From: Thermomicrobiales bacterium
GTDB lineage: Bacteria; Chloroflexota; Chloroflexia; Thermomicrobiales; CFX8
Reading direction: 5' to 3'
Length of the DNA: 64,000 nt
Assembly: GCA_041390865.1 (NCBI GenBank)
Contig: JAWKPC010000002.1
Coordinates: 388,584 to 452,583 of the forward strand
Shown: positions 1-64,000 of the stretch, one piece after another
How the letters are laid out: each line of letters opens with the position of its first letter
Numbering within the stretch: position 1 is the stretch's first letter
Notes under the pieces: generated by a model
Told to the model about the DNA's origin: nothing
What the model saw: only the letters and a program-made list of their open reading frames with translations
The model's database searches: none
Translations under genes and position numbers: made by a program

Positions 1-200
1 CTGCTTCTACGCAGTTCAAGGCCGATTCTGATGCTTTACTGGCAGGAGGCGTCTGGTTCTTTCGCAGGGAGTTTTCATCTAGCCAGGGGAACAATGGCCC
101 CCGTGATCAAGACATACGGGTGAGGTTTCTGGTAGCTGATTATCGCAATACTGATGATTGAGTTAAATCGTTTTCGCCAGCTTGGAGAGTCTCCAACCAG

Positions 201-1316
201 ATGGGTGTATTGCAGAATCCCGAAAGTCCAACGATCGTTCTCAAGACGGACCCGGGATCGAGTCGATGTTCCCGTTGCGAGACGGTCCCTCCATCTGTGC
301 CGCTGGAGGGGGATCTCCATCTCTGGTTCCCGCTTGGACATAGCCTCGGCAAGGTCGCGCGTTGTATGCGGGACTCGAGCATCAACTTCGAGTTCGCTGA
401 CAATGGCCGATCGCTGATCGCTCACCTCGCGTTCGGCGAGTTCGCTATGCTGGCCGGACAGCTTGACGCGGTGATGAGCCACGAGGAGAAGCTGGCGACC
501 CGGTCGCTCCTTCTGCCGTCTGGCGAGCAGCCGGACTATCAGGATTTCGGGCGGGTGACTCCACTGGGCCAGCTGATCGCCAGGTCCTCCGCCAACTGGC
601 TGCTTGAGATCCTGCGAGAAATGCGCCTGACGAGTCACTTCCAGTCCATCGTCCATGCCAACGATCCCCAGCGGCGGTTCGCGCGCGAGGGGCTTCTCCG
701 CGGTCTCGACCGGAGTGGAGCATTGATATCGCCATTCCGGATGTATCAGGTCGCCCGGGACGCGGATCTGTTGTTTCAGCTGGATCTGGCGGCCCGGCGG
801 ACGGTGATCGGCGAGCTTGACCGGCACAGCGTTACCGAAGAGCGGACGTTCATCAATTTCACGCCGACGTCGATCTACGATCCAGTATTCTGCCTGCGTT
901 CGACCGTCGCGGCAATCGACGGCGCAGGTATTCCGCACGACCACATCGTTTTCGAGGTTGTCGAGACGGAGCGCACCGATAGCCCCGATCACCTGCGGAA
1001 TATCCTGGAGTTCTACCGGGCGGAGGGTTTCGGCGTCGCGCTCGACGACGTCGGTTCCGGCTACTCCAGCCTCAATCTGATTCACCAGATACAGCCCGAC
1101 TACATCAAGCTCGATATGGAGCTGATCCGTGATGTCGACCGCGATCCTCATAAAGCGGCGATCGCGGGCCGGCTGCTCGAGCTCGCCGGGGATCTCGGTA
1201 TCCAGAGCATTGCCGAAGGGGTCGAGACCGCCGCGGAACTGGCCTGGCTTCAGGAGCGGGGCGCGACATACGTCCAGGGCTATCTCATCGACCGCCCGCA
1301 ACCGCTCGGGCAGTAG
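201..1316 (+). CDS. EAL-domain protein (putative c-di-GMP phosphodiesterase) with an uncharacterised ~110-aa N-terminal region
   Basis: 371-aa ORF. The C-terminal ~250 aa carries EAL-family signatures (EVVETE, DDVGSGYSSLNLI, IKLDMELIR, IAEGVET, QGYLIDRP). Start codon not verified. Confidence 0.8.
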   Translation: MGVLQNPESPTIVLKTDPGSSRCSRCETVPPSVPLEGDLHLWFPLGHSLGKVARCMRDSSINFEFADNGRSLIAHLAFGEFAMLAGQLDAVMSHEEKLATRSLLLPSGEQPDYQDFGRVTPLGQLIARSSANWLLEILREMRLTSHFQSIVHANDPQRRFAREGLLRGLDRSGALISPFRMYQVARDADLLFQLDLAARRTVIGELDRHSVTEERTFINFTPTSIYDPVFCLRSTVAAIDGAGIPHDHIVFEVVETERTDSPDHLRNILEFYRAEGFGVALDDVGSGYSSLNLIHQIQPDYIKLDMELIRDVDRDPHKAAIAGRLLELAGDLGIQSIAEGVETAAELAWLQERGATYVQGYLIDRPQPLGQ

Positions 1317-1592
1317 CTGTCCAGCCTTTCATGCATCAAGCCAAGGGACGTTGCAGAGAGCAGCGGCTGCTTCCTGTGCCCAGCATCCCTGCCGATCTGC
1401 CCGGGAACCACGTCGTCGGTCCAGTAGAGACGTGCCGCCGGCGCGTCTCCGTACCAGCCCCAACTCGTTCCCGGGAATACGATGGTGTCGCAAGCGAGAC
1501 GCGCCGGCGGCACGTCTCTACTGGAGTGTCAGCGGTTTAGCGCCACCGATGAACGCTTAACTTGATGCATGAAGGGCGGTAGCTGCCCAGCC
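1313..1592. repeat. Nested inverted-repeat, MITE-like element between convergent genes
   Basis: Outer inverted repeat tttcatgcatcaag (1327-1340) / cttgatgcatgaag (1561-1574), 13 of 14 matched. Inner perfect 29-bp inverted repeat ccagtagagacgtgccgccggcgcgtctc (1421-1449 / 1496-1524). Flanked by a 14-bp imperfect direct repeat gtagctg[t/c]ccagcc (1313-1326 and 1579-1592). Confidence 0.55.
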
Positions 1593-1646
1593 TATCCACC
1601 GATTCCCGGCGAACACCCGGAACTTTCTTCGAACAGCGTTCGAGTG

Positions 1647-2482
1647 TCAGTCCATATTCGGCATTGCCGCCGGCGCCGGAGCCACCGCGATGCCGGGATT
1701 CGGTACCGGATCGGTCGTCAGTCCATCATTGCGGGCCCGCAGATCGAGATAGACCAGGGTCCAGGCGAGGTACTGGAGCGGCGTGATCAGGACAGCGCCG
1801 ATGACCCAGAAGATGCCGACGAGAACCCAGGCGAAGACCGGCGGGGCGCTGGACGCGTCGGTGAGCACCGGGCGAAGCAGCAGCGCGAACATCGGCAGCA
1901 GGAACATGAGCATCATCATGCCGGAGATTGCCGCGACGACGATCGTCGTTACCAGCACTCTCAGCGGTTGTTGCGGGTCAACTCCCAGCTGCGGCCGAGG
2001 GCGACCCGCGCTCCGGTCCCTTCGAGGATGACGACCTGGAGCGCGACGAGCCAGGCGATCCCCAGGAAGAGCGCGATCGGCGCGCCGACAAATGTCCAGG
2101 CCAGGAAGCTCAGGATCCAGTAGATCAGATAAGAAGCTTTCATCGTCGCAGTGATGCGCGGCATGGCGTAGTCGAAAGCTTTGAGGATCGATGTCTTACC
2201 GTTGACGATGATCTGGGCCGTGGCTGACGTAATCCCGGCCATCGCCGCCGCCGTCGTCGCGACGGCAACGATGCCGGTGATGATCTGGAGCAGGAACATC
2301 GCCAGCAGGTCGTCGCTCCCGATGATGACGGCGAAGAGGAAGATCTGCAGGATCGTTGCCGGTATTAGAACCGCCGCCGAGACACCAACAATCGTCTCGA
2401 AGTGGTCGCGATAGATCGCCGCGGTCTGTGCGAGTAGCTCTCCGATGCTACGGGGGCGGACGCCGTAGTGTTGCTGATCCAT
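1647..2482 (-). pseudogene. Polytopic membrane protein split by a 1-nt frame disruption; resembles the GPDPase-membrane-domain family
   Basis: ORF 1961-2482 reads MDQQHYGVRPRSIGELL...GRSWELTRNNR and stops at TGA 1961-1963. ORF 1647-1958 continues in another frame with further TM helices and ends ...LVYLDLRARNDG. Adding one g (cgctgAgag to cgctgGAgag) would give one continuous protein ...NNRWRVLVTT.... Confidence 0.5.
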
Positions 2483-2759
2483 CGCGCTGCCGTTCTTCAT
2501 AGATTCATTCCGGACAATCCATTGCCACATTCTGGACGGTTCAGCATTGCCTGGCGATAGGAGCGCGGTACTGGATGGACGTTGTGACGGCGACCGGCGA
2601 CGCAATGGGTTTGGTGGTTGCGAGGTGTAACAATAGCGTTCGTTGCTTGAATCCATGGCAGATATCCCGGAACCGGATTGCTGCGCCATGCGTGCCGTTA
2701 CCGGCAGCCTGGCGGGTTGAGGTCCGGAGATGTCGCAAGATCCTGCGGAGGAATCCATC

Positions 2760-3515
2760 ATGACCATCTCCCGGTTCGAGCCTCCCGCGATACCACGCGG
2801 TGCGGAAGCGCTGCTCGACTCTCCCTATGCCCGCTATCTGGATGTCGCGACGCTCTATGACGTCCAGGCGAAGAACCCGGAGTCGGATTCTCTCCGAAAG
2901 CCGGAGGAGCTGCTCTTCCGCACGATCCATCTCGTTTCGGAACTCTGGCTGCGCCTGGCCGGCGCTGAGCTGGAACGAGCGATGGACGAGGCCAGGGCAG
3001 GAGAGCTTGGCCGGGCTGTCCGGCTGATCCGGCGCGCCGACGAGTCGGTCCAGCGCGTGACCGACGCGACGAGGATGTTCCAGTCGATGCCTGCCGCGGA
3101 GTACCACCAGTTTCGGACGGCACTCGGCAGCGCCAGTGGCCTGCAATCGCCGGGCTACGCCTACATTCGCCTGGTCGGCAACCGGATGTCGGAAACGCTC
3201 GACGCAGTGGTTGCCGACGATGATGCACTGTTCCGGGTGTATATGGAAGGGATCGACACGCCGCTCTACGCGTTCTGCGAGGCGCTGCTCGATCTCGATA
3301 CCAGCCTCGATCGATTCCGAGCCAGTCACGTTCACGTTGCCCAACGCTTCCTCGGCGATGCCACGGCCGGGACCGGTGGCCAGGGAGTAGCGTTCTTACG
3401 CAACCATCTCGGCCAGCAGCATTTCCCTCGTCTCTGGGCCCTGCGTGCCCGGCTTGCCGAGTCCTCCGGCGCCGTTTCCTACGGTTACGGCGGGGCGAAG
3501 TCGGAGGCGCGATAG
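2760..3515 (+). CDS. Tryptophan 2,3-dioxygenase (TDO) family protein
   Basis: The ATG at 2760 is preceded by GGAGG 8 nt upstream. TDO-like motifs: LFRTIHLVSELWLRL, SGLQSPGYAYIR, GTGGQGVAFLR. Substrate not determinable from sequence. Confidence 0.6.
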   Translation: MTISRFEPPAIPRGAEALLDSPYARYLDVATLYDVQAKNPESDSLRKPEELLFRTIHLVSELWLRLAGAELERAMDEARAGELGRAVRLIRRADESVQRVTDATRMFQSMPAAEYHQFRTALGSASGLQSPGYAYIRLVGNRMSETLDAVVADDDALFRVYMEGIDTPLYAFCEALLDLDTSLDRFRASHVHVAQRFLGDATAGTGGQGVAFLRNHLGQQHFPRLWALRARLAESSGAVSYGYGGAKSEAR

Positions 3516-3732
3516 GGAGCCCCCTACGCGCCCGGATCAGCGCTCGGTCGGGCACGTGAAAGACTTGCGAGGTAACTGCTATCGCCTGGATATCCCGTTG
3601 AGTTCGCAGGGAATTCTATAGATGTGATCTTCCACAAGAAGCGTGCAGGCACTCGTAAGCATCGGTGATTGTCGATCAGAAGAGTGATGGCCGTCTCGTC
3701 GTTCTCCAAAACTGCATGAAAGCGAGCCCACC

Positions 3733-5496
3733 ATGTCCTCTCTACCTCAGATCAGCGAACGTGACATCCAGGATCGCGTCGGCGCGCAGAGCTTTCAGCG
3801 AGGCCGGAGCTACGCCGACGCGGGTCGGATCATCGCCACGCGCCGGCACGACAACACGATCAACGGGTTGTGTCTTGGATCAGTGGCCGTGCCCTACCGG
3901 CTCCATGCGACCCTGGAGGAGGAGGGCGTGGTCGAGGCCGAGTGCAGCTGTCCTGTCGGTCATGGCGGCTACTGCAAGCATGTAGCTGCGCTGCTACTGA
4001 CCTGGCTCGAGCATCCCGAAGCGTTCGTCGAGGCCGTCGATCTGGAGTCGGCCCTGGCGGAGAAGAGCAAGGAAGAGCTTATCCAGCTGCTGTTGACCGT
4101 TGCGGAAGGCAGCCCTCAGTTCGAACAGCTGCTGGAGACGGCAATCGGGGCTGACCGCGAGGGGCCGGCATCAGCGGCCGAGTTCTTCCGCCAGCAGGTA
4201 GAGACGGCGCTCTTGCCGCTCGAAACACACTGGGATTTCTCGTCAGGCGGGTACGGCTATGGCGGTCAGGTATCGGCGATCGTCGGCAATGGCGATGAAA
4301 TGGTCGAACGGGAGGAGTGGCGCGAGGCGGCATCGGTCTACCGTGGGGTTCTGGAAGGCGTCGGGGAGAGCGACGCACTGGCGTATGACGAGGAGGGCAG
4401 CCTCGTTGAAGCAGTCTGGCAGTCGATCACCGGACTCGGGGTCTGTCTGGATCATCTGGACGATCCAGCCGACCGGGAGCCGATTCTCGACGTTCTCTTC
4501 GAGGTCTTCTACACCGACATCAGTGAATACGGCGGTATCGACTTGTCCATCGGCGCACCGGAGATTCTGGTCGCGAAGACGACGCCGGAGGAGCGCAACG
4601 AATTGATCGAGCGGGTTCGCGACATCATGCCGGAGGAAGACGGATGGATCCAGAGAGCCTACGCCCAGCTGCTGCTCGAGCTCGAGACGGAGAAGCTCGA
4701 GGGCGAAGCCTATATCGAGCGGTGCAGGGAGCTCGGGCTGACCGACCGGCTGGTGGACCGGCTGCTGTCGCTGGGCAGGAACGAGGAGGCCATTCAGGAG
4801 GCCGGTGGCGCAGACCGCAGCGAACTGCTGAGGCTTGTGCCGATCTTCGAGCAATATGGTCAGGCCGAACTCATCGAGCCGCAGGTTCAGCGCGTGATCA
4901 CTCAGGATCGTCAAGGTTACTTCGGGGCGGCTCCGGATCTGAGAATATGGCTCGGGGATCGCTACAAGGAGCGTGGCGACTATGCGTCGGCTCTGGAGCT
5001 GGCGCTGGCCGCTTTCAACGAGCGTCCTACCTTGCCGGGATATCAAGACATCCGGGAGTTGGCGACCGCAACGGGGGGTTGGCCGTCGATTCGCCCGGAG
5101 CTGATGGAAACGCTCGCCGAGCAGGCTGTTGCACTGAAAATCCAGATTCACCTTGACGAGGGCGAGTTGGATGATGCCATTGATGATCTGCGGGGGCTCG
5201 ACCTCGGCCAGCAGCGGCCTCTGTATTCGAACGATGTCCGGCTGCAGGTCGCCGAAGCCGCGACCGGGGATCGTCCGGAGGTGGCGATCGAGATCTACCT
5301 TCGGCTTGCCGATGAGCTCATAGATCTCCGCGGCAGGGAGAACTACCAGACCGCCGCCACGATGCTGGGCCGGGCGCGCAACCTGTTCGACCGGCTGGGC
5401 CGCTTCGAGGAGTGGGAGGAGCATATCGCCCGCTTGCGCTCGGAGCACCGGCGGCTGCCCGCGTTGCAGGACGAGCTGAATCGGGCCGAGCTGTAG
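3733..5496 (+). CDS. SWIM zinc-finger domain protein with a long alpha-helical C-terminal region
   Basis: 587-aa ORF with a CxCx(n)CxH SWIM signature (CSCPVGHGGYCKHVAALLLTWL) near the N-terminus. The remainder is Leu/Glu/Arg-rich and helical-looking. Confidence 0.7.
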   Translation: MSSLPQISERDIQDRVGAQSFQRGRSYADAGRIIATRRHDNTINGLCLGSVAVPYRLHATLEEEGVVEAECSCPVGHGGYCKHVAALLLTWLEHPEAFVEAVDLESALAEKSKEELIQLLLTVAEGSPQFEQLLETAIGADREGPASAAEFFRQQVETALLPLETHWDFSSGGYGYGGQVSAIVGNGDEMVEREEWREAASVYRGVLEGVGESDALAYDEEGSLVEAVWQSITGLGVCLDHLDDPADREPILDVLFEVFYTDISEYGGIDLSIGAPEILVAKTTPEERNELIERVRDIMPEEDGWIQRAYAQLLLELETEKLEGEAYIERCRELGLTDRLVDRLLSLGRNEEAIQEAGGADRSELLRLVPIFEQYGQAELIEPQVQRVITQDRQGYFGAAPDLRIWLGDRYKERGDYASALELALAAFNERPTLPGYQDIRELATATGGWPSIRPELMETLAEQAVALKIQIHLDEGELDDAIDDLRGLDLGQQRPLYSNDVRLQVAEAATGDRPEVAIEIYLRLADELIDLRGRENYQTAATMLGRARNLFDRLGRFEEWEEHIARLRSEHRRLPALQDELNRAEL

Positions 5497-5753
5497 CGGT
5501 CTCGTCGATCGGGGTGATGTGAGCTGACCAGAGGTTTCGCCTCCAGCGTCGGGCAGCACCTGGATGCTTATCGGTTAGCGGCGCATCGGGAGCGAGGATG
5601 TCCATGAGTCTGCTGCTGTGGCTGTATGGATGCTAGATTCCTTCACTTCGCGGAGCCTCCGCTCAGGATGCCATGATGGTGGGCATGGGATGCCGGCGAT
5701 GGCGTTGCGGCTGACGGGTACCACGGCCTTGCGGCGACGCTGGCGCGACATTC

Positions 5754-5840
5754 GTCGGGGCATGATTCACCACGCCCGGTAGTCGCAACCCTTGTACGTA
5801 TGCGGTCTCCAAACGCGGATGCGATGGATCACATCATTCC
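5754..5840. repeat. Dispersed ~88-bp repeat, copy B (inverted relative to copy A at 22222-22309)
   Basis: Aligns by eye to the reverse complement of 22222-22309. Shared blocks: cacgcccggtag, gtacgtatg, ctccaa[a/g]cgcgga. Confidence 0.55.
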
Positions 5841-5972
5841 TCTGCAAAGCCGAGCACGATCTCAGCAAGAGACTTGACATATTGTCCCACCCTGAGGATG
5901 CGGGGCGGTTGGAGGCGACTCGGTCGGACCGCTCGCGACTTGACATCCAGTCACTGTCGTGTGAGACTGTAC

Positions 5973-5988
5973 GGGTGTACGTACACCC
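5973..5988. promoter_or_regulatory. Perfect 16-bp palindrome, candidate operator upstream of the BNR-repeat gene
   Basis: gggtgtacgtacaccc equals its own reverse complement and lies 69 nt upstream of the ATG at 6057. It follows a TTGACA-containing duplicated motif gacttgacat (about 5872 and 5938). Confidence 0.35.
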
Positions 5989-6056
5989 CCAAGCCGCCGT
6001 TCTGGCCAGGTGATTGATGACTTCAGTGGCGGTCGATGACGATGGAGGACGAGACA

Positions 6057-7148
6057 ATGGCGACTCGACTTGCGGAACAGGTAATGGTCGTTGCCGGGAC
6101 GAGGAATGGTCTCTACATCTTCAAGAGCGATCTGGAGCGCACGCAGTGGTCGATCTGCGGCCCGTTCCTCGAAGGCTACGACGTCAGCCACGCGATTCTC
6201 GACCCCCGCGACGGCAAGACGATCTGGGCGGCGGCCAACGGGAATGGCGAGGCGGCGGTCTACCGGTCCCCCGACCGGGGACGGACCTGGGAGCGGGCCG
6301 GAAAGCCGTTCGAGGCCGATCTGGTCTGGCACGTCGCGCCGGCGCTCGATGATATGCCGGATTCCGTCTATGCCGGGATCATGCCGGCCATGCTCTACCG
6401 GTCGGACGACCGTGGCCAGAGCTGGAACGAGGTCGCTGGGCTGGCGAAGCACCCGAGCCGCGAGGAATGGTGGCCGGGCGGGGGCGGGATGTGCCTCCAC
6501 ACCATCGTGACCAACCCGCTCAAGCCGAAAGATCTACTCATCGGAATGTCGGTCGGCGGCGTGCTCTATTCCGAGGATGGCGGGGAGAGCTGGGAGCCAC
6601 GGAACGCCGGCACGTTCTCGATGGCCGAGGAGTGGACGAACCAGATGGGGCGTGAATCCCGGCACGACGTGCATCGCTGCACCCATAAAGTCGTCCGTCA
6701 TCCGGAAAACGGTCTGCTGTTCCAGCAGAACCACGTCGGCGTCTATCGCTCGACCAGCTACGGCCGCGAGTGGGAGGACATCAGCGATGGGCTGCCGGAT
6801 CGCTTCGGGTTCGTTATCGACATCACCCGCGACGGCACCGTCTTCGTCGTTCCACAGCATGACTGGCTGCCGGAGATCGGAGTCCGGGTGACCGGCCAGC
6901 TTGCGGCCTACCGCAGCAAGGACTCCGGCGAGACCTGGGAGCGGCTGACGAACGGCCTGCCCGAGGTCGAGAACATGACGCTCTACCGCGAGGGCATGGC
7001 GACCGATTTCTGCGACCAGGGCGGCGTCTACTTCGGTACCAGCGACGGTGTCCTCCACTACACCCGTGACGGGGGCGACTCCTGGCATCAGCTGGCAACC
7101 GGCCTCCCGCCGGTGCGTTCGGTGACCTGTGAGCACTTCTCCGTTTAG
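6057..7148 (+). CDS. BNR/Asp-box repeat beta-propeller protein (sialidase/glycosidase-like fold)
   Basis: Six SxDxGxTW-type Asp-boxes: SPDRGRTWE, SDDRGQSWN, SEDGGESWE, STSYGREWE, SKDSGETWE, TRDGGDSWH. The ATG at 6057 has GGAGG 8 nt upstream. Confidence 0.8.
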   Translation: MATRLAEQVMVVAGTRNGLYIFKSDLERTQWSICGPFLEGYDVSHAILDPRDGKTIWAAANGNGEAAVYRSPDRGRTWERAGKPFEADLVWHVAPALDDMPDSVYAGIMPAMLYRSDDRGQSWNEVAGLAKHPSREEWWPGGGGMCLHTIVTNPLKPKDLLIGMSVGGVLYSEDGGESWEPRNAGTFSMAEEWTNQMGRESRHDVHRCTHKVVRHPENGLLFQQNHVGVYRSTSYGREWEDISDGLPDRFGFVIDITRDGTVFVVPQHDWLPEIGVRVTGQLAAYRSKDSGETWERLTNGLPEVENMTLYREGMATDFCDQGGVYFGTSDGVLHYTRDGGDSWHQLATGLPPVRSVTCEHFSV

Positions 7149-7364
7149 GTTGGAAACGCACAACCATCTTAGAGTGCCTGGCTCCCGGATTGCGTGATAG
7201 CATTTCGAGCCTGGTCGTTCCAGGTTGGCGACTCTTGAGGGCGCAGTTCAGGTATCTTGAGAGCAGTCCGGCGTACCCGGCATCGGTATTCCCGAGAACT
7301 GCTGTCCTGGAGACGACGGTCATCCGATCCTCGGTCGATTCCGAATCCGGCTGGAGCGCATCGC

Positions 7365-10112
7365 TTGGCAGCACTAGCTTCACAGTCCATCCCGCTCCTC
7401 AAAACCAAACTCTTTGTGCCGCAGGTGCAACTGAACCATGTGGCTCGGCCTCAATTGCTTCGGCGATTGGATGAGGGGCTGCATGGCAAGCTGACCCTCA
7501 TCTCGGCTCCGGCTGGTTTCGGGAAGACCACTCTTCTGAGTGCATGGGCTTCTACGTGTGGCAGGCCGGTCGCATGGCTGACACTGGACGAAGCAGAAAA
7601 CGATCTGTCTCGATTCCTGTCGTATTTCGTTGCCGCGCTCCAGACTGTGGTGGCGTCGAATCTGGATGCAGGAGCGCTAAGTTCATCCTCATCGGCTTCA
7701 TCGCCCCCAGCGCACGCCATACTGACGGTCGTGCTGAACAATCTCAGCGCTGTTCCCGAAAAGCTACTCATTATCCTTGACGACTATCACCTGATTGATA
7801 ACGAGCTTGTCGATCAGGCCATCGCCTTCCTGCTAGAGCACTTGCCGCCCCAGTTGCACCTGGTTATCGCTACTCGCCAGGATCCTCTGCTCCCCATGGC
7901 CCGCCTGCGCGCTCGTGGACAGTTGACTGAACTGCGCGCCAGTGATCTACGTTTCTCCTCTACCGAAGCTCTCGAGTTCTTCAACGAGGTGACGGGGCTC
8001 AGTCTTTCGGAAGCGGATATCGCCGCTCTCGATGAGCGCATAGAAGGCTGGGTGGCTGGTCTGCAACTGGCGGCGCTGTCGCTGAGGGGGCATCAGGATG
8101 CCAGCGGGTTTATCAAGGCATTTGCCGGAGACCACCGGTACATCGTGGACTATCTGGTTGATGAGGTGCTGCAGCGCCAGCCGGCGTCCGTCCGCAACTT
8201 CTTCCTGCAGACTGCCGTGCTCGAGCGGTTGCACGGCCCGTTGTGCGAGGCCGTCACTGGCCAGGAAGATGGCAGCGTGCTGCTGGAGTCTCTCGCTCGT
8301 GGCAACTCGTTCATCATGCCGCTGGATGACCGGCGTCAGTGGTATCGCTACCATCACCTCTTCGCTGATGTGCTGCGCGCCTATCTGCAGGCGGAGCAGC
8401 CGGGTCAGATCGTCGCGCTGCATCTGCGTGCGAGCGCGTGGTACCAGCAGCACGGCTCGGTGGCCGATGCCATCCGCCATGCGCTGGCTGCCGGGGATTT
8501 CGCGCGAGCGGCGGACCTGGTCGAGCAGGCCTTGCCCGCAGCCCGTCAGGACCGCCTGGGCGCCACCTTACTCGGCTGGCTCAGAGCTCTTCCCGACGAC
8601 CTGGTCCGACGGCGACCGGCGTTGAGTGTGGCGTATGCCTGGGTGCTGATGAACGCTGGCGAGCTTGAAGGTGTCGAGGAGCGGCTGAGCGATGCCGAAC
8701 GGTGGCTGGATGTTGCGCCGCACGCGCGACTGGAGGCCCCGGAGACAGAGATGGTCGTCGTGGTCGACGAGGAGTTTCGCCGTCTCCCCGGCCTGATCGC
8801 TGCCTATCGTGCCGGACATGCTCACCTGCTGGGTGACATCCCCACCACCATGACACACGCTCGAAGGGCGCTCGACCTTATCCAGGAGGACGACCAGCTC
8901 ACGCGCGGAGCGGCGGGGGCGCTCCTGGGACTCGCTTGCTGGGCCAGCGGGGACCTGGAGTCTGCCCAGCAGCACTATGCCGCTGGCATGGCAAGCCTGC
9001 AGAAGATCGGGATGCTCTCGGACGTCATCAACGGCGCCAACACCGTGGCGGCAATCGCTATGGCCCAGGGCCGGCTCCGCGACGCGGAGCGCACGCTGCA
9101 ACAGGCGATGCAGCGCGCCGAGGAACTGGGCGAGCCGAGCCTGCACGGAACTCCAGACTTCCTGATCGGATTGAGCGAGCTGCGGCGTGAGCGGGCCGAC
9201 CTGACCACTGCGACCAGGTACCTGGTGCGCTCCCAGGAGCTTACCCTGGGTGCGGGAGTTGCCCACAATCGCTCTCGTTGGTGTATGACCATGGCCCGCA
9301 TCAAGCAAGATCAGAGAGATCTGGAGGGTGCGCTGGTACTCCTCGACGAGGCGGAGCACCTCCGTCTGCCTGACTTCTTCCCCAACGCGCGTCCGGTCGC
9401 GGCGCTGAAGGCGCGCGTGTGGATTGCCCAGAGGAGGTTGGGCGATGCTTTCAGCTGGGCGTGCGAGCAAAGCCTGTCCACTGAGGACAGCCTCGACTAT
9501 CTGCGCGAGTTCGAGCACATTACCCTGGCCTGGCTGCTCCTAGCTCGCCACGCCACAGACCATGGACCCTGCTCGATGGACAAGCTCATGGTGTTCCTGG
9601 AGCGCCTCCTGCAAACGGCGGAAGATGGTGGGAGGAAGGGGAGCGTCATCGAAGTCCTGATCCTACAGGCGCTTGCCCACCAGGCATGCGGCGATAGCCC
9701 CGCGGCGTTCGTGCCATTGGAACGTGCCCTGAAGCTGGCTGAGCCGGAGAGCTATGTCCGCGTCTTTGTCGATGGCGGTGCGCCCATGGCCGCCTTGCTG
9801 GACGCCTGTGCGAAACATGGGATCGCCCCGGCCTATGTTCGCGAGCTGCTCACGGCCTTTGACGGGGCTGGGCTTGGAACTCCCGTCAAACAGGACCTGA
9901 TCGAGCCATTGAGCGAACGTGAACTTGACGTTTTGCGATTGCTCCGGTCCGAACTGGACGGCCCGGAAATCGCCCGCGAACTCAACGTTTCGCTAAACAC
10001 CATCCGGACGCACACCAAGAACATCTACAGCAAGCTCGGGGTGAACAGTCGCCGGGCGGCGGTCCGTCGATCCGAGGAACTCAAGCTGCTAGCGCAGACT
10101 CGTGAAGTCTAG
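7365..10112 (+). CDS. MalT-like LuxR-family transcriptional regulator (STAND NTPase + helical repeats + C-terminal LuxR HTH)
   Basis: Walker A motif LISAPAGFGKTTLL and Walker B-like LIILDDYH. C-terminal LuxR HTH: LSERELDVLRLL...NTIRTHTKNIYSKLGV. The start is uncertain. The ORF opens at 7257, and I favour the TTG at 7365, just before the typical PLLKTKLFVPQ N-terminus. Confidence 0.85.
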   Translation: MAALASQSIPLLKTKLFVPQVQLNHVARPQLLRRLDEGLHGKLTLISAPAGFGKTTLLSAWASTCGRPVAWLTLDEAENDLSRFLSYFVAALQTVVASNLDAGALSSSSSASSPPAHAILTVVLNNLSAVPEKLLIILDDYHLIDNELVDQAIAFLLEHLPPQLHLVIATRQDPLLPMARLRARGQLTELRASDLRFSSTEALEFFNEVTGLSLSEADIAALDERIEGWVAGLQLAALSLRGHQDASGFIKAFAGDHRYIVDYLVDEVLQRQPASVRNFFLQTAVLERLHGPLCEAVTGQEDGSVLLESLARGNSFIMPLDDRRQWYRYHHLFADVLRAYLQAEQPGQIVALHLRASAWYQQHGSVADAIRHALAAGDFARAADLVEQALPAARQDRLGATLLGWLRALPDDLVRRRPALSVAYAWVLMNAGELEGVEERLSDAERWLDVAPHARLEAPETEMVVVVDEEFRRLPGLIAAYRAGHAHLLGDIPTTMTHARRALDLIQEDDQLTRGAAGALLGLACWASGDLESAQQHYAAGMASLQKIGMLSDVINGANTVAAIAMAQGRLRDAERTLQQAMQRAEELGEPSLHGTPDFLIGLSELRRERADLTTATRYLVRSQELTLGAGVAHNRSRWCMTMARIKQDQRDLEGALVLLDEAEHLRLPDFFPNARPVAALKARVWIAQRRLGDAFSWACEQSLSTEDSLDYLREFEHITLAWLLLARHATDHGPCSMDKLMVFLERLLQTAEDGGRKGSVIEVLILQALAHQACGDSPAAFVPLERALKLAEPESYVRVFVDGGAPMAALLDACAKHGIAPAYVRELLTAFDGAGLGTPVKQDLIEPLSERELDVLRLLRSELDGPEIARELNVSLNTIRTHTKNIYSKLGVNSRRAAVRRSEELKLLAQTREV

Positions 10113-10326
10113 CTAGCCATCCCGATCCACAAGCCGGACTGCTAGCCGTCCGCGCAGTTCGGGCGCTGACTCTCACTACATCTCTCCAATCAAGAAATCA
10201 CCACCTGAATCACCACATGTGGTGATGCCTGCTCACCATACCCGCTCATATCGTCAGACCAGATCGGTGAGCGCCGGCACGACCGGCGGAGTCACAGCGA
10301 CAAGGACAGGGAGTGGAGGGAGCACA

Positions 10327-10602
10327 GTGAACCTGATACATCCACCGGGCGACGATCAGCACGGACCCGGGCGGTACGAAATCCGCCTCAAGGGGCACCT
10401 TGATGACCACTGGACCACCTGGTTCGACGGTATGTGCCTCAGTCACGCGAGCGATGGCATGACCATTATCCGCGGAGCGGTAGTGGACCAGGCCGCGCTG
10501 CATGGCCTGCTACGAAAAGTACGTGACCTGGGCTTGCCGCTGGTTTCGGTCAGGCGTATCGAACGCGACCAACCTGATGCTCCGGCCATCGAATCTCTCT
10601 AA
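10327..10602 (+). CDS. Small conserved hypothetical protein (~91 aa)
   Basis: GTG at 10327 with GGAGGG upstream. The sequence RYEIRLKGHLDDHWTTWFDGM...VVDQAALHGLLRKVRDLGLPLVSV looks like a recurrent small-protein family of unknown function. Confidence 0.5.
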   Translation: MNLIHPPGDDQHGPGRYEIRLKGHLDDHWTTWFDGMCLSHASDGMTIIRGAVVDQAALHGLLRKVRDLGLPLVSVRRIERDQPDAPAIESL

Positions 10603-10632
10603 GTAGACACCAAATCACGAAAGGAAACCGAC

Positions 10633-11292
10633 ATGACGACGTCCATGCTCGAAGCCATTGGAAGCGATTACCCGGTTCAATTCGCGATCGACTACCCCGA
10701 GCGCGATCTCAATCGACTGACAACGGCCTTCCGGATCATCGTTGCCATCCCGATCCTGGTCCTCGCCGGTGCACTGAGCAATTCCGCCTGGGCGTGGGGT
10801 GCTCCCGGCGACAACAGTTCGACCGGGTTGCTGATTGCCGGCGGAACGCTGCTCTCTTTCCCGACACTGCTGATGATCGTCTTTCGCCGGAAGTACCCGC
10901 GCTGGTGGTTCGACTTCAATCTCGAGATTTCGCGTTTCGCGAATCGCGTTGGAGCCTACATGGCTTTGATGCGCGACGAGTATCCCTCGACCGACGAGGA
11001 GCAGGCCGTCCACCTGACATTTCCCTATCCGGACGCCACCCGCGACCTGAACCGCTGGCTGCCGCTGGTGAAGTGGTTCCTCGCGATTCCACACTACATC
11101 GTCCTGGCAGTGCTCAGTATCGCAACCGTCCTGGCCATAGTCGTCGCCTGGTTCGCCATCCTCTTCACCGGCCGCTACCCGCGCGCCATTTTCGACTTCG
11201 TGGAAGGCGTCATGCGTTGGAACAACCGGGTCACGGCCTACGCAGTCACACTCGTGACGGATGAATACCCGCCGTTCCGACTGAGCGCCTAG
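10633..11292 (+). CDS. DUF4389-like membrane protein
   Basis: 219 aa with motifs DYPERDLNRLTTAFRIIVAIP, LFTGRYPRAIFDFVEGVMRWNNRV and TDEYPPFRL. Good RBS (gaaaggaaa). Confidence 0.65.
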   Translation: MTTSMLEAIGSDYPVQFAIDYPERDLNRLTTAFRIIVAIPILVLAGALSNSAWAWGAPGDNSSTGLLIAGGTLLSFPTLLMIVFRRKYPRWWFDFNLEISRFANRVGAYMALMRDEYPSTDEEQAVHLTFPYPDATRDLNRWLPLVKWFLAIPHYIVLAVLSIATVLAIVVAWFAILFTGRYPRAIFDFVEGVMRWNNRVTAYAVTLVTDEYPPFRLSA

Positions 11293-11359
11293 CGCCCGAG
11301 ATACCCCGCATCAGTTCACCAAAGCGCCCCGAGCGCATAACGGAAGGATTGGAAACACA

Positions 11360-13627
11360 ATGAACTCGACAGGACTCATCGGAAGATTCGCCCGCGCTTC
11401 AGCGCGACACCCCTGGAAGGTAATCGCCGCCTGGATCGTCGTCCTCCTGATCGCATTGGCGACCATGACAACGATCGGCAGCGGACTGACCATGAACGAA
11501 GAGTTCCGCACCGACCTCGAGTCCCGGGTCGCCGATGACCTGATCACGGCTCGCCTCAACAGCGGCGTGGAGGACCCGGCCCAGGAGCGCGTGATCGTCT
11601 CGTCGGCGGATGTAACGGTCGACGATCCGTCATTTGCAGCTGTCGTTGCCGATGTCGCCGCCGCGCTCCGAGCACATGATGAGGTCTCCGGGGTCACGAC
11701 CTATTTCGAGACCGGGCAGGACGAGCTGGTGTCGATCGATCGCCACCGCACGGTCATTCTCACGTCGCTGGCAGGAGATCCGGCGAACGCCGCCCAGGAC
11801 GCGCAGCCGGTCCTTGACACGATCCACGAACTCCGCACGCCAGCGCCCGGTTTCGAGGTGCTGACGCTCGGGGAAGCCAGCGTGATCGAGACCGTCAACA
11901 CCACCGCTGAAGAAGGCATGGCACGGGGCGAATCAATCGGTATCATCATTGCCCTCATCGTGATGGCACTCGTCTTCGGCACGCTGGTGGCGACCGGACT
12001 TCCAATCGTGCTCACGATCGTCGCCTTGCTGGTGACGACCGGTATCGCGATGGCAGCGTCTCACGTCTTCAGCCTCAACGCCGCCGTCGTGCAGATGATC
12101 GCCATGATTGGGCTGGCAGTTGGGATCGATTACACCCTCTTCATCGTCTCGCGCTACCGCGAGGAGCGCGAGCGAGGGCTAGGAACCGTTGATGCCATCA
12201 CTCGTGCCGGCGATACCGCGAGCAAGGCCGTGCTGTTCTCTGGACTGACGGTCGTCGTCTCGCTGCTAGGTATGCTGATTGTGCCGTGGAACCTTATGAC
12301 GAGTGTTCTGGGCGCTATCGGGATCGTACTGGTATCGGTGCTGATGACCCTGACCCTGTTGCCTGCCGTCCTCGGCTTGCTCGGTGATCGGATCAATCGT
12401 GGTGTGATCCCGTTCGTTGGTTACCGGCGCACAATGAACGACGCGTCGAACCAGGGTCGCTCCGGTTTCTGGATCTGGACATCTCGCCTCGTAATGCGCC
12501 GCCCGGTCGTTAGCCTGATCGCTTCCGCCGGTCTGCTGCTCGTGCTGGGAAGCTTCACCCTCTCGCTGGAACTTGGCCACGCCAACTTGAGCAACTTGCC
12601 GGAGGATTCGGACAGCATCCGCGCCGTCGAAATCTTTGAGCAGGAGTTCGCGGGAGCGGATTACCAGCCGGCAACGATTGTCGTCACGGGCGACGACGTC
12701 ACGACACCGGACGTACAGAACGCGATCGCAGGCCTGGTCAGCACGCTCGAGGCCGACCCCGCCTTCGGCGCAGCGATGACGGTGACCTCCGAGCAAGACG
12801 ATCTGGTGCGTATTGACGTCGCTCTCAATGCGGACGGTGATAGCAACCAGGCGATTGCCGCGGTCGAACGGCTCCGCAAAGAGTACCTGCCGCCGCTCTT
12901 TGATCCCATCACCGCCGAAGCGCGGGTGACCGGCGAGACTGCCTCGATGATGGACGTGATCGATCTGGCCCGTACCTATCTCCCCATCGTGGTGGCGTTT
13001 GTCCTGGCGGTTAGCTTCCTGCTGCTACTGGTAGCGTTTCGTTCGGTTGTCGTGCCGCTAAAGGCCCTCACGATGAACCTGCTCTCGGTCTTCGCTTCCT
13101 ATGGTTTGCTGGTGCTCGTCTTTCAGAAGGGCTTCGGCGCCGGTCTGCTTGGGTTCCAGCAGGTCGAGCAGATCGACGCCTTCGTCCTCCTCTTCCTCTT
13201 CTGCATCCTGTTCGGCCTATCGATGGATTACCACGTCTTCCTGCTCAGTCGGATCAAAGAGCAGTTCGACCGCAGTGGCGACAACGAGCAGGCGGTTACG
13301 GCGGGGCTGCGGAGCATCGGCCGGCTGATCACTAGCGCCGCGCTGATCATGGTCGGGGTCTTCGGGGGATTCGCTGCGGCTGATCTCGCCAACCTGCAGC
13401 AGTTCGGCTTTGGCCTGGCTGCGGCGGTGTTCCTCGACGCGACGATCGTACGGATGATCCTTGTGCCGGCCTCGATGGCGCTGCTCGGCAGTCGTAACTG
13501 GTACCTGCCAGCTTGGCTCTCATGGCGACCGGAGTTCCACAATGAAGGCGCTCCGGCGCATACCGCAGCTGCACCATCCGAACTCGCAGAAGATGGGATG
13601 CTTCCCAAACCGATGATCGCCGACTAA
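11360..13627 (+). CDS. MMPL-family (RND superfamily) membrane transporter
   Basis: 755 aa with two 5-6 TM bundles and large loops. Contains GIDYTLFIVSRYREE and a second SMDYHVFLLSRIKE motif typical of MMPL domains. Confidence 0.85.
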   Translation: MNSTGLIGRFARASARHPWKVIAAWIVVLLIALATMTTIGSGLTMNEEFRTDLESRVADDLITARLNSGVEDPAQERVIVSSADVTVDDPSFAAVVADVAAALRAHDEVSGVTTYFETGQDELVSIDRHRTVILTSLAGDPANAAQDAQPVLDTIHELRTPAPGFEVLTLGEASVIETVNTTAEEGMARGESIGIIIALIVMALVFGTLVATGLPIVLTIVALLVTTGIAMAASHVFSLNAAVVQMIAMIGLAVGIDYTLFIVSRYREERERGLGTVDAITRAGDTASKAVLFSGLTVVVSLLGMLIVPWNLMTSVLGAIGIVLVSVLMTLTLLPAVLGLLGDRINRGVIPFVGYRRTMNDASNQGRSGFWIWTSRLVMRRPVVSLIASAGLLLVLGSFTLSLELGHANLSNLPEDSDSIRAVEIFEQEFAGADYQPATIVVTGDDVTTPDVQNAIAGLVSTLEADPAFGAAMTVTSEQDDLVRIDVALNADGDSNQAIAAVERLRKEYLPPLFDPITAEARVTGETASMMDVIDLARTYLPIVVAFVLAVSFLLLLVAFRSVVVPLKALTMNLLSVFASYGLLVLVFQKGFGAGLLGFQQVEQIDAFVLLFLFCILFGLSMDYHVFLLSRIKEQFDRSGDNEQAVTAGLRSIGRLITSAALIMVGVFGGFAAADLANLQQFGFGLAAAVFLDATIVRMILVPASMALLGSRNWYLPAWLSWRPEFHNEGAPAHTAAAPSELAEDGMLPKPMIAD

Positions 13628-13647
13628 CAAGCGTTCTGCGGTTCCAG

Positions 13648-13684
13648 CTTTCAACCGGTGACCAGCGCGGTCACCGGTTGAAAG
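13648..13684 (+). terminator. Perfect 16-bp stem hairpin downstream of the MMPL gene
   Basis: ctttcaaccggtgacc / agcgc / ggtcaccggttgaaag, 21 nt after the stop codon. No clear U-tract follows. Confidence 0.5.
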
Positions 13685-13764
13685 CGTGTTCTGGGGTTGA
13701 TTCGCTGAGGTAATGGAGAGAGCACGCTGGAAGAACCGGCTAGTGAGCAACCACGTCACTTCAA

Positions 13765-13835
13765 CCCGGGGCCTGCGTTAGCGGGTGAAAGAAATCTCGG
13801 CTCAGTGTCGCTCAACTGTTCGGTTGAGATCTCTC
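13765..13835. repeat. Short dispersed repeat related to the element at 60012-60110
   Basis: cccggggcctgcgttagcgggtgaaagaaatctc (13765-13798) matches the reverse complement of 60066-60100 at about 30 of 34 positions. Confidence 0.5.
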
Positions 13836-14068
13836 CTCCCCACTCCTTGGGGGGCCATCTTCGCTCGGTCGAGATGACGAGGGTGTCCCAGCAATCTGGA
13901 ATCTGGCCGAGAGCGACACGGGAGACCAATTCGATGAAGCACTTTGAGTGCGTTTGAAGAAGAGCCGTGTTGCCGGAGTGCCGGGTGGGAGCTTCGATAC
14001 TAGTTCCTGAACGTTGCATTATTAGATGAGCAGAAGAAGGGAGATTGATCTGGCCCTCCATCTTTTCC

Positions 14069-14161
14069 TTCTACTTCGGCACTAGCGACGGCGGCGACTC
14101 CTGGCATCAGCTCGCGACCGGCCTCCTGCTGGTGCGCTCGGTGACCTGCGAGCATTTCGCC
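14069..14161 (+). pseudogene. Relic of the 3' end of a BNR-repeat gene, paralogous to 7028-7145
   Basis: Translates to FYFGTSDG--GDSWHQLATGLLLVRSVTCEHFA, compared with VYFGTSDGVLHYTRDGGDSWHQLATGLPPVRSVTCEHFS at the end of the intact gene. About 85-90% nt identity by eye, with a 24-nt deletion between gacgg microrepeats. No upstream coding continuation. Confidence 0.7.
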
Positions 14162-14256
14162 GGTTCCCGACCACCAGCGGTCGCCACCTGATCTAGCCGG
14201 TTCGCACTGCAGTTCCAGACCACCGGATAATTTACTGCACACCCCATTAGCAGCAA

Positions 14257-14287
14257 GCGCGGGCTACCCGCAGAGGGTAGCCCGCGC
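14257..14287 (-). terminator. GC-rich hairpin downstream of katG
   Basis: gcgcgggctaccc / gcaga / gggtagcccgcgc, 28 nt beyond the katG stop. The T-run is on the + side only, so it may act bidirectionally. Confidence 0.5.
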
Positions 14288-14314
14288 TTTGCTTCAACAG
14301 TTTCGGTAACGAAC

Positions 14315-16573
<2,259 letters not shown>

Positions 16574-16588
16574 CTACCTGTTTGCTTC

Positions 16589-16604
16589 TGAGAACTTATT
16601 CTAA
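16589..16604. promoter_or_regulatory. AT-rich imperfect dyad upstream of katG, a possible Fur-family/PerR-type box or promoter element
   Basis: On the katG strand it reads TTAGAATAAGTTCTCA, about 35-50 nt upstream of the start. It is only partially symmetric. Confidence 0.25.
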
Positions 16605-16928
16605 TAGCTCATCGCTCTTGATAGCTCTGGATCCAAGGCTGTGTCGCTCGACTGGTATCGTACGCCACCCGTCCACTTTACGACGGACGGGACGAAGGAC
16701 GCCTCAACACACTCGGACTGTCGATCTCAGTAGATGACCTCTGCTTTGTCGATCTCGTAGTCCGAGCCGTCGGCGACCGTACTGTCGAAATCAGCGATAG
16801 TGCCGGGACGACGGCAGGCAATGTGGTGATAGTCACTTCTCCCGCCTAATCCCTAGTAAGAACTACAATCGTCACTAAAGTGCCCTCGTCAAACCCCTGA
16901 AAAGGGGTCATCCTGAGCGGGAATCCGT

Positions 16929-18674
16929 CTAGCGCAGCGCGATCATCGGGAGGTCGCCTATCAGTGGATCGAACAGACTCCAGAATCGTTCCACTTCCCC
17001 AGCGGTTCCCCCGTCGAGCGTCACTGAACCATCCTCGACCGCCTGTCGCCAGGAGATCTGGCCTCTCAGGAGGCTGCGGATCGTCGGCTCACTCGCGTGG
17101 ATGTCGATCGGCGCATCGGCCGGCGCATTATCCAGTACGTCGACGACGATAGAGCGGATTGCGAGGCCATAGTTCGCGCCAGTGTCGCTGGCGTGAAATG
17201 CCACCTGGAGATGGGCGCCATCGGCCCGGGCCGGGTCCAGGCGGGTTGCCAGGGCGCGAATCAGTAAGGGGATCGGGATCGTTGCGGCGACATCCGGGTT
17301 TGCCAGACGACGCAGGGAATCCCGGATTTTGTCGTGATCCAGCGTACCGTCGATCTCCCTGGCAGCCATGAGATAGTGGTTGCGCCACATCGGGTTGATT
17401 GCCTGGTAACCGATCTGTCGCAGTGCGCCCGCCTTCAACTGGCGTGCCTCGTGATCATCGGGATTCACGCGAAGCACATAGGTCAGAATCTCCGCTACCC
17501 ATCGATAATCGCCGTCCTGCTGGGCTTGCCCGGCCCTGGCGACAACGGCGTCGCGCCCGCCCATCGCATCTATATAGCGGGCGGATCGCTCGCGGCGCGG
17601 CAGCGGATCGATAGAGGTTGGGTCACCCTCGAACCATCCAAAAGCGCTGGAGTATATCTGCCGGACAATCTGCTTGACGGTGCCATAGAACTCGCCAAGC
17701 CAGGGATGATCGCGCAGTTCGGACGGGAGTTCGGTGATTTCCTCGACCAATTCATCGGGCGTGAGCCCGCGAGCCATCAATCGGTAGGACTGATCGTGGA
17801 TGTACTGCATCGAGTCTCGATACGCGGTGAGCAGGGTGCGGACATCGTCCGGACTCGTGACCGGGCGACCGTGCCCGAAGACGAGCGTCCCGGCGTTGAA
17901 CTCGCGCAGCATGTCGATAGCGCCGATCCACTGCCAGATGTCGCGGGTGGCGCCGCGAAGGGCGTACAGGTTCGCCAGGCATTCGCCCTGGATCACGTCC
18001 GCTGAGTGCAGAACTCCGTGGTCGGGGAACCAGAGCACGATCTCGTCATCCGATTCGCTCGGGGCCTCTCGCATGTGGACGCGGATGCCGGCCACCTCGA
18101 TGTCGAGTGATCCCTTGAAGCTGGTCGTCGGTGGCAGGAATCCGGTGGTACCGGCACGCAACAGCGGACCCAGTCCGACTTCGACCCGTCCATCATCTCC
18201 GCGCTCGAGATCCCAACCAAAAGAATGGGCCAGGCGCAGCGGGCCGATGATGCCGAGACTCGGGTTTCCGCGCATCCCGGCCAGCAACCGCTCGTGCGCG
18301 TAGATTTCGACCTGTCCCGCTTCGATCCCGGCGGGATCGAGGAGTCCGCGCGAGCCGGAGCTATGGTCGGGATGGCTATGGGTATAGATCAGCGCCTTGA
18401 CTAGTTTGTCGCTGAAGCGGCGCAGATCGGCCATCACCTCGCGGGCTGCTTCCTCGTTCTCCATGGAATCGATCAGGATGACGCCGTCGGTTCCGACCAC
18501 CATCGACATGTTGGCGTTGCCGTAGCCAACAGCGACGTAGAAGTCCTCCGCAACTTGATAGATGCCTTGCTCCATCGTCTGTGCATGTCGGGTCAATTCG
18601 GCGGGGATCATCTCGCTGGCCTCGTCAAACGCGAGGTTCTTTCCAGTCAGGAAGATGGGATCGGGAATCGGCAT
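16929..18674 (-). CDS. MBL-fold alkyl/aryl-sulfatase (SdsA1/BDS1-like)
   Basis: 581 aa with the HxHxDH metallo-beta-lactamase motif (YTHSHPDHSSG), a central dimerisation-like helical region and a C-terminal SCP2-like region. AGGAG RBS. Confidence 0.8.
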   Translation of the reverse strand: MPIPDPIFLTGKNLAFDEASEMIPAELTRHAQTMEQGIYQVAEDFYVAVGYGNANMSMVVGTDGVILIDSMENEEAAREVMADLRRFSDKLVKALIYTHSHPDHSSGSRGLLDPAGIEAGQVEIYAHERLLAGMRGNPSLGIIGPLRLAHSFGWDLERGDDGRVEVGLGPLLRAGTTGFLPPTTSFKGSLDIEVAGIRVHMREAPSESDDEIVLWFPDHGVLHSADVIQGECLANLYALRGATRDIWQWIGAIDMLREFNAGTLVFGHGRPVTSPDDVRTLLTAYRDSMQYIHDQSYRLMARGLTPDELVEEITELPSELRDHPWLGEFYGTVKQIVRQIYSSAFGWFEGDPTSIDPLPRRERSARYIDAMGGRDAVVARAGQAQQDGDYRWVAEILTYVLRVNPDDHEARQLKAGALRQIGYQAINPMWRNHYLMAAREIDGTLDHDKIRDSLRRLANPDVAATIPIPLLIRALATRLDPARADGAHLQVAFHASDTGANYGLAIRSIVVDVLDNAPADAPIDIHASEPTIRSLLRGQISWRQAVEDGSVTLDGGTAGEVERFWSLFDPLIGDLPMIALR

Positions 18675-18729
18675 CGTGTGGCTCCTGTATTCGTTGAGGG
18701 TGGTGTTACTGCAGCAGGGATAGCGTTCG

Positions 18730-19179
18730 TCAGGCGGGCTCGCCGGTATCGTTTGCCGTCAGGAGTGCCCTGACAAGGCCATGCATGCGTTGTTGCTGTT
18801 CCGGGCAAAGTGCAGCGTTCAGCACTGCCGCCATCTCGGTCTCGTACGTCTCGCTTGCAGCCGCCAGCTTGCGCTTCCCGGCATCCGTAAGGGCGATGCG
18901 GCTCGCGCGGCGATCTGCGGGATCAGGTTCGCGTTGAAGGAGTCCTTCGCCCACGATACGGTCAACGATCTTGCTGGCTCCGCCTACGGTCAGGCCGATC
19001 GCCCCGGCAATCTCCCCCACACGCAGGCTCTCGCCAGGTGAGCGCTCGATGACATAGAGCGGCCAGAAGTAGGCCAACGGAAGGTCGTGCGCTGATCGCA
19101 GCCGCGCGTCGACCCTATTCCAGAGAGTGATCTCCAGCCGCACCAGGTCACTGAGCCATTCGATTTGGTCCGATGGCAT
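18730..19179 (-). CDS. MarR-family transcriptional regulator
   Basis: Only the last 149 aa of the 471-aa track ORF look real. They carry a winged-helix core (LRVGEIAGAIGLTVGGASKIVDRIVGEGLLQREPDPADRRASRIALTDAGK). ATG at 19177-19179. Confidence 0.85.
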   Translation of the reverse strand: MPSDQIEWLSDLVRLEITLWNRVDARLRSAHDLPLAYFWPLYVIERSPGESLRVGEIAGAIGLTVGGASKIVDRIVGEGLLQREPDPADRRASRIALTDAGKRKLAAASETYETEMAAVLNAALCPEQQQRMHGLVRALLTANDTGEPA

Positions 19180-19208
19180 TGGTCCCAACCTCCCAGACCG
19201 CCGGATTA

Positions 19209-19226
19209 TATATTCCTTGGAATATA
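19209..19226. promoter_or_regulatory. 18-bp near-perfect palindrome, candidate MarR operator in the divergent MarR/YyaL promoter region
   Basis: TATATTCCTTGGAATATA has 16 of 18 positions symmetric. It lies 30 nt upstream of the MarR start, with a related half-site ttccaaggga immediately downstream. Confidence 0.5.
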
Positions 19227-19356
19227 GTTCCAAGGGATATGAGCATCCATGAGGTTCGATGGTAGACAACGTCGTGTTCGCTGAAGCTACCGCTTCCAGC
19301 CCGGGCGTATCCTTAGAAGCAAATGCCACGAACCATCTAGAGGAGATCCCCCGATT

Positions 19357-21393
19357 ATGACCAACCGACTTGCGCAGGAGACGAGCCCCTACCTGCTCCA
19401 GCACGCCGAAAATCCGGTCGACTGGTATCCGTGGGGCGAGGACGCCCTGGAGAAGGCGCGAGACGAAGACAAAGTCATCCTGCTGTCGATCGGCTATTCC
19501 GCCTGCCACTGGTGCCACGTCATGGCTCATGAGAGCTTCGAGAACGACGCGATCGCGGCGCAGATGAACGACCTCTTCGTCAACATCAAGGTCGACCGCG
19601 AGGAGCGGCCGGATATCGATTCGCTCTACATGGCGTCGGTTCAGGCGATGACCGGTCACGGCGGCTGGCCGATGACCGTCTTCCTGACGCCGGACGGTAA
19701 GCCTTTCTACGGCGGAACCTACTTTCCACCGAACGACCGCGGCGGCATGCCGGGGTTCCCGCGGGTCATGCAGGGCGTCCACGAAGCGTATCGGGACCGG
19801 CGCGAGCAGGTGGAAGCGAGCGCCGAGACGCTGGCGAACCGGCTGGGCGAGGTCTTCCGGAGCGAGCTTCCACCAGGCGCGTTGAAGCCCGAGCTGTTCG
19901 AGACCGCGCTCGACAATCTGGAGCGGCAGTACGACGAGACGAATGGCGGGTTCGCCGGCGCGCCGAAATTTCCGGCCGCGATGACCGTCGATCTGCTGCT
20001 GAGGATCCACCACCGCAACGGCAGCGATCCGGCACTCCGCATGGCCAATCACACGCTGGACAGGATGGCGCGGGGCGGGCTCTACGATCAGGTTGGCGGA
20101 GGGTTCCACCGTTATACCGTCGACGCGGTCTGGCTGGTACCGCACTTCGAGAAGATGCTCTACGACAACGCGCTTCTGGCCGATACCTATGCCCAGGCGT
20201 TCCAGGCAACCGGGGAAGCGTTCTACCGGACGATTGCCGGAGAGACGCTGGATTATGTGCTGCGGGAGATGACGTCGCCGGAAGGCGGCTTCTACTCGAC
20301 CCAGGATGCCGATACCGAAGGCGAAGAGGGGAAGTTCTTCGTCTGGAGACCGGACGAAGTGCGCGAGGTACTGGGCGATGATGCCGGCAAGGTCATCGAG
20401 CTCCTCGGTCTCACCGAGCGGGGAAACTTCGAAGGCTCGAACGTCCTCTCGATCCCGAAGCAGGAAGATCGCATGCGATGGCGTGACGATGAGTTCTCGC
20501 CTCTAAGGCAGCAGTTGTTCGATGCTCGGGCTGACCGGACACACCCCGGACGCGACGACAAGATCCTGACGTCCTGGAACGGCCTGATGATGCGCGCATT
20601 CGCCAACGCGGCCTGGATGCTGGGTTCCGAGAGGTACGCCACCGCTGCGGCCGACAACGCGCGATTCCTGAGGGATAATCTCCAGCAACAGGGCAGGCTG
20701 CTCCACTCGTACAAGGATGGCGAGGCGCGTATCGATGCGTTTCTCGAGGACTACGCATTCCTGATCGACGGCCTGCTGGCGCTCTACCGGGCGACCTTCG
20801 ATCCAGAGTGGATCGAATGGGCAACCGACCTCGCCAGAGTAGCGGTCGACAACTTCTACGATGCCGAGGAAGGCGCGTTCTACGACACGTCGTCGGCCAG
20901 CGAGCGGCTGATCGCCCGGCCGCGCGATCCGTTCGACAACGCGACGCCGTCCGGCAACAGCGTCATCGTCGATAGTCTGATCCGGCTGGCGCATCTGATC
21001 GGCGACGTCGAGTTCACCCGGCTGGCGCGGGGCGTCATCGAGGAGCACGCTGGAATCGCCGCCGAGCATCCGCACGGACTCTCTCGCCTCCTCGTCGCTG
21101 CCGATTTCGCCACCGGCCCGAGCGCCGAGATCGCGATCGTCGGTCCAGCGAACGATGCCGGGCGGCAGGATCTGCTGGATGCGTTGAGAGACGAGTACCT
21201 CCCGCGCGTTGTCGTCGCGGTGGCCGAGCCGGGCGATGGCGCGGCCGAGACGATCGATCTGCTGCTGAGCCGCGAGCTCGTTGACGGAAAATCCGCCGCC
21301 TATGTCTGCATCAACCATGCCTGCCAGATGCCGGTGACGGAACCGGACGCAATGCTCGAGCAGGCCCGGAGTCTGGTCGGTGAAAGAGGTTAA
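19357..21393 (+). CDS. Thioredoxin-domain protein of the YyaL/DUF255 (SSP411-like) family
   Basis: 678 aa. N-terminus [47 protein letters not shown], then a six-hairpin glycosidase-like region. Confidence 0.9.
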
Positions 21394-21398
21394 CTCTC

Positions 21399-22049
21399 TT
21401 GGTTGCGAAATCCGGGGCCTCCCCGATTGCGGACGAGATCAACCGGCGAATCGAAGGCCTTCAGGACCGCTCGACCGGTGCGGTGCGGAAGGTCCGACGT
21501 GAATACTCGAAGCGGCTGCGGACGGAATCGCCGGACGTGGTCCGAGCCGTCGCGATGGCACTGCTGGAGCGGCATCGCTGGGTTGCCTACGAGCTTCTCT
21601 ATCATCATCCGGATGGCTTCAATGGAGTTGGCATCGACGAAGTCGAAGCGCTCGGCAGGGGGCTGGATAGCTGGGCCAGCGTCGACGCGTTTGCCCGTTA
21701 CATTTCGGGAGCCGCATGGCAGCGGGGCCTGATCTCGGATGATGACGTTCGCCGGTGGACGACATCTCCGGACCGTTTCTGGCGCAGGGCGGCCCTTGTT
21801 TCGACGGTGCCGCTGAACTTGCGGGCTGCCGGCGGCACCGGGGATGCCCGGCGGACGCTCGAGATCTGCACCTTACTGGTCGACGACAGAGACGACACCG
21901 TCGTGAAGGCCCTGTCCTGGGCGCTTCGCGAACTGGTGCTCTGGGATCCGGACGCGGTCCGGTCTTTTGTCGACGAGCATGACGACGTTCTTGCGGCGAG
22001 AGTGAAGCGAGAGGTACGGAGCAAGCTGGAGACGGGCAGGAAGAACTGA
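21399..22049 (+). CDS. DNA alkylation repair (AlkD-like HEAT-repeat) protein
   Basis: 216 aa with a helical-repeat pattern and typical segments (RKVRREYSKRL, RFWRRAALVSTVPLN, VVKALSWALREL). Starts on TTG. Confidence 0.6.
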   Translation: MVAKSGASPIADEINRRIEGLQDRSTGAVRKVRREYSKRLRTESPDVVRAVAMALLERHRWVAYELLYHHPDGFNGVGIDEVEALGRGLDSWASVDAFARYISGAAWQRGLISDDDVRRWTTSPDRFWRRAALVSTVPLNLRAAGGTGDARRTLEICTLLVDDRDDTVVKALSWALRELVLWDPDAVRSFVDEHDDVLAARVKREVRSKLETGRKN

Positions 22050-22221
22050 GGCTGGCTCCTCCCCTGCCCCCTCCTCGAATTCGAGGGAGGGGATCTGCGC
22101 GCTACGGCTAGGTTTCAGGGCTGAGCAATGGGCTTGACCGGATTCCGGGCTCACCTCCAGCGACGACGGAAACACAGCTGCTCGCATTACACGGTTTCAC
22201 GGTGACCAGAGCAGGAGACTC

Positions 22222-22309
22222 GTAGGGGGCGTGATGAATCACGTCCGCGCTTGGAGGCCACATACGTACGATGGTTGGGTCTACCGGGCGTGATGATTCA
22301 CGCCCCTAC
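22222..22309. repeat. Dispersed ~88-bp repeat, copy A, with terminal inverted repeats
   Basis: Termini are gtagggggcgtga...tcacgcccctac. It contains two cgtgatga[a/t]tcacg palindromes. A second, diverged copy lies at 5754-5840. Confidence 0.6.
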
Positions 22310-22380
22310 ACCATCGCGCCATATATTGCCGGAAACAGTATTATGAGGGCCGCATCTTCCTGCAACCTACGAACTACCAA

Positions 22381-23352
22381 CTACAAACTCACCCCGGGAA
22401 GTCCGACGCCGGGGGCGGGGCGTTCGAGGAGGACATCGCGGCGGAAGCGGAAGAGTTCGGCGGGGCGTCCTCCGGTGCCGGTCGTCTTGCCGGTGCCCTC
22501 GACGAGACCGGCTCGCTCGACCAATCGCCGGAAGTTCTGCTTGTGGAGCCTGGTGCCGCTGAGCGCCTCGACGACCTGCTGCAGCTGGAGCAGCGTGAAG
22601 ACTTCCGGCAGAAGCTCGAAGACGACCGGGCGATACTGGATCTTCCCGCGAATGCGGCTGATAGCCGTGGCTGTGATCCTGCGGTGGTCGTAGGCCAGCG
22701 GCCGGCCCGGAACGAGTTGGACGCCGTCGAGATCGAGTGGCGCGGAGCTGGATATGGCCAGATCCTGGTGGAACTCCTCGACGAGCCCGGCTTCCCAGAG
22801 CAGCTCGTAGCGATCGAGAGCCCGTTCGGGATCCCAGTGGGACGTCCCGGCGCCGAATGCGATCGCGATCCGGTCCCGGCGCTGGCCGGCGGATGCTTCC
22901 GTTCCTGCGCCGTCCGCCCAGTCCTCGAGGGCGGGAAGGATCGTCGACTCGATCATCTCCGGTCTGCCGGTGCGGTGATCCTCCCACGGGAAGAGGCGAT
23001 ACCAGCCCTGCCACCAGACGCCGGGAGAAGCGGGCAGCTCTCGTTCCCGGATCAGGGCCAGATAGGTGACCGAGAGGACCCGGGCCGGCTCGGAAAGCTC
23101 CCGGTTCAGATCACCGAAGGTATAGAGCTGCTCGACATAACCGAGCTCCAGTCCGGTCCGCTCCCGAACCCAGCGCCGGACGCCAAGCTCGAGCGTGCGA
23201 TCCCGCTCGGCGTCGAGCTGACCGAATGGCAGCGTCGGCCGGGCGTCTTTCCCTTGGAGAGTGAGAATGCGCGGCGTACCGTCGGTGACGGCGACGATAG
23301 CGGCATTGAGGCGGACAACGATCGGTAGTGGCACTTGGACTTCCGTCGACAC
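22381..23352 (-). CDS. NrtR-like regulator (degenerate Nudix domain + C-terminal winged helix)
   Basis: 323 aa with a degenerate Nudix box around ELGVRRWVRERTGLELG. The C-terminal wHTH-like segment is FTLLQLQQVVEALSGTRLHKQNFRRLVERAGLVE. Confidence 0.55.
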   Translation of the reverse strand: MSTEVQVPLPIVVRLNAAIVAVTDGTPRILTLQGKDARPTLPFGQLDAERDRTLELGVRRWVRERTGLELGYVEQLYTFGDLNRELSEPARVLSVTYLALIRERELPASPGVWWQGWYRLFPWEDHRTGRPEMIESTILPALEDWADGAGTEASAGQRRDRIAIAFGAGTSHWDPERALDRYELLWEAGLVEEFHQDLAISSSAPLDLDGVQLVPGRPLAYDHRRITATAISRIRGKIQYRPVVFELLPEVFTLLQLQQVVEALSGTRLHKQNFRRLVERAGLVEGTGKTTGTGGRPAELFRFRRDVLLERPAPGVGLPGVSL

Positions 23353-23393
23353 TGAACGTTTCGCATCGTCGTGAGTGTACCGACTGGCTTCGA

Positions 23394-24524
23394 TCAGCCG
23401 TCATGCCCGCATGCCGGAAAGGTGTTGTCGAGCCACTCCACCGCCGCATCCAGGACGGGATCATCCGTCCGCGGCTGCGTCGACCCATCGGCCTCGATCT
23501 GTACATCCGGGATGATCGATGCATCGTATGGCTGGCCGGTGCGATCCGCCATGCGGGCGACGGTGAGGATGATCCACGCTCCGTCGGGCATCTCGTAGAC
23601 ATCGTTTGACGTCGGGACACCTGCGGTCGCCTGCCCGAAGCTTCGGGTTTCCGGCCTGCCGCGGAACGCGATCGCAACGGCTTCCCCCGAGCTTCCCGTT
23701 TCGTGGCCGGTCAGGACCGCGACCGGTGGTTGCGGGTTCTCGGGGATGTAAGCGGGCGCCTTCGCCCAGAGGACGTCTCCTTCATAGGCTCTGCCGTCCC
23801 TGATCGTCCAGTCGATGGATGAGCCGTCCGGATAGACGAAGGAGCCGACGACGCCGTCACCAAGGATCGGGCTGATGCCGGCCAGCATCGGCCACATGTT
23901 GCCGCCGGAGTTCTCCCGCAGATCGACGATCCAGCCGCAGACCTCCGGACTGTCAAGCTGACGGATGACCTGCACGGCCGTCTCCGCGTATTGCCCGGCT
24001 GCTTCGCCGGTCCCGGTGACGCGCGGCAACTCGAAGTAGGCGATGCCGTGCTCCAGCCGGCGCCCCTCCGGCATCGGGCCGGATGGCGATCCATGTTCGG
24101 CAGATCGGGCGGCGATCGGGTTCAGGAACGCGCTGTGATCGTCGCCGAGCAGATCCAATGTGTCACGGAGGATCTCGTAGATTTCCAGCCTGGTCTCGAC
24201 TGTGGACGCGCGTTCATGCGCCCGGGCCCGAACGGTGGGCCAGTCGACTTCGGACCGGTAGAGTGCGTTCTGCTCGATGTAGTCCAGTCCCTCGTCAAGG
24301 TAGGCGATCCATTCCTGGCGAGGAAGCGTTGCTGCCGGTTGTGCGGTCGGGGACGGCGTTGCGGGAACGATGGCTGCAGCCGTTGCCGTAGGCGACGAGA
24401 TGGCTGATCTGGTCGGGGGAGCCGTCGAGACCGGCTGCGGCGTGGCTGTGTCGGTCATCCGGGCAGCCCCGGAACAGCCGCTAAGGATCATGAAGATGGT
24501 TGCCAGCAGCCAGAAGGGTTTCAC
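23394..24524 (-). CDS. S41-family peptidase, predicted lipoprotein
   Basis: Lipobox signal MKPFWLLATIFMILSGC. S41 motifs IVDLRENSGGN and LTGHETGSSGEAVA. Confidence 0.7.
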   Translation of the reverse strand: MKPFWLLATIFMILSGCSGAARMTDTATPQPVSTAPPTRSAISSPTATAAAIVPATPSPTAQPAATLPRQEWIAYLDEGLDYIEQNALYRSEVDWPTVRARAHERASTVETRLEIYEILRDTLDLLGDDHSAFLNPIAARSAEHGSPSGPMPEGRRLEHGIAYFELPRVTGTGEAAGQYAETAVQVIRQLDSPEVCGWIVDLRENSGGNMWPMLAGISPILGDGVVGSFVYPDGSSIDWTIRDGRAYEGDVLWAKAPAYIPENPQPPVAVLTGHETGSSGEAVAIAFRGRPETRSFGQATAGVPTSNDVYEMPDGAWIILTVARMADRTGQPYDASIIPDVQIEADGSTQPRTDDPVLDAAVEWLDNTFPACGHDG

Positions 24525-24645
24525 ACTGCCCTACTTCGGATTCGTCGATAGTTCATCTGGAAAGAACTACGACGAAGACGGAAGTATGTGACGGCTTGAG
24601 CGGGGGTACGGTACAGGGAGTTGGTTCGGGTTGAAGGTTGCCGGA

Positions 24646-24996
24646 CTAGACGCGGATCATGTGTTCGATGTCGAGCAGGTGCTCGGTCAGCGTCGGGCGA
24701 ATGCGCCGGGCATCGATGCCGGGCTCCGTGAGCACGATCAACCGGAGATCGCTGCCGCTGACGACGTGAATAGCTCCGAACTCCGAGACGACGTCCCAGT
24801 AATTTGGTCCGTCTTCTCCCGGCCGGTCTACCACGACCGCGGTTGCCGCCAGATGCTCGGCATCCGGTACGTTGGTCGCCGCGTTGGCGACGAGCAAGCC
24901 GTCGACCGTCGTGATGACGGCTCCCAGGATCGCCTGGTATTCGAGAAGGTCGAGCAACCTGCTCTCAACTCCGGAACCACGGCTACCTGCCGGCAT
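24646..24996 (-). CDS. Roadblock/LC7 (MglB-like) domain protein
   Basis: 116 aa from the ATG at 24994-24996. The pattern GAVITTVDGLLVA...HVVSGSDLRLIVLTEPG is typical of Roadblock/LC7. The upstream part of the track ORF is Arg-rich and implausible. Confidence 0.7.
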   Translation of the reverse strand: MPAGSRGSGVESRLLDLLEYQAILGAVITTVDGLLVANAATNVPDAEHLAATAVVVDRPGEDGPNYWDVVSEFGAIHVVSGSDLRLIVLTEPGIDARRIRPTLTEHLLDIEHMIRV

Positions 24997-25124
24997 AGTT
25001 GCATCCTGCTTCCGTCTGCTGGTCAGCCATAGCTTTGCTCCTTCGCCAGGCCGGTCCCGGTTTCCTGGTCGCCGATTCCTGCGGGCGCACAACCTGCGCC
25101 CGCAGGAATCGCGATCACATCGGA

Positions 25125-28100
25125 CTACATCTTGATTTCGCGCATGAGACGCCGGGTAGCCATCGCCATCGAGGCATGGTTGCGCGCCTGGGCGCCATCG
25201 CCGCGCCGCCGGTAAATGTCGGCCAGCAGCCTGTGGGCCAGATCCGCTTCGAGATCGTTGTAGGCGCATTGCTCCAGCGACGTGATGATGGCATTGTGGC
25301 GGCCCGGGGCGTGCCGGATGAGCCAGCGATACTCGGTAAATGCCGCGTGAATCTCACCCTGATCCAGCAGGGCTTCGGCGTACTCCCAGCGAGCTTCGTC
25401 GTCGCGCGGATCGGCTTCTACTCTTGCCTGCAACGCATCAAGCTCGCCCGAGTCCGCGGCTCGCTCCTCGAGATCGACCTGATCGAATTCTTCGACAGCT
25501 TCCGATTCCGTTTCGGTCAGCGGCGCTTCCGGTTCGCTCATCTCGACAGGTAGGTCTTCAATCCCGGCCGGTTCGTCGGCTTCCAGTGCAGGAAGCATAC
25601 GGTCGCCTTTGATTGTGCCCTGGTCGACGAGGGCGGCCTTTGCCTGGCGAGTGCGCTCGAAGAGATCGCCGTCCACTACCAGTTGATCGGCTGTCGGGGT
25701 GACGACGTTCGCGTGCGGTTCGACGGTCTCCTCGATGGTCGCGCCGACATCCGAGGCCTGGACCATTTCGACAGGAGCGCGGCCCTGGTCCCGATTCAGC
25801 CGGTCGAGGTTCTCTCGTGCTGCCTGCTCGACTTCAGCCATGCGCTGTTCGAATTGCGGGTCGAGCGATCCGCTGGTCAGCTCCTGGGTGATGTCCAGAT
25901 GATGGTCAACGCCGTCTGGTAGCTCGGGATCGAGCAGCGGCTCTTCGTCGGGGGCCGCTTCGGAAACCTCGTTGAGCAGCTCCTGGACGTTCAGTCCGGC
26001 GCTCTCATCCTGTTGTTCCCAGGGAAGCACGCCGAACTCGAACGAATCCGATCCCTCAACATCCTCGAAGTCCTCGAGGGCGAAGGGTTCGAGTCCTGGA
26101 ACATCTTCCAGCCCGCCGAGCGTGTCCGATACGTTTTCGGTTGGCTGCGGTTCCGGCTGGGGGGCTTCCCCGGCAGGAGTCTCCGGTTGCGCGGTCGGGC
26201 GCGCCGGCGCTGCGGGTTCCACCGAGGTGACGAAGTCCATGTCCTCATCGTCGAGCGCGAACGGCTCGAGACCGAAGTCATCAATATCCAGCAGCTGGTC
26301 GTTGCCGCTGTCTCCACCGGGCGTCGCCGATGCAAGCTGGGCGTCGATCTCGTCCCATCCTTCGGCAAGTGAGGGGAATGCCGGGCTCTCGTCCGATGAT
26401 TCCTCGCTTGAGGGCTGCCCCGCGCCGGTCGCCGTGCGCGTCGGATCGAAGGGGGCCAATCCCTCGTTGCCAAGCTCTCCAAGTAGACGGGTGAAGCCGG
26501 TGCCGGACTGGACGGCCGGCGGCGCTGCGGCCGGTTCGGGTTCGATCGAGCTGTCTGCAGGTTCCGATTTCGCGGCCGTCGGTTCCTGCTCCTCGGATTC
26601 GCCGAGGATCATCGTGCCGCGATCCACCTCATCGACGTCCATCTCTGCGTCGGGTTCTTCGACGTCGGGAAGTTCGGGGAAGTCGTCATCGTCTCCCGAT
26701 GCATTGCCGAGGCTGCCACCGCCGCTGAAAAAGCCGGGGGCGACTTTTGGCGGTCCTCCGCCGATCTGAACGGCGTCCGGATCCTCGATCTTGATGTCGA
26801 AATCGATATCCGAATCTTCGAAGAATCCGGAGGACTTCTGGACGGGCTCGCCATCCGATGCGCCGAAGTCATCCAGGCTCATCGGTTCGATGCCTTCGAA
26901 GTCACCCAGCAGGTCGCCAAGCTCGGCGTCGTCGACCGGCTCATCGGAAAACGGAGGAGTGGGGTCGTCTCCAAGCTCCATGTCGAGCAGGTTGAGACTG
27001 GGTACGGAGACTTCTTCATCCCCGTCGTCAAAACTAAATGGCTCTTCATCAATCGGCTCTTCCGACATCGATTCGTCCGCGAAATGTTCGGCGATGTCGT
27101 CCATGGTTTCTTCGGCTGCCGCCGGGGATACCGGTTCGACCTCGACCGTGTCCGGCTCTTCTTCGGCCTCGATTGTTTCCGGAACAAAGGAGGACGTCGT
27201 CGGTTCCACCGGGATCTCCGGCATCTCGTCGGAGAACTCTTCAAGGCGGATCGGCTGGAGATCGTCGATATCGGTTATCTCGTCGGATTCTTGATCCGGT
27301 TGGAAGGTGAAGTCGGGGGCCGGCACGAATTGCGGGCGCTCGCTGACGACGGCGTCGGCCCGTTCTTCGAGCACCGGCTGATGCTCGGGGTCGACGAGCA
27401 GGAAATCGGCGTCGGCGTCCGGCTGCCTCGCAAGCATCGCAGCGGCGATCATGCTGTCGGGGTCGAGGCGCCGCAAGCGCTCGCGGTACTCCAGCGCCAG
27501 GTCGGTATCGCCGGTGCGGTGTTCGAGGTCAGCCAGAATGACAAGCGCCGGAACGAGCTCGCTGTGATCTTTCAGAAACTCGCGGGCGATCTCGGCTGCG
27601 TCCGGGTTCTCACCGAGGATCCAGAGCGTCTCGGCCAATCCCATCCAGAGATCAATCCGGTCAGGTAGGGCGATCAGCGCCGACTGGTACTCCTTGATGG
27701 CCCGGCGCAATCGAGCGCCGTTGGCGTGAATCTGGGCCAGGGCGGCGTGAGTCAGCCGCAGCCTGCCGTCGGAGCCGTAGCGCTTCTCGGCGACGCGGTT
27801 GATCGGTTCACGGTACTGGGCGTCGTATGGAGCAAGCTCCCAGGCGACCTGGCAATAGGCCAGCGCGTGCTCGAGCACGCCGCGGTCCTCAGCGATCAGG
27901 CCCAGACCGAGGTAGGCTGAGGCGTCGCGGGGATCATGAGAGAGCAGGCGGGCGAACCAGGTCTCCGCCTCGGCGGAATCCCCCTGTTCGAGGTACGCCA
28001 GCCCGAGCAAACGGTGTGCCGCGCTGTAATGCGGGTACTGGTCGATGATGTTTGTACACGATTCAACGACGGAGCGATAGTCTCCGTTGTCAAAGGCTGT

Positions 28101-28139
28101 CTGCGCCTGTTCGATCGTGGCACCGAGAGAATTGCTCAT
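25125..28139 (-). CDS. TPR-repeat protein with a ~600-aa hyper-acidic disordered central linker
   Basis: 1004 aa. The N-terminal ~250 aa and C-terminal ~140 aa have TPR-like helical repeats. The centre is D/E/P-rich with recurring [LI]-[EQ]-P-[FMI]-x-[LF]-[DE]-[DE] motifs. Confidence 0.8.
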   Translation of the reverse strand: MSNSLGATIEQAQTAFDNGDYRSVVESCTNIIDQYPHYSAAHRLLGLAYLEQGDSAEAETWFARLLSHDPRDASAYLGLGLIAEDRGVLEHALAYCQVAWELAPYDAQYREPINRVAEKRYGSDGRLRLTHAALAQIHANGARLRRAIKEYQSALIALPDRIDLWMGLAETLWILGENPDAAEIAREFLKDHSELVPALVILADLEHRTGDTDLALEYRERLRRLDPDSMIAAAMLARQPDADADFLLVDPEHQPVLEERADAVVSERPQFVPAPDFTFQPDQESDEITDIDDLQPIRLEEFSDEMPEIPVEPTTSSFVPETIEAEEEPDTVEVEPVSPAAAEETMDDIAEHFADESMSEEPIDEEPFSFDDGDEEVSVPSLNLLDMELGDDPTPPFSDEPVDDAELGDLLGDFEGIEPMSLDDFGASDGEPVQKSSGFFEDSDIDFDIKIEDPDAVQIGGGPPKVAPGFFSGGGSLGNASGDDDDFPELPDVEEPDAEMDVDEVDRGTMILGESEEQEPTAAKSEPADSSIEPEPAAAPPAVQSGTGFTRLLGELGNEGLAPFDPTRTATGAGQPSSEESSDESPAFPSLAEGWDEIDAQLASATPGGDSGNDQLLDIDDFGLEPFALDDEDMDFVTSVEPAAPARPTAQPETPAGEAPQPEPQPTENVSDTLGGLEDVPGLEPFALEDFEDVEGSDSFEFGVLPWEQQDESAGLNVQELLNEVSEAAPDEEPLLDPELPDGVDHHLDITQELTSGSLDPQFEQRMAEVEQAARENLDRLNRDQGRAPVEMVQASDVGATIEETVEPHANVVTPTADQLVVDGDLFERTRQAKAALVDQGTIKGDRMLPALEADEPAGIEDLPVEMSEPEAPLTETESEAVEEFDQVDLEERAADSGELDALQARVEADPRDDEARWEYAEALLDQGEIHAAFTEYRWLIRHAPGRHNAIITSLEQCAYNDLEADLAHRLLADIYRRRGDGAQARNHASMAMATRRLMREIKM

Positions 28140-28510
28140 TGTTTACCTGTACCCTTGAACGTTCGACGTGTCGCAATTGCTGTGCGCGGCCCGTTTCGGG
28201 AAAATCCGATATGCCCGACGCACAGTAGGCAAGAACCGCGGCACCTGCATTATATGGAGCTAAGCCGTATTGCCATAGCCTAACTGGTAGCCGATTACTC
28301 CCAAAATGGCGATTCGTCTCCCGTTAGCGAGGGGATGCACCGCCGGACCGATGTGCGGCACTTGCTGTCTCGACGCGACTATTGTGCCAATCCGGCAAGA
28401 CTCCAACCCCCGTACGGGCCCATCAGGACTTTCTGCTCTCAACATCCATTTCACAAGCTCCGAAAATGTAGAATAGGAGTCAGATCTCCCGGGGGACTGA
28501 CTCGAAGGTA

Positions 28511-29935
28511 TTGGGAGGCAGCAGCTCACGATGGGCGAATTGCCTGTTCCTCGATGAAAAGCAATCGCCGGGAAGCGGTCGTACCAACTTGAGTCAGGAT
28601 CGACTTCATACTTACAAGTGTAATGCGTATGTCGCTATGGTGGCTGCATTAGCAGTCGCCTTTCTTGCGACATCGTTTTCACTTGTTCCGGTGGAAGTCA
28701 GTGCCGGACTGCTCCTGACCGCGGCGCTGCTCGGCATCCTCAGTCTCATCTTCGAAGTCGGCATCGCATTCCCGCTACTCATCCATGGTGCGACGAGTTT
28801 CTCGACCGTCACCTTTATGGCGATGGTCTTCCTCCTGCCGTTCCCGACACCGGCGATCATTGGCGCGGTCGTCGTGGTGATCAACGATCTCTGGGAACGC
28901 AAGCCGCTCCGTAGTCTGATCTTCAACTTTTCCAACTACGCGCTGACGTTCGGGCTCGCATCCTGGGCCTGGTACAGCTACAGCAATGGCCGGCTGATCC
29001 ACGAACTGCCACTGACGATTGAATCGCTGGTTGTGATTCTGTCGATTCTCGCGATCTTCTATCTGGTCAATGTCTTTACCCTCAATGGTTACCTTGCAGT
29101 CGCGAACCGCCGTCCTTTCAGCTACATCTGGCTGACCCAGGACGCCGAGTTCCTGCTGCCCTATGTCAGCCTGCAGGTCGTCGGGATGCTCTTCGCCGCG
29201 CTATGGGGAACCGCGCCAGCGGCGATTCCCTTCCTGGTCGTACCTGCCGTGACGACCTATCTGGCCTTCGAGACGATCAAACGGCTCCAGAGCCAGACCC
29301 AGGATGCGATGATCGCCATGGCCGACGCGATCGATGCCAGAGATCCCTACACCGCCGAGCATTCGCAACGGGTGACGGACCTCGCGGTACGCATCGCCGA
29401 GGTCTACGGGCTGCGCGCGCAGGAGATCGACCGGGTTGAGCTGGCGGCCCGGGTGCATGACCTCGGGAAAATCGGGATCAGCGACGCGATCCTTAACAAG
29501 CCCGGCCGGCTGGAGGATCACGAATGGGATCTGATGAAGGCGCACCCTGTCATCGGCGAGCAGCTTCTCGGTCCATACCGGCAGTTCCGACACGAATCGA
29601 CGATTGTGCGCTATCACCACGAACGGTGGGATGGCCGGGGATATCCGGACGGGATCAAGGGCAACGACATCCCGATCGGATCGAGAATCATCGCTGTTGC
29701 CGACTCTTTCGACGCCATGACCTCCGACCGTCCCTATCGGAAGGCCCTTCCGGACGAGGTCGCTCTGGATGAGATCCGCAAGGGCGCCTTGAGCCAGTTC
29801 GACCCGCAGGTGGTCGCGAGTTTCCTGCATGTGATGGACGACATGTCGAAGGTTACGCCGATCAAGCGCGCCTCGGAGCACTCGGCAACGGCTAGCCCGG
29901 TCGAAGAGATCCGACAGGTGTCCGGCGCGAACTAG
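28511..29935 (+). CDS. Membrane-anchored HD-GYP domain protein (c-di-GMP phosphodiesterase family)
   Basis: An N-terminal multi-TM region, then HD-GYP motifs: HSQRV, HDLGKIGISDAILNKPGRL, HHERWDGRGYPDG. The start is uncertain: TTG 28511, TTG 28583 or ATG 28637. Confidence 0.9.
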   Translation: MGGSSSRWANCLFLDEKQSPGSGRTNLSQDRLHTYKCNAYVAMVAALAVAFLATSFSLVPVEVSAGLLLTAALLGILSLIFEVGIAFPLLIHGATSFSTVTFMAMVFLLPFPTPAIIGAVVVVINDLWERKPLRSLIFNFSNYALTFGLASWAWYSYSNGRLIHELPLTIESLVVILSILAIFYLVNVFTLNGYLAVANRRPFSYIWLTQDAEFLLPYVSLQVVGMLFAALWGTAPAAIPFLVVPAVTTYLAFETIKRLQSQTQDAMIAMADAIDARDPYTAEHSQRVTDLAVRIAEVYGLRAQEIDRVELAARVHDLGKIGISDAILNKPGRLEDHEWDLMKAHPVIGEQLLGPYRQFRHESTIVRYHHERWDGRGYPDGIKGNDIPIGSRIIAVADSFDAMTSDRPYRKALPDEVALDEIRKGALSQFDPQVVASFLHVMDDMSKVTPIKRASEHSATASPVEEIRQVSGAN

Positions 29936-30563
29936 CCCGAATCAACGACAGTACCGGTCCTCGCCTGGAGACGGACGCCGGTGGTGGAGAAGGCTAGGTT
30001 AGCCACCGCGTCATTCTGGCCAGGGCAACAAGACTCGCGGTACCGGTTGTTCCGCCTCGCGAGGCTCCAATCTCCAATGTAGACCCTTCATCCCCACTCC
30101 GTGGGTGCCCAGCTGCCGCTCCGGTCAGAATGCTTGGCGCGCTGCTGGAGAATCCGGGGAGTCATACGAAGTCCGGATAAATGTTTCCCGTACCCTGTAC
30201 CTGCAATGCGATGCATTGCCACGGTCGCAGGCTCCTTTGATAGGAAATTCAGGAAGTCTCCGACAAGATTCCATATCAGGTAACTCGGCCAACACAATCC
30301 GCCGAAGCGTCTATGACTGCGTATTTATGGTAGCTGGCACGTCTACACGAATCGTTGCGTCGTCCGAGAACGATCTGGGCTTGGTTGCCTCGTTTCCCTA
30401 CCGTCGCTTCGATTCAACGAGATCCCTCAATCGTGCAGCCCGATCCTCTGCGCCGTGATCTTCACCAGTTGGCTATGGAGTCGGCTGGAGATGTCGAGCG
30501 ATAGATCGGGCCAGTTCGGGGCAACCCGAAACAACCGTTGAAGCCGGTCGTTTCAGGCAATCC

Positions 30564-32138
30564 CTAGCGCTGGCGGAACTGGAAGTGGAGGAACAGGCTG
30601 GCGACGGTCGTCGTTCCGATCGCGATGGCAGCCGGGCCGACGATGGTCCAGGTCGGGGCGTCAACGCCGCGGAGCATGACTTCCTGGAGGCCGCTGATCC
30701 CGTACGTCACCGGCAGGATATAGGCGACGACCTGTACTGGCGAGAGCAGATTGTCGAGCGGCAGGAAGAACCCGCTGAAGAACACCGCAGCGAGCAGCAG
30801 GATCATCGCCGCCTGAACCGCCTGCGTTTCGGTGCTGACGATGGCGGAAATCAGGAAACCCATCCCCAGCGACGCTGCCAGAACCAGGCCGATGACAAGA
30901 CAGAACTGTAGCCAGTCTCCAAGCAACGGCACGCTGAGCCCATAGATGATCACGAGTGCGAGGATGGCGCTCAGGATGGCCCCGATGATGAAGTAGGAGA
31001 GGTATTTGCCGGTCAGCACTTCGCGGGGGCTGATCGGCGCGACGCGGAACATCTCGATCGTGCCGCGTGCCCGCTCGCGAACGAGAGCCAGCGCCGTCAG
31101 GGTGATAGCGATGTGCTGGATGAGCAGCGCCAGGACGCCCGGCGCGTAGAACTCGACGAAATCGGGTGATGTCGGTGCAAGGTTGTCTTCATCCGCCACG
31201 AACGGAGCGACCAGCACGTCGGCGGGAATGGCCGGCAGTGCACGGGCGGTCTCGGCGAAATCGTCGCGCCGTTCGGCGATGAACTCAAGGTCGGGCGCGA
31301 TTGTTTCCGGCCCGGCATCCGGGTTATCCAGCTTCGTCGAGCTGTTCGTGAGGCCGGTCTGGATCTCGCTCAGATCGCGGTCGATCGATTCCAGGTTCTG
31401 AACCGGCGGGCTCTGTGGCGCGCCGGTTGCCCCGACGGAGAGAGCGGTCGCCAACAGGATCCGGCGGAACTGGGTGGCCGAATCGCGAGTTTCCCGGGTG
31501 AGTTCCCGCAGGTCCTGGAGTTCCTGCTGGGCTTGTTCCTGGTTGCCAGCTTCCAGTGCCGAATTGAGCCGGTCGATGCCGTTATTCAGCCGCGCCGGGT
31601 ACTCGGTCAATTCACTAAGTCCGGTGCGCGACTGGGTAAATCCCTGTTCCAGGACTTCCCGGAGGACGAGCTGGTTGATCTCGGAGGTCTGGACGCTCGA
31701 GTAGAACTCGAGCCAGTTGCGCTGGAACGGGACGAGCTCGTTGTAGAAGACGGTAATCTCCGCCGTTTGCCCGGAGGAGATCGTCTCGAACGCGTTTTCC
31801 GGGAAGGCGACGACCAGATCGATGTCTCGATCTCGAAGCTCGCGCAACGCCGCTCCGCGGTCGCTTGTCACGTCCTTCAGGACGAGCGGGGAGACGAAAC
31901 TATCTTCGTACGCCTGGCGGTTCGTGCTCAGGTCGCTGTCGGGAGGGATGACGAGTACTGTCTCGACCGGCGGGGTCCGGCCCTCATAGCCGACTCCGAA
32001 GAGCAGCAGCACCAGGAACGGGGCGATGATCAGGGCGACGATCAGCTGTGGCTGACGGCGTATCTGAACGATGTCCTTGCCGATGAACGCCGCCGGTCTG
32101 AGGATCATCCGCCAGAGGCGGTTAAGTAGATGTCTCAT
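30564..32138 (-). CDS. ABC-2 type transporter permease with a large extracytoplasmic coiled-coil domain
   Basis: 524 aa: one N-terminal TM, a ~300-aa soluble insert (YhgE/Pip-like look), then a C-terminal 5-TM ABC-2 bundle. A 4-nt overlap with the upstream ATPase gene suggests coupling. Confidence 0.75.
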   Translation of the reverse strand: MRHLLNRLWRMILRPAAFIGKDIVQIRRQPQLIVALIIAPFLVLLLFGVGYEGRTPPVETVLVIPPDSDLSTNRQAYEDSFVSPLVLKDVTSDRGAALRELRDRDIDLVVAFPENAFETISSGQTAEITVFYNELVPFQRNWLEFYSSVQTSEINQLVLREVLEQGFTQSRTGLSELTEYPARLNNGIDRLNSALEAGNQEQAQQELQDLRELTRETRDSATQFRRILLATALSVGATGAPQSPPVQNLESIDRDLSEIQTGLTNSSTKLDNPDAGPETIAPDLEFIAERRDDFAETARALPAIPADVLVAPFVADEDNLAPTSPDFVEFYAPGVLALLIQHIAITLTALALVRERARGTIEMFRVAPISPREVLTGKYLSYFIIGAILSAILALVIIYGLSVPLLGDWLQFCLVIGLVLAASLGMGFLISAIVSTETQAVQAAMILLLAAVFFSGFFLPLDNLLSPVQVVAYILPVTYGISGLQEVMLRGVDAPTWTIVGPAAIAIGTTTVASLFLHFQFRQR

Positions 32139-33007
32139 TCTTGGACGTCAGACGATCGCCGGACGAGCTCGACGAATACCGTATCCAGGGAAATCTGAAC
32201 CTCCTCGATCTCTTCAATCTCATGGCCCTCAGCGTTCATCGCGCCGATCAGGCGGGGAATCGCGGCGTGGGCCGACTCGACGACGATCTCCATCTCCTTC
32301 GGGGAGGTCCGCCGCCCATCTCGTACGAAATCAAGCGCTAGAAGCTTCGCTGCGAGGTCGTCGGACAGAGCCTCCGACTTGAGCCGCACGAGCTCGCCGC
32401 CGAAGACCTGATCGCGGAGGCCGTCCGGGCTGTCACTTGCGACGACCTGGCCGTTGTTGATCAGCAGAATCCTGTCGCACCGCTCGGTTTCGGTGATGTA
32501 CTGGGTCGTAACGACCAGGGTTGCGCCGTTTTCCCGGAGATGTCCGAACATCTCCCAGATCGATTCGCGCAGCACGGGGTCGAGGCCTGCGGTGGGCTCA
32601 TCAAGAACGATCAAGTCGGGCTGGTGCACGAGGGTGGCGGCGAGGGCCACGCGGCGCTGCATGCCGCCCGAGATGTCCCGGGCCAGCCGGTCGCTGGCAT
32701 CCGCGAGGTCGAGCCGCTCGAGGAGCGCATCGATGCGATGGCGCCGTTCGCGGGGACCGAGTCCGTAGGTGCCTGCGGCAAAGAGCAGATTCTCCCGAAC
32801 GGTCAGATCTTCATAGAGCAGGAACTGCTGCGGCAGGTAGCCGATCCGTTCCCGGTCCATACGATCGAACTTCCCGGGGGCTTTGTCGAATACCGTCACT
32901 TCTCCATGGCTTGGTTTGTACAACCCCAGAAGAAGGCGGATCATCGTGGTCTTGCCGGCGCCGCTCGGCCCGACAATGCCGATGATCTCACCTCGTGAGA
33001 TATCCAC
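32135..33007 (-). CDS. ABC transporter ATP-binding protein (N-terminus probably extends upstream of 33007)
   Basis: Walker A GPSGAGKTT, signature SGGMQRR, Walker B LIVLDEPT. The track ORF starts at a GTG only 13 residues before Walker A. Conserved-looking sequence continues to 33091. Confidence 0.9.
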   Translation of the reverse strand: MDISRGEIIGIVGPSGAGKTTMIRLLLGLYKPSHGEVTVFDKAPGKFDRMDRERIGYLPQQFLLYEDLTVRENLLFAAGTYGLGPRERRHRIDALLERLDLADASDRLARDISGGMQRRVALAATLVHQPDLIVLDEPTAGLDPVLRESIWEMFGHLRENGATLVVTTQYITETERCDRILLINNGQVVASDSPDGLRDQVFGGELVRLKSEALSDDLAAKLLALDFVRDGRRTSPKEMEIVVESAHAAIPRLIGAMNAEGHEIEEIEEVQISLDTVFVELVRRSSDVQE

Positions 33008-33256
33008 CGTAACAGTGTTGAGGGCGTTGACGGAACCAAATGTCTTTCCGACATCATCGGCTTTGATCAGGGTATCTATCGAACTCTCACTTCACGAGAC
33101 GCGAATGCATTCCGCGTTGGGAGTCTAGCCGGACGGTATTCGCGTCGGTAGCGGTCACGATCTGGAAAGAGGATAGATTGTAATGCACAAATGCCCACAG
33201 TTCAGGGCAAATGAGGCATTCAAGAGGTTTCGGCTGCCTATGCGGGGTACAGGAGC

Positions 33257-33613
33257 TTAGAACTCGAGATCGTCATCGAGTTCGTCATGATCGAGAATCT
33301 CCAGGTCCTCATCGAGTTCCGGATCACCAAAGAGGGAAGTCCCGAAGAGTTCGAACGGCATGCCGCCGTCGATGTCGAGGTCCGGGGAGGTCGCTGAATC
33401 ATCGATGTCGAACCCGGCCGGGGAGCCGGCGTCATCTCCGAGATCGAAGGATACCGGCGGCTCCGGCGTCGGTTCATGTTCAGGGGTGAAGATGATTTCG
33501 GAGGTGTCGTCGAAGCCGGGGCTGCTCTCGACCGGTTCTTCCGGCAGAAATTCGAGCTTCTCGAACTCGTCGGTATCTGGTTCATTTGGCCGGTCGATCG
33601 ATCCGAATTCCAT
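33257..33613 (-). CDS. Small hyper-acidic, probably disordered protein (118 aa)
   Basis: MEFGSIDRPNEPDTDEFEKLEF...ends ELDEDLEILDHDELDDDLEF. Composition is dominated by D/E/P/F. Same strand as, and upstream of, the ABC-2 exporter genes. Coding status is inferred from ORF length and codon-like periodicity only. Confidence 0.5.
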   Translation of the reverse strand: MEFGSIDRPNEPDTDEFEKLEFLPEEPVESSPGFDDTSEIIFTPEHEPTPEPPVSFDLGDDAGSPAGFDIDDSATSPDLDIDGGMPFELFGTSLFGDPELDEDLEILDHDELDDDLEF

Positions 33614-33789
33614 ACCCTGGCTCCTGCGATATGCTCATTCACCCGACAATCTTACGGGGTTGCGGGGCGGATGGATTGTTAACTGGTTTACAGCCAGGGC
33701 GTTGCGCGAAAGCTATTCCGTGACTTGACGGGGGACGTGCCGGCTGTTTGAATCAACGAAGAAGTGAATATTCCGAGGGAGCAACGGGG

Positions 33790-33875
33790 GCTCGGGGATG
33801 CCGGGCTGAGAGGGTAGTCGATTCACTACCGACCGTTTGGGACCTGACCTGGGTAATGCCAGCGTAGGGATGTGA
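33790..33875 (+). promoter_or_regulatory. TPP (THI-box) riboswitch
   Basis: Conserved elements ggggaugcc...gggCUGAGAgg...ACCUGAcCUGGgUAAUGCCAGCGUAGGGA match the thiamine pyrophosphate riboswitch core. It lies upstream of a thiXYZ-like transporter. Confidence 0.9.
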
Positions 33876-33929
33876 CGACGGACTCGGCGGGGAAACTGCC
33901 GGGTTGTCTCGGAAGGATGTGCATCGCAA

Positions 33930-33955
33930 CGCTGGTCAGCAGACCGGCGTTTTTG
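33930..33955 (+). terminator. Intrinsic terminator, probably the expression platform of the TPP riboswitch
   Basis: cgctggtc / agca / gaccggcg followed by ttttt. It sits between the aptamer and the ATG at 34014. Confidence 0.6.
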
Positions 33956-34013
33956 CATTGCCATGATCATTGTTAACCAACCGACAACGCGACGATCGCC
34001 TACCGGCGGTGAG

Positions 34014-34781
34014 ATGGAGCTGCTCTCTGTCTCCCACCTGTCGGTCAGCTTTGACGAGATCGCGGCGATCCGGAATGTCAGCTTGAGCGTTCGGCAGGGC
34101 GAGTTCGTCGCCCTGCTCGGCCCGTCGGGCTGCGGTAAGAGCACGCTGCTCAACGCGGTCGCCGGTCTTGTCGAGCCGGATTCCGGAGAGATTCGGCTGC
34201 AAGGCGAAGTCGTGCGGGAACTGCGCGGCAGGGTTGCCTACATGCCGCAGCGGGACGCGTTGCTGCCGTGGCGTACCGTCCTGGAAAACGCGACGCTGAG
34301 CGCCGAGGTAAGCGGCAGAGACAAGACAGAAGCGCGCGAGCGCGCCCGGGAGTTGCTGCCGCGTTTCGGTCTCGAAGGCTTCGGCGACAGCTATCCGGGA
34401 GCTCTCTCGGGAGGTATGCGGCAGCGCGCCGCGTTTCTCCGGACGGTGTTGAGCGACCGGGAAGTGATGCTCCTCGATGAGCCGTTCGGCGCGCTTGATG
34501 CGCTGACCCGCCGCTCGATGCAGGAGTGGCTGCTGGATCTCTGGAACGATCTCGGCCGAACCATCCTGATGGTCACCCATGATGTCGAGGAAGCGCTGCT
34601 TCTGGCGGATGCCGTTGCCGTGATGACCGCGAGGCCAGGAACGATCAAGCATCGGGAGGCAGTCGACCTGCCCCGCCCGCGCTCGGCGGACATGATCGCG
34701 GCGCCGGCATTCATCGAGCAGAAGACGAATCTGCTGACCGTGCTGCGCGAGGAGCTGGGCGAGATGGGCGGCAGGCTGTGA
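34014..34781 (+). CDS. ABC transporter ATP-binding protein (NitT/TauT family, ThiZ-like)
   Basis: MELLSVSHLSVSF..., Walker A GPSGCGKST, signature LSGGMRQR, Walker B MLLDEPF. First gene after the TPP riboswitch. Confidence 0.9.
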   Translation: MELLSVSHLSVSFDEIAAIRNVSLSVRQGEFVALLGPSGCGKSTLLNAVAGLVEPDSGEIRLQGEVVRELRGRVAYMPQRDALLPWRTVLENATLSAEVSGRDKTEARERARELLPRFGLEGFGDSYPGALSGGMRQRAAFLRTVLSDREVMLLDEPFGALDALTRRSMQEWLLDLWNDLGRTILMVTHDVEEALLLADAVAVMTARPGTIKHREAVDLPRPRSADMIAAPAFIEQKTNLLTVLREELGEMGGRL

Positions 34782-35605
34782 TCGATCTGGCCCGCCGCGA
34801 CGCCGTCGCCGAGCGCCCGTCTTCCAGAGCATTCGACATACGGTCGCTGACCGGATGGCTGATTCCGGCGTTCCTGCTGGCGCTGGTGATTGCCGGTTGG
34901 GAGCTCTGGGTCTGGATCGACGATACCCCGGCCTGGTTCCTGCCCGCCCCGAGCGCGGTGGCGGAGGAGGCGGTTTCGAGCCGGGCCCTGCTCTGGGAAC
35001 ATACCTGGACGACGCTTCAGGAGGTGTTGCTCGGCTACGCCATTGCATTAGTTGTCGGGATCGGGACGGCCCTGTTGATCGCGTTTTCTCGCATCGCCGA
35101 GCGGACGGTCTATCCGATCATCGTCGCCAGCCAGGCGATACCGATCATCGCGCTGGCGCCGATTCTGCTGATCTGGTTCGGCTTCGGAATGACGCCGAAA
35201 ATAATCGTCGTCGTCCTGCTCTGCTACTTCCCGATTGCGGTCAACATGGCCGACGGTTTGCGGGCGGCGGACAGCGATGCCCTCAACCTGCTGCGAAGCA
35301 TGGGCGCCAGCCGCTGGCAGATCATGCGGATCGTCCGGATACCGTCGTCGTTGCCCTACCTCGTGTCGGGCGCCCGGATCGCCGCCGCTGTCTCGGTCAT
35401 CGGGGCGATCGTCGGGGAGTGGGTCGGAGCGTCATCCGGGCTTGGCTATCTCATGACCCGGGCGGCGTCCCAGTTTCTGACGGCCCGGCTCTTCGCCGCC
35501 GTCGCGATCTCGGCAGTGATCGGCATCGCGCTGTTCGCGATTGTCGCGCTGATTGGCCGGGCGCTTGTGCCCTGGGCGAAAGAGGGGCCGGGGAAGAGGG
35601 ATTAG
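34778..35605 (+). CDS. ABC transporter permease (NitT/TauT family, ThiX-like)
   Basis: 275 aa with 6 TM segments. The GTG start overlaps the upstream stop (GTGA). It has the binding-protein-dependent transport EAA-like loop (LRSMGASRWQIMRIVRIPSSLPY). Confidence 0.85.
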   Translation: MIDLARRDAVAERPSSRAFDIRSLTGWLIPAFLLALVIAGWELWVWIDDTPAWFLPAPSAVAEEAVSSRALLWEHTWTTLQEVLLGYAIALVVGIGTALLIAFSRIAERTVYPIIVASQAIPIIALAPILLIWFGFGMTPKIIVVVLLCYFPIAVNMADGLRAADSDALNLLRSMGASRWQIMRIVRIPSSLPYLVSGARIAAAVSVIGAIVGEWVGASSGLGYLMTRAASQFLTARLFAAVAISAVIGIALFAIVALIGRALVPWAKEGPGKRD

Positions 35606-35657
35606 GGATTTGAAGCGAAATTGTGGACCGGGACGATTGAGAAAGGGAACCGGGAAC

Positions 35658-36671
35658 TTGACGAAGTATCTGAACCTGCGACTGCTGGCGTTGCTGCTGC
35701 TTGCCATACCGCTGATCGCGGCCTGCGGGGACGACGATGATGATGGAGGCGATCCGGTTGCCGTCAGCGTCGCGCTGGACTGGTTTCCCTGGGCGCAGCA
35801 TTCGGCGCTCTATCTGGCCCAGGATCGAGGGTTCTTTGAAGACGAGAACCTGGACGTGGATTTCCATGTGCCGGCGAACCCGGAAGACGGGCTGAAGCTG
35901 GTCGGATCCGGCGAAGAGGACTTCGCGATCTCCTATGAGGCCGACGTCCTGCTGGCCCGGGGCGAGGATCTTCCGGTTCAGTCAGTCGCCGCGCTGGTCC
36001 AGCACCCGCTCAATAGCATCATGAGCCTGGAGTCGACCGGGATCGAGCGGCCGGCGGATCTGGAGGGTAAGCAGATCGGCTATGCCGGACTGCCGAGTGA
36101 CGAGGCGCTGGTCAAGGCAGTGCTCGAATCGGACGGCCTGACGCTCGATGACGTCGAGCTGGTGAATGTCGGCTTCAGCCTGGCGCCTTCGCTTGTTTCA
36201 GGGCAGGTTGATGCCGTGATCGGAGCCTACTGGGTGTACGAGACGTTCCAGATCGAGAACGAGACCGGGGATACGGTTTCGGTGCTCCCGCTGACCGACT
36301 GGGGCGTGCCGGACTATTACGAGCTGGTCCTGGTCACGAGCGACGAGATGATCGAAGAGCACCCGGAAACGGTCGAACGCTTCGTGCGCGCCGTGCAGCA
36401 GGGCTATGAGGCTGCGGCCGAGGACCCGGGAGCGGCGGTCGACGCCCTGCTGGAGAACAACGAGGACGCCGTCGAAGAGGTCGAGGTTGCGAGCATCGAG
36501 CTGCTCCAGCCGTTCTGGACGAGCGATGGCGAGATCGACTTCGGCACCCAGACATCCGAGAACTGGGAGCGATACGCTGGCTGGCTCAAGGAAAACGGCT
36601 TGTTGAGCGACGATGTCGACAGCTCGGAAGCGTTTACCAACGAGTTTGTCGAGGAGGCGTCGGGCGACTAG
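35658..36671 (+). CDS. NMT1/THI5-like substrate-binding lipoprotein (ThiY-like, probable HMP/thiamine-precursor binding)
   Basis: TTG at 35658 after gaaagggaa. Lipobox LLLAIPLIAAC. The NMT1/THI5-like core is ALDWFPWAQHSALYLAQDRGFF. Confidence 0.8.
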   Translation: MTKYLNLRLLALLLLAIPLIAACGDDDDDGGDPVAVSVALDWFPWAQHSALYLAQDRGFFEDENLDVDFHVPANPEDGLKLVGSGEEDFAISYEADVLLARGEDLPVQSVAALVQHPLNSIMSLESTGIERPADLEGKQIGYAGLPSDEALVKAVLESDGLTLDDVELVNVGFSLAPSLVSGQVDAVIGAYWVYETFQIENETGDTVSVLPLTDWGVPDYYELVLVTSDEMIEEHPETVERFVRAVQQGYEAAAEDPGAAVDALLENNEDAVEEVEVASIELLQPFWTSDGEIDFGTQTSENWERYAGWLKENGLLSDDVDSSEAFTNEFVEEASGD

Positions 36672-37207
36672 CGGCGCGGCGCTGTGACCCACATCCCGAT
36701 CGCGCCGATGAATGCGCCGGTCAGGAGGCCGAGAATCGCGCCGAGCGGACGAAGGTCGTTGGGATTATCGACGGTGACGCCGAGGCTGCTCTCGAAGGCT
36801 GATGCGAGGAGCATCGGCGCGACGAATGCACCGAGCGCCACGCAGACGATGGCCGTACCGACCAGCCCGAGGATGACCGGCAGCTGATCCTGCTCGTCGG
36901 CGGAAGAATTCTTGTAGGTGCTGTCTTCGTCGGCTTCGTTCCACCACTCGACGAGCTCTTCATCGGACTTCGGCGCGATGCTCGGCTGTTTCGCCGTGCT
37001 GATCTGGCCTGCGCCGGGGACGATCATCGCGCCATCGATGCCGGATGATCCACATGTCGGACAGACTGTCACGCCGGGCGGCAGATCGACTGAACACCAC
37101 TGGCAGCGCAATACTCTGCCGTTGCCGCTGGTCGTGCCGCGTTCTGCCGCAGCCTGATTCAGCCGCGCGCCGAGTTTCGGGAGTCTGCCGGTCTGGGTGT
37201 CGGCCAT
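36668..37207 (-). CDS. Zinc-ribbon membrane protein, function unknown
   Basis: From the ATG at 37205-37207. CxxC...CxxC zinc ribbon (CQWCSVDLPPGVTVCPTCG), an acidic linker, then two Gly-rich TM helices. Confidence 0.5.
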   Translation of the reverse strand: MADTQTGRLPKLGARLNQAAAERGTTSGNGRVLRCQWCSVDLPPGVTVCPTCGSSGIDGAMIVPGAGQISTAKQPSIAPKSDEELVEWWNEADEDSTYKNSSADEQDQLPVILGLVGTAIVCVALGAFVAPMLLASAFESSLGVTVDNPNDLRPLGAILGLLTGAFIGAIGMWVTAPRR

Positions 37208-37392
37208 GCTGCCATGCCTGCCTGTCACGCGCCGCGAGATGCGGAAGTGAACGAACGTAATAAGCCTGCAATAGGCACTGCAGACTCTCCTCTGGTTTAA
37301 GTCCGAAGGGGGTTGTGCGGCAACCGCCCGTTGGTACCATTCCGCTGTTTCTGGACACAATTCACCGGATTAGCCTGGGGAGGTTGGCGGCA

Positions 37393-38775
37393 ATGGATTA
37401 CGCGTCTCAAAGTTTCTGGCTGGAACATTCGGGAGATGACCTGACCCCCCGGGCGCCGCTTGACGGCTCGACGGAGGTCGACGTCGCCATTCTGGGCGCC
37501 GGATTTACCGGCCTCTGGACGGCATACCACCTGTTACAGCGCGACCCATCGTTGAACGTGGCTGTCCTCGAAGCCGAGATCGCCGGGTTCGGCGCGTCCG
37601 GCCGGAATGGCGGCTGGTGTTTCGCGGGTTTCCCGGTGCCTCCTTCGCAGCTGGCGGAACGTTATGGCCGGGAGACGGCGCGGGCGATCTCTCTGGCGAT
37701 GTACGACTCGGTTGACGACGTCGGCGCGGTCTGCGAGCGCGAAGGTATCGACGCCCATTACGCCAAGGGCGGCGAGCTCGAGATCGCGCGGGCCGAGCAT
37801 GAGATCGAACATCTGGAGGAGATGTACGAGGAGTACCGATCGATCGGGCTGGAAGATCACTATGAGATGTACGATGCCGATCAGACTGCCGAGCGGATTC
37901 AGGTAGCCGGAGCGGTCGGGTCGTTCTGGAACCGCGAAGGCGCCGCTATTCAGCCGGCCAGGCTGGCGCGAGGATTGGCCCGGGCGGTCGAGCGGCATGG
38001 CGGGACGATCTACGAACAGACGCGCGTGCTGGATTTCACTCCCGGCCCGCCGGCTCCAGTCTTCCATACCGAGCGTGGAGACGTGACGGCGAAGGTGATC
38101 GTTCTGGCCGGCGAAGCGTACCTGGCTGAACAGCCGAAGATGCGCCGGCGCATCCTCCCGATCACATCGCATATCGTCATCACCGAGCCTCTCAGCGACG
38201 AGATCTGGGGAGAGATCGGCTGGGAGCGGCGGGAGGTCGTCGGGGGTTTCGGTACCGAGGGCGGTTATCTGAACCACACGGCGGACGGGCGGATCGCGTT
38301 CGGACCATACCGCTCGCACTATCCGTTCGGATCGAAGATCACCGACGACATCAACCTGCAACCGGATATCTTCGAGCACGGCCGGGAATCAGCATTGTCC
38401 TGGTTCCCGATGCTCGAAGGCGTCGAGTTCACCCATTCCTGGGGCGGCGTTCTCGGGATGCCGCGCGATCACATGCCGACGATGGCCTACAACCGCCCAA
38501 CCGGCGTTGCTTTCGCCTTTGGATACACCGGCGACGGGGTAGCGACGACGAATCTCTCGGGCCGAACGCTCTCGCATCTGATCACCGAGACGCAATCCGA
38601 GCTCACCGAGCTGCCGATGACCCGCCACCGCCCCCGCAAATGGGAGCCCGAACCTCTGCGCTGGATCGGCTCGCAGCTTGTCATGTGGAGCCGGCGCAGG
38701 AACGAGCGCAAGGCCGACGAAACCGGCAAGAACCCCGAGGGGCCGACGCTCGCCGAGCGGTTGTGGCGGTCGTAA
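37393..38775 (+). CDS. FAD-dependent oxidoreductase (DAO family)
   Basis: Dinucleotide-binding motif VDVAILGAGFTGLWTA near the N-terminus, and a DAO-like length. Start at MDYASQ (37393) is preferred over 37315. Confidence 0.8.
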   Translation: MDYASQSFWLEHSGDDLTPRAPLDGSTEVDVAILGAGFTGLWTAYHLLQRDPSLNVAVLEAEIAGFGASGRNGGWCFAGFPVPPSQLAERYGRETARAISLAMYDSVDDVGAVCEREGIDAHYAKGGELEIARAEHEIEHLEEMYEEYRSIGLEDHYEMYDADQTAERIQVAGAVGSFWNREGAAIQPARLARGLARAVERHGGTIYEQTRVLDFTPGPPAPVFHTERGDVTAKVIVLAGEAYLAEQPKMRRRILPITSHIVITEPLSDEIWGEIGWERREVVGGFGTEGGYLNHTADGRIAFGPYRSHYPFGSKITDDINLQPDIFEHGRESALSWFPMLEGVEFTHSWGGVLGMPRDHMPTMAYNRPTGVAFAFGYTGDGVATTNLSGRTLSHLITETQSELTELPMTRHRPRKWEPEPLRWIGSQLVMWSRRRNERKADETGKNPEGPTLAERLWRS

Positions 38776-38825
38776 AGTAGGGAAGAGGCAACAGGAACCA
38801 GGGAAGAGGGAAAGACAGAGCGAGA

Positions 38826-39731
38826 GTGGTGCAGCGTTCCGAAGACTGCATGGTAGTATCCACGGCCGTTATCGGGCTGTCGATCCTGATCGCGGTGCTG
38901 GCGGTTGTGGCGTCGGCGGCGGGGATCTTCTGGGAGTTCGGCACGGACCCGACTACGTACGTGACTGAGCGGGGCGAGGAGGTGGAGCTATACGGGCAGG
39001 GGCTCTATCGCTATGACTCGCTCTTCCGGGGCGCGGGTTTTCGCGGCACGGATGTCATCGTGATCCTGATCGTGGCGCCCTTGCTGCTAATCTCGACTTA
39101 CCTTTACCGTCGGAGATCAGTGCCCGGCGGGTTGCTGTTGCTCGGGGCGCTTGCGTTCATGGTTTACAACTACGCCTCGATATCGTTGAGCGCCTCGTTC
39201 AACCAACTCTTCCTGCTCTATGTCGTGCTCTTCTCGGCCAGCCTGCTCGCCTTCTTCCAGTTGCTCAGGTCGTTTGACGTACCGTCGCTGAGCGCGCGAT
39301 TCTCGGAACGATTGCCTCGTCGATTCATTGCTGGCTACATGATTGCCAGTGGTGTCGTGACGGCGGTGGTCTGGTTGATGCCGCAGATTGCCTGGATCGT
39401 GGATGATGAGATCCCGGAGCGGATGGACAACGCAACGACGATGGTGACGGACGTACTCGATCTCGGGATCATCGTGCCGCTGACGATCATTTCCGGTGTC
39501 CTGCTACTGCGTCGCGATCCACGAGGATACTTCGTCGCCTTCCCGTTGCTGATGGTCGTGCTGCTGCTTGTGCCGATGATCAGCGCCCAGACGGCGAGTC
39601 AGGTGACGGCCGGGGTGACACTCTCAGCCGGAGAGATCATCGGGCCGCTGGCCGGGTTCATCGTCCTGGGTTCGATCGGAGTCTGGATCATCGTTCGGCT
39701 GTTGCGGGATATCGCGTATCCCGCTACCTGA
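38826..39731 (+). CDS. Polytopic membrane protein, function unknown
   Basis: About 300 aa with roughly 7-8 hydrophobic segments and no recognisable motif. The start could be 38826 (GTG) or 38847 (ATG). Confidence 0.5.
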   Translation: MVQRSEDCMVVSTAVIGLSILIAVLAVVASAAGIFWEFGTDPTTYVTERGEEVELYGQGLYRYDSLFRGAGFRGTDVIVILIVAPLLLISTYLYRRRSVPGGLLLLGALAFMVYNYASISLSASFNQLFLLYVVLFSASLLAFFQLLRSFDVPSLSARFSERLPRRFIAGYMIASGVVTAVVWLMPQIAWIVDDEIPERMDNATTMVTDVLDLGIIVPLTIISGVLLLRRDPRGYFVAFPLLMVVLLLVPMISAQTASQVTAGVTLSAGEIIGPLAGFIVLGSIGVWIIVRLLRDIAYPAT

Positions 39732-40665
39732 CGATGTCATCTCCGAGGCGGTCGAGTGCTTCGACTGCTGCCGACAGTTCCTCGCGAGTAATGACCGCAA
39801 GATCGCCGGGTATGGTCATGGCGATGCTGGCGGAGGCAACGGCGCTACGGAGCGCGGTTGCGACATCGTCCTGATCGTCGAGCCAGGCGTCGACGAAGCC
39901 GGCGGCGAAGGCATCACCGGCTCCGACCGGATCGATGATGTCGACGAGCGGCGCAGGCTGGTGCCAGATGTCGCCCGAGCGGCTCACGGCCGTCGCTCCG
40001 GCGTGTCCGGACGTGACGATAACCAGCCGAGCGCTCGACCTGTCCAGCAGTTCCCGGGCGACATGCTCAGGTTTCCCGTCCAGTTGCCAGATCGTCCGGG
40101 CATCCCCCGCGCCGCAGAAGAGCAGATCGACATGATCCAGGAAGAACTGGATGCCGGCCGCGGCTTCTTCGGGCGACCAGAGCAGGCCGCGGTAATTGAC
40201 GTCGAACATCAGCGGCACGCTGGCGCGGCCGGCTTGTTCGACCAGCCTCCGGCAGCTTTCGGCGCACCCTTCCGAGAGTGCCGGGGTGATGCCGGTCAGG
40301 TGCAGCAGCCGGGATGAGCTGACCAGGGCGTAGGAGATCGAGTCGGGGTCGATCCCGGCAACGGCGGATCCTGCACGGTCGTAGATGACGCGTGTCGGAC
40401 GCGGGGCGGTCCCGGGTTCGAGGAAGTAGATCCCGGCGCGCCCGGAGGGCTCCCAGATGATTTGGCTGGTGTCGACTCCGTGAAATCGCAGCGTCGCGGC
40501 GATGCGGCGGCCGAGCGGGTTGGCCGGGAGAGCGGAGAGCCAGGTCGCGCGACGCCCCAGCCGGGCCAGGGCGACGGCGACGTTCGATTCCGTTCCGCCG
40601 ATCGAGATGTCGAGCGTTGCGGTTGTCTCGAGCCGGTCGAAGCCCGGAGTGGCGAGCCGGATCAT
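39724..40665 (-). CDS. PfkB-family sugar kinase (2-keto-3-deoxygluconate kinase-like)
   Basis: GGTESNVAVALARLG at the N-terminus and DPVGAGDAFAAGF at the C-terminus, which are the PfkB signatures. Confidence 0.85.
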   Translation of the reverse strand: MIRLATPGFDRLETTATLDISIGGTESNVAVALARLGRRATWLSALPANPLGRRIAATLRFHGVDTSQIIWEPSGRAGIYFLEPGTAPRPTRVIYDRAGSAVAGIDPDSISYALVSSSRLLHLTGITPALSEGCAESCRRLVEQAGRASVPLMFDVNYRGLLWSPEEAAAGIQFFLDHVDLLFCGAGDARTIWQLDGKPEHVARELLDRSSARLVIVTSGHAGATAVSRSGDIWHQPAPLVDIIDPVGAGDAFAAGFVDAWLDDQDDVATALRSAVASASIAMTIPGDLAVITREELSAAVEALDRLGDDIVR

Positions 40666-40720
40666 CGTCTCGCCGAAGCTCAGGACATCGATGCTCGCGG
40701 TTTGGCTGGCGCTCGTCGTT

Positions 40721-41245
40721 CTACTCCGTATTGCTCAGGGCCTGCTTGCCTTCCGCAAGGCTGGCCGTCAGGGCGGACACCCATTCGAAATCGCGTTTGA
40801 CGATGTTCAACCCGATGGCGGTGTTCGAGCGGGTGACTCCCTCGATCTTTGCCAGGCGGTCGGTCAGGAATGCATAGAGATCGTCCTGGTCCAGGAAGGT
40901 AGCAGTCAGGATGATGTCGAACTCCCCGGTGGTAATGACCAGGTACATGACTTCGGGGAAGTCCGCCAGCGTCCTGGCGATCTCCGGGACGCGTTGCGCC
41001 TCGGTCTGGAGCGACACCACGGCGGTCAGCGTATAGCCGAGCCGTTCCGGTTCGACCAGTGCGGTGATGCGCAGGAGCCCGCTCTCGGTCAGTCTCCGGA
41101 CGCGATAGCGGACGGTGGCCTCGGGTACCCCCAGGTTACGGGCGATCTCACGGTTCGAGCACCTGCCGTCGGCCTGTAGCATGCTAATGATCTGGCGGTC
41201 GAGCTGGTCTGGATCGACCATCGTCCGCCTGTTATCTCTCTCCAC
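40721..41245 (-). CDS. Lrp/AsnC-family transcriptional regulator
   Basis: LDRQIISMLQADGRCSNREIARNLGVPEATVRYRVRRLTESGLL HTH plus a C-terminal RAM-like domain. Confidence 0.9.
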   Translation of the reverse strand: MERDNRRTMVDPDQLDRQIISMLQADGRCSNREIARNLGVPEATVRYRVRRLTESGLLRITALVEPERLGYTLTAVVSLQTEAQRVPEIARTLADFPEVMYLVITTGEFDIILTATFLDQDDLYAFLTDRLAKIEGVTRSNTAIGLNIVKRDFEWVSALTASLAEGKQALSNTE

Positions 41246-41375
41246 TCCCTCACCCCCACCTGTCTGGGCCGAAAATGAGTCCCCGGCTCAATCCCGGCTA
41301 TCGAGTCTCATTGTTATCGTATCAGCGACGCTCGCCATTTTACGCATATATGAAGAAGTCTGCCTATGAAGTTCG

Positions 41376-42137
41376 TTACGATGCGACAAACGCCTCGATG
41401 AACTCGACGATGCGGTCACAGGCTGCCTCGACGGTCGCCTCACCATATTCGATCGACGTGCCGCGCGCGTCTCCGAGCGCTCCGTTGGCGGTCACTTCGT
41501 CGAAGAAGTAGGGCACCTTGATCCGACCCTGGAATCCGGCCTGCGGATACGGCTCCGGCTGGATGTCGCCGGGCGCCAGCGCAGAATCCCGAACCGCCCA
41601 GGGATAGCCGAGGTAGAGCAGCTGGCTGGCTTCGTTCTCGCAGGCGTGGCCGATGCGCTCGGCGGTCTTGCCCTCATTGACGACGTCGCGGGCGACCTCG
41701 GTCGGCGTCAGGTAGGCGATATTGACGCCCAGCTCGTAGCGAAGCTTCATCGTGACGAGCTGCAGGGCGGGCATGTTGCCGCCGTGGCCGTTGATGACGA
41801 GGAAGTTGTTGATACCGTGATGCTGGAGGCTCTCAACGACCTCGTAGACGACGGCCATGAAGGTCTCCGGCTTGAGCGTCACCGTGCCCGGAAAACGCAT
41901 GTGGTGGTAGGAGACGCCGTAGCCGACCGGCGGAGCGGCCAGCGCGCGCGGGTAGAGCTTCTCGGCCAGCAGCCGGCAGAAGCCCTCGGCCCGGCCGGTG
42001 TCGGTGAAGAACGTCGTGTTCGGCCCGTGCTGCTCGGCCGAACCGGTCGGCACGAGCGCGATCTGGACATCTTCGAGCGCGTCCTTGACCTCGGGCCAGG
42101 TCATCTCATTGAGGACGTGTCGTGGTGGTGTGGACAT
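41376..42137 (-). CDS. Creatininase-family amidohydrolase
   Basis: MTWPEVKDAL...ALVPTGSAEQHGPNT and INGHGGN motifs. Start at MSTPP (42137). Confidence 0.8.
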   Translation of the reverse strand: MSTPPRHVLNEMTWPEVKDALEDVQIALVPTGSAEQHGPNTTFFTDTGRAEGFCRLLAEKLYPRALAAPPVGYGVSYHHMRFPGTVTLKPETFMAVVYEVVESLQHHGINNFLVINGHGGNMPALQLVTMKLRYELGVNIAYLTPTEVARDVVNEGKTAERIGHACENEASQLLYLGYPWAVRDSALAPGDIQPEPYPQAGFQGRIKVPYFFDEVTANGALGDARGTSIEYGEATVEAACDRIVEFIEAFVAS

Positions 42138-42146
42138 GTAACAGCC

Positions 42147-42200
42147 TTCCCTCACCCCCGGCCCCTCTCCCACTGCTGCGCGGGGAGAGGGGTGTGGGAG
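42147..42200. repeat. GC-rich ~50-bp hairpin repeat, copy 1, flanking the DUF559 gene
   Basis: ttccctcacccccggcccctctcccactgctgcgcggggagagggg. Internal hairpin ctctccc...gggagag. Same orientation as copy 2. Confidence 0.7.
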
Positions 42201-42201
42201 T

Positions 42202-42552
42202 CTATTGCGTTGATCGATTGATTTCGGCGATTGCGCGTTCGATCTGTTCGAGTACCTCCTCGATGTTGTGTTCCACGTCGGCGGCTCGGACCCGGATGAA
42301 GCGGAATCCGAGGCGCTCGATCAGGTGTTGGCGTTCGGCGTCGCGTTTGTGTTCTTCTAGCGCATCGTGGATGGGTCCGTCGACTTCGACGACCAGACGG
42401 AGAGACGGCGCGCAGAAGTCGACGACGAACGGGCCGATCGGTTGCTGTCTCCGGAATTTCGTACCGGCAAGTTTGCGGCCCCTGAGGTGTTCCCAGAGGA
42501 TCTGTTCACTGTGCGTCGGAGCTTTGCGGAAGTCGCGGGCGATCCGGACCAT
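42202..42552 (-). CDS. DUF559 (Vsr-like endonuclease fold) domain protein
   Basis: From the ATG at 42552: SEQILWEHLRGRKLAGTKFRRQQPIGPFVVDFCAPSLRLVVEVDGPIH...RLGFRFIRV. The upstream part of the track ORF is a translated repeat. Confidence 0.8.
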   Translation of the reverse strand: MVRIARDFRKAPTHSEQILWEHLRGRKLAGTKFRRQQPIGPFVVDFCAPSLRLVVEVDGPIHDALEEHKRDAERQHLIERLGFRFIRVRAADVEHNIEEVLEQIERAIAEINRSTQ

Positions 42553-42606
42553 CACGCGGCGGAGCGGTTCGGGGATTTGCCAGCGGTCTTGTGGGGTTGC
42601 GCGGGA

Positions 42607-42655
42607 TTCCCTCACCCCCTGGCCCCCTCTCCCACTGCTGCGCGGGGAGAGGGGG
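42607..42655. repeat. GC-rich ~50-bp hairpin repeat, copy 2
   Basis: ttccctcaccccctggccccctctcccactgctgcgcggggagaggggg, nearly identical to 42147-42200. Confidence 0.7.
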
Positions 42656-42698
42656 AACCGATCCGGGAGCCGGAGCGCATAGAACTGTTTCTCGCTTT

Positions 42699-42760
42699 TC
42701 TCCCCCTCTCCCCGCGTAGCGGAGCGAAGCAGTGGGAGAGGGGGGCGGGGGGTGAGGGAA
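42699..42760. repeat. GC-rich hairpin repeat, copy 3 (inverted orientation)
   Basis: ctccccctctccccgcgtagcggagcgaagcagtgggagaggggggcggggggtgagggaa is the reverse-orientation relative of copies 1 and 2. Confidence 0.6.
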
Positions 42761-42767
42761 ATCCCTC

Positions 42768-44039
42768 TCACTCCCGCAATTCCAGCATCGACTTCGGGTT
42801 GTTCTTCTCGCCGGCAGTCGAGGGGTTGAGCCACTGGACGCCGTCGCGGGCGAAGCGGTTGGGGTCAAAGGGGGAGAGGTCGAACGGGGTTTCGCCGTCG
42901 ACGATGAGCTGGGCGAGGGCTTTGCCGGAGACGGGACCCCAGGAGAAGCCGCCGCCATTGTAGCCGGCGCTGAGATAGAGGCCTTTGGCGGGCTCGTAGG
43001 GACCGATGAGCGGCAGGCCGTCGGCGGTGAAGCCCATCAGGCCGGCCCAGGCGCGGACGACGTTGACCCGGCCGAGCTTTGGGAAGAGCGTCGCCAGCAA
43101 GTGGGCGCAGCCGAGCATACAGTCAGGCTCGACCTCCTCGGTGTAGAGCCCGAGTCCCTCGTTCCTGTCGTAACGCCGAAAGCCGCCGCAGATGAGCTGG
43201 CCGGTCGAGGTCTGGCGGCCGTATTCCTTGTCGTAGTTGGTGCCGAAGGTGACCGGCAGGATCGGCGCGACGGGCTGGGTGACGATGATCTGGCCGCGGG
43301 CGGAGACGAGGGCGCCTTCCGGGAGATCGGGCAGGATGTGGGGCGTCCAGGCGTTGCTGGCCAGGATGACGGTGTCGGTTTCGATCGTGCCCCGTTCGGT
43401 CTCGACGCCGGTGACGTTGCCGTTTGATGTCTTCAGGCCCTTGACCGTCGTCCAGGGATGGACCTCGGCGCCGAACTCCCTGGCTCCCTCGGCCTGGCCG
43501 TTGACGAGCTTGAAGGGCCAGAGGTGGCCGGAGTGCTTGGTGTGCTTCGCGCCGAGCAGGTGGTCGCTGGCGACCGGGATCAGGTCGCGGAGTTGCTGGC
43601 CGTCGAGCAGTTCCACGTCGGTATCGAGGTTCTGGACGCTACGGACGGATTCCTGCAGGTACTCCCACTGTTCCTCGTTCTGGGCGATGTCGACCGAGCC
43701 GGTGACGCGGAGATCGAAGTCGTCGTGGAGCTCTTCGCGCAGGTCTTCCCGGATCATCCGGAAGTTCTCGCTGGTCATGGCGTGGATTGCCTGGCCCTCT
43801 TTCGATGCCAGCGACGAACCCCCGCTGCCGGTCATGCCGGCGTTGCGGCCGGACGCGCCGGAGCAGACGCCGCGCATCTCGACCAGCGTGACCCGTTTCC
43901 CGCGCTTCGCCAGTTGATAGGCCGCCGACGTCCCTGCGACGCCGCCGCCGATCACGACGACATCCGAGGATTCCGGCAGGGGGCCGAGCGCGTCATAGAG
44001 TTCGTCCGATGACCATGCGATCTGCGTGGTGGTGCTCAT
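42768..44039 (-). CDS. FAD-dependent oxidoreductase (sarcosine oxidase beta / D-amino-acid dehydrogenase-like)
   Basis: SDVVVIGGGVAGTSAAYQLAKRG dinucleotide-binding motif. 423 aa, DAO family. Confidence 0.8.
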   Translation of the reverse strand: MSTTTQIAWSSDELYDALGPLPESSDVVVIGGGVAGTSAAYQLAKRGKRVTLVEMRGVCSGASGRNAGMTGSGGSSLASKEGQAIHAMTSENFRMIREDLREELHDDFDLRVTGSVDIAQNEEQWEYLQESVRSVQNLDTDVELLDGQQLRDLIPVASDHLLGAKHTKHSGHLWPFKLVNGQAEGAREFGAEVHPWTTVKGLKTSNGNVTGVETERGTIETDTVILASNAWTPHILPDLPEGALVSARGQIIVTQPVAPILPVTFGTNYDKEYGRQTSTGQLICGGFRRYDRNEGLGLYTEEVEPDCMLGCAHLLATLFPKLGRVNVVRAWAGLMGFTADGLPLIGPYEPAKGLYLSAGYNGGGFSWGPVSGKALAQLIVDGETPFDLSPFDPNRFARDGVQWLNPSTAGEKNNPKSMLELRE

Positions 44040-44156
44040 GTTTGTTTCCGTCCGTTTCTGGTTGTGCGGGGTGCATTGTAGGGGGTTGTGATGGCATTGT
44101 CAGGAGTGAGGTTTCTTGCTCGTTTCTTTCGCGTCATCGTCGCGGGAAACCGCAAT

Positions 44157-44371
44157 CCACCGCCTCGTCGTTCTGAGCGGAGGCTTTGCGGAGTCGAAGA
44201 ATCCGAGAGTGCGCAAACCCTGGGACTCAGGAGGGTCGAAGCTCTGGTCTGTCGTCCAGTTCTGGACCGCGTTGCATTGGTGACTACATCATTCGCTACG
44301 AGTTTCCGGGTCCATGGTGAGTTGGATTCTTCGACTCCGGGAGCCCTCCGCTCAGAATGACGAGGCGGTGG
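44157..44371. mobile_element. MITE-like element with ~48-bp terminal inverted repeats
   Basis: Left arm ccaccgcctcgtcgttctgagcggaggctttgcggagtcgaagaatcc (44157-44204). Right arm ggattcttcgactccgggagccctccgctcagaatgacgaggcggtgg (44324-44371). A few central mismatches, a ~120-bp core, and no ORF with credible coding features. Confidence 0.55.
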
Positions 44372-44406
44372 TTTCGAGTTATTTTCCGGGTGAGGCTTTG
44401 GTCAAA

Positions 44407-45312
44407 CTACAACGGGAAATCCTCGTCGATGCCGATGATGTCGATGGTCTCGGTGAGGTCGTCCAGCGAGCCCTGGTCGAGGCGGGGGCCGGGATGGCGG
44501 ACGGCGGCGGTGGCGATCAGGCCGCGGCGGCGGAGGATCTCCTTGCGGACGGCGAGTCCGAGCTTGGGCTGGCCCTCGAACTGGATCAGCGGCAGGTAGC
44601 GGTAGTAGAGCTCGGCGGCCTTGCGGCGGTCGCAAGCGTCCCAGGCCCGCCAGATGGCGACGAGGGCTTCAGGGTAGGCGAAGCCGGTCATCGTGCCGGA
44701 CGCGCCACGCCGTAGCTCGTCGAGGTAGTAGATGCCGCCGAGCGCGCCGAGGATCGTGACCTCATCTCTCTCGATCAGCGCCAGTGTCTGGCTGACGCGC
44801 TGCGGGGTCGGCGGGTCTTCGAGCTTGATCGTCGTGATAGCCGGGATGGTGTTGACCAGGGCGGCCATGTCGGCCGGGGTCATCGTGACGCCGTTCGAGG
44901 GCAGGAAATCCTGGAGGGTGATCGGGATCGAGATGGCCTCGCCGAGCCGCCGGAAGTGCTCGGTCAGGGCCGGGCCGGGCTGGAGGTAGAGCGGCGGCGC
45001 GACCATGACGCCGGCCGCACCGGCTTCCTCGGCCTCTTTGCAGGCGGCGATGGTCGTGTCGGTCGCGTTCTGGGATGCGCCGACGATGATCGGAACCCGG
45101 CCGTCGTTGACTTCCATGACAAGTTCGAGCACCCGGCGGCGCTCGCCGTCGAGCATCTTCTGGGCTTCCCCGGCGACGCCGAGGACGGTGATGCCGTCGA
45201 CGCCCATCCGGATCGTCGCATCGGCCAGTTTCCGGAGGCTCTCTTCGTCGAGTGCGCCATCCCCGGTGAATGGGGTAGCCATGATGTTGTAGACGCCGCG
45301 CAGGCCGGGCAT
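44407..45312 (-). CDS. Dihydrodipicolinate synthase/N-acetylneuraminate lyase family (class I aldolase) protein
   Basis: NIMATPFTGDGALDEESLRKL...GVDGITVLGVAGE, a DHDPS-family N-terminus with the expected length. Specific activity not assignable. Confidence 0.8.
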   Translation of the reverse strand: MPGLRGVYNIMATPFTGDGALDEESLRKLADATIRMGVDGITVLGVAGEAQKMLDGERRRVLELVMEVNDGRVPIIVGASQNATDTTIAACKEAEEAGAAGVMVAPPLYLQPGPALTEHFRRLGEAISIPITLQDFLPSNGVTMTPADMAALVNTIPAITTIKLEDPPTPQRVSQTLALIERDEVTILGALGGIYYLDELRRGASGTMTGFAYPEALVAIWRAWDACDRRKAAELYYRYLPLIQFEGQPKLGLAVRKEILRRRGLIATAAVRHPGPRLDQGSLDDLTETIDIIGIDEDFPL

Positions 45313-45578
45313 GGTGAGTTCCTTTCGTTTCGGGGAGTGTAGCGTGGAGTTTGTAGTGCGTAGGTTGTCGTTTGTAGGGAACGGCCGGAGAAATCCTCAT
45401 CCTTGTCTCCTCTGCTAATTGATGCCGGAGTGGGATGTGTCTGTGGCAGCGACAAAAGCCCTCCCTCTATATCGAGGGGGGACAGGTGAGAGAGCCCGCT
45501 TATCCCACGTACAATATGGACAGGAATAACGATTCAATCGTGGTGGATGTCCGGACGTTTCCGGGAGATTGGAGCGCC

Positions 45579-47432
45579 ATGAGCACGACCTCGCAACCGG
45601 CTGCACCATCTCAGCCCAGGCCGCCCGCGTCTCCGGCACCGTTGAAATTCGCGCGGGATGTCATCAAGCTTGGCGTCGACGCCACCACCGCCTACGAACG
45701 GCCTGATTTGCAGGAGCGGATTCAGCTTGCCCTGAACCGGCTGGACAGGCCGGACACGATTGTCTGTGTGACCGGCGAGTTCAAGAAGGGCAAGAGCGCG
45801 CTGGTGAACGGCTTGCTCGGTGACGACTACTGCCCGGTTCACGACGATCTGGCAACGTCGGCGATCACGATTCTCCGCCATGGCGACGAGCCGTCGATTA
45901 GCGTCCGCCGGCACGAAGCTGGCGAAACGGTCGTCGAGCCGATCGAGCGCGACCAGATCCGGGATTTCGCGACTGAAGAGGGCAACCCTGAAAACGCCCG
46001 CAACGTCGAGTTCGTCGAGCTGCAGGTTCGGAACGGGTTGCTGGCGCGCGGGGTGACGCTGGTCGATACACCGGGGTCCGGGACGCTGGCCTCGGGGTAC
46101 GGAGCCGCGACGCTGGCGTTCCTCCAGTCCGCCGACGCGCTGATCTTCGTGACCGACTGCTCGCAGGAGCTGATCGAGCCGGAAGTCGAGTATCTGCAGG
46201 AGGCGGTCAAGCGTTGCGCGACGGTCATGGTCGTGATGACCAAGATCGATCTCTATCCCGAGTGGAGACGGATTGTCGAGATCAATCGGGAGCATCTCGA
46301 GCGGGCCGGCATCGAAGCGCCGATCGTTCCGGTCTCCTCGACCCTCCGGAACGTAGCTCTCCAGGAACGCGACCGTGACCTGAACAACGAGAGCGGTTTT
46401 CCCGAGCTCCTCGACGCGCTAAGGACGGAGATCCTCGACCAGGCAGGAAAGCGGGCGGCGTTCGAGGCGCTGATGGCGACCCGGACGGCGGCCGATCAGA
46501 TGATCGGAGCCTATCAATCGGAGCTCGACATTCTCGCCGATCCGGAGCGGGCCACCGAGGAGATCGAGCGGCTTGAAGACGCGAAGGAGCGGCTGAACGC
46601 GTTGCGCGGCGCCGGCTCCCGGTGGGCGACGGTCATGAACGACGGTTTTTCCGTCCTCACGTCGAACGTCGATTACCAGTTTCGCTCGACGATGCGCGGC
46701 ATTCTCCGGAGCACCGAGGAACGGATTGAAGATACCGATCCATCGAGCGAGTGGGATGAGATCACCGAGCGACTGCAGAGCGATGTCGCGAAGGCGGTCG
46801 AGGAAGCGTTCAACCGGATCGATGACGACGTCGGGCAGCTTCGCGACACGATCTCAGCGATGCTTCGGGACGAGACGACGGCTATCTGGCAGACGTCGGC
46901 CGGATCGATCTCGATCGGCGTTGAAGACATGTGGAGCGAACGCGAGATCGAGGATGAGAATATCGGCCAGAAGATCTTCAAGGGCCTGAATGCGATGCGC
47001 GGTTCCTACATGGGATTGCTGATGGTCGGGATGCTCGGCAATTTCGTTGGACTGGCGATGATCACTCCTGTCCTGATCGGGGCCGGCGTGCTGTTTGGCG
47101 GCCGACAATTTCTCGAAGAGCGGAAACGCGATGTCACCCGCAAGCGCCAGCAGGCACGCACGTTCGTCCGGCAGTTCGTCGACGACGTCCAGTTCGAAGC
47201 GGGAACGCGCATCCGCGAGACGACGCGCGATTTTCAGCGCGAGATGCGCGATTACTACACCGACCGGATCGGCGAGCTGGCCCAGACCTATACCGAAGCG
47301 GTCCAGAACACTCAGAATAGCCTCAAGCAGGACGAATCCTCGCGAGAGTCGCGCAAGCGCGATCTGACGACGCGGATCGAGAAGCTGACCGAGCTACGGC
47401 GCAGAGTGGAGATTGCCGAGGAGCGGCTGTGA
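45579..47432 (+). CDS. Bacterial dynamin-like protein 1 (GTPase with hydrophobic membrane paddle)
   Basis: G1 GEFKKGKS, G3 DTPGSG, G4 TKID, and long helical stalk regions. Hydrophobic segment YMGLLMVGMLGNFVGLAMITPVLIGAGVLFGG (about 47006-47100). The ATG at 45579 follows ggag. Confidence 0.85.
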   Translation: MSTTSQPAAPSQPRPPASPAPLKFARDVIKLGVDATTAYERPDLQERIQLALNRLDRPDTIVCVTGEFKKGKSALVNGLLGDDYCPVHDDLATSAITILRHGDEPSISVRRHEAGETVVEPIERDQIRDFATEEGNPENARNVEFVELQVRNGLLARGVTLVDTPGSGTLASGYGAATLAFLQSADALIFVTDCSQELIEPEVEYLQEAVKRCATVMVVMTKIDLYPEWRRIVEINREHLERAGIEAPIVPVSSTLRNVALQERDRDLNNESGFPELLDALRTEILDQAGKRAAFEALMATRTAADQMIGAYQSELDILADPERATEEIERLEDAKERLNALRGAGSRWATVMNDGFSVLTSNVDYQFRSTMRGILRSTEERIEDTDPSSEWDEITERLQSDVAKAVEEAFNRIDDDVGQLRDTISAMLRDETTAIWQTSAGSISIGVEDMWSEREIEDENIGQKIFKGLNAMRGSYMGLLMVGMLGNFVGLAMITPVLIGAGVLFGGRQFLEERKRDVTRKRQQARTFVRQFVDDVQFEAGTRIRETTRDFQREMRDYYTDRIGELAQTYTEAVQNTQNSLKQDESSRESRKRDLTTRIEKLTELRRRVEIAEERL

Positions 47433-48910
47433 GCGCGGCTGCCCACGTTGGCGAGCGGGTGAACTACCTTTGTGACCAGGCGATGCTGGCGGTTCACGGT
47501 ACGCCGCTTGCCGCCGAAATCACCTCCATTCGCCAGCGGATGAGCGAGCCGTTGCGGGTCGCGATCGCCGGGCGGGTCAAGGCCGGGAAATCGACACTGC
47601 TCAACGCGCTGGTCGGTGAGCGGCTGGCGCCGACGGACGCCGGCGAGTGCACCAGGGTCGTGAGCTGGTACCGCCAGGGCTTCGGCTATGAAGTGCGGGC
47701 AACCCTCCGGAGCGGCGAGTCTCGGGAACTCCGCTTCCGCCGGGACGACGGGCGTTTGGAGATCAACCTCGGCCGCTACGATATCGAAGAGATCGACCGG
47801 ATCGACGTCAATTGGCCGTCGTCGAACCTGTCGAGAATGACGTTGATCGATACACCCGGACTGGCGTCGCTCACCGCGGGCGCATCGGTGCGGACGCATG
47901 ACTTCCTCGCGCTGCACGACGAAGACCGGCAGAGCGATGCCGATGCCGTGCTCTATCTGATGCGGCACATGCACAGCCGCGACGCCGAATTTCTCGAAGC
48001 GTTTTTCGATGATTCGCTGGCGAACACGTCTCCGGTCAATGCCATTGCCGTGCTCTCGCGTGCCGACGAGATCGGCGCCGGACGGCCGGATGCGCTGGAG
48101 TCGGCTGCCAGAATCGCCGAGCGCTACGGCAGGGATGAGCGGATTCGCGCGCTGTCCGTCAGCGTCCTCCCGGTCGCCGGTCTGCTGGCCGAGACCGGCA
48201 CGACGCTCCAGGAGCATGAAGCGTCGTCGATTCGGGCACTGACCCGGATCGAGGAGGATGAGCTGCGGCGGATGCTCCTGTCGGTCGACCGCTTCCTTGC
48301 GCCGGAAGCCAGCGACCTGCTGGTCGAAACGCGGCGAGAACTGCTCGACAGGCTGGGGCTGTTCGGCGTTCGGTTGGCTATCCAGAAGGTTCGTAGCGGC
48401 GAGGCCCTTTCGGCCGTCGACCTGTCGCAGATTCTGATCGACGCGTCGGGGCTGGAGACGCTGCGGAGCTTGCTCGAGCAGCATTTCAGCGCCCGCGCGA
48501 TGGCGCTCAAGGGCCGGTCCGCGCTGGTGTCGCTCCGGAATTGCGCCCGCGATCTGATGGAGATCGACCGGAACGCGGGCCGGCGATTGTTCGCCGAGAT
48601 CGAGCAGGTTGAGATTTCCACCCACGCCTTCGCCGAGCTGCGGCTGCTCCACATGATGCTGACCGGCCAGATCAAGCTGACGGAAGATGAGCAAGCCGAG
48701 GTGAACCGGCTAACCAGCGGCGGCGGGCTGGAGCAGCGGGCTGGCGTCGATCAGGATGCAACGGACGAGCAGATCCAGCAGGCGGCGCTGGCCGGCATCG
48801 CGCGCTGGCGGCAACGTGCCGCAAGCCCGCTGCTCGATCGCGCGGCGGCGGATGCGTTCGAGATCGCCGCCCGGTCGTACGAGGGTATCTACGCGCAAGT
48901 GGCCGGATAA
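47429..48910 (+). CDS. Bacterial dynamin-like protein 2 (no hydrophobic segment)
   Basis: G1 GRVKAGKS, G3 DTPGLAS, G4-like LSRAD. The GTG start overlaps the upstream TGA (GTGA), which implies translational coupling. Confidence 0.85.
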   Translation: MSAAAHVGERVNYLCDQAMLAVHGTPLAAEITSIRQRMSEPLRVAIAGRVKAGKSTLLNALVGERLAPTDAGECTRVVSWYRQGFGYEVRATLRSGESRELRFRRDDGRLEINLGRYDIEEIDRIDVNWPSSNLSRMTLIDTPGLASLTAGASVRTHDFLALHDEDRQSDADAVLYLMRHMHSRDAEFLEAFFDDSLANTSPVNAIAVLSRADEIGAGRPDALESAARIAERYGRDERIRALSVSVLPVAGLLAETGTTLQEHEASSIRALTRIEEDELRRMLLSVDRFLAPEASDLLVETRRELLDRLGLFGVRLAIQKVRSGEALSAVDLSQILIDASGLETLRSLLEQHFSARAMALKGRSALVSLRNCARDLMEIDRNAGRRLFAEIEQVEISTHAFAELRLLHMMLTGQIKLTEDEQAEVNRLTSGGGLEQRAGVDQDATDEQIQQAALAGIARWRQRAASPLLDRAAADAFEIAARSYEGIYAQVAG

Positions 48911-49008
48911 CAATACATTTCCCGACTTGCAGGATCGTCTGCTAGTCTGACGCAGCATGTATCCGGGATAGCCCGTAAACGGGTTTTGGAGTGATTGAGA
49001 GATGAAAC

Positions 49009-50556
49009 GTGCACAGGTTCGGGCGTTGGGTGTTGGTCTTGAGCGTGGTCGCGTTGCTGGCGCCCGTGCTGCCGGTTGGCTTCGTTGCGGCGGATGATGC
49101 CGTCGTCGGAGGCGCCTGCGACGATACCGAATTCAACAGCGCGCTGGCGGCTGCCCAGTCGAACGGGGGCGGCACGATAACCTTCGATTGCGGAGGGCCT
49201 GCGACGATCCTATTTGGCGCTGTCAAGACGATTTCGGCATCCAATAGCGTGATCATCGACGGCGGCGGTCAGATTACATTGAGCGGTGCAACGGCCGTTC
49301 AGTTGTTTGATGTGGAATCCGGCGCAACGCTCGAGCTGCGGGATATTACGCTCACGGACGGACAGGCCGGGCTTGGCGGCGCGATAGCGAACGCCGGAAC
49401 GCTTCGGATCGTGAACAGCACGCTGACGGAGAACGAGGCTGATGGCGCAGGCGCGGTGTACAACGAGGGTGATGCGACGATTACGGACAGCGTTCTGTCC
49501 TCGAATGTCGCTCAGAACGCCGGGGTGATCCTCAACGTCGGAACGTTGGAGATCACCGGCAGCGTATTCTTTGAGAATACCGGGACGGCGGCATTTGCCG
49601 GAGGGATTCTCAATGGAGGCACCGCGACGATTACCGATACGACATTCGAGCTCAATTCGTCGTTCTTTGGCGGGGCGATCACGAATACCGAGAATGCCGT
49701 CCTTGATCTGTTCGGCTCGACGTTTGTTGAAAACGCCGCAACGGGAACCGGCGCCGGAATCTACAACGACGACGGCTTCGTGACGATCACGAATAGCACG
49801 TTCAGCGGCAACAGCAGCCCGCTTGGTCCGGCGGTGTTCAGCACCGACGGCGTTACCGAAATCATCGCCAGCACGGTGACGGACAATAGTTCTGAATCGG
49901 GCAGCCTCGACAATGACCAGGGCGGTACGATCATCCTGCGTCAGACGATCGTCGCCGACCAGAACTCCGGGGCGGATTGCGATGGGTCGATGACGTCGGA
50001 TGATTACAACCTCGACAGCGACGGAACCTGCAATCTCACCGCTTTGCATGACATTACCAACGGAGATCCCGAGCTCGGACCGCTGGTCGACAATGGCGGC
50101 GAAACCCTTACCCACATGCCTGCTCAGTCGAGCGTGGCCGTCGACAGCGGCGGCTTCAGCTGCCCGAGCGTCGATCAGCGAGGGAAGCCCCGGCCGGCTG
50201 GGGCTGGCTGCGATATCGGTGCGGTCGAGTTGCAAACGGCGGCGACCTATGCCCTGTGCGCCGATTACTACACAGGCCGAGTCATGAGTCCCTTCAACGG
50301 CCAGTGCGGCACGCGACAGTTCGAGCTGGATGTGCCGGAGAGCTACCCGCTGGCCTTCTGTATCGACGCCTATACCGGTGTGGTCGGTTACACCTTTGGC
50401 CGGCCATGCAACCCGCCCCGGCAGATTCACCTGATGCCAGATGATGGCGATCTGCTGACCTGCGTCAGCTACTACACCAGTTTGAATCGCCGGGTGTACA
50501 ACCATAGCCAGTGCCGGCCGAACGAAATACCGAACTTCATTCCTGCCGCTCTCTAG
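49009..50556 (+). CDS. Secreted right-handed parallel beta-helix protein with a C-terminal triple Cys-pair repeat
   Basis: Signal-like N-terminus MHRFGRWVLVLSVVALLAPVLPVGFVAA. About 20-residue beta-helix rungs (GGAIANAGTLRIVNSTLTENEA..., GAVYNEGDATITDSVLSSN...). VDQRGKPRP...CDIGAVE motif, then three ~33-aa C-x-x-YYTG...C repeats. Confidence 0.75.
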   Translation: MHRFGRWVLVLSVVALLAPVLPVGFVAADDAVVGGACDDTEFNSALAAAQSNGGGTITFDCGGPATILFGAVKTISASNSVIIDGGGQITLSGATAVQLFDVESGATLELRDITLTDGQAGLGGAIANAGTLRIVNSTLTENEADGAGAVYNEGDATITDSVLSSNVAQNAGVILNVGTLEITGSVFFENTGTAAFAGGILNGGTATITDTTFELNSSFFGGAITNTENAVLDLFGSTFVENAATGTGAGIYNDDGFVTITNSTFSGNSSPLGPAVFSTDGVTEIIASTVTDNSSESGSLDNDQGGTIILRQTIVADQNSGADCDGSMTSDDYNLDSDGTCNLTALHDITNGDPELGPLVDNGGETLTHMPAQSSVAVDSGGFSCPSVDQRGKPRPAGAGCDIGAVELQTAATYALCADYYTGRVMSPFNGQCGTRQFELDVPESYPLAFCIDAYTGVVGYTFGRPCNPPRQIHLMPDDGDLLTCVSYYTSLNRRVYNHSQCRPNEIPNFIPAAL

Positions 50557-50573
50557 AGCGAACGATCGACATT

Positions 50574-50610
50574 CCGCCCCCGTCCGGCGCCGGACGGGGG
50601 CGGTTTGTTC
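50574..50610 (+). terminator. Strong rho-independent terminator after the beta-helix gene
   Basis: ccgcccccgtccgg / cg / ccggacgggggcgg followed by tttgttct. Confidence 0.8.
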
Positions 50611-50732
50611 TATGTATGGGTGGTCCATGATTCCTTTGATGGTCCGCGAGGTGTATCGCGCGATACACCTCGGCTGTCAATTCACCGCTAGACTGAGCAT
50701 GGCTATCAGAGTCTGGCAGGGAGGCAGTGGCT

Positions 50733-51272
50733 ATGGAGCGCAGCAAGCGACAGGAGCATTGCAGGGACGAGCCGGCCGTAACGTTCGAGCTGGAGGAGAC
50801 CCCGCAGGACCGTAGCCGGAGCCGCCTCGGAGCGGCCGGCGCTGCGGCAGTTACCGGCGCCGGGTTGATCTCGAGCGGCGCGACGCCGGAGTTTGGCGAT
50901 ACTCTGGATGTGTTCGATCAGGCCGAGACTCCGGATGCCGCGACTGGAGAGGTTCCGACGACCAGCTTCGAGGAGCTTGGCGGCGAGGACCCGGAATTTC
51001 CACCGATCGACTTCGAGGGGCCAGTTGACGAGACGATTGAGGATGCGGCTCCGTGGGTATCGACGGGCGAGGAATCCGATGCGACATTCGGGGCCACCTC
51101 GGACGTTGGCGGGGGGTATGCGCTCGAAGATATCCCGGACAACGAAGCGTTCGGAGCTGCCGATGCCGAGATCGATGTCGAACTCGTTCCGGATGCGCTC
51201 GTCGACCACGATGGCCTGGGGGACGATGCCGACGTTGATGCGGACGAGTTGCACGATATCGACCTGACCTGA
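50733..51272 (+). CDS. Small hyper-acidic protein with basic N-terminus and Gly/Ala-rich anchor-like segment
   Basis: The ATG at 50733 follows GGGAGG. MERSKRQEH...RSRSRLGAAGAAAVTGAGLISSGA, then a D/E/T/P-rich region ending DADVDADELHDIDLT. Same N-terminal layout as the giant protein downstream. Confidence 0.55.
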   Translation: MERSKRQEHCRDEPAVTFELEETPQDRSRSRLGAAGAAAVTGAGLISSGATPEFGDTLDVFDQAETPDAATGEVPTTSFEELGGEDPEFPPIDFEGPVDETIEDAAPWVSTGEESDATFGATSDVGGGYALEDIPDNEAFGAADAEIDVELVPDALVDHDGLGDDADVDADELHDIDLT

Positions 51273-51427
51273 CGACGTCATCCCTCGCCCGACGAGCCTG
51301 TCGCCGTTCCTGGCTGCAGGCACACCCTGTATCGAAGTTGACAACCGGACCGTTATCCAATGCTCCGGATCGAGAATCCCCGCTCACTACCGTGATACAG
51401 ATGGGAAGGAATGACCTTCCCTCGGTA

Positions 51428-51456
51428 TAGACAAGTGTCCGACGCTAGCCTAGTAT
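51428..51456 (+). promoter_or_regulatory. Candidate sigma70-type promoter for the giant gene
   Basis: TAGACA, a 17-nt spacer, then TAGTAT, about 80 nt upstream of the ATG at 51534. The start has a ggaagga RBS. Confidence 0.4.
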
Positions 51457-51533
51457 CGACGTAACCTCAATGTTTTCAAACATGCGGGATTCTGGAGATA
51501 CCGACCGGCGGGACAACTGGAAGGATCGGTTTC

Positions 51534-54500
51534 ATGGTGTTCGACGAAAATCAGCGGCGCGGTCCCGGGGACGCGCCGTCGGGAGGAAACTCTGCCCGTC
51601 AGCCGCGACGGCGCGGGATCGCCGGCATCGTTGCGGGAGCCGGTGCTGCGGGAGCCGGTCTGGGGGTTGGCTCGGCAGCCGGTCTCATTGCCGGTGACGA
51701 CGCGGTCGCGTTCATTCGCGAGCAGACCGGCGACCATGCTGCCGTCGACCAGTCGCGTCTGGCCGAAGCGCGCGAGCGCATCGAAGTGGCCGAAGAAGCC
51801 GCGCGGGCGGCGAGCTACGACGTCTTTGAAAGCCGTGCCGCAGAGCTAGATGCGGCCCTTCCGTCCGGAGTTGCCGAGTCAGCAGGGATTATCGGCAACG
51901 CTCTTCCACCCCTTCCCGCTGCGGAAGAGGAAGGCGGCGAGTCTGAACCGGATATCCAGGGAACACCGCCGACTGGGCGGCCTCCGGTCACCACGCCGGA
52001 GCCGGACGACAGCGTGCCCGCCGGTGACGCGCCGCCAACGACCGGCGGCCGGCCGGCCACCGGCCCGCCGCAGCCGGGAGCCGGTCAGGAATCCGAGTCC
52101 GAAGCTCCAGAGGCGCCCAGCCTTGGGAGTCCGATCGAAGGCGACGATACCCCGCCATCTCCGGAAGCGCCGAGCCCGCCGGGTTCAGCCTCGCCGCCGG
52201 ACGGGCCGGAACCGCCCGCACCATCATTTGTCAGCCCGCCTTCCGGTGGACCGTCCCCCGAAACCGGTGGAGGTTTGGACGAGATCGTCGACGAAAGTCC
52301 GGCGCCGCCACCGGCCGGCCCCGCTCCGGCAGGCCCGGGAGGCGCACCGCCGGTTTCACCGCCTGACGCCGGCCCTTCGGAGCCGGACGGCATCGTGGCC
52401 GAGTCGCCATCGACCGATGGCGGCCCTGCTCCGGATGCCCCGGAAACCAACGATGAGGCCGTTCCTCCGTCATCGAGCGCGCCGACTGTCCCGGGAACGT
52501 CCGGGGAAAGCGCGCCCCCGGCATCCTCGGGTCCGGTCGATTCTTCGCCGGTGTCGAGCGATCCGGACGCCTCCAGCTCTCCGTCCGTTCCCGAAACGCC
52601 CGCGGCTCCCGGCGGCTTCAACGAGCCATCCGGATCTTCGGACGATGCCGGATCGGAAGACTCTTCGTCCGAAAGTATCGACGGCAGCGACGCGCCGTCG
52701 ATACCTGTCGGATCCGGCGGTTCTTCCGAGGAAGAGTCCAGCGGAAGTTCCTCGTCGAGCGAGGGGGCGAGCCAGTCGAGCGACTACCCCTACGTCTACC
52801 AGTGGGACGACGACGGCGACTGGGTCGATGTCGCGATGCAGAACGATCGGGGTGAGGTCTACTACCTGCGTTATCAGGATGACGGCACCGTCTATTACCT
52901 GAACCCGGAAGGCGAGTACGACCAGGTCCAGGGCGAGAACCTTCCCCATCTGCTCTACGTCGATGACCAGGGCGTCGCCTATTTCTCGAAGATGCAGTAC
53001 CAGCACACGGTCTACTTCTCGGTCGACACCGAGGGCGACTTCGACTGGATCGACCATGAAGATGTCCCGGGCTATGAGGAGACGCCGGACGAGGACGACT
53101 ACGACTATCCGCGCGTTATCGACTACGAGTACGGCGACGAGTCCTGGGCACTGGTCGAGATGGAAGACGGCCGGTTCGTCAAGTATTACGACGAGGGTGG
53201 CGCCTACTGGGTCGATGAGTATGGCAACGAGACGCCTGTCTCCGGGTTCCAGGTGCCGACATTACTCTATGTCGACGGCGATGGAGACGCCTACTTCCGC
53301 GTGTTCATCGAGAACGAAGGCGATTACCGCTATTACACGATCGACCACGACGGCGGTGTCGAGTACATCCATGATTACGATGTCCCCGGCTACGAGGAGC
53401 CGCCATATGAGGAGGAGTACGAGTACCCGCGCGTCGTCGAGTGGGATGCCGATGAGGGCTGGGTGATCGTCCAGAACGAGGACGGCTACTACGCCAAGAT
53501 CTATGAAGACGGCCAGGCGTATCCCGTCGACGAGTATGGCGATCCGATCGCCACCAACGGGGTCGGCTACTACTATCCGGACCTGCTCTACGTCGACGAA
53601 TATGGCAACGCCTACTTCCGGAGCGGCGACCCCGGCAACTACTCCTACTACATGATCGACCATGACGGCGGCGTCGAGTACGTCAACTACGAGGACATCC
53701 CGGAATACGAGGATCCGCAGTATGACGACGACGGCTATCCGATCGTCACGCTCTGGGATCACGAGGCGGGTTGGGTCGTCGTTCAAGAGGACGAGGACCA
53801 CTACAGCAAGTACTACACCGACGGCAACGTGGAGAGCGTTGACCAGCATGGCAACGCGCTACAGCCAAATGGGCTTGCGCCAGAGCTTGGCCAGTTGCTC
53901 TACATCGAAGCCGGGGGCGATGCCTACTTCCGGAGTGGTGAGCCGGGGAACTACGAATACTACACGGTCGACCAGTACGGACACGTCGAGTACATCCACT
54001 ACAGCGATGTCCCCGGCTACGAGCCGGAACCGGGCGAGGGAGAGGAGTACGAGTATCCACGGGTCATCGAGTGGGACGCCGACGATGGCTGGGTCATCAT
54101 CGAGGATGAGAACGGCGACTACGTCAAGTACTACGAGAACCGGCCGCCGCACTTCGTCGATGCCGAAGGAAACGAGATTCCGGGGAACTATCCGAACCAG
54201 GCCCGGCTCATCCAGGTCGACCAGTATGGCAACTCCTACTTCCAGTATCTGGAGGACGGCGAGTATGCCTATATCCAGGTCGACGGCGACGGCGGGATCG
54301 AGAATGTCGATCCGCACGACATCCCCGGCTTCGAGTACGAAGAGCTCGACGACCAGTACGACTATCCGAGAACGGTCGATTGGGATGCGAATGCCGGCTG
54401 GGTGATCGCCGAGACGGACCTTGGCTATCAGGTCAAGCTCTACGAGAACGGCGAGGCGTACTTCGTCGATGACTACGGCAACGAGACGCCGGTCGGCGAC

Positions 54501-57500
54501 TATCCGGTGCTGGTTCTGATCCAGGTTGACGAGTACGGCACCGCCTATCTACGCGGGGGCGAGGGGCCGGACTACACCTACTACACGATCGACCATGACG
54601 GCGGCATCGAGTACATCCAGTATGAGGACATTCCGGGCTACGAGGACCTGGAGCCGCCGTATGAGGACGGCTACCCGCGGCTACTCGATCACTACGACGG
54701 CGAACCGGACTGGGCGCTCGTCGAACACGAGGATGGCCGGATCATCAAGTACTACGCCGACGGCGGCGAGTATCAGGTCGGTCCGGACGGAGGCGAAACG
54801 CCGATCATGACTGCGGACCATCTCCTGTCGGTCGATCAGTACGGGAACGTCTACTTCCAGCGATATGACGTCGACGGCCATCACCAGTACTACACGATCG
54901 CCGAGGGCGGTGGCGTCGAGTACGTCGATCCCTACGGTATTCCCGGCTACGAGGTCCCCGAGGACTATCAGCCCTACGAATACCCGCGCGCGATCGAGTG
55001 GGACGCCGACGAAGGATGGGTCACGATCGACGATGGCGAAGGGCACTACGTCCGCTACTACGAAGACGGCCACGCGGACCTCGTCGACCAGTACGGCAAT
55101 CCGGCAGCTCCGAATGGAGCCGCCGTTCCGGACACCCGCCTGGTCTATGTCGATGCGGACGGCAACGCCTACTTCGAGGATTACGACGCCGACGGGGATA
55201 TTTCCGGTTACTTCATGATCGACTATGACGGTGGGATCGAAGCGGTCGAGCCGGATGACATTCCTGGATATGAGGAGCCGGAACCTCCCTACGAAGACGG
55301 GCATCCCCCGTACTTCTATGAGGACTACCCGAATCCTCTCTACGGCGATCTCGAACCGGATGGTGATCCTGTCTATGCCAACGGCGGCTACCAGCAGACG
55401 TACAACGACGGTCAGGTTGTCGTCACCTGGAATCAGGAGGGCGGCCCCTACGAGATTCGCTACTATAGCGAGGAGAACGCAGGCGGCTACCTCCAGCTTC
55501 ACCTGACCTACGATGCGTACGACTACGGCTACCAAACGTCGGTCTACCCGTACGACTACTACGACCATGTCGAAGACGGCTTCGATCTCCAGCAGATCGA
55601 CCACTACGTCGATTACGCCTACCTCGGCGTTCCGTACGACAACATGGAGATCTCGAACACGGAGGTCGAATACTACTGGTACGACAATGACGGCGATCTG
55701 GTCCAGAAGACGACGGTCAACCGGGTCACCGGCGAAGTGACCTATCAGTACGACGACCTCTACATTCACGTCGATCAGTACGGGAACGAGACCTACGACG
55801 GTAATCCCGATCCGAACTGGATGGCCCCGGAAGGCTACGGGCAGGGCGAAGACCTCTACCCGCCCTATGGCATGCCGCCCTACCTGGTGTTCGGCGAGGG
55901 CTATGAGTACGAGGAGCAGTACGCCGACCCGGAAGCGGCAGGCTACACGCTCATCAGCGCGACGCCAGAAGACGACCCAGCGCAGTGGCAGTATCTCGGG
56001 CCGAACGGGGAGCGGATTATCGTCAACCAGCTTGACGATAACACCTATCAGTACGCCTACCAGAATGACCCGAACGCTCAGCCGGGAGTCTGGGAGATGG
56101 TGATCAACGTCAACGTCGACGAGTACGGCAACTACGTCTCAGACGACGCGGTTGACGGCACGTACTACGACGAATGGTATGACGACGCCCTGCAGGACGA
56201 GGACTACGAGTATCCGCGAACCCATCTCTGGGACACAGAAGACAACTGGGTTGTCCTCGAGTTGACCGAGGGACAGTATGTCCGCTACGACGAGTACCGC
56301 CCGCCCTATCTCGTCGACGAGTACGGCAACGAGATCGCCGGCCAGGGTTCTCTCGGCGGAGCTGAGCATCTGCTCTACGTCGACGAGTACGGCAACGCCT
56401 ACTTCCGTAGCGGACAGCCGGGTAACTATTACTACCAACTGGTGGATCATGACGGCGGGGCCACTGAAGCTAGCCCGGACGACATTCCTGGTTACGAGGA
56501 GGACCCGGCGGCTGACAACTACGAATACCCGCGCGTCGTCGAGTGGGACGCCGGCCAGGGTTGGGCCATGATCCAGCTTGACACGGGGTATCAGGTCAAG
56601 TTCTACGAGAATGGCAACGCCTACTACGTCGATGGGCAGGGCAACGAGATTCCTGCAACCGAATACAGCGGTCAATACCAGCTGATTGAGGTCGATACGC
56701 AGGGCAACGCCTACGTTCGCGCCGGCGAGGATTCCTACTACCGGGTGGACCCTGATGGCGGCGCCGATGGGATCGAAGCCGGCGACATCCCGGGATACGA
56801 CGCTGGTGCTGTCGTCGAGGAGTACTACGATGCGGCCTGGGCCGAACACTACGACCCCGGCTACGGCTATGAGCATCCCTTCGATCTCTACGGTCAGCCA
56901 GACCCTCCGGGAGAGAACCAGAATCCCAACGTCCACGTCTTCGGCGGCGGCCGGGCGATGGTCGTCCGCAACGCCGACGGCAGCGAGACGATCACCTGGT
57001 ACTCCGAGGGCGGTTATCAGGATGGCTACGTCGAGTACAAGGCGACGGTCGAGTACGAGGGCGGCCAGTGGGTGACCGAGACCGAGTCGATTCCGGTCGA
57101 CTACATCCCGCAGTACGGCATGTACACCGTCGAGGGATCGCCGGTCTATGACCCGTATCACCCCGACGCTCCCTGGGGCGAGCCGGATGCCGTCACGATC
57201 CTCGACGATCGCGTGATCGCGATATGGGAGACCGACGAAGGGCAGGTCCGCTCCGAGTGGTACCGCGACGGCTCTGACTACCGTGAGGTCCGCTACCCGG
57301 ATGGGCTGGTGATCAGCTGGGGCGGCGACGAATGGGAGTACGAAGCTCCGGACGGATGGGTTCCACCGGAGTACGACCAGATGCTACCGGGAGATTATGA
57401 CGCCGACGGCTATCTGCCTGATGGCGCTCCCGAGTATTTCGGCGATGAGATGTGGGTGAACCCGGAGACCGACGAGCGTTTCGAGTTCCAGAGCGAGGGG

Positions 57501-59346
57501 CATCCCGCGGACGGCGTCGTGAGCCGGATCTATCAGGCCGACCTCGACGATGACGGCCGATACGACTATCAGATCACGGTGCTGGAGCAGCCCGACGGCA
57601 CGGTCTACGTCGACTACTACAACATGGATACCGGACAGGCCGACGCCCGCGTAACCGTCGATCAGAATGCCGAGGGTTACTACGACACCTACAACGTGAC
57701 GCCCTACTACGAGGGCGCTCAAGGGGTTCCTCCTTACGAGGAACAGGCAGGCCAGCCGGACTACGACGTCGAATATGACGCGCAATACGTTTACAGCTTG
57801 CTCCCGGACGGCCTGCCGCCGTCCTTCGAAGGCGGCTACGGGAACCCGGAGTACATCCTCGAGTACAACTACCACCATTCGGAAACGTATGGCGACGTCA
57901 CCGTTCACCTGTTCGATCACGCCGGCGGTTACTCCGTCGTCGTGCGGGAGAACCCGGACGGTACCCAGACGTTGTACTGGCACGATGAGCCGGCCGGCTC
58001 GCTCTCCCCGCCGTACACCGATGGCGCAGAGGCGCGGGCGATGATCTATGCCGACGGCCAGTACTACACGGAGTACTGGGACGACGGCCAATGGGTCGAC
58101 GACCCGCCGGACTACGATCAGCCGGAGGAGTATGACTTCGAGGCCGACGGCTACCTGCCGGACGGCACGCCCGAGTACTTCGTCGACGAGCGCTGGCCGG
58201 AACCCCGAGATCGACGATCGTTTCCAGATGACGAATCACTCGGAGACGCAGGACGGCGGCTATGCCCGGATCTACAACGCAGACCTGGATGGGAACGGCG
58301 TCTGGGACTATCAGATCACCGTGATCGAGAATCCCGACGGTCAGGTCGAGGTCGAGTACGCCGGCGCCAATGGTCTGGAAGCCCGATTTTACGTGACCCA
58401 GGACGCCGGCGGTTACTACGACGCCTACGACCACGACTACTATGTCGACAACCCCCAGGGCGCCGCCGAGTACACCGAAGCCCAGTCGAGTTATCTGGTC
58501 ACCGAGGAAACCGACGGTGCTGAGACCGAAGAGGAGACGCAGGAGGCCGAAGCTCCGGAAGTGGTAGAAGAACCGGCAGGCGACGCTCCGGAGGGGGCCG
58601 GTATGGTCGCCCCGGAGTACGTCTTCTACGGTCTGCCCGCCTACTTCAGCTACGACGGCATGGACTATCCCAGCCCGGCGCAGGGCGACTGGGAGTACCA
58701 GGGCGTCCAGTCCGTCGGCGGGATGAACATGCATCAGTTCTCATACGGGAACTACACGGTGATGGTTCAGGACGGCCAGGGCATCGACCGGACGGTCTAC
58801 GTCAATGACCACTCGACCGGAAGCAGCGTCGATGCGGGCTACATTCTGCGCGCGAACGGCGCGGTCGAGGTCCATCCGGACTGGGCCGTGGCGGAACAGG
58901 ACGCGCCTCCGGCCGAAGAACCCGAGGAGCCCGAAGCTGCCGGCGCGCCGGGAGAAGACGAAGTCGTCGAAACTGACGGGACGGCCCGGGCTGAAGTGGA
59001 AGCTGCGGACGAAGATCCGGAAGCGGACGGCGACGATCTGGAGTTCCTGACCGAAGAGGAGCCGCAGTCCGCTGAGACGGAAAGTCCTGACGGTGAGTCC
59101 GGGGAGGACGAGCCGCTGACCTTCAACGGTCCGGAAACGGGTGTTGAAGAAACGTTGCCAGTCGAGACGGCCGCCGAGAACGGGTCAACCGAAGAGACGA
59201 TCGAGCCGGTCGAGATCGCCCAGCCGGAGATCGTCGAACCTGAAGATGACCTCGAACCCGTCACGGCGGCGGCGGTGGAGGAAGACGACGCCTTCGCCGA
59301 TGACAGCTTCGACGACGACGATGATGATGACGGAACCGGCCTGTAG
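51534..59346 (+). CDS. Giant (~2,600 aa) membrane-anchored, cysteine-free, Tyr/Asp/Glu/Gly-rich tandem-repeat surface protein; the reading frame needs a +1 correction at ~58,200
   Basis: The track splits it into 51534-58523 and 58048-59346. Skipping nt 58200 joins ...EYFVDERWP to NPEIDDRFQ..., which parallels the in-frame paralogous segment ...EYFGDEMWVNPETDERF. Layout: basic N-terminus, Gly/Ala TM-like segment (about 51615-51700), Pro/Ser/Gly spacer (about 51880-52780), ten ~105-aa repeats, two copies of a larger module, and an acidic tail ending DDDDDDDGTGL. Confidence 0.8.
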
Positions 59347-59373
59347 GCCGTAGCCGGCGATCGTGATGATGAG

Positions 59374-59408
59374 CCAGTGCCCCGGTACGCCGGGGCACTG
59401 GTGTTTTT
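59374..59408 (+). terminator. Rho-independent terminator after the giant gene
   Basis: ccagtgccccgg / tacg / ccggggcactgg followed by tgtttttc. Confidence 0.8.
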
Positions 59409-59425
59409 CGATGCGAAGGGGCGAT

Positions 59426-59875
59426 CTACGAAGGGCGGCCGTGTGACTTCTGCGGCGTGCCGGGCGAGAGGGAGATGTGGGTGTGGATCGCCAGCCAGGG
59501 CGCGTCGCTACTCTCCCTGACGAACAGGACGGTGGCGCGGCCGGGCCGCTCATAGGATGAGCCGTCCTCGTGGAAACCGGTCGAGGTCCAGGGCGTGATA
59601 CCCCATGCCTGGAGGCCATCGGACGACACGCCGCAGATCAACCGGTCGGTCGCGAAGTGGAAATCGGCGATTGTGCCCCAGATCGATCGCCACTGTTGCT
59701 GTTCGAGGGCGTCGAGGCCGCGCACGTATTCCATGTATGTCCCGAAACCGACGACCTCGGGATGGAAGAGCGGGCGGGCTGCCTCGAAATCGACGGCGGC
59801 GACGTAACCGCTCCACTCATCGAACCAGTCCTTGATCTCGGCATGTTGTTCCGCCGTCGCGAGTGTGTCGAGCAT
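59426..59875 (-). CDS. NTF2-fold (SnoaL-like/DUF4440-like) protein
   Basis: 149 aa. IKDWFDEWSGYVAAVDFEAARPLFHPEVVGFGT...WLAIHTHISL is typical of the DUF4440/SnoaL-like family. Confidence 0.55.
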   Translation of the reverse strand: MLDTLATAEQHAEIKDWFDEWSGYVAAVDFEAARPLFHPEVVGFGTYMEYVRGLDALEQQQWRSIWGTIADFHFATDRLICGVSSDGLQAWGITPWTSTGFHEDGSSYERPGRATVLFVRESSDAPWLAIHTHISLSPGTPQKSHGRPS

Positions 59876-60011
59876 GCTTCGGTTCCTCTATTCTTGCTTC
59901 CGGACGAGTCCGCTGAAGGGTCGTCCAGTTCGCGATCCGCTCTAGCAGTCTGTAACACGTGATCTGGTCGACTACCCCGTGCGTCCCGGGCTACTCCACA
60001 GCGGCAAGCTT

Positions 60012-60110
60012 GTCATTTCGAGCGGAGCGAGAAATCTCAGTCACACACCAGTGAAGCGCTACCCGGAGATTTCTCACACCCGCTAACGCAGGTACCCGGT
60101 TCGAAATGAC
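60012..60110. repeat. ~100-bp nested inverted-repeat element
   Basis: Outer inverted repeat gtcatttcga (60012-60021) / tcgaaatgac (60101-60110). Inner inverted repeat gagaaatctc (60029-60038) / gagatttctc (60066-60075). Its core is shared with 13765-13798. Confidence 0.55.
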
Positions 60111-60165
60111 ACGCTTCTTACCGTCGAGTTCTGGTCGAGACGGGACATTTCCTTCAAATCACGCG

Positions 60166-60926
60166 TCACGGACCACTAGTCAGAAGTGCTGGCGGCTTTG
60201 TCTTCTTCCTTGACCGCTTCTCGCGGCGTCTCGCCTTCTTCGACTCGGGCGCGTGCCGTGGCAGAGCGACCTCGCGGGCTCGCTGGTTGAGCATGTACCC
60301 GATGCCGAGGACGATAGCGGTGACTGCCGCGATCACGATGATTTCCACCGGCAGGCTCATCGAGATGTAGTCGTGGACGATGTCGTCCTCGAGAACATGC
60401 GGGTTGCGGTGATGACGAGGATACCGGAGCCGATGTAGTTGAGAATCGGATAGCTGTCAATAGCCCGGGCGATCATGCTGCTGCCGAAGAGCAGGATCGG
60501 AACCGAGAGAGCCAGGCCGAAGATCAGCAGACCAAGATGGCCGTGGGCCGCACCGCCGACGGCCAGGATGTTGTCGAGGCTCATGACGACGTCGGCGAGG
60601 ATGATCGTCTGGAGCGCTTCCCGCAGTGATCCGGCGGCGGCAACCTCGTGGGGACCCTCGACCGGCTTCAGGAGTTTGAATGCGATGTAGAGCAGCAGGA
60701 ACGCACCGGCTGCCGGAGCAGCGGCACATCGAGCAGGAGCGCCGCCAGGACGGTGAAGAACATACGAAGTCCGACGGCACCGGCGCCGCCCCATATGATG
60801 GCTTTGCGGCGTTGATTTGCCGGAAGCCTGCTCGCAGCCATGCCTGATCACGACAGCGGTGTCTCCCGACAACACCAGGTCGATGATGACGATGCTGACC
60901 AACTCGCCAATAAAGCCTAAATCCAA
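60166..60926 (-). pseudogene. TerC/YjbE-family integral membrane protein gene carrying three frame disruptions
   Basis: Frame 1: MDLGFIGELVSIVIIDLVLSGDTAVVI. Frame 2, between about 60845 and 60711: GMAASRLPANQRRKAIIWGGAGAVGLRMFFTVLAALLLDVPLL. Back to frame 1: AGAFLLLYIAFKLL...ADVVMSLDNILAV.... After about 60392 a third frame: LEDDIVHDYISMSLPVEIIVIAAV.... Confidence 0.7.
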
Positions 60927-60996
60927 CAGGGGGTCTCCAGATTCGATACGAGAAAGTGTCGATGCTTACTGCTTTATTCAACACCATCGGAGGAAG

Positions 60997-61122
60997 GGGG
61001 AACAGGGAAGTGGGGAAGAGGGATTAGGGAAGAGATTGGTGCGTACCTGCACGAAGAAGGCAGAAGGGGTTGGTGGATTCCTCTACTAATCCCTAATCCC
61101 TCTTCCCTCTTCCCTAATCCCT
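60997..61122. repeat. Inverted pair of the purine-rich dispersed motif GGGAAGAGGGATTAGGGA
   Basis: ggggaacagggaagtggggaagagggattagggaagag (60997-61034) faces ctctactaatccctaatccctcttccctcttccctaatccctac (61079-61122). Related copies lie at 35591-35608 and 38778-38815. Confidence 0.6.
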
Positions 61123-61124
61123 AC

Positions 61125-63109
61125 TCACCGGAGGTGAGACTCGAAATGGCGGACAGTGCGGCGGATCGTGTCTCTCCATGTTGCGGCGCGGGTGAAGATG
61201 TGGGTTCGTCGGGATAGACGACGAGGTCGAAATCCTTGTCGGCGTCGGTCAGGGCGCGCACCATCGGCGACAATGATCGATCGGGACGTTGGCGTCGTCA
61301 TCGCCGTAGAGCGCGAGATAGGGCGCCTGGAGTTTGTCGATGTATTCGAGCGGGTTGCGTCCCGGTAGAGATCCGGGTGCTCGTCGGGAGCCTGAAGCGG
61401 GAGCGGCTCCAGGTGCCGGGCGCGCGGTCCGACAGGTAGTGGTAGTAGTCGACCCAGTTGAAGACGCCGACGAGATTGACCCCGGCGCTGTAGAGGGCTG
61501 GTTCCTTGACCATGCAGAGAGTCGTCATAAAGCCGCCGTAGGAGCGGCCCCAGACGCCGATCCGGTTGGCGTTGACCTGCGATTGTTTTCCCAGCCAGCG
61601 GGTGGCTTCGAGGACATCCCAAAGATCGCCGCCGCCCACGTCGAGATATGAGGCGGTTTCGTAGTCGCGGCCGTAGTTCCACGATCCGCGATAATCGACG
61701 ATCAGGACGACATATCCCATCTGGGCCAGCATCAGGTTGGCGGCGTACGTTGTGCCCGCCCCGCTGTAACCCTGCCAGGCCGGGACGGCGTACTGTCCCT
61801 GGCCGCCGCCATGAATGTAGATGACGCCGGGAGCGGAGTGATCGTTCGGTAGATCCTTCCGGCGCATCATCAGAACAGGAACCTGCCACTCCTCACCGTC
61901 GCTCGGGATCGTCGTGATGCTGACGTTGACATTCTGGACCTGGGCCTGGAGAGCGTGGTGATCGCTGGAGATGACCTGTGGCTGGCTCGTTTCGGTTCGG
62001 ATCGTCGCGAGGTAGTCCGGGCGATCGTGGTTGGAGATCGTGGTGACAATGCGGTCGCTTGTCGGGGACCAGGCGTAACTCGAGATCGATCCGGGCTGGC
62101 GAATGGGATCGTGGCGTTCCTCCCGGTGGAGTGCATTCACGAGATGCAGACGCTTCTGGCGGCCTTGATTGGACAGATAGCTGATCCAATCCTTATCCGG
62201 CGACCAGCGAGGCTGTTCGGCTTCAGCGTCGGGCTCCGAGACCTGTAGTGGATCGTTCGATCCGTCGGCATGGCCGACCAGGACCTGGCCGAAATTGTCG
62301 ATTGGGGCAACGAAGGCAATGTAGTTGCCCTGCGGCGAGAAGGCGGCGTCGAACTGGAAGCGGGAGACCCAGTGCTTGTTCTCGTCGCGCCAGATGCGGA
62401 CCGGATTCTCGCCGGTCGGCTTGCAGGCCCACAGTTCACGCCATTTCACTCGCCAGCCGTAGCGGGTGAACGCGAGACGCTTGCCATCCGACGACCAGAC
62501 GGCGGCGGTGACGATGTCATCGCCGGGCATGATCCAGTGGAGGGTGTCGTCAACCCGGCTGAAGACCGCCAGGTTCAGGCTGTGCTCCTGCGGGCAGGCG
62601 ATGGCGATATGGAGGCCGTCGGGCGACGGAAAGAAGACGTCGGTGATGCGATGGACGAGCCGGGTCATCAACCATTCGCCCTCGGTCATCCGGACCGGTT
62701 CCGCAGCCGGTGTGTGGTCGTGCCACGACCAGAGCCAGGCGTCGCCATCCAGGACGTAGACGACGGCGTCGGCGGAGGGCAGGACGGTGATCCGGCTGGC
62801 GCCCTCGGGGAGCGTCAGGATCGTCTCCTCGTCGCCTCCGTTCGCCGTTACCCGGCAGACGTCCCGGCCGCGCGGGAAGACGATGTGGACGTTGTTGCCG
62901 TCCCAGACGGGCGGTCCCGCCGGCTGCGCTCCGCTGGTCAGTTGCCTCGGTTCGGCGTTGAGTTCGGAGAGCCAGATCTCGCCGTGTTCGAAGCCTGCCA
63001 GACGGTAAGCGATCTGGCTGCCGTCTGGCGACCAGGCCGGTTCCTCGGGGGTCTTGAGCGCGATGATCTGATCGATCGTAAGGGGTGCTGGCGATTGCTG
63101 GCTGGACAC
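61125..63109 (-). pseudogene. S9-family serine peptidase (beta-propeller + alpha/beta hydrolase) with four frame disruptions in the last ~300 nt
   Basis: N-terminal propeller-like region, then IYIHGGGQG and the nucleophile motif GRSYGG. After ...TWSRSRF the conserved sequence hops frames: APDEHPDLYRDA / NPLEYIDKLQAPYLALYGDDDANVPIDH / MVRALTDADKDFDLVVYPDEP / HIFTRAATWRDTIRRTVRHFESHLR. Shift sites lie near 61394, 61358, 61275 and 61203. Confidence 0.7.
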
Positions 63110-63256
63110 GATGGTGCTCCCGCTTCGCTCCTACGTGTGATGGATAGCTGCAATCTTACTGTAGTTCGACAGGAAGCTACCGGCGTCGAGAGCGGTGGTC
63201 GCGGATATCCTGCGAGAGGTGGCGGGATTGTTGGAACCTGCTGAACTCTCGCTGAT

Positions 63257-63270
63257 TTAGGTGCATCTAA
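63257..63270. promoter_or_regulatory. DtxR/MntR-type operator candidate upstream of mntH
   Basis: TTAGGTGCATCTAA has 6 of 7 symmetric pairs and resembles the TTAGGTTAGCCTAA-type DtxR/MntR box. It lies about 100 nt upstream of the mntH ATG. Confidence 0.5.
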
Positions 63271-63367
63271 AACCGGTATTAGCCCAACTCCATAGAAGGT
63301 GGTATGACTACAGGGTGGTAGAGCGGGGCCGATTTCGACCCGTAGATGCTAGATGGCTTTCAATCAT

Positions 63368-64000
63368 ATGAACGATACAGAGAACGAACGTACCGGCCCT
63401 CGTCGCTACGCCGGCGAGGAGATCGGAGGACACGCTGACAAGGGAACGGTAGCCGCCGCGGACGCGGTGCTCCATGGGACGGGCAGGCACAGGCGCATTA
63501 CGCGCCTGTTTCCGTTTCTCGGGCCGGCATTCATTGCTGCGGTTGCCTATGTCGATCCCGGAAACTTCGCCACAAATATCGAGGGCGGTGCGGAGTACGG
63601 TTACATGCTGGTCTGGGTTATCGTCGCGTCGAATCTGATGGCGATGTTGATCCAGGGATTATCGGCCAAGCTCGGCATCGCGACCGGTCAGAATCTGGCC
63701 GAAATTATCGGTCAGGAATATTCAAAACCGGTTGTCTGGGTGCTCTGGGTGCTAGCCGAGGTCATCGCGATGGCGACCGATCTGGCCGAGTTTCTCGGCG
63801 CGGCGCTCGGCCTGAACCTGCTGTTCGGCATGCCGTTGCTGCTGGCCGGAGCGATCACCGGGGTTGCAACCTTCGCGATTCTCGCGCTCCAGCAGTACGG
63901 ATTCCGGCCGCTGGAGGCAGTGATCACGATCCTGATCGGGATCATCGCCGGCTGCTACGTCATCGAGACCCTGCTCGGGCATCCCGATTTCGGTGCGACG
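63368..64000 (+). CDS. mntH: Nramp-family divalent metal (Mn2+/Fe2+) transporter, 3'-truncated by the window end
   Basis: MNDTENER...[34 protein letters not shown] carries the DPGN signature, followed by TM segments. The ORF runs off the window and is not in the supplied track. Confidence 0.9.

Follow-up and report, generated by a model that had tools for sequence, protein, structure and literature searches.

A TPR scaffold with a conserved array of PF-acidic motifs encoded next to an orphan Roadblock/LC7 protein in Thermomicrobiales and Chloroflexales

Introduction

Roadblock proteins are normally dimers. In the conservons of actinobacteria, the gene for the Roadblock protein CvnB is flanked by genes for a histidine kinase, a DUF742 protein and a GTPase, and in the cases of the dynein intermediate chain and LAMTOR1, a disordered chain is bound by Roadblock-fold dimers. 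Tetratricopeptide-repeat (TPR) superhelices are well known for binding short peptides, which are often acidic.

MglB is the Roadblock protein that acts as the GAP of MglA. By definition, its gene lies no more than about four genes from that of an MglA-family GTPase and co-evolves with it, but 328 of 749 MglB homologs lack such coupling, and as of 2014 none of the latter had been characterized (PMC4316618). In Myxococcus xanthus, MglC, a Roadblock homodimer without GAP activity, binds via a basic KRR patch to the negatively charged C-terminal region of RomR, a scaffold that nucleates a larger assembly (PMC10329633). FimV/HubP is a client-recruiting hub with a very long, acidic, repeat-bearing cytoplasmic region and a C-terminal TPR-type domain (PMC12918733).

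Here, we describe a locus in a 64,000-nucleotide stretch of the genome of a Thermomicrobiales bacterium (further called the window), where the gene for a TPR protein, the scaffold, precedes that for a Roadblock/LC7-type protein (Table 1). The scaffold is one member of a very large, uncharacterized family in the Thermomicrobiales and Chloroflexales (Chloroflexia). The likeness to the RomR-MglC-MglB system lies in the combination of an acidic scaffold region with a Roadblock protein, which provides a precedent for the binding that we infer here. However, RomR has a receiver domain, whereas the scaffold has TPR ends; no repeated PF-acidic motif has been described in RomR, whereas the scaffold carries five conserved copies; and the Myxococcus module serves the GTPase MglA, whereas no GTPase gene is found near any of the 105 loci examined here.

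With FimV/HubP, the scaffold shares the extensive acidic region. Nevertheless, FimV/HubP contains a periplasmic LysM domain and a transmembrane (TM) anchor, whereas in the scaffold neither is evident; it starts directly with an additional, N-terminal TPR domain of seven repeats. Pfam revealed no LysM match in the scaffold, and a scan of NCBIfam at E <= 0.01 yielded no FimV model. Membership of the FimV/HubP family was rejected, as neither the LysM/TM anchor nor the FimV-type C-terminal TPR was found. FimV/HubP, moreover, is not known to have a Roadblock partner, whereas a Roadblock gene adjoins that of the scaffold.

Table 1. Features of the scaffold-Roadblock locus, with positions in the window.
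Feature	Position	Strand	Remarks
Membrane HD-GYP gene	28511..29935	+	Divergent; ~6-7 TM segments and HD_5; intact HHERWDGRGYP signature
Sigma-70-like promoter match	28249..28276	-	ATGGCA-16-TATAAT; ~110 nt 5' of the scaffold start; within chance expectation
Scaffold ORF	25125..28139	-	1004 aa; TPR, acidic disordered region, TPR; pI 4.05; net charge -179
N-terminal TPR superhelix	27390..28139	-	aa 1-250; 14 helices (AF2); Pfam
Acidic disordered center	25530..27389	-	aa 251-870 (620 aa); carries conserved sequence islands
PAPDF island	27309..27323	-	aa 273-277; invariant
PF-acidic copy 1, DDLQPIRLEEFSDE	27225..27266	-	aa 292-305; conserved as L-x-P-[IM]-s-x-E-E-F-G
Extra motif copy, IDEEPFSFDDGDEE	27012..27053	-	aa 363-376; lineage-specific insert; not conserved
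PF-acidic copy 2, FEGIEPMSLDDFGA	26859..26900	-	aa 414-427; conserved
Island GTGFTRLLGELGNEGLAPFDP	26442..26504	-	aa 546-566; strongly conserved; includes variant motif copy GLAPFDP
GWDEID island	26343..26360	-	aa 594-599; W595, D596, D599 invariant
PF-acidic copy 3, DFGLEPFALDDEDM	26238..26279	-	aa 621-634; P626, F627 invariant
PF-acidic copy 4, VPGLEPFALEDFED	26061..26102	-	aa 680-693; F686 invariant
LPWE (W707)	26016-26027	-	Conserved; after PF-acidic copy 4
Helical element LVVDGDLFERTRQAKAALVDQGTIKGDRMLP	25590..25682	-	aa 820-850; conserved; AF2 helix, pLDDT about 74-80
C-terminal TPR module	25128..25478	-	aa 888-1004; 6 helices; family signature HRLLADIYRRRGD; Pfam, AF2
Orphan Roadblock/LC7-fold protein	24646..24996	-	116 aa; 128 nt downstream of scaffold gene
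S41 peptidase gene	23394-24524	-	Product begins with lipobox-type signal MKPFWLLATIFMILSGC

Architecture of the scaffold

In TPR proteins, helix-turn-helix units of 34 residues are repeated in tandem to build a superhelix, and such repeats are found at both ends of the scaffold. Pfam models match at aa 10-80 (TPR_16, 5.6e-20; TPR_14, 6e-16; TPR_19, 1e-13; all passing the cut-offs) and at aa 894-942 (TPR_20), and a LapB-like NCBIfam model matches the C-terminal part (scan at E <= 0.01). In the AF2 model, both ends, with 14 and 6 helices, respectively, mostly reach a pLDDT of 93-97 (91-97 within the N-terminal superhelix), with dips to ~80-88 at the termini (83 at aa 1-10) and to 80 at aa 121-130. 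A Foldseek search with the model of the N-terminal module gave generic TPR matches (consensus TPR, OGT, PilF, Pex5). This N-terminal superhelix defines the superfamily, with ~23-25% identity to distant members in the alignments. It carries a conserved basic cluster, in which R110, R115, R120, R143, R146 and R161 are invariant.

The center between the TPR modules is rich in E (14.7%), D (12.6%) and P (10.8%), with 27% D+E and a net charge of -148, and its pLDDT is mostly < 50. Thus, the 1004-aa protein with TPRs at both ends and a D/E/P-rich, disordered-looking center of about 600 aa, as described in an earlier sequence-only reading of this DNA, was recovered by Pfam, composition and AF2. Inspection of the sequence revealed no evident signal peptide and no hydrophobic segment of TM length. 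We propose that the scaffold is a cytoplasmic protein.

Besides the motif copies discussed below, the center contains several conserved islands (Table 1). The last of these is the helical element at aa 820-850, with invariant F827, R829, R831, K834, G841, I843 and G845. Identity of the segment at aa 794-880 with sigma-70 region 1.1 (PF03979) was considered and rejected, as there was no match at E <= 10. A sigma-70 region 1.1 does occur inside some Chloroflexales relatives (E = 4.5e-9 for the segment of P0047 against PF03979), but hhalign of the alignments of the P0047 segment and of the window segment gave a probability of 0.35%.

A conserved array of PF-acidic motifs

All five positions at which the sequence-only reading had placed a recurring short motif were found again, within a few bases. 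In 20,000 shuffles of the scaffold's central region, none reached the five matches observed, and 0.001 to 0.06 matches were expected by chance, depending on which of three versions of the pattern was used. The pattern was drawn up after sight of the sequence, and, therefore, conservation in orthologs, the check proposed in the earlier reading, is a stronger test than shuffling. Among 25 orthologs with 34-72% identity, four of the five copies and the GLAPFDP variant keep their position. P296, E301, P626, F627 and F686 are invariant, and so are G560, P563, F564 and D565 of the variant copy, whilst P419 and P685 are nearly invariant; in contrast, the sequence between the motifs is only 10-30% conserved. 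The remaining copy, EEPFSFDD, is not conserved, because the columns of its insert are gapped in 60-90% of the orthologs.

The five conserved copies have the consensus [DE]-x-G-[LI]-[EQA]-P-[FIM]-[SAT]-Φ-[DE]-[DE]-[FL]-[GD], and the motif of the family is Φ-x-P-F-S-Φ-acidic-acidic-Φ-G, with 2-4 to 28 copies per protein. The motif recurs, in up to 28 copies, in Chloroflexales relatives, and the positions -2 (L/V/M/I), +6 (L/F) and +7 (G) agree between the two orders, although the search pattern did not include them. Composition, thus, does not account for the recurring motif. It is hardly conceivable, then, that these peptides are a functionless by-product of D/E/P/F/L-rich low-complexity sequence: whilst the strong composition bias and the one non-conserved copy would fit with such an origin, the shuffling result, the invariant P and F positions amidst poorly conserved sequence and the recurrence of the motif in another order do not, and this explanation is already contradicted by the conservation.

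The Roadblock/LC7 protein

The product of the gene downstream of the scaffold had been read as a Roadblock/LC7 protein. The single sequence scores only 15.3 bits against Pfam Robl_LC7 (cut-off 23; E = 0.017), and, therefore, a profile and a structure model were needed for confirmation. A profile of 29 orthologs matched Roadblock chains in the PDB (7f8f, E = 3.7e-5; 3leq, E = 5e-4), and the AF2 model (pLDDT 79.5, pTM 0.74) has the topology a-b-b-a-b-b-b-a (H8-18, E23-30, E35-39, H43-56, E65-70, E75-80, E84-90, H96-115). With this model, Foldseek gave 58 PDB matches at E <= 0.001, of which the best 50 all had a probability of 1.00, were all Roadblock, LC7, LAMTOR or MglB chains and had TM-scores of 0.7-0.78. 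Syntenic orthologs in the Chloroflexales match Robl_LC7 in precomputed annotation (E <= 1e-5), and score E = 1e-36 to 1e-48 with the family profile. Hence, the homology to the Robl_LC7 family is seen via the ortholog profile rather than via the single sequence, and, as judged from the profile and the model, the 116-aa protein has a Roadblock/LC7 fold.

The protein has the same fold as MglB (TM 0.74 to 6h5b_B) and CvnB, and Streptomyces Roadblock proteins (3leq, 3kye) are similarly close (TM 0.73-0.77). However, there is no MglA-family GTPase gene in the window or in the DNA flanking the 105 loci, as would be expected for MglB-type coupling, nor are there adjacent genes for CvnD, CvnA or CvnC, which places the protein in the "orphan" class. 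An actinobacterial conservon was also considered and rejected, as the neighbors are the TPR scaffold, the S41 peptidase, NrtR and the HD-GYP protein.

With regard to a possible MglC-type adaptor role, the Roadblock protein co-occurs with an acidic scaffold, and it has conserved arginines (R6, invariant; R13, R21, R85 and R100, nearly invariant). Whereas MglC binds via a basic KRR patch, the protein studied here is acidic like its scaffold (pI 4.6, net charge -9), and the charge-based mode of MglC/RomR is, therefore, not simply transferable. Also among the Foldseek matches were 3l9k, the dynein intermediate chain with LC7, and 6ehr and 5y3a, LAMTOR1 with the Roadblock dimers of Ragulator. The likeness, a disordered chain with Roadblock-fold dimers, is an analogy only; these chains show no sequence relation to the center of the scaffold and have one Roadblock site each, not an array.

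Gene order and co-occurrence

The usual gene order in the family is scaffold, Roadblock, ndk. A Roadblock gene lies 3' of the scaffold gene in 11/11 relatives from the genome scan with enough downstream DNA, in 27 further metagenomic loci and in two distant relatives, with a short spacer that, at loci with gene or start calls, measures 14 to 128 nt. Thus, the pair is syntenic, which was a further check proposed earlier. No terminator-like site was found between the two genes in the window, and they are probably co-transcribed. A single sigma-70-like promoter match was found near the scaffold gene, no more than chance would give. No fusion of scaffold and Roadblock was present among the 287 proteins collected.

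In the lineage of the window, the ndk adjacency has been lost and the S41 peptidase gene gained. The gaps of 128 nt between the scaffold and Roadblock genes and of 121 nt from there to the S41 gene are as reported earlier. The peptidase gene does not belong to the unit; it is an insertion unique to the window lineage.

The Roadblock gene is present or absent according to the motif type. When complete scaffolds (700 aa or longer) with 400 nt or more of downstream DNA were counted, 38 PF-motif scaffolds had an adjacent Roadblock gene and one had not, whereas none of 11 non-PF scaffolds (eight of the P-x-W type and three with neither motif) had one (Fisher p = 3e-10, a statistic that ignores kinship). 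The relatives that lack the Roadblock gene carry P-D/E-W-L as an alternative motif, or no motif. The exception (L023 / P0046) is a PF-motif scaffold that is directly followed by ndk. In the tree of the N-terminal TPR, the motif region and the Roadblock gene have disappeared jointly from two Thermomicrobiales-type branches (L013 and L015). Altogether, the co-occurrence rests on some three independent events in evolution, with one exception, and, because of this low number, phylogenetic inertia could explain much of the association.

Candidate readers of the motif

The most probable reading, to which we assign a probability of roughly 0.55, is that the scaffold is a multivalent hub that forms one complex with its dedicated Roadblock protein, and that the PF-acidic motifs are the most likely docking sites of the Roadblock dimer. 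The two folded TPR modules bracket an acidic disordered region of ~620 aa that displays the five conserved motif copies. In this reading, several Roadblock dimers would be carried per scaffold, whilst the TPR ends would bind other partners, or each other, to create an assembly hub. The conserved motif copies agree with the earlier proposal of a scaffold displaying multivalent acidic-hydrophobic peptides; the other half of that proposal, recognition of the peptides by the scaffold's own TPR modules, found no support.

Such self-reading, either intramolecular, resulting in auto-inhibition, or intermolecular, resulting in a mesh or condensate, with the Roadblock protein acting elsewhere on the complex, is unlikely. 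It would be in line with the known peptide binding of TPR superhelices, including those of OGT and Pex5 to which the N-terminal model is similar, with the co-conservation of TPR ends and motifs in the Thermomicrobiales-type family, and with the invariant basic cluster in the N-terminal TPR. However, in the AF2 monomer, modeled with a 25-sequence alignment, no motif is docked and all have a pLDDT < 50, which is a weak negative. Furthermore, relatives with homologous N- and C-terminal TPR ends carry P-x-W motifs or none and, therefore, the TPR ends do not require PF motifs. Also the tracking of the motif type by the Roadblock gene would be left unexplained.

Equally improbable is that the motifs recruit third parties, i.e., a distantly encoded Ras-like GTPase, the HD-GYP phosphodiesterase or Ndk, with the Roadblock dimer seated on the scaffold as a GAP/GEF-type regulator in a polarity or signaling module resembling MglA/MglB/RomR. 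Small GTPases are commonly under the control of Roadblock proteins, and Chloroflexi do have GTPases of the MglA family (PMC4316618); in Bdellovibrio, MglA is bound by TPR proteins, within a hub to which a c-di-GMP receptor also belongs (PMC3983030). However, no small-GTPase-like ORF is present near the pair: the P-loop ORFs in the window, i.e., ABC ATPases, dynamin-like proteins and one ORF of 746 aa, are all large, and the DNA on either side of the 105 loci yielded no small GTPase gene, in agreement with the absence noted in the sequence-only reading. The gene for the 7TM HD-GYP protein divergently adjoins that of the scaffold in 12/12 Thermomicrobiales-type loci with upstream DNA, but this adjacency persists in L013 and L015 despite their loss of motif region and Roadblock gene, and it is absent from the Chloroflexales loci; a functional link between the two is uncertain. 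Similarly, ndk follows the scaffold-Roadblock pair across orders, but independently of the motif type and of the Roadblock gene.

Docking of Roadblock dimers on the motifs, the preferred reading, might be extended to a general, if still doubtful, scheme, in which Roadblock dimers are readers of PF-acidic SLiM arrays in a GTPase-independent, multivalent assembly and at least two interchangeable motif dialects are used on one TPR chassis beside ndk. The PF-acidic motif, with 4-28 copies, would then be read by the Roadblock protein and the P-D/E-W-L motif by a different reader.

Significance

The size of the family, the tracking of the motif type by the Roadblock gene and the HD-GYP gene as a conserved divergent neighbor were not part of the sequence-only reading. 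To our knowledge, SLiM arrays on disordered scaffolds, although well known in eukaryotic cell organization, have rarely been documented in bacteria. The present family offers a clean, conserved bacterial example, with a defined motif and an adjoining gene for a specific candidate reader, where motif and reader gene are gained and lost together across a class-level clade. If Roadblock dimers indeed read the motifs, the system would be a bacterial counterpart of dynein intermediate chain-LC7 or LAMTOR1-Ragulator. The family also suggests that partnerships between Roadblock dimers and acidic scaffolds, of which MglC/RomR is an example, might be of earlier origin and wider scope than the regulation of GTPases. 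It provides a first testable function for one group of the "orphan" Roadblock proteins, which made up almost half of the MglB homologs in the 2014 survey, and it draws attention to an abundant set of proteins in Chloroflexus-type phototrophs and Thermomicrobiales that has so far been labeled only "tetratricopeptide repeat protein".

Architecture of the scaffold and its motif

The 1004-aa scaffold is cytoplasmic, and its disordered, acidic centre is bracketed by two folded TPR modules. Its N-terminus matches the Pfam families TPR_16 (5.6e-20), TPR_14 (6e-16) and TPR_19 (1e-13), and TPR_20 is found in the C-terminus at aa 894-942. In an AlphaFold2 model, for which an alignment of 25 orthologues served as input, aa 1-250 form 14 helices and aa 888-1004 form 6 helices, mostly with pLDDT >90, and aa 261-888 mostly have pLDDT <50. 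The centre (aa 251-870; 25530-27389) consists of 27% D+E and 11% P and carries a net charge of -148. A structure search with the whole scaffold returned generic TPR matches only. The helix at aa 820-850 was considered as a sigma region 1.1 or MshEN-like element, but this was rejected, as there was no Pfam match and the hhalign probability was 0.35%.

The sequence-only reading had described this architecture and a recurring short motif in the centre, exemplified by DFGLEPFALDDEDMDF and here called the PF-acidic motif. Both observations are borne out by Pfam, AlphaFold2 and the motif positions, and all five motif instances were recovered in place. Five copies compare with 0.001-0.06 expected by chance (20,000 shuffles of the centre, three versions of the pattern). 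Since the pattern was set post hoc, conservation is a better test than shuffling. It was assessed in an alignment of 25 full-length orthologues with 34-72% identity and scored by aligned columns and regular expressions; a 14-residue motif HMM (hmmsearch) missed the more distant orthologues, a failure that we suspect is due to the very short model and its biased composition. A lack of motif conservation would have refuted the sequence-only reading, but the motifs are conserved across the orthologues: four of the five copies are conserved in position, as is the GLAPFDP variant, and the stretches between the conserved islands show only 10-30% conservation. The EEPFSFDD copy (aa 365-372) is not conserved; it lies within an insert where 60-90% of the orthologues have gaps. 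Shuffling and orthologue conservation together exclude a composition artefact as the source of the repeats.

Genes of the locus (nucleotide positions in the window) and conserved elements of the scaffold (amino-acid positions, 25 orthologues)
Feature	Position	Strand	Description
Scaffold gene	25125-28139	(-)	1004 aa
Roadblock ORF	24646-24996	(-)	116 aa; 128 nt 3' of scaffold gene
S41 peptidase gene	23394-24524	(-)	Lipoprotein-type signal; 121 nt beyond Roadblock ORF
Membrane HD-GYP gene	28511-29935	(+)	~6-7 TM segments; divergent, upstream of scaffold gene
Motif copy	aa 294-303		L-x-P-[IM]-s-x-E-E-F-G; conserved
Motif copy	aa 416-426		G-[IL]-E-P-[MI]-S-[LI]-[DE]-[DE]-F-G; conserved
Motif copy	aa 623-631		G-L-x-P-F-x-[LV]-[DE]-[DE]; conserved
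Motif copy	aa 682-692		G-L-E-P-F-[AS]-F-E-E-F-D; conserved
Fifth variant	aa 560-566		G-L-A-P-F-D-P; G560, P563, F564, D565 invariant
Island	aa 273-277		PAPDF; invariant
Island	aa 594-599		GWDxxD; invariant
Island	aa 705-708		LPWE; invariant
Helical element	aa 827-845		F-x-R-x-R-x-x-K…G-x-I-x-G; invariant

The Roadblock gene and its surroundings

The sequence of the 116-aa protein alone scores 15.3 bits against Pfam Robl_LC7, below the 23-bit threshold. A profile of 29 orthologues matches the Roadblock structures 7f8f (E = 3.7e-5) and 3leq, Streptomyces CvnB5 (E = 5e-4), and the AF2 model (pLDDT 79.5) has the topology a-b-b-a-b-b-b-a. With this model, Foldseek found 58 matches in the PDB at E <= 0.001; the 50 listed, all with a probability of 1.00 and with TM values reaching 0.78, are without exception Roadblock, LC7, LAMTOR or MglB proteins. 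The modelled fold and the profile thus identify the ORF as encoding a Roadblock protein. It falls in the class of 'orphan MglB homologues', of which no member was characterised as of 2014 (PMC4316618). Like much of its proteome, it is acidic (net charge -9).

The Roadblock gene is probably co-transcribed with the scaffold gene. Promoter and terminator scans around both genes gave nothing above chance, and Rfam found no RNA element between the genes, its sole match in the window lying elsewhere. The 128-nt spacer contains a 15-codon ORF, MADQQTEAGCNYAGR (about 24983-25030, (-)), with a strong GAAGGAG ribosome-binding site. This ORF overlaps the start codon of the Roadblock gene in another frame and might function in coupling or as a leader.

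Among the species-representative genomes scanned, relatives are confined to Thermomicrobiales / Chloroflexia MAGs. In line with the pairing noted earlier, the Roadblock gene is syntenic, being located 3' of the scaffold gene in 11 of the 11 loci with enough downstream DNA. A 7TM HD-GYP gene is found divergently upstream in all 12 loci with upstream DNA (L001, the database copy of the window locus, included), and the HHERWDGRGYP signature of the window protein is intact. A gene for a DUF5317 membrane protein (PF17248, 1.5e-30), of which the window has none, directly follows the HD-GYP gene in the Thermomicrobiales-type loci L003, L007, L009, L011, L012 and L013. The S41 peptidase was rejected as a member of the unit: its gene is absent from all relatives and represents an insertion, specific to the window lineage, between the Roadblock gene and that for an NrtR-type regulator. 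Elsewhere, NrtR or ndk follows the Roadblock gene, which in close relatives leads directly to NrtR. Two loci without a Roadblock gene encode shortened scaffolds: that of L013 (504 aa) has kept the TPR ends and PAPDF but misses the motif region, and that of L015 (253 aa) consists of the N-terminal TPR module only. The MAG CAVUYM01 contains two HD-GYP / scaffold / Roadblock loci (L002 and L006) with identical Roadblock proteins; in L006, frameshifts interrupt the scaffold copy. The doubling reflects either a recent duplication or an error in the binning or assembly of a repeat.

Motif types in the wider family

When 1.84 billion representative proteins were searched with a profile, 3540 matched at E <= 1e-30, and the best 150 of these were all <1e-92. 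The weaker matches have in common the N-terminal TPR domain (about 23-25% identity) and a C-terminal signature, RLLGDxYxKQG, with 700-1900 acidic residues between the TPR ends. Named members belong to the Chloroflexales, e.g., WP_129632900.1 of Ca. Oscillochloris fontis, and are annotated merely as 'tetratricopeptide repeat protein'. Neither a curated family model nor a publication was found for the TPR-bracketed scaffold or its motif, and the literature search yielded no account of a Chloroflexi system built on TPR / Roadblock / ndk or on PF motifs. One relative, P0047, contains a genuine sigma-70 region 1.1 domain (PF03979, E = 4.5e-9) amid its disordered region at aa about 1110-1190. This domain is also present in about 30 other Chloroflexales members, and some database fragments bear its name; no counterpart is detectable in the window scaffold.

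In many relatives the PF motif is much more frequent, with up to 20-28 copies, e.g., VQPFSFDDFDFG and LTPFSLADLGLS. Positions outside the search pattern match across both orders (hydrophobic at -2, L/F at +6, G at +7), and their agreement indicates a single motif, Φ-x-P-F-S-Φ-acidic-acidic-Φ-G. A second subgroup lacks PF motifs and has P-[DE]-W-[LV]-x-x-L in their place, in 7-17 copies. In L019, L021, L024, L093, L094, L099 and L105, this P-x-W motif reads P-[DE]-W-[LV]-x-x-L-[RK], and the scaffold gene is followed directly by ndk, with no Roadblock gene. The two kinds of array are nearly mutually exclusive: no protein is rich in both, and four have a few of each.

The association of motif type with the Roadblock gene was scored in look-ups of distant members plus 80 metagenomic loci, for complete scaffolds of at least 700 aa with at least 400 nt of downstream DNA. 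Among PF-motif scaffolds, the Roadblock gene is present in 38 cases and absent in one (L023), whereas among those without PF motif (8 of the P-x-W type and 3 with neither) it is present in none and absent in 11 (Fisher p = 3e-10, with near-duplicate loci counted and no phylogenetic correction). On a neighbour-joining tree of the N-terminal TPR domain, this co-occurrence reduces to about three concordant events, i.e., the divergence of the P-x-W clade from the PF clades and two separate losses, in L013 and in L015, of motif and Roadblock gene together, versus one discordant branch. The scaffold-Roadblock spacer measures 14-128 nt in loci with called genes or start codons, and no scaffold-Roadblock or scaffold-Ndk fusion occurs among 287 collected proteins. 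The genes are usually arranged in the order scaffold, Roadblock, ndk; in loci without a Roadblock gene, ndk lies 49-186 nt after the scaffold gene. The window itself has no ndk. In relatives, this gene consistently comes next after the scaffold(-Roadblock) genes, in L007, L009, L011, L012, L013, L015 and the Chloroflexales loci L034-L092, i.e., across orders and with any motif type.

Other genes in the window

A TPP riboswitch (33774-33887, (+); RF00059) scores 56.2 bits with Rfam, more than the gathering score, and precedes genes for an ABC ATPase (33963-34781), a permease, an NMT1-type binding protein and Thi4/DAO, which probably constitute an operon for thiamine-precursor uptake and synthesis. 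The gene at 45435-47432 (+) encodes a dynamin-like GTPase of the bacterial type (Dynamin_N 1e-21), the C-terminus of which is weakly mitofusin-like, and overlaps a gene for a P-loop protein (47429-48910, (+)). The other P-loop genes in the window are only those for ABC ATPases and a 746-aa ORF (14315-16555). Between L001 and the window, apparent frameshifts are seen in the genes for a DsbH-like thioredoxin (19357-21393) and an ABC ATPase (32135-33007); in L001, each of the two gives three separate matches, and two genes are called in place of the thioredoxin gene. These differences suggest assembly errors in one of the versions.

A putative Roadblock-binding hub

The scaffold centre contains repeated, conserved short linear motifs, the type of which co-occurs with the Roadblock gene. 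The scaffold and the Roadblock protein may form one complex, and the PF-acidic motif would most likely be read by a Roadblock dimer; docking of such dimers on the motif copies would create a multivalent hub. As the Roadblock protein is itself acidic, binding would have to take place via the hydrophobic P-F-x-Φ…Φ core and not via charge. The PF-type scaffold of L023, without an adjacent Roadblock gene, is a caveat to this reading. In eukaryotes, parts of disordered chains such as the dynein intermediate chain and LAMTOR1 are bound by Roadblock dimers, and complexes with both were among the Foldseek matches of the 116-aa protein. In Myxococcus, MglC, a Roadblock homodimer without GAP activity, binds the scaffold RomR at its negatively charged C-terminal region (PMC10329633).

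The sequence-only reading suggested that the scaffold's own TPR modules might recognise the motifs, which is plausible for TPRs generally. However, no motif is docked on these modules in the AF2 monomer, and homologous TPR ends persist where relatives have swapped or lost the PF motifs, which speaks against self-recognition. Alternatively, the PF motifs might attract further client proteins, and the Roadblock protein might sit on the scaffold to regulate a GTPase. Such a role would agree with the general Roadblock literature (PMC4316618) and with the Bdellovibrio hub in which MglA is joined by a TPR protein and a c-di-GMP receptor (PMC3983030), but there is no GTPase gene nearby: the flanks of the 105 loci contain no small-GTPase-like ORF, and the window itself has no GTPase-type genes other than the dynamin-like pair, 17 kb away. 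Moreover, the adjacency of the HD-GYP gene is limited to Thermomicrobiales-type loci and is retained in those that have lost both the motifs and the Roadblock gene.

A hub read by Roadblock dimers would, by function, most resemble RomR-MglC and also the acidic polar hubs FimV/HubP (PMC12918733), of which the scaffold is not a member, as it has no LysM domain, TM anchor or FimV-domain match. Because no GTPase is coupled to it, the unit is not an MglB system, nor is it a conservon. Scaffold and Roadblock protein constitute a real, conserved and previously undescribed unit, and its defined motif makes direct experiments easy.

Follow-up and report, generated by a model that had tools for sequence, protein, structure and literature searches.

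An IniA/IniC-type dynamin gene pair beside a variable slot for beta-helix surface-protein genes in a Thermomicrobiales genome

Genes and signals at the locus

The window, that is, the whole 64,000-nucleotide stretch analysed from a Thermomicrobiales metagenome-assembled genome (MAG), contains three neighbouring + strand genes, two of which encode dynamin-like proteins (DLPs) and the third a secreted beta-helix protein. Gene 1 (45579-47432, +) encodes an IniA-like bacterial dynamin-like protein of 617 aa (BDLP1), recognised by its Pfam Dynamin_N domain (8e-22) and its match to PDB 6J72. Its open frame spans 45435-47432, and the ATG at 45579, which has a GGAG 5' of it and is also the start in relatives, is the probable start codon. 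Gene 2 (47429-48910, +) encodes an IniC-like soluble partner of 493 aa (BDLP2), assigned by Pfam Dynamin_N (3e-13), its AF2 fold and a comparison with Nocardia. The GTG start codon of gene 2 overlaps the TGA stop codon of gene 1 in a 4-nt GTGA (CTGTGAGC) at 47429-47432; these coordinates and the Dynamin_N matches agree with the first-pass annotation, which had described two dynamin GTPases coupled by this overlap.

The G1, G3 and G4 motifs, previously called intact in both GTPases, were all located, at 45774-45797 (GEFKKGKS), 46065-46076 (DTPG) and 46239-46250 (TKID) in gene 1 and at 47570-47593 (GRVKAGKS), 47849-47860 (DTPG) and 48056-48067 (SRAD) in gene 2. However, the G4 of gene 2 is an (S/N)RxD variant rather than N/TKxD, and its R211 and D213 are invariant in 41 homologues. 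The sole hydrophobic stretch of gene 1 covers aa 477-508 (about nt 47007-47102; KD19 maximum 2.12), in a segment at 46995-47111 that resembles a lipid-interacting loop, whereas gene 2 contains no hydrophobic segment (maximum KD 1.35). The proposed layout, in which only the first GTPase carries a hydrophobic paddle (47006-47100) and an anchored subunit is paired with a soluble one, thus holds. The AF2 model of gene 2 (pLDDT 83.7) adopts a dynamin-like fold, with SynDLP, CjDLP1/2, BDLP, mitofusin and IniA as its top fold matches in the PDB.

Gene 3 (49009-50556, +) encodes a secreted Pmp-like choice-of-anchor Q right-handed beta-helix protein of 515 aa, recognised by Pfam Beta_helix, NF041518 and AF2. 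It starts with GTG, and the NCBI call for the MAG (P0001) begins seven codons further on. Specifically, an N-terminal signal peptide at about 49009-49092 (KD 2.65, VAA/DD) is followed by the beta-helix at about 49168-49998 (Pfam Beta_helix 2e-7, above cut-off), the choice-of-anchor Q region at 50065-50235 (NCBIfam NF041518, aa 353-409, 1.5e-19, 69.9 bits versus a cut-off of 25) and a C-terminal beta-rich region with 6 Cys at 50254-50553. Additionally, the protein contains three GGA[ILV]-type motifs, four FxxN motifs and 12 Cys. The AF2 model (pLDDT 92.4) shows a right-handed beta-helix, in line with the parallel beta-helix that had been suggested for this protein, and its best PDB fold match is Rhombotarget A (RbtA; 9CDV, E 3.5e-7).

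Genes 2 and 3 are separated by an intergenic gap (48911-49008, +) of 98 nt rather than the 99 nt given earlier; the same-strand placement and the signal-peptide and beta-helix architecture described with it stand. In this gap, no strong terminator was found and no Rfam family matched, and the scans returned a small weak hairpin (GCCCGTAAACGGGTTTT, about 48960-48978, +) and a -10-like hexamer, TAGTCT (48943-48948, +). The promoter call in the gap is weak, because the other four TAGTCT sites of the window are all intragenic. Since the 98-nt gap is free of a strong terminator, genes 2 and 3 may be co-transcribed in the window genome, and read-through from the pair into gene 3 is plausible. Behind gene 3 lies a hairpin that resembles an intrinsic terminator, its 13-bp stem containing 12 GC pairs and being followed by a T-rich tail. 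It is the only strong + strand terminator within 44.8-52 kb, as the first-pass annotation had recognised, and maps to 50574-50603 rather than 50574-50610. At the other end, a consensus scan places a promoter-like site, GTGAGA-18-TACAAT (45486-45515, +), 5' of the dynamin pair, with its -10 element cgTACAAT at 45510-45515. This cgTACAAT is kept 60-85 nt 5' of the gene 1 start codon in the window and in L001-L004, L007 and L095, and we regard it as a putative conserved promoter of the pair.

Relationship of the dynamin pair to IniA/IniC

Gene 1 aligns end to end with Mycobacterium smegmatis IniA (PDB 6J72; E 3.8e-93; aa 37-599 onto 16-581), with an identity merely in the 30-40% range. The full-length similarity to IniA, which belongs to the mycobacterial iniBAC operon, takes in the GTPase, neck and trunk parts as well as the hydrophobic, lipid-interacting region (MRGSY...GAG in gene 1), where MRGSYMGLLMVGMLGNFVGL stands opposite MRGSYGGVLMFGMLTSFAGL. 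A homologue search with gene 1 found 1069 sequences. In Nocardia farcinica (L096), an IniB_NTERM protein, an IniA orthologue (E 4e-167 to 6J72) and an overlapping next gene follow one another, and the order and sizes of genes 1 and 2 agree with those of the latter two. Across 92% of its length, gene 2 shares 39.5% identity with this next gene, its IniC orthology being defined by position and sequence relative to an unannotated Nocardia locus, not a curated IniC sequence. IniC is described as the smaller of the two proteins, with no obvious lipid-binding sequence (PMC10240201); likewise, gene 2 encodes the smaller DLP of its pair, lacks a lipid-binding segment and lies immediately downstream with a 4-nt overlap. 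Because gene 1 matches IniA over its full length and gene 2 matches the Nocardia gene in the IniC position, the pair is an iniA/iniC-type bicistron, and sequence comparison identifies it as a homologue of the mycobacterial IniA/IniC membrane-remodelling pair, real but ordinary. An undescribed dynamin type was also considered and is ruled out by this full-length homology.

The pair forms a self-contained unit: across the loci, BDLP2 lies directly behind BDLP1 in 72 of 86, the remainder being mostly contig ends, and an NTGA 4-nt overlap is common to 58 of 73 BDLP1-BDLP2 pairs. IniA/IniC-type pairs are widespread as tightly conserved, overlapping bicistrons in Chloroflexota and non-mycobacterial Actinomycetota, where they are usually annotated merely as "dynamin family protein" or "GTPase". 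To our knowledge, such pairs have been studied almost only in mycobacteria, in connection with drug tolerance and vesicle release.

Several features set the locus apart from its mycobacterial counterpart. The host is a Chloroflexota (Thermomicrobiales) MAG rather than an actinobacterium, a divergent DHDPS gene lies upstream, and neither iniB nor an IniB_NTERM domain is present, with no NF038175 match in any neighbour. However, iniB is also missing from M. smegmatis and M. phlei (PMC10240201) and is therefore not strictly defining for the IniA/IniC type. LuxR/STAND (IniR-like) regulators and Hsp70 genes, in turn, recur near distant homologues of the pair, as in the iniBAC context. The LuxR/AAA_16 regulators there may be an indirect hint of envelope-stress induction through IniR.

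In mycobacteria, IniA mediates membrane fission (PMC6715688), and IniA and IniC co-purify and are both required for vesicle release (PMC10240201). By analogy, the IniA-like subunit would dock on the cytoplasmic face of the membrane via its lipid-interacting hydrophobic segment and be bound by the smaller IniC-like subunit, and GTP hydrolysis by the pair could drive membrane deformation or fission, for example in vesicle release or envelope-stress repair; fission and stress induction are, for this locus, predictions only.

Bacterial DLP genes are mostly paired in operons (PMC6104087). The pair shares its arrangement of two DLP genes per operon with Campylobacter DLP1/DLP2, Nostoc BDLP, Streptomyces DynA/DynB and ETEC LeoABC, along with the dynamin fold with helical neck and trunk and a single membrane-binding partner. 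In contrast to its similarity to IniA, sequence similarity to these other paired DLPs (E 1e-11 to 1e-3) does not extend beyond the GTPase domain, and the PADLOC Leo models match weakly. These weak matches (LeoBC model to BDLP1, 2.6e-20; LeoA model to BDLP2, 3.3e-11) would fit a reading of the pair as an anti-phage "Dynamins" (LeoBC/LeoA-like) defence system whose neighbouring surface proteins are phage-receptor-related, and B. subtilis DynA reportedly contributes to phage defence. Yet the match to IniA (E 4e-93) is far stronger, and the Leo matches reflect the common dynamin fold; in all close relatives, moreover, the pair occupies a vertically conserved chromosomal locus beside housekeeping genes (DHDPS, DAO), and its neighbours include no mobile-element or defence-island genes. 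We therefore consider an anti-phage role highly improbable.

The variable slot behind the pair

Gene 3 belongs to a large, multi-copy family of Pmp-like choice-of-anchor Q surface proteins. Its search returned 794 homologues, many with PF02415 (Chlam_PMP). With the Pmp-like proteins of Chlamydia (PF02415) and Rhombotarget A (9CDU/9CDV), it shares the signal peptide, the right-handed beta-helix and the GGA[ILV] and FxxN motifs, as well as the NF041518 domain and RbtA as best structural match. Unlike these proteins, it has no autotransporter barrel, GlyGly-CTERM, PEP-CTERM or LPXTG anchor and ends with a beta-rich region of about 100 aa with 6 Cys; at the C-terminus, no TM segment was found either, and aa 408-515 are without a family match. 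The usual setting of the family is tandem arrays with no dynamin nearby. In L009, L010 and L101, for instance, the paralogue arrays adjoin an FAD-binding oxidoreductase.

Within the sub-clade of the window genome, a beta-helix gene lies behind the pair in the window, L001, L007, L095 and L100 (five of the seven genomes). Two orthogroups, a and b, account for the slot copies, and the genomes differ in how many copies they have, of which type and in what order: over the seven genomes, the slot contains b, b, a+b, b+a, a and, twice, nothing. In L003 and L004, no beta-helix gene is present, and a small acidic gene follows BDLP2 at 110-160 nt; in the BDLP tree, L003, with its empty slot, branches from within the carriers. 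The slot orthologues are 50-71% identical to one another, compared with about 80-86% for the BDLPs. Further out, the gene is absent in L091, L093/L094, L097, L098 and L099 and missing in every examined relative at or below 68% BDLP identity. An HMM built from 80 family members likewise detected no beta-helix gene behind the pair in 32 informative distant loci (metagenome or genome loci with at least 1.6 kb downstream), and neither Beta_helix nor Chlam_PMP turned up when 68 downstream ORFs were scanned with Pfam. The beta-helix gene is, in short, an inconstant neighbour, limited to a few close relatives; it is no conserved third member of the operon.

The first-pass annotation had proposed a novel module of two BDLPs and a beta-helix protein. 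Because four close relatives carry beta-helix genes in the slot, synteny is not wholly lacking, but it is absent from L003, L004 and all more distant relatives examined. With the pair being of the IniA/IniC type and the third gene variable in the sub-clade and absent from the other relatives examined, the novel module does not survive: it resolves into a pair of known type and one representative of a common, multi-copy family of surface proteins, and the outcome is mainly corrective.

In the form of a true three-gene operon specific to this sub-clade, in which membrane remodelling by the dynamins would serve to release or display the beta-helix protein, for example as vesicle cargo or surface-export client, the idea appears unlikely to us. 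It would draw on the common strand, the 98-nt gap, the sole strong terminator behind gene 3, the occupancy of the same slot in five of seven sub-clade genomes and the IniAC requirement of mycobacterial extracellular vesicle release (PMC10240201). However, L003 and L004 lost the beta-helix gene with no replacement, the gene is absent at or below 68% identity and from the 32 informative distant loci, and the slot varies in type, number and order. In L095, a 26-bp perfect hairpin right behind the BDLP2 stop codon separates BDLP2 from the beta-helix gene, and in L007 the two are 390 nt apart. In addition, the Sec signal peptide suffices to explain export, and the main arrays of the family are unlinked to dynamins. 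Because the slot is occupied in five of the seven genomes despite rearrangement, some lineage-specific link between pair and beta-helix gene may nevertheless exist.

Taken together, the region probably represents two distinct units that lie side by side by chance, an iniA/iniC-type pair with its own putative promoter and a beta-helix surface-protein gene in a variable slot. We propose that this slot, flanked by the dynamin pair on one side and a conserved small acidic gene on the other, first became occupied at the base of a single Thermomicrobiales sub-clade and thereafter saw gain, loss, duplication and reordering of beta-helix genes. The beta-helix gene would most likely have a promoter of its own, although transcription of the pair may also read through into it in the window genome; -10-like hexamers (TAGACT, TACACT, TAAACT) occur 5' of the beta-helix genes in L001, L100, L007, L009 and L010. 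The product of the beta-helix gene would be exported by Sec and function extracellularly, in an adhesin-like or glycan-binding role, presumably independently of the dynamins.

Acidic genes downstream of the slot

Two acidic ORFs (27% and 21.5% D+E) lie 3' of the terminator, in agreement with the two hyper-acidic proteins reported there before. The first (50733-51272, +) encodes a small acidic protein of 179 aa with 27% D+E and a G/A-rich hydrophobic stretch; no Pfam or NCBIfam match was found for it. Homologues lie directly behind BDLP2 or the beta-helix insert in L001, L003, L004, L007, L091, L093 and L095, and the small acidic gene is a downstream neighbour of the pair conserved more deeply than the beta-helix gene. 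In Thermomicrobiales, the deeper conserved neighbour of the pair is thus this protein, a candidate IniB-like accessory factor. Upstream of its gene, a perfect 24-bp palindrome (GAGGTGTATCGC/GCGATACACCTC, 50648-50671) and TAGACT (50689-50694) form a conserved operator/promoter-like element (50648-50694, +); GGTGTA-N8-TACACC with TAcACT is kept 5' of the small acidic gene in the window, L001, L003, L004, L007/L008 and L095.

It is conceivable, if somewhat doubtful, that the real lineage-specific partner of the pair, and a functional analogue of IniB, is the small acidic protein with its G/A anchor, either alone or together with the giant acidic repeat protein, the beta-helix genes being later insertions that split an ancestral BDLP1-BDLP2-small-acidic unit. 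The gene stands 70-160 nt behind BDLP2 on the same strand in L003, L004, L091 and L093 and behind the insert in the window, L001, L007 and L095, an arrangement kept down to 61% BDLP identity, and most of these loci continue with the giant acidic protein; the Mycobacteriales pair likewise has a large, low-complexity envelope protein, IniB, alongside it (PMC6715688). On the other hand, the acidic proteins have neither the IniB N-terminal domain nor a known family, a conserved palindrome and -10 element of its own precede the small acidic gene, and no such gene was seen behind BDLP2 in L097, L099 or the Actinobacteria-like loci, while plain vertical inheritance within one order could explain the association. 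A more far-reaching and rather improbable extension would have the iniA/iniC-like pair anchor a co-evolving envelope island in one Thermomicrobiales lineage, comprising a fast-evolving beta-helix hot spot, the small acidic membrane-anchored protein with its palindromic operator and an acidic-repeat protein of more than 2300 aa. In such an island, the dynamins would assist in delivering or shedding the proteins, for instance on membrane vesicles, and the small acidic and giant proteins would fill the role of IniB.

The operator/promoter-like element at 50648-50694 also marks the downstream edge of the variable slot and belongs to the next transcription unit. All four TAGACT sites of the window are intergenic.

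Identity and conservation of the dynamin-like gene pair

Three ORFs lie on the + strand at 45.4-50.6 kb of the window. Gene 1 (45579-47432, +), for which ATG 45579 is the likely start, encodes a bacterial dynamin-like protein (BDLP1) with a Pfam Dynamin_N domain (8e-22), and gene 2 (47429-48910, +) encodes a second one (BDLP2) in which the same domain is found at 3e-13. As the first-pass annotation had proposed, the G1, G3 and G4 motifs can be located in both GTPases. Specifically, these are GEFKKGKS, DTPG and TKID in gene 1, and GRVKAGKS, DTPG and the G4 variant SRAD in gene 2, the variant being invariant in 41 homologues. The coupling overlap was correctly recognized, with the GTG start of gene 2 lying over the TGA of gene 1 at 47429-47432 (CTGTGAGC). 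Additionally, the sole strongly hydrophobic stretch of gene 1 spans aa 477-508 (nt about 47007-47102) and a search along the gene 2 protein found no hydrophobic segment, in agreement with a paddle limited to the first GTPase. Apart from trivial coordinate details, the earlier description of the locus is right.

The crystal sequence of M. smegmatis IniA (6J72) aligns with gene 1 over nearly its full length (E 3.8e-93), and the alignment takes in the hydrophobic region, which in IniA corresponds to a predicted TM segment and lipid-interacting loop (PMC6715688). The gene 2 model (pLDDT 83.7) adopts a dynamin-like fold, with SynDLP, Campylobacter DLP1/2, Nostoc BDLP, mitofusins and IniA as its best PDB fold matches. 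In Nocardia farcinica, tblastn located three consecutive genes, the first of which encodes an IniB N-terminal domain protein and the second an IniA orthologue (E 4e-167 against 6J72), whereas the third overlaps the second by 4 nt and is matched by window gene 2 with 39.5% identity over 92% of length. IniC is described as smaller than IniA, with no evident lipid-binding sequence; the two proteins bind each other physically, and mycobacterial vesicle release requires both (PMC10240201). Taken together, the gene 1-IniA alignment, the fold of gene 2, the Nocardia match and the published description of IniC indicate, at the level of sequence and predicted fold, that the window pair is an iniA/iniC-type pair. 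A domain search at the window locus found no IniB-domain protein, and the name IniC does not occur among the source-given names of the 120 BDLP2 homologues listed. A preprint on DynAB did not decide whether DynAB and IniAC are orthologous. An anti-phage defence system was rejected as the main explanation of the pair.

Genome and metagenome scans yielded 86 loci with a BDLP1 homologue (29-86% identity), 72 of which have BDLP2 directly after BDLP1, the exceptions being mostly contig ends. The NTGA overlap is retained in 58 of 73 pairs, and a -10-like cgTACAAT upstream of gene 1 is kept in all close relatives. The dynamin pair forms a bicistron that is complete in itself and widely conserved. It would be transcribed from its own promoter with coupled translation; by homology, the IniA-like subunit would sit on the inner face of the membrane and be joined by the IniC-like subunit via the G domains, the type of interface reported for IniAC, and GTP hydrolysis would then remodel or sever the membrane.

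An Hsp70-family gene lies upstream of BDLP1, adjoining the iniA/iniC-like pair, in five intermediate relatives (L093, L094, L097, L098 and L099), and some of the Hsp70-family copies beside these pairs carry DUF7159 or NHL repeats. The window has a divergent DHDPS gene at this position, and in the Nocardia locus (L096) a DnaK gene (7661-9508) follows the iniC-position gene. In the close relatives L003 and L004, BDLP1 and BDLP2 look split into several frames by tblastn, probably because of frameshifts in the long-read assemblies and not because the genes are pseudogenes.

The secreted beta-helix protein

Gene 3 (49009-50556, +) follows gene 2 after a gap of 98 nt, rather than the 99 nt originally counted. 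Its product carries a classical signal peptide, and domain searches identify Beta_helix (Pfam) and choice-of-anchor Q (NCBIfam; 69.9 bits, cut-off 25), which bears out the reading of the third gene as a signal-peptide-bearing parallel beta-helix protein on the same strand, and the AlphaFold2 model (pLDDT 92.4) is likewise a right-handed beta-helix. Among known structures, the model most resembles Rhombotarget A (RbtA; 9CDV, E 3.5e-7), and the next-ranking folds are those of pectate and polysaccharide lyases and of tailspikes; a literature search on RbtA turned up no more than a structure-target paper, and one under the name choice-of-anchor Q returned nothing. The protein has 12 cysteines along with GGA[ILV] and FxxN motifs of the Pmp type. 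Six cysteines are found in a C-terminal region of about 100 aa, which has no family match in profile searches, and the protein has no recognisable C-terminal anchor. Most likely, the product of gene 3 is exported and serves at the surface as an adhesin-like or glycan-binding protein that is under diversifying pressure. It would be expressed from a promoter of its own, by read-through or by both, exit via Sec and act outside the cell.

The beta-helix family is large (794 matches at E <= 1e-10, many of them carrying Chlam_PMP repeats), and in the related genomes L009, L010 and L101 it resides mainly in a tandem array adjoining an FAD-binding oxidoreductase gene, with no dynamin gene near. This home locus is conserved among the three, with arrays of 2-5 paralogues followed by genes for an FAD_binding_3 oxidoreductase and then DUF2207, NTP-transferase, M24 peptidase and GMC oxidoreductase proteins. 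Two adjacent upstream regions in the L010 array are near-identical, indicating a recent duplication. Within the 64-kb window, no further paralogue was found, and composition gave no sign of foreign origin of gene 3, with a GC content of 0.63 throughout.

A variable slot downstream of BDLP2

The closest sub-clade comprises seven genomes, in which the BDLPs are about 79-86% identical and nucleotide identity is 74-83%. Among them, the slot between BDLP2 and the next conserved gene holds one beta-helix gene of type b in the window and L001, one of type a in L095, two in the order a then b in L007, and two in the order b then a in L100. L003 and L004 have no beta-helix gene; a small acidic protein gene follows BDLP2 after 110-160 nt, and the absence is a clean junction rather than a gap. 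The slot copies fall into two orthogroups, within which identity is only 50-71%. L003, with its empty slot, branches within the carriers in the BDLP tree, and the slot is likewise empty in the outgroups L091 (68%) and L093 (61%). This pattern fits a single acquisition, after which beta-helix genes were repeatedly lost, duplicated and reordered.

Beyond the sub-clade, no beta-helix homologue lies beside the pair in L097, L098 or L099, and none occurs anywhere in 32 more distant loci with at least 1.6 kb downstream of BDLP2. A Pfam scan of 68 downstream ORFs of these distant loci returned mixed domains, including 12 LuxR/GerE regulators, and no beta-helix. Such regulators are frequent near distant pairs and occur also in L098; some of them carry AAA_16 and hence are IniR-like. 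The BDLP-BDLP-beta-helix order holds in the window, L001, L007, L095 and L100 and fails in L003, L004 and the other relatives examined. As a partner of the dynamin pair, the beta-helix gene is not conserved, and the slots empty in L003, L004, the outgroups and the 32 distant loci speak against its proposed place in a three-gene module. The first-pass annotation had tentatively read the three genes as a possibly novel module; its observations are confirmed, but its interpretation is only partly supported, because the features of the locus stand while the pair is of the iniA/iniC type and the beta-helix gene is variable. The locus comprises members of already known kinds. The comparative data do not call for any link between the dynamin pair and the beta-helix protein, and a link specific to this lineage is improbable.

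The sole strong + strand terminator in the region lies at 50574-50603, after gene 3, as had been noticed. With no strong terminator in the 98-nt gap, transcripts of the dynamin pair may read through into gene 3. The gap also contains TAGTCT, 62 nt before the gene 3 start codon, and TAGACT, TACACT or TAAACT occur at similar distances in L001, L100, L007 and the paralogue arrays. TAGTCT itself was rejected as a specific promoter signal, with four of its five sites inside genes. TAGACT is under-represented in the 64 kb (4 copies against about 10 expected), and since all four copies (10106, 33122 and 42199, -; 50689, +) are intergenic, it looks like a -10 element of this organism. TACAAT and TACACT lie 27-70 nt upstream of several starts, and the -10 consensus is probably T-A-[CG]-A-[AC]-T. 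Right after the BDLP2 stop of L095 stands a perfect 26-bp hairpin, and in L007 a gap of 390 nt separates BDLP2 from the beta-helix genes, which argues that the beta-helix genes are separate units in at least these two loci.

The L095 hairpin is formed by a REP-like palindromic element, CCCTCCCTCGAAnnCGAGGGAGGG, which recurs in intergenic regions of this lineage (window ~45462-45485; L003 9760-9900; L007 7540-7570; L095 10505-10560). Scanning 44-52 kb against Rfam gave no RNA family in the gaps; the single snoRNA match was rejected as chance-level.

Acidic neighbours of the pair

The small acidic protein gene (50733-51272, +; about 27% D+E) is the next gene after BDLP2, or after the beta-helix insert, in every Thermomicrobiales-like relative to as low as 61% identity, with homologues of 164-215 aa in L001, L003, L004, L007, L091, L093 and L095. 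By these gene orders, it is a more conserved neighbour of the pair than the beta-helix gene. Its product matches no Pfam or NCBIfam family and shares DEPAVTFE, a G/A-rich hydrophobic stretch, SLDVF, PPIDF, DVGGGF and a C-terminal DIDL with its homologues; the N-terminus, predicted to be cytoplasmic, reads MERSKRQEHCRDEPAVTFELEE.... Speculatively, this protein may be an accessory of the dynamin pair. The region upstream of the gene (50648-50694) holds a perfect 24-bp palindrome, GAGGTGTATCGC/GCGATACACCTC, with TAGACT 17 nt further downstream, and GGTGTA-N8-TACACC plus TAcACT is conserved at this place in seven relatives; the palindrome looks like a putative operator for a dimeric regulator. The distant locus L032 has an analogous ORF, likewise acidic, in which a VGGGL motif occurs.

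The gene next to the small acidic one usually encodes a giant acidic repeat protein. In the window, the giant ORF (51534-59346; 2329 aa) matches no known family and consists of a basic and G/A-rich N-terminal segment and D/E/Y-rich repeats of roughly 100 aa. Its end is Arg-rich, looks out of frame and overlaps the ORF 58048-59346, which makes a frameshift or assembly error near 58.1-58.5 kb probable. The ORF 58048-59346 matches the same region of the giant gene in relatives, and the true protein may be about 2600 aa long.
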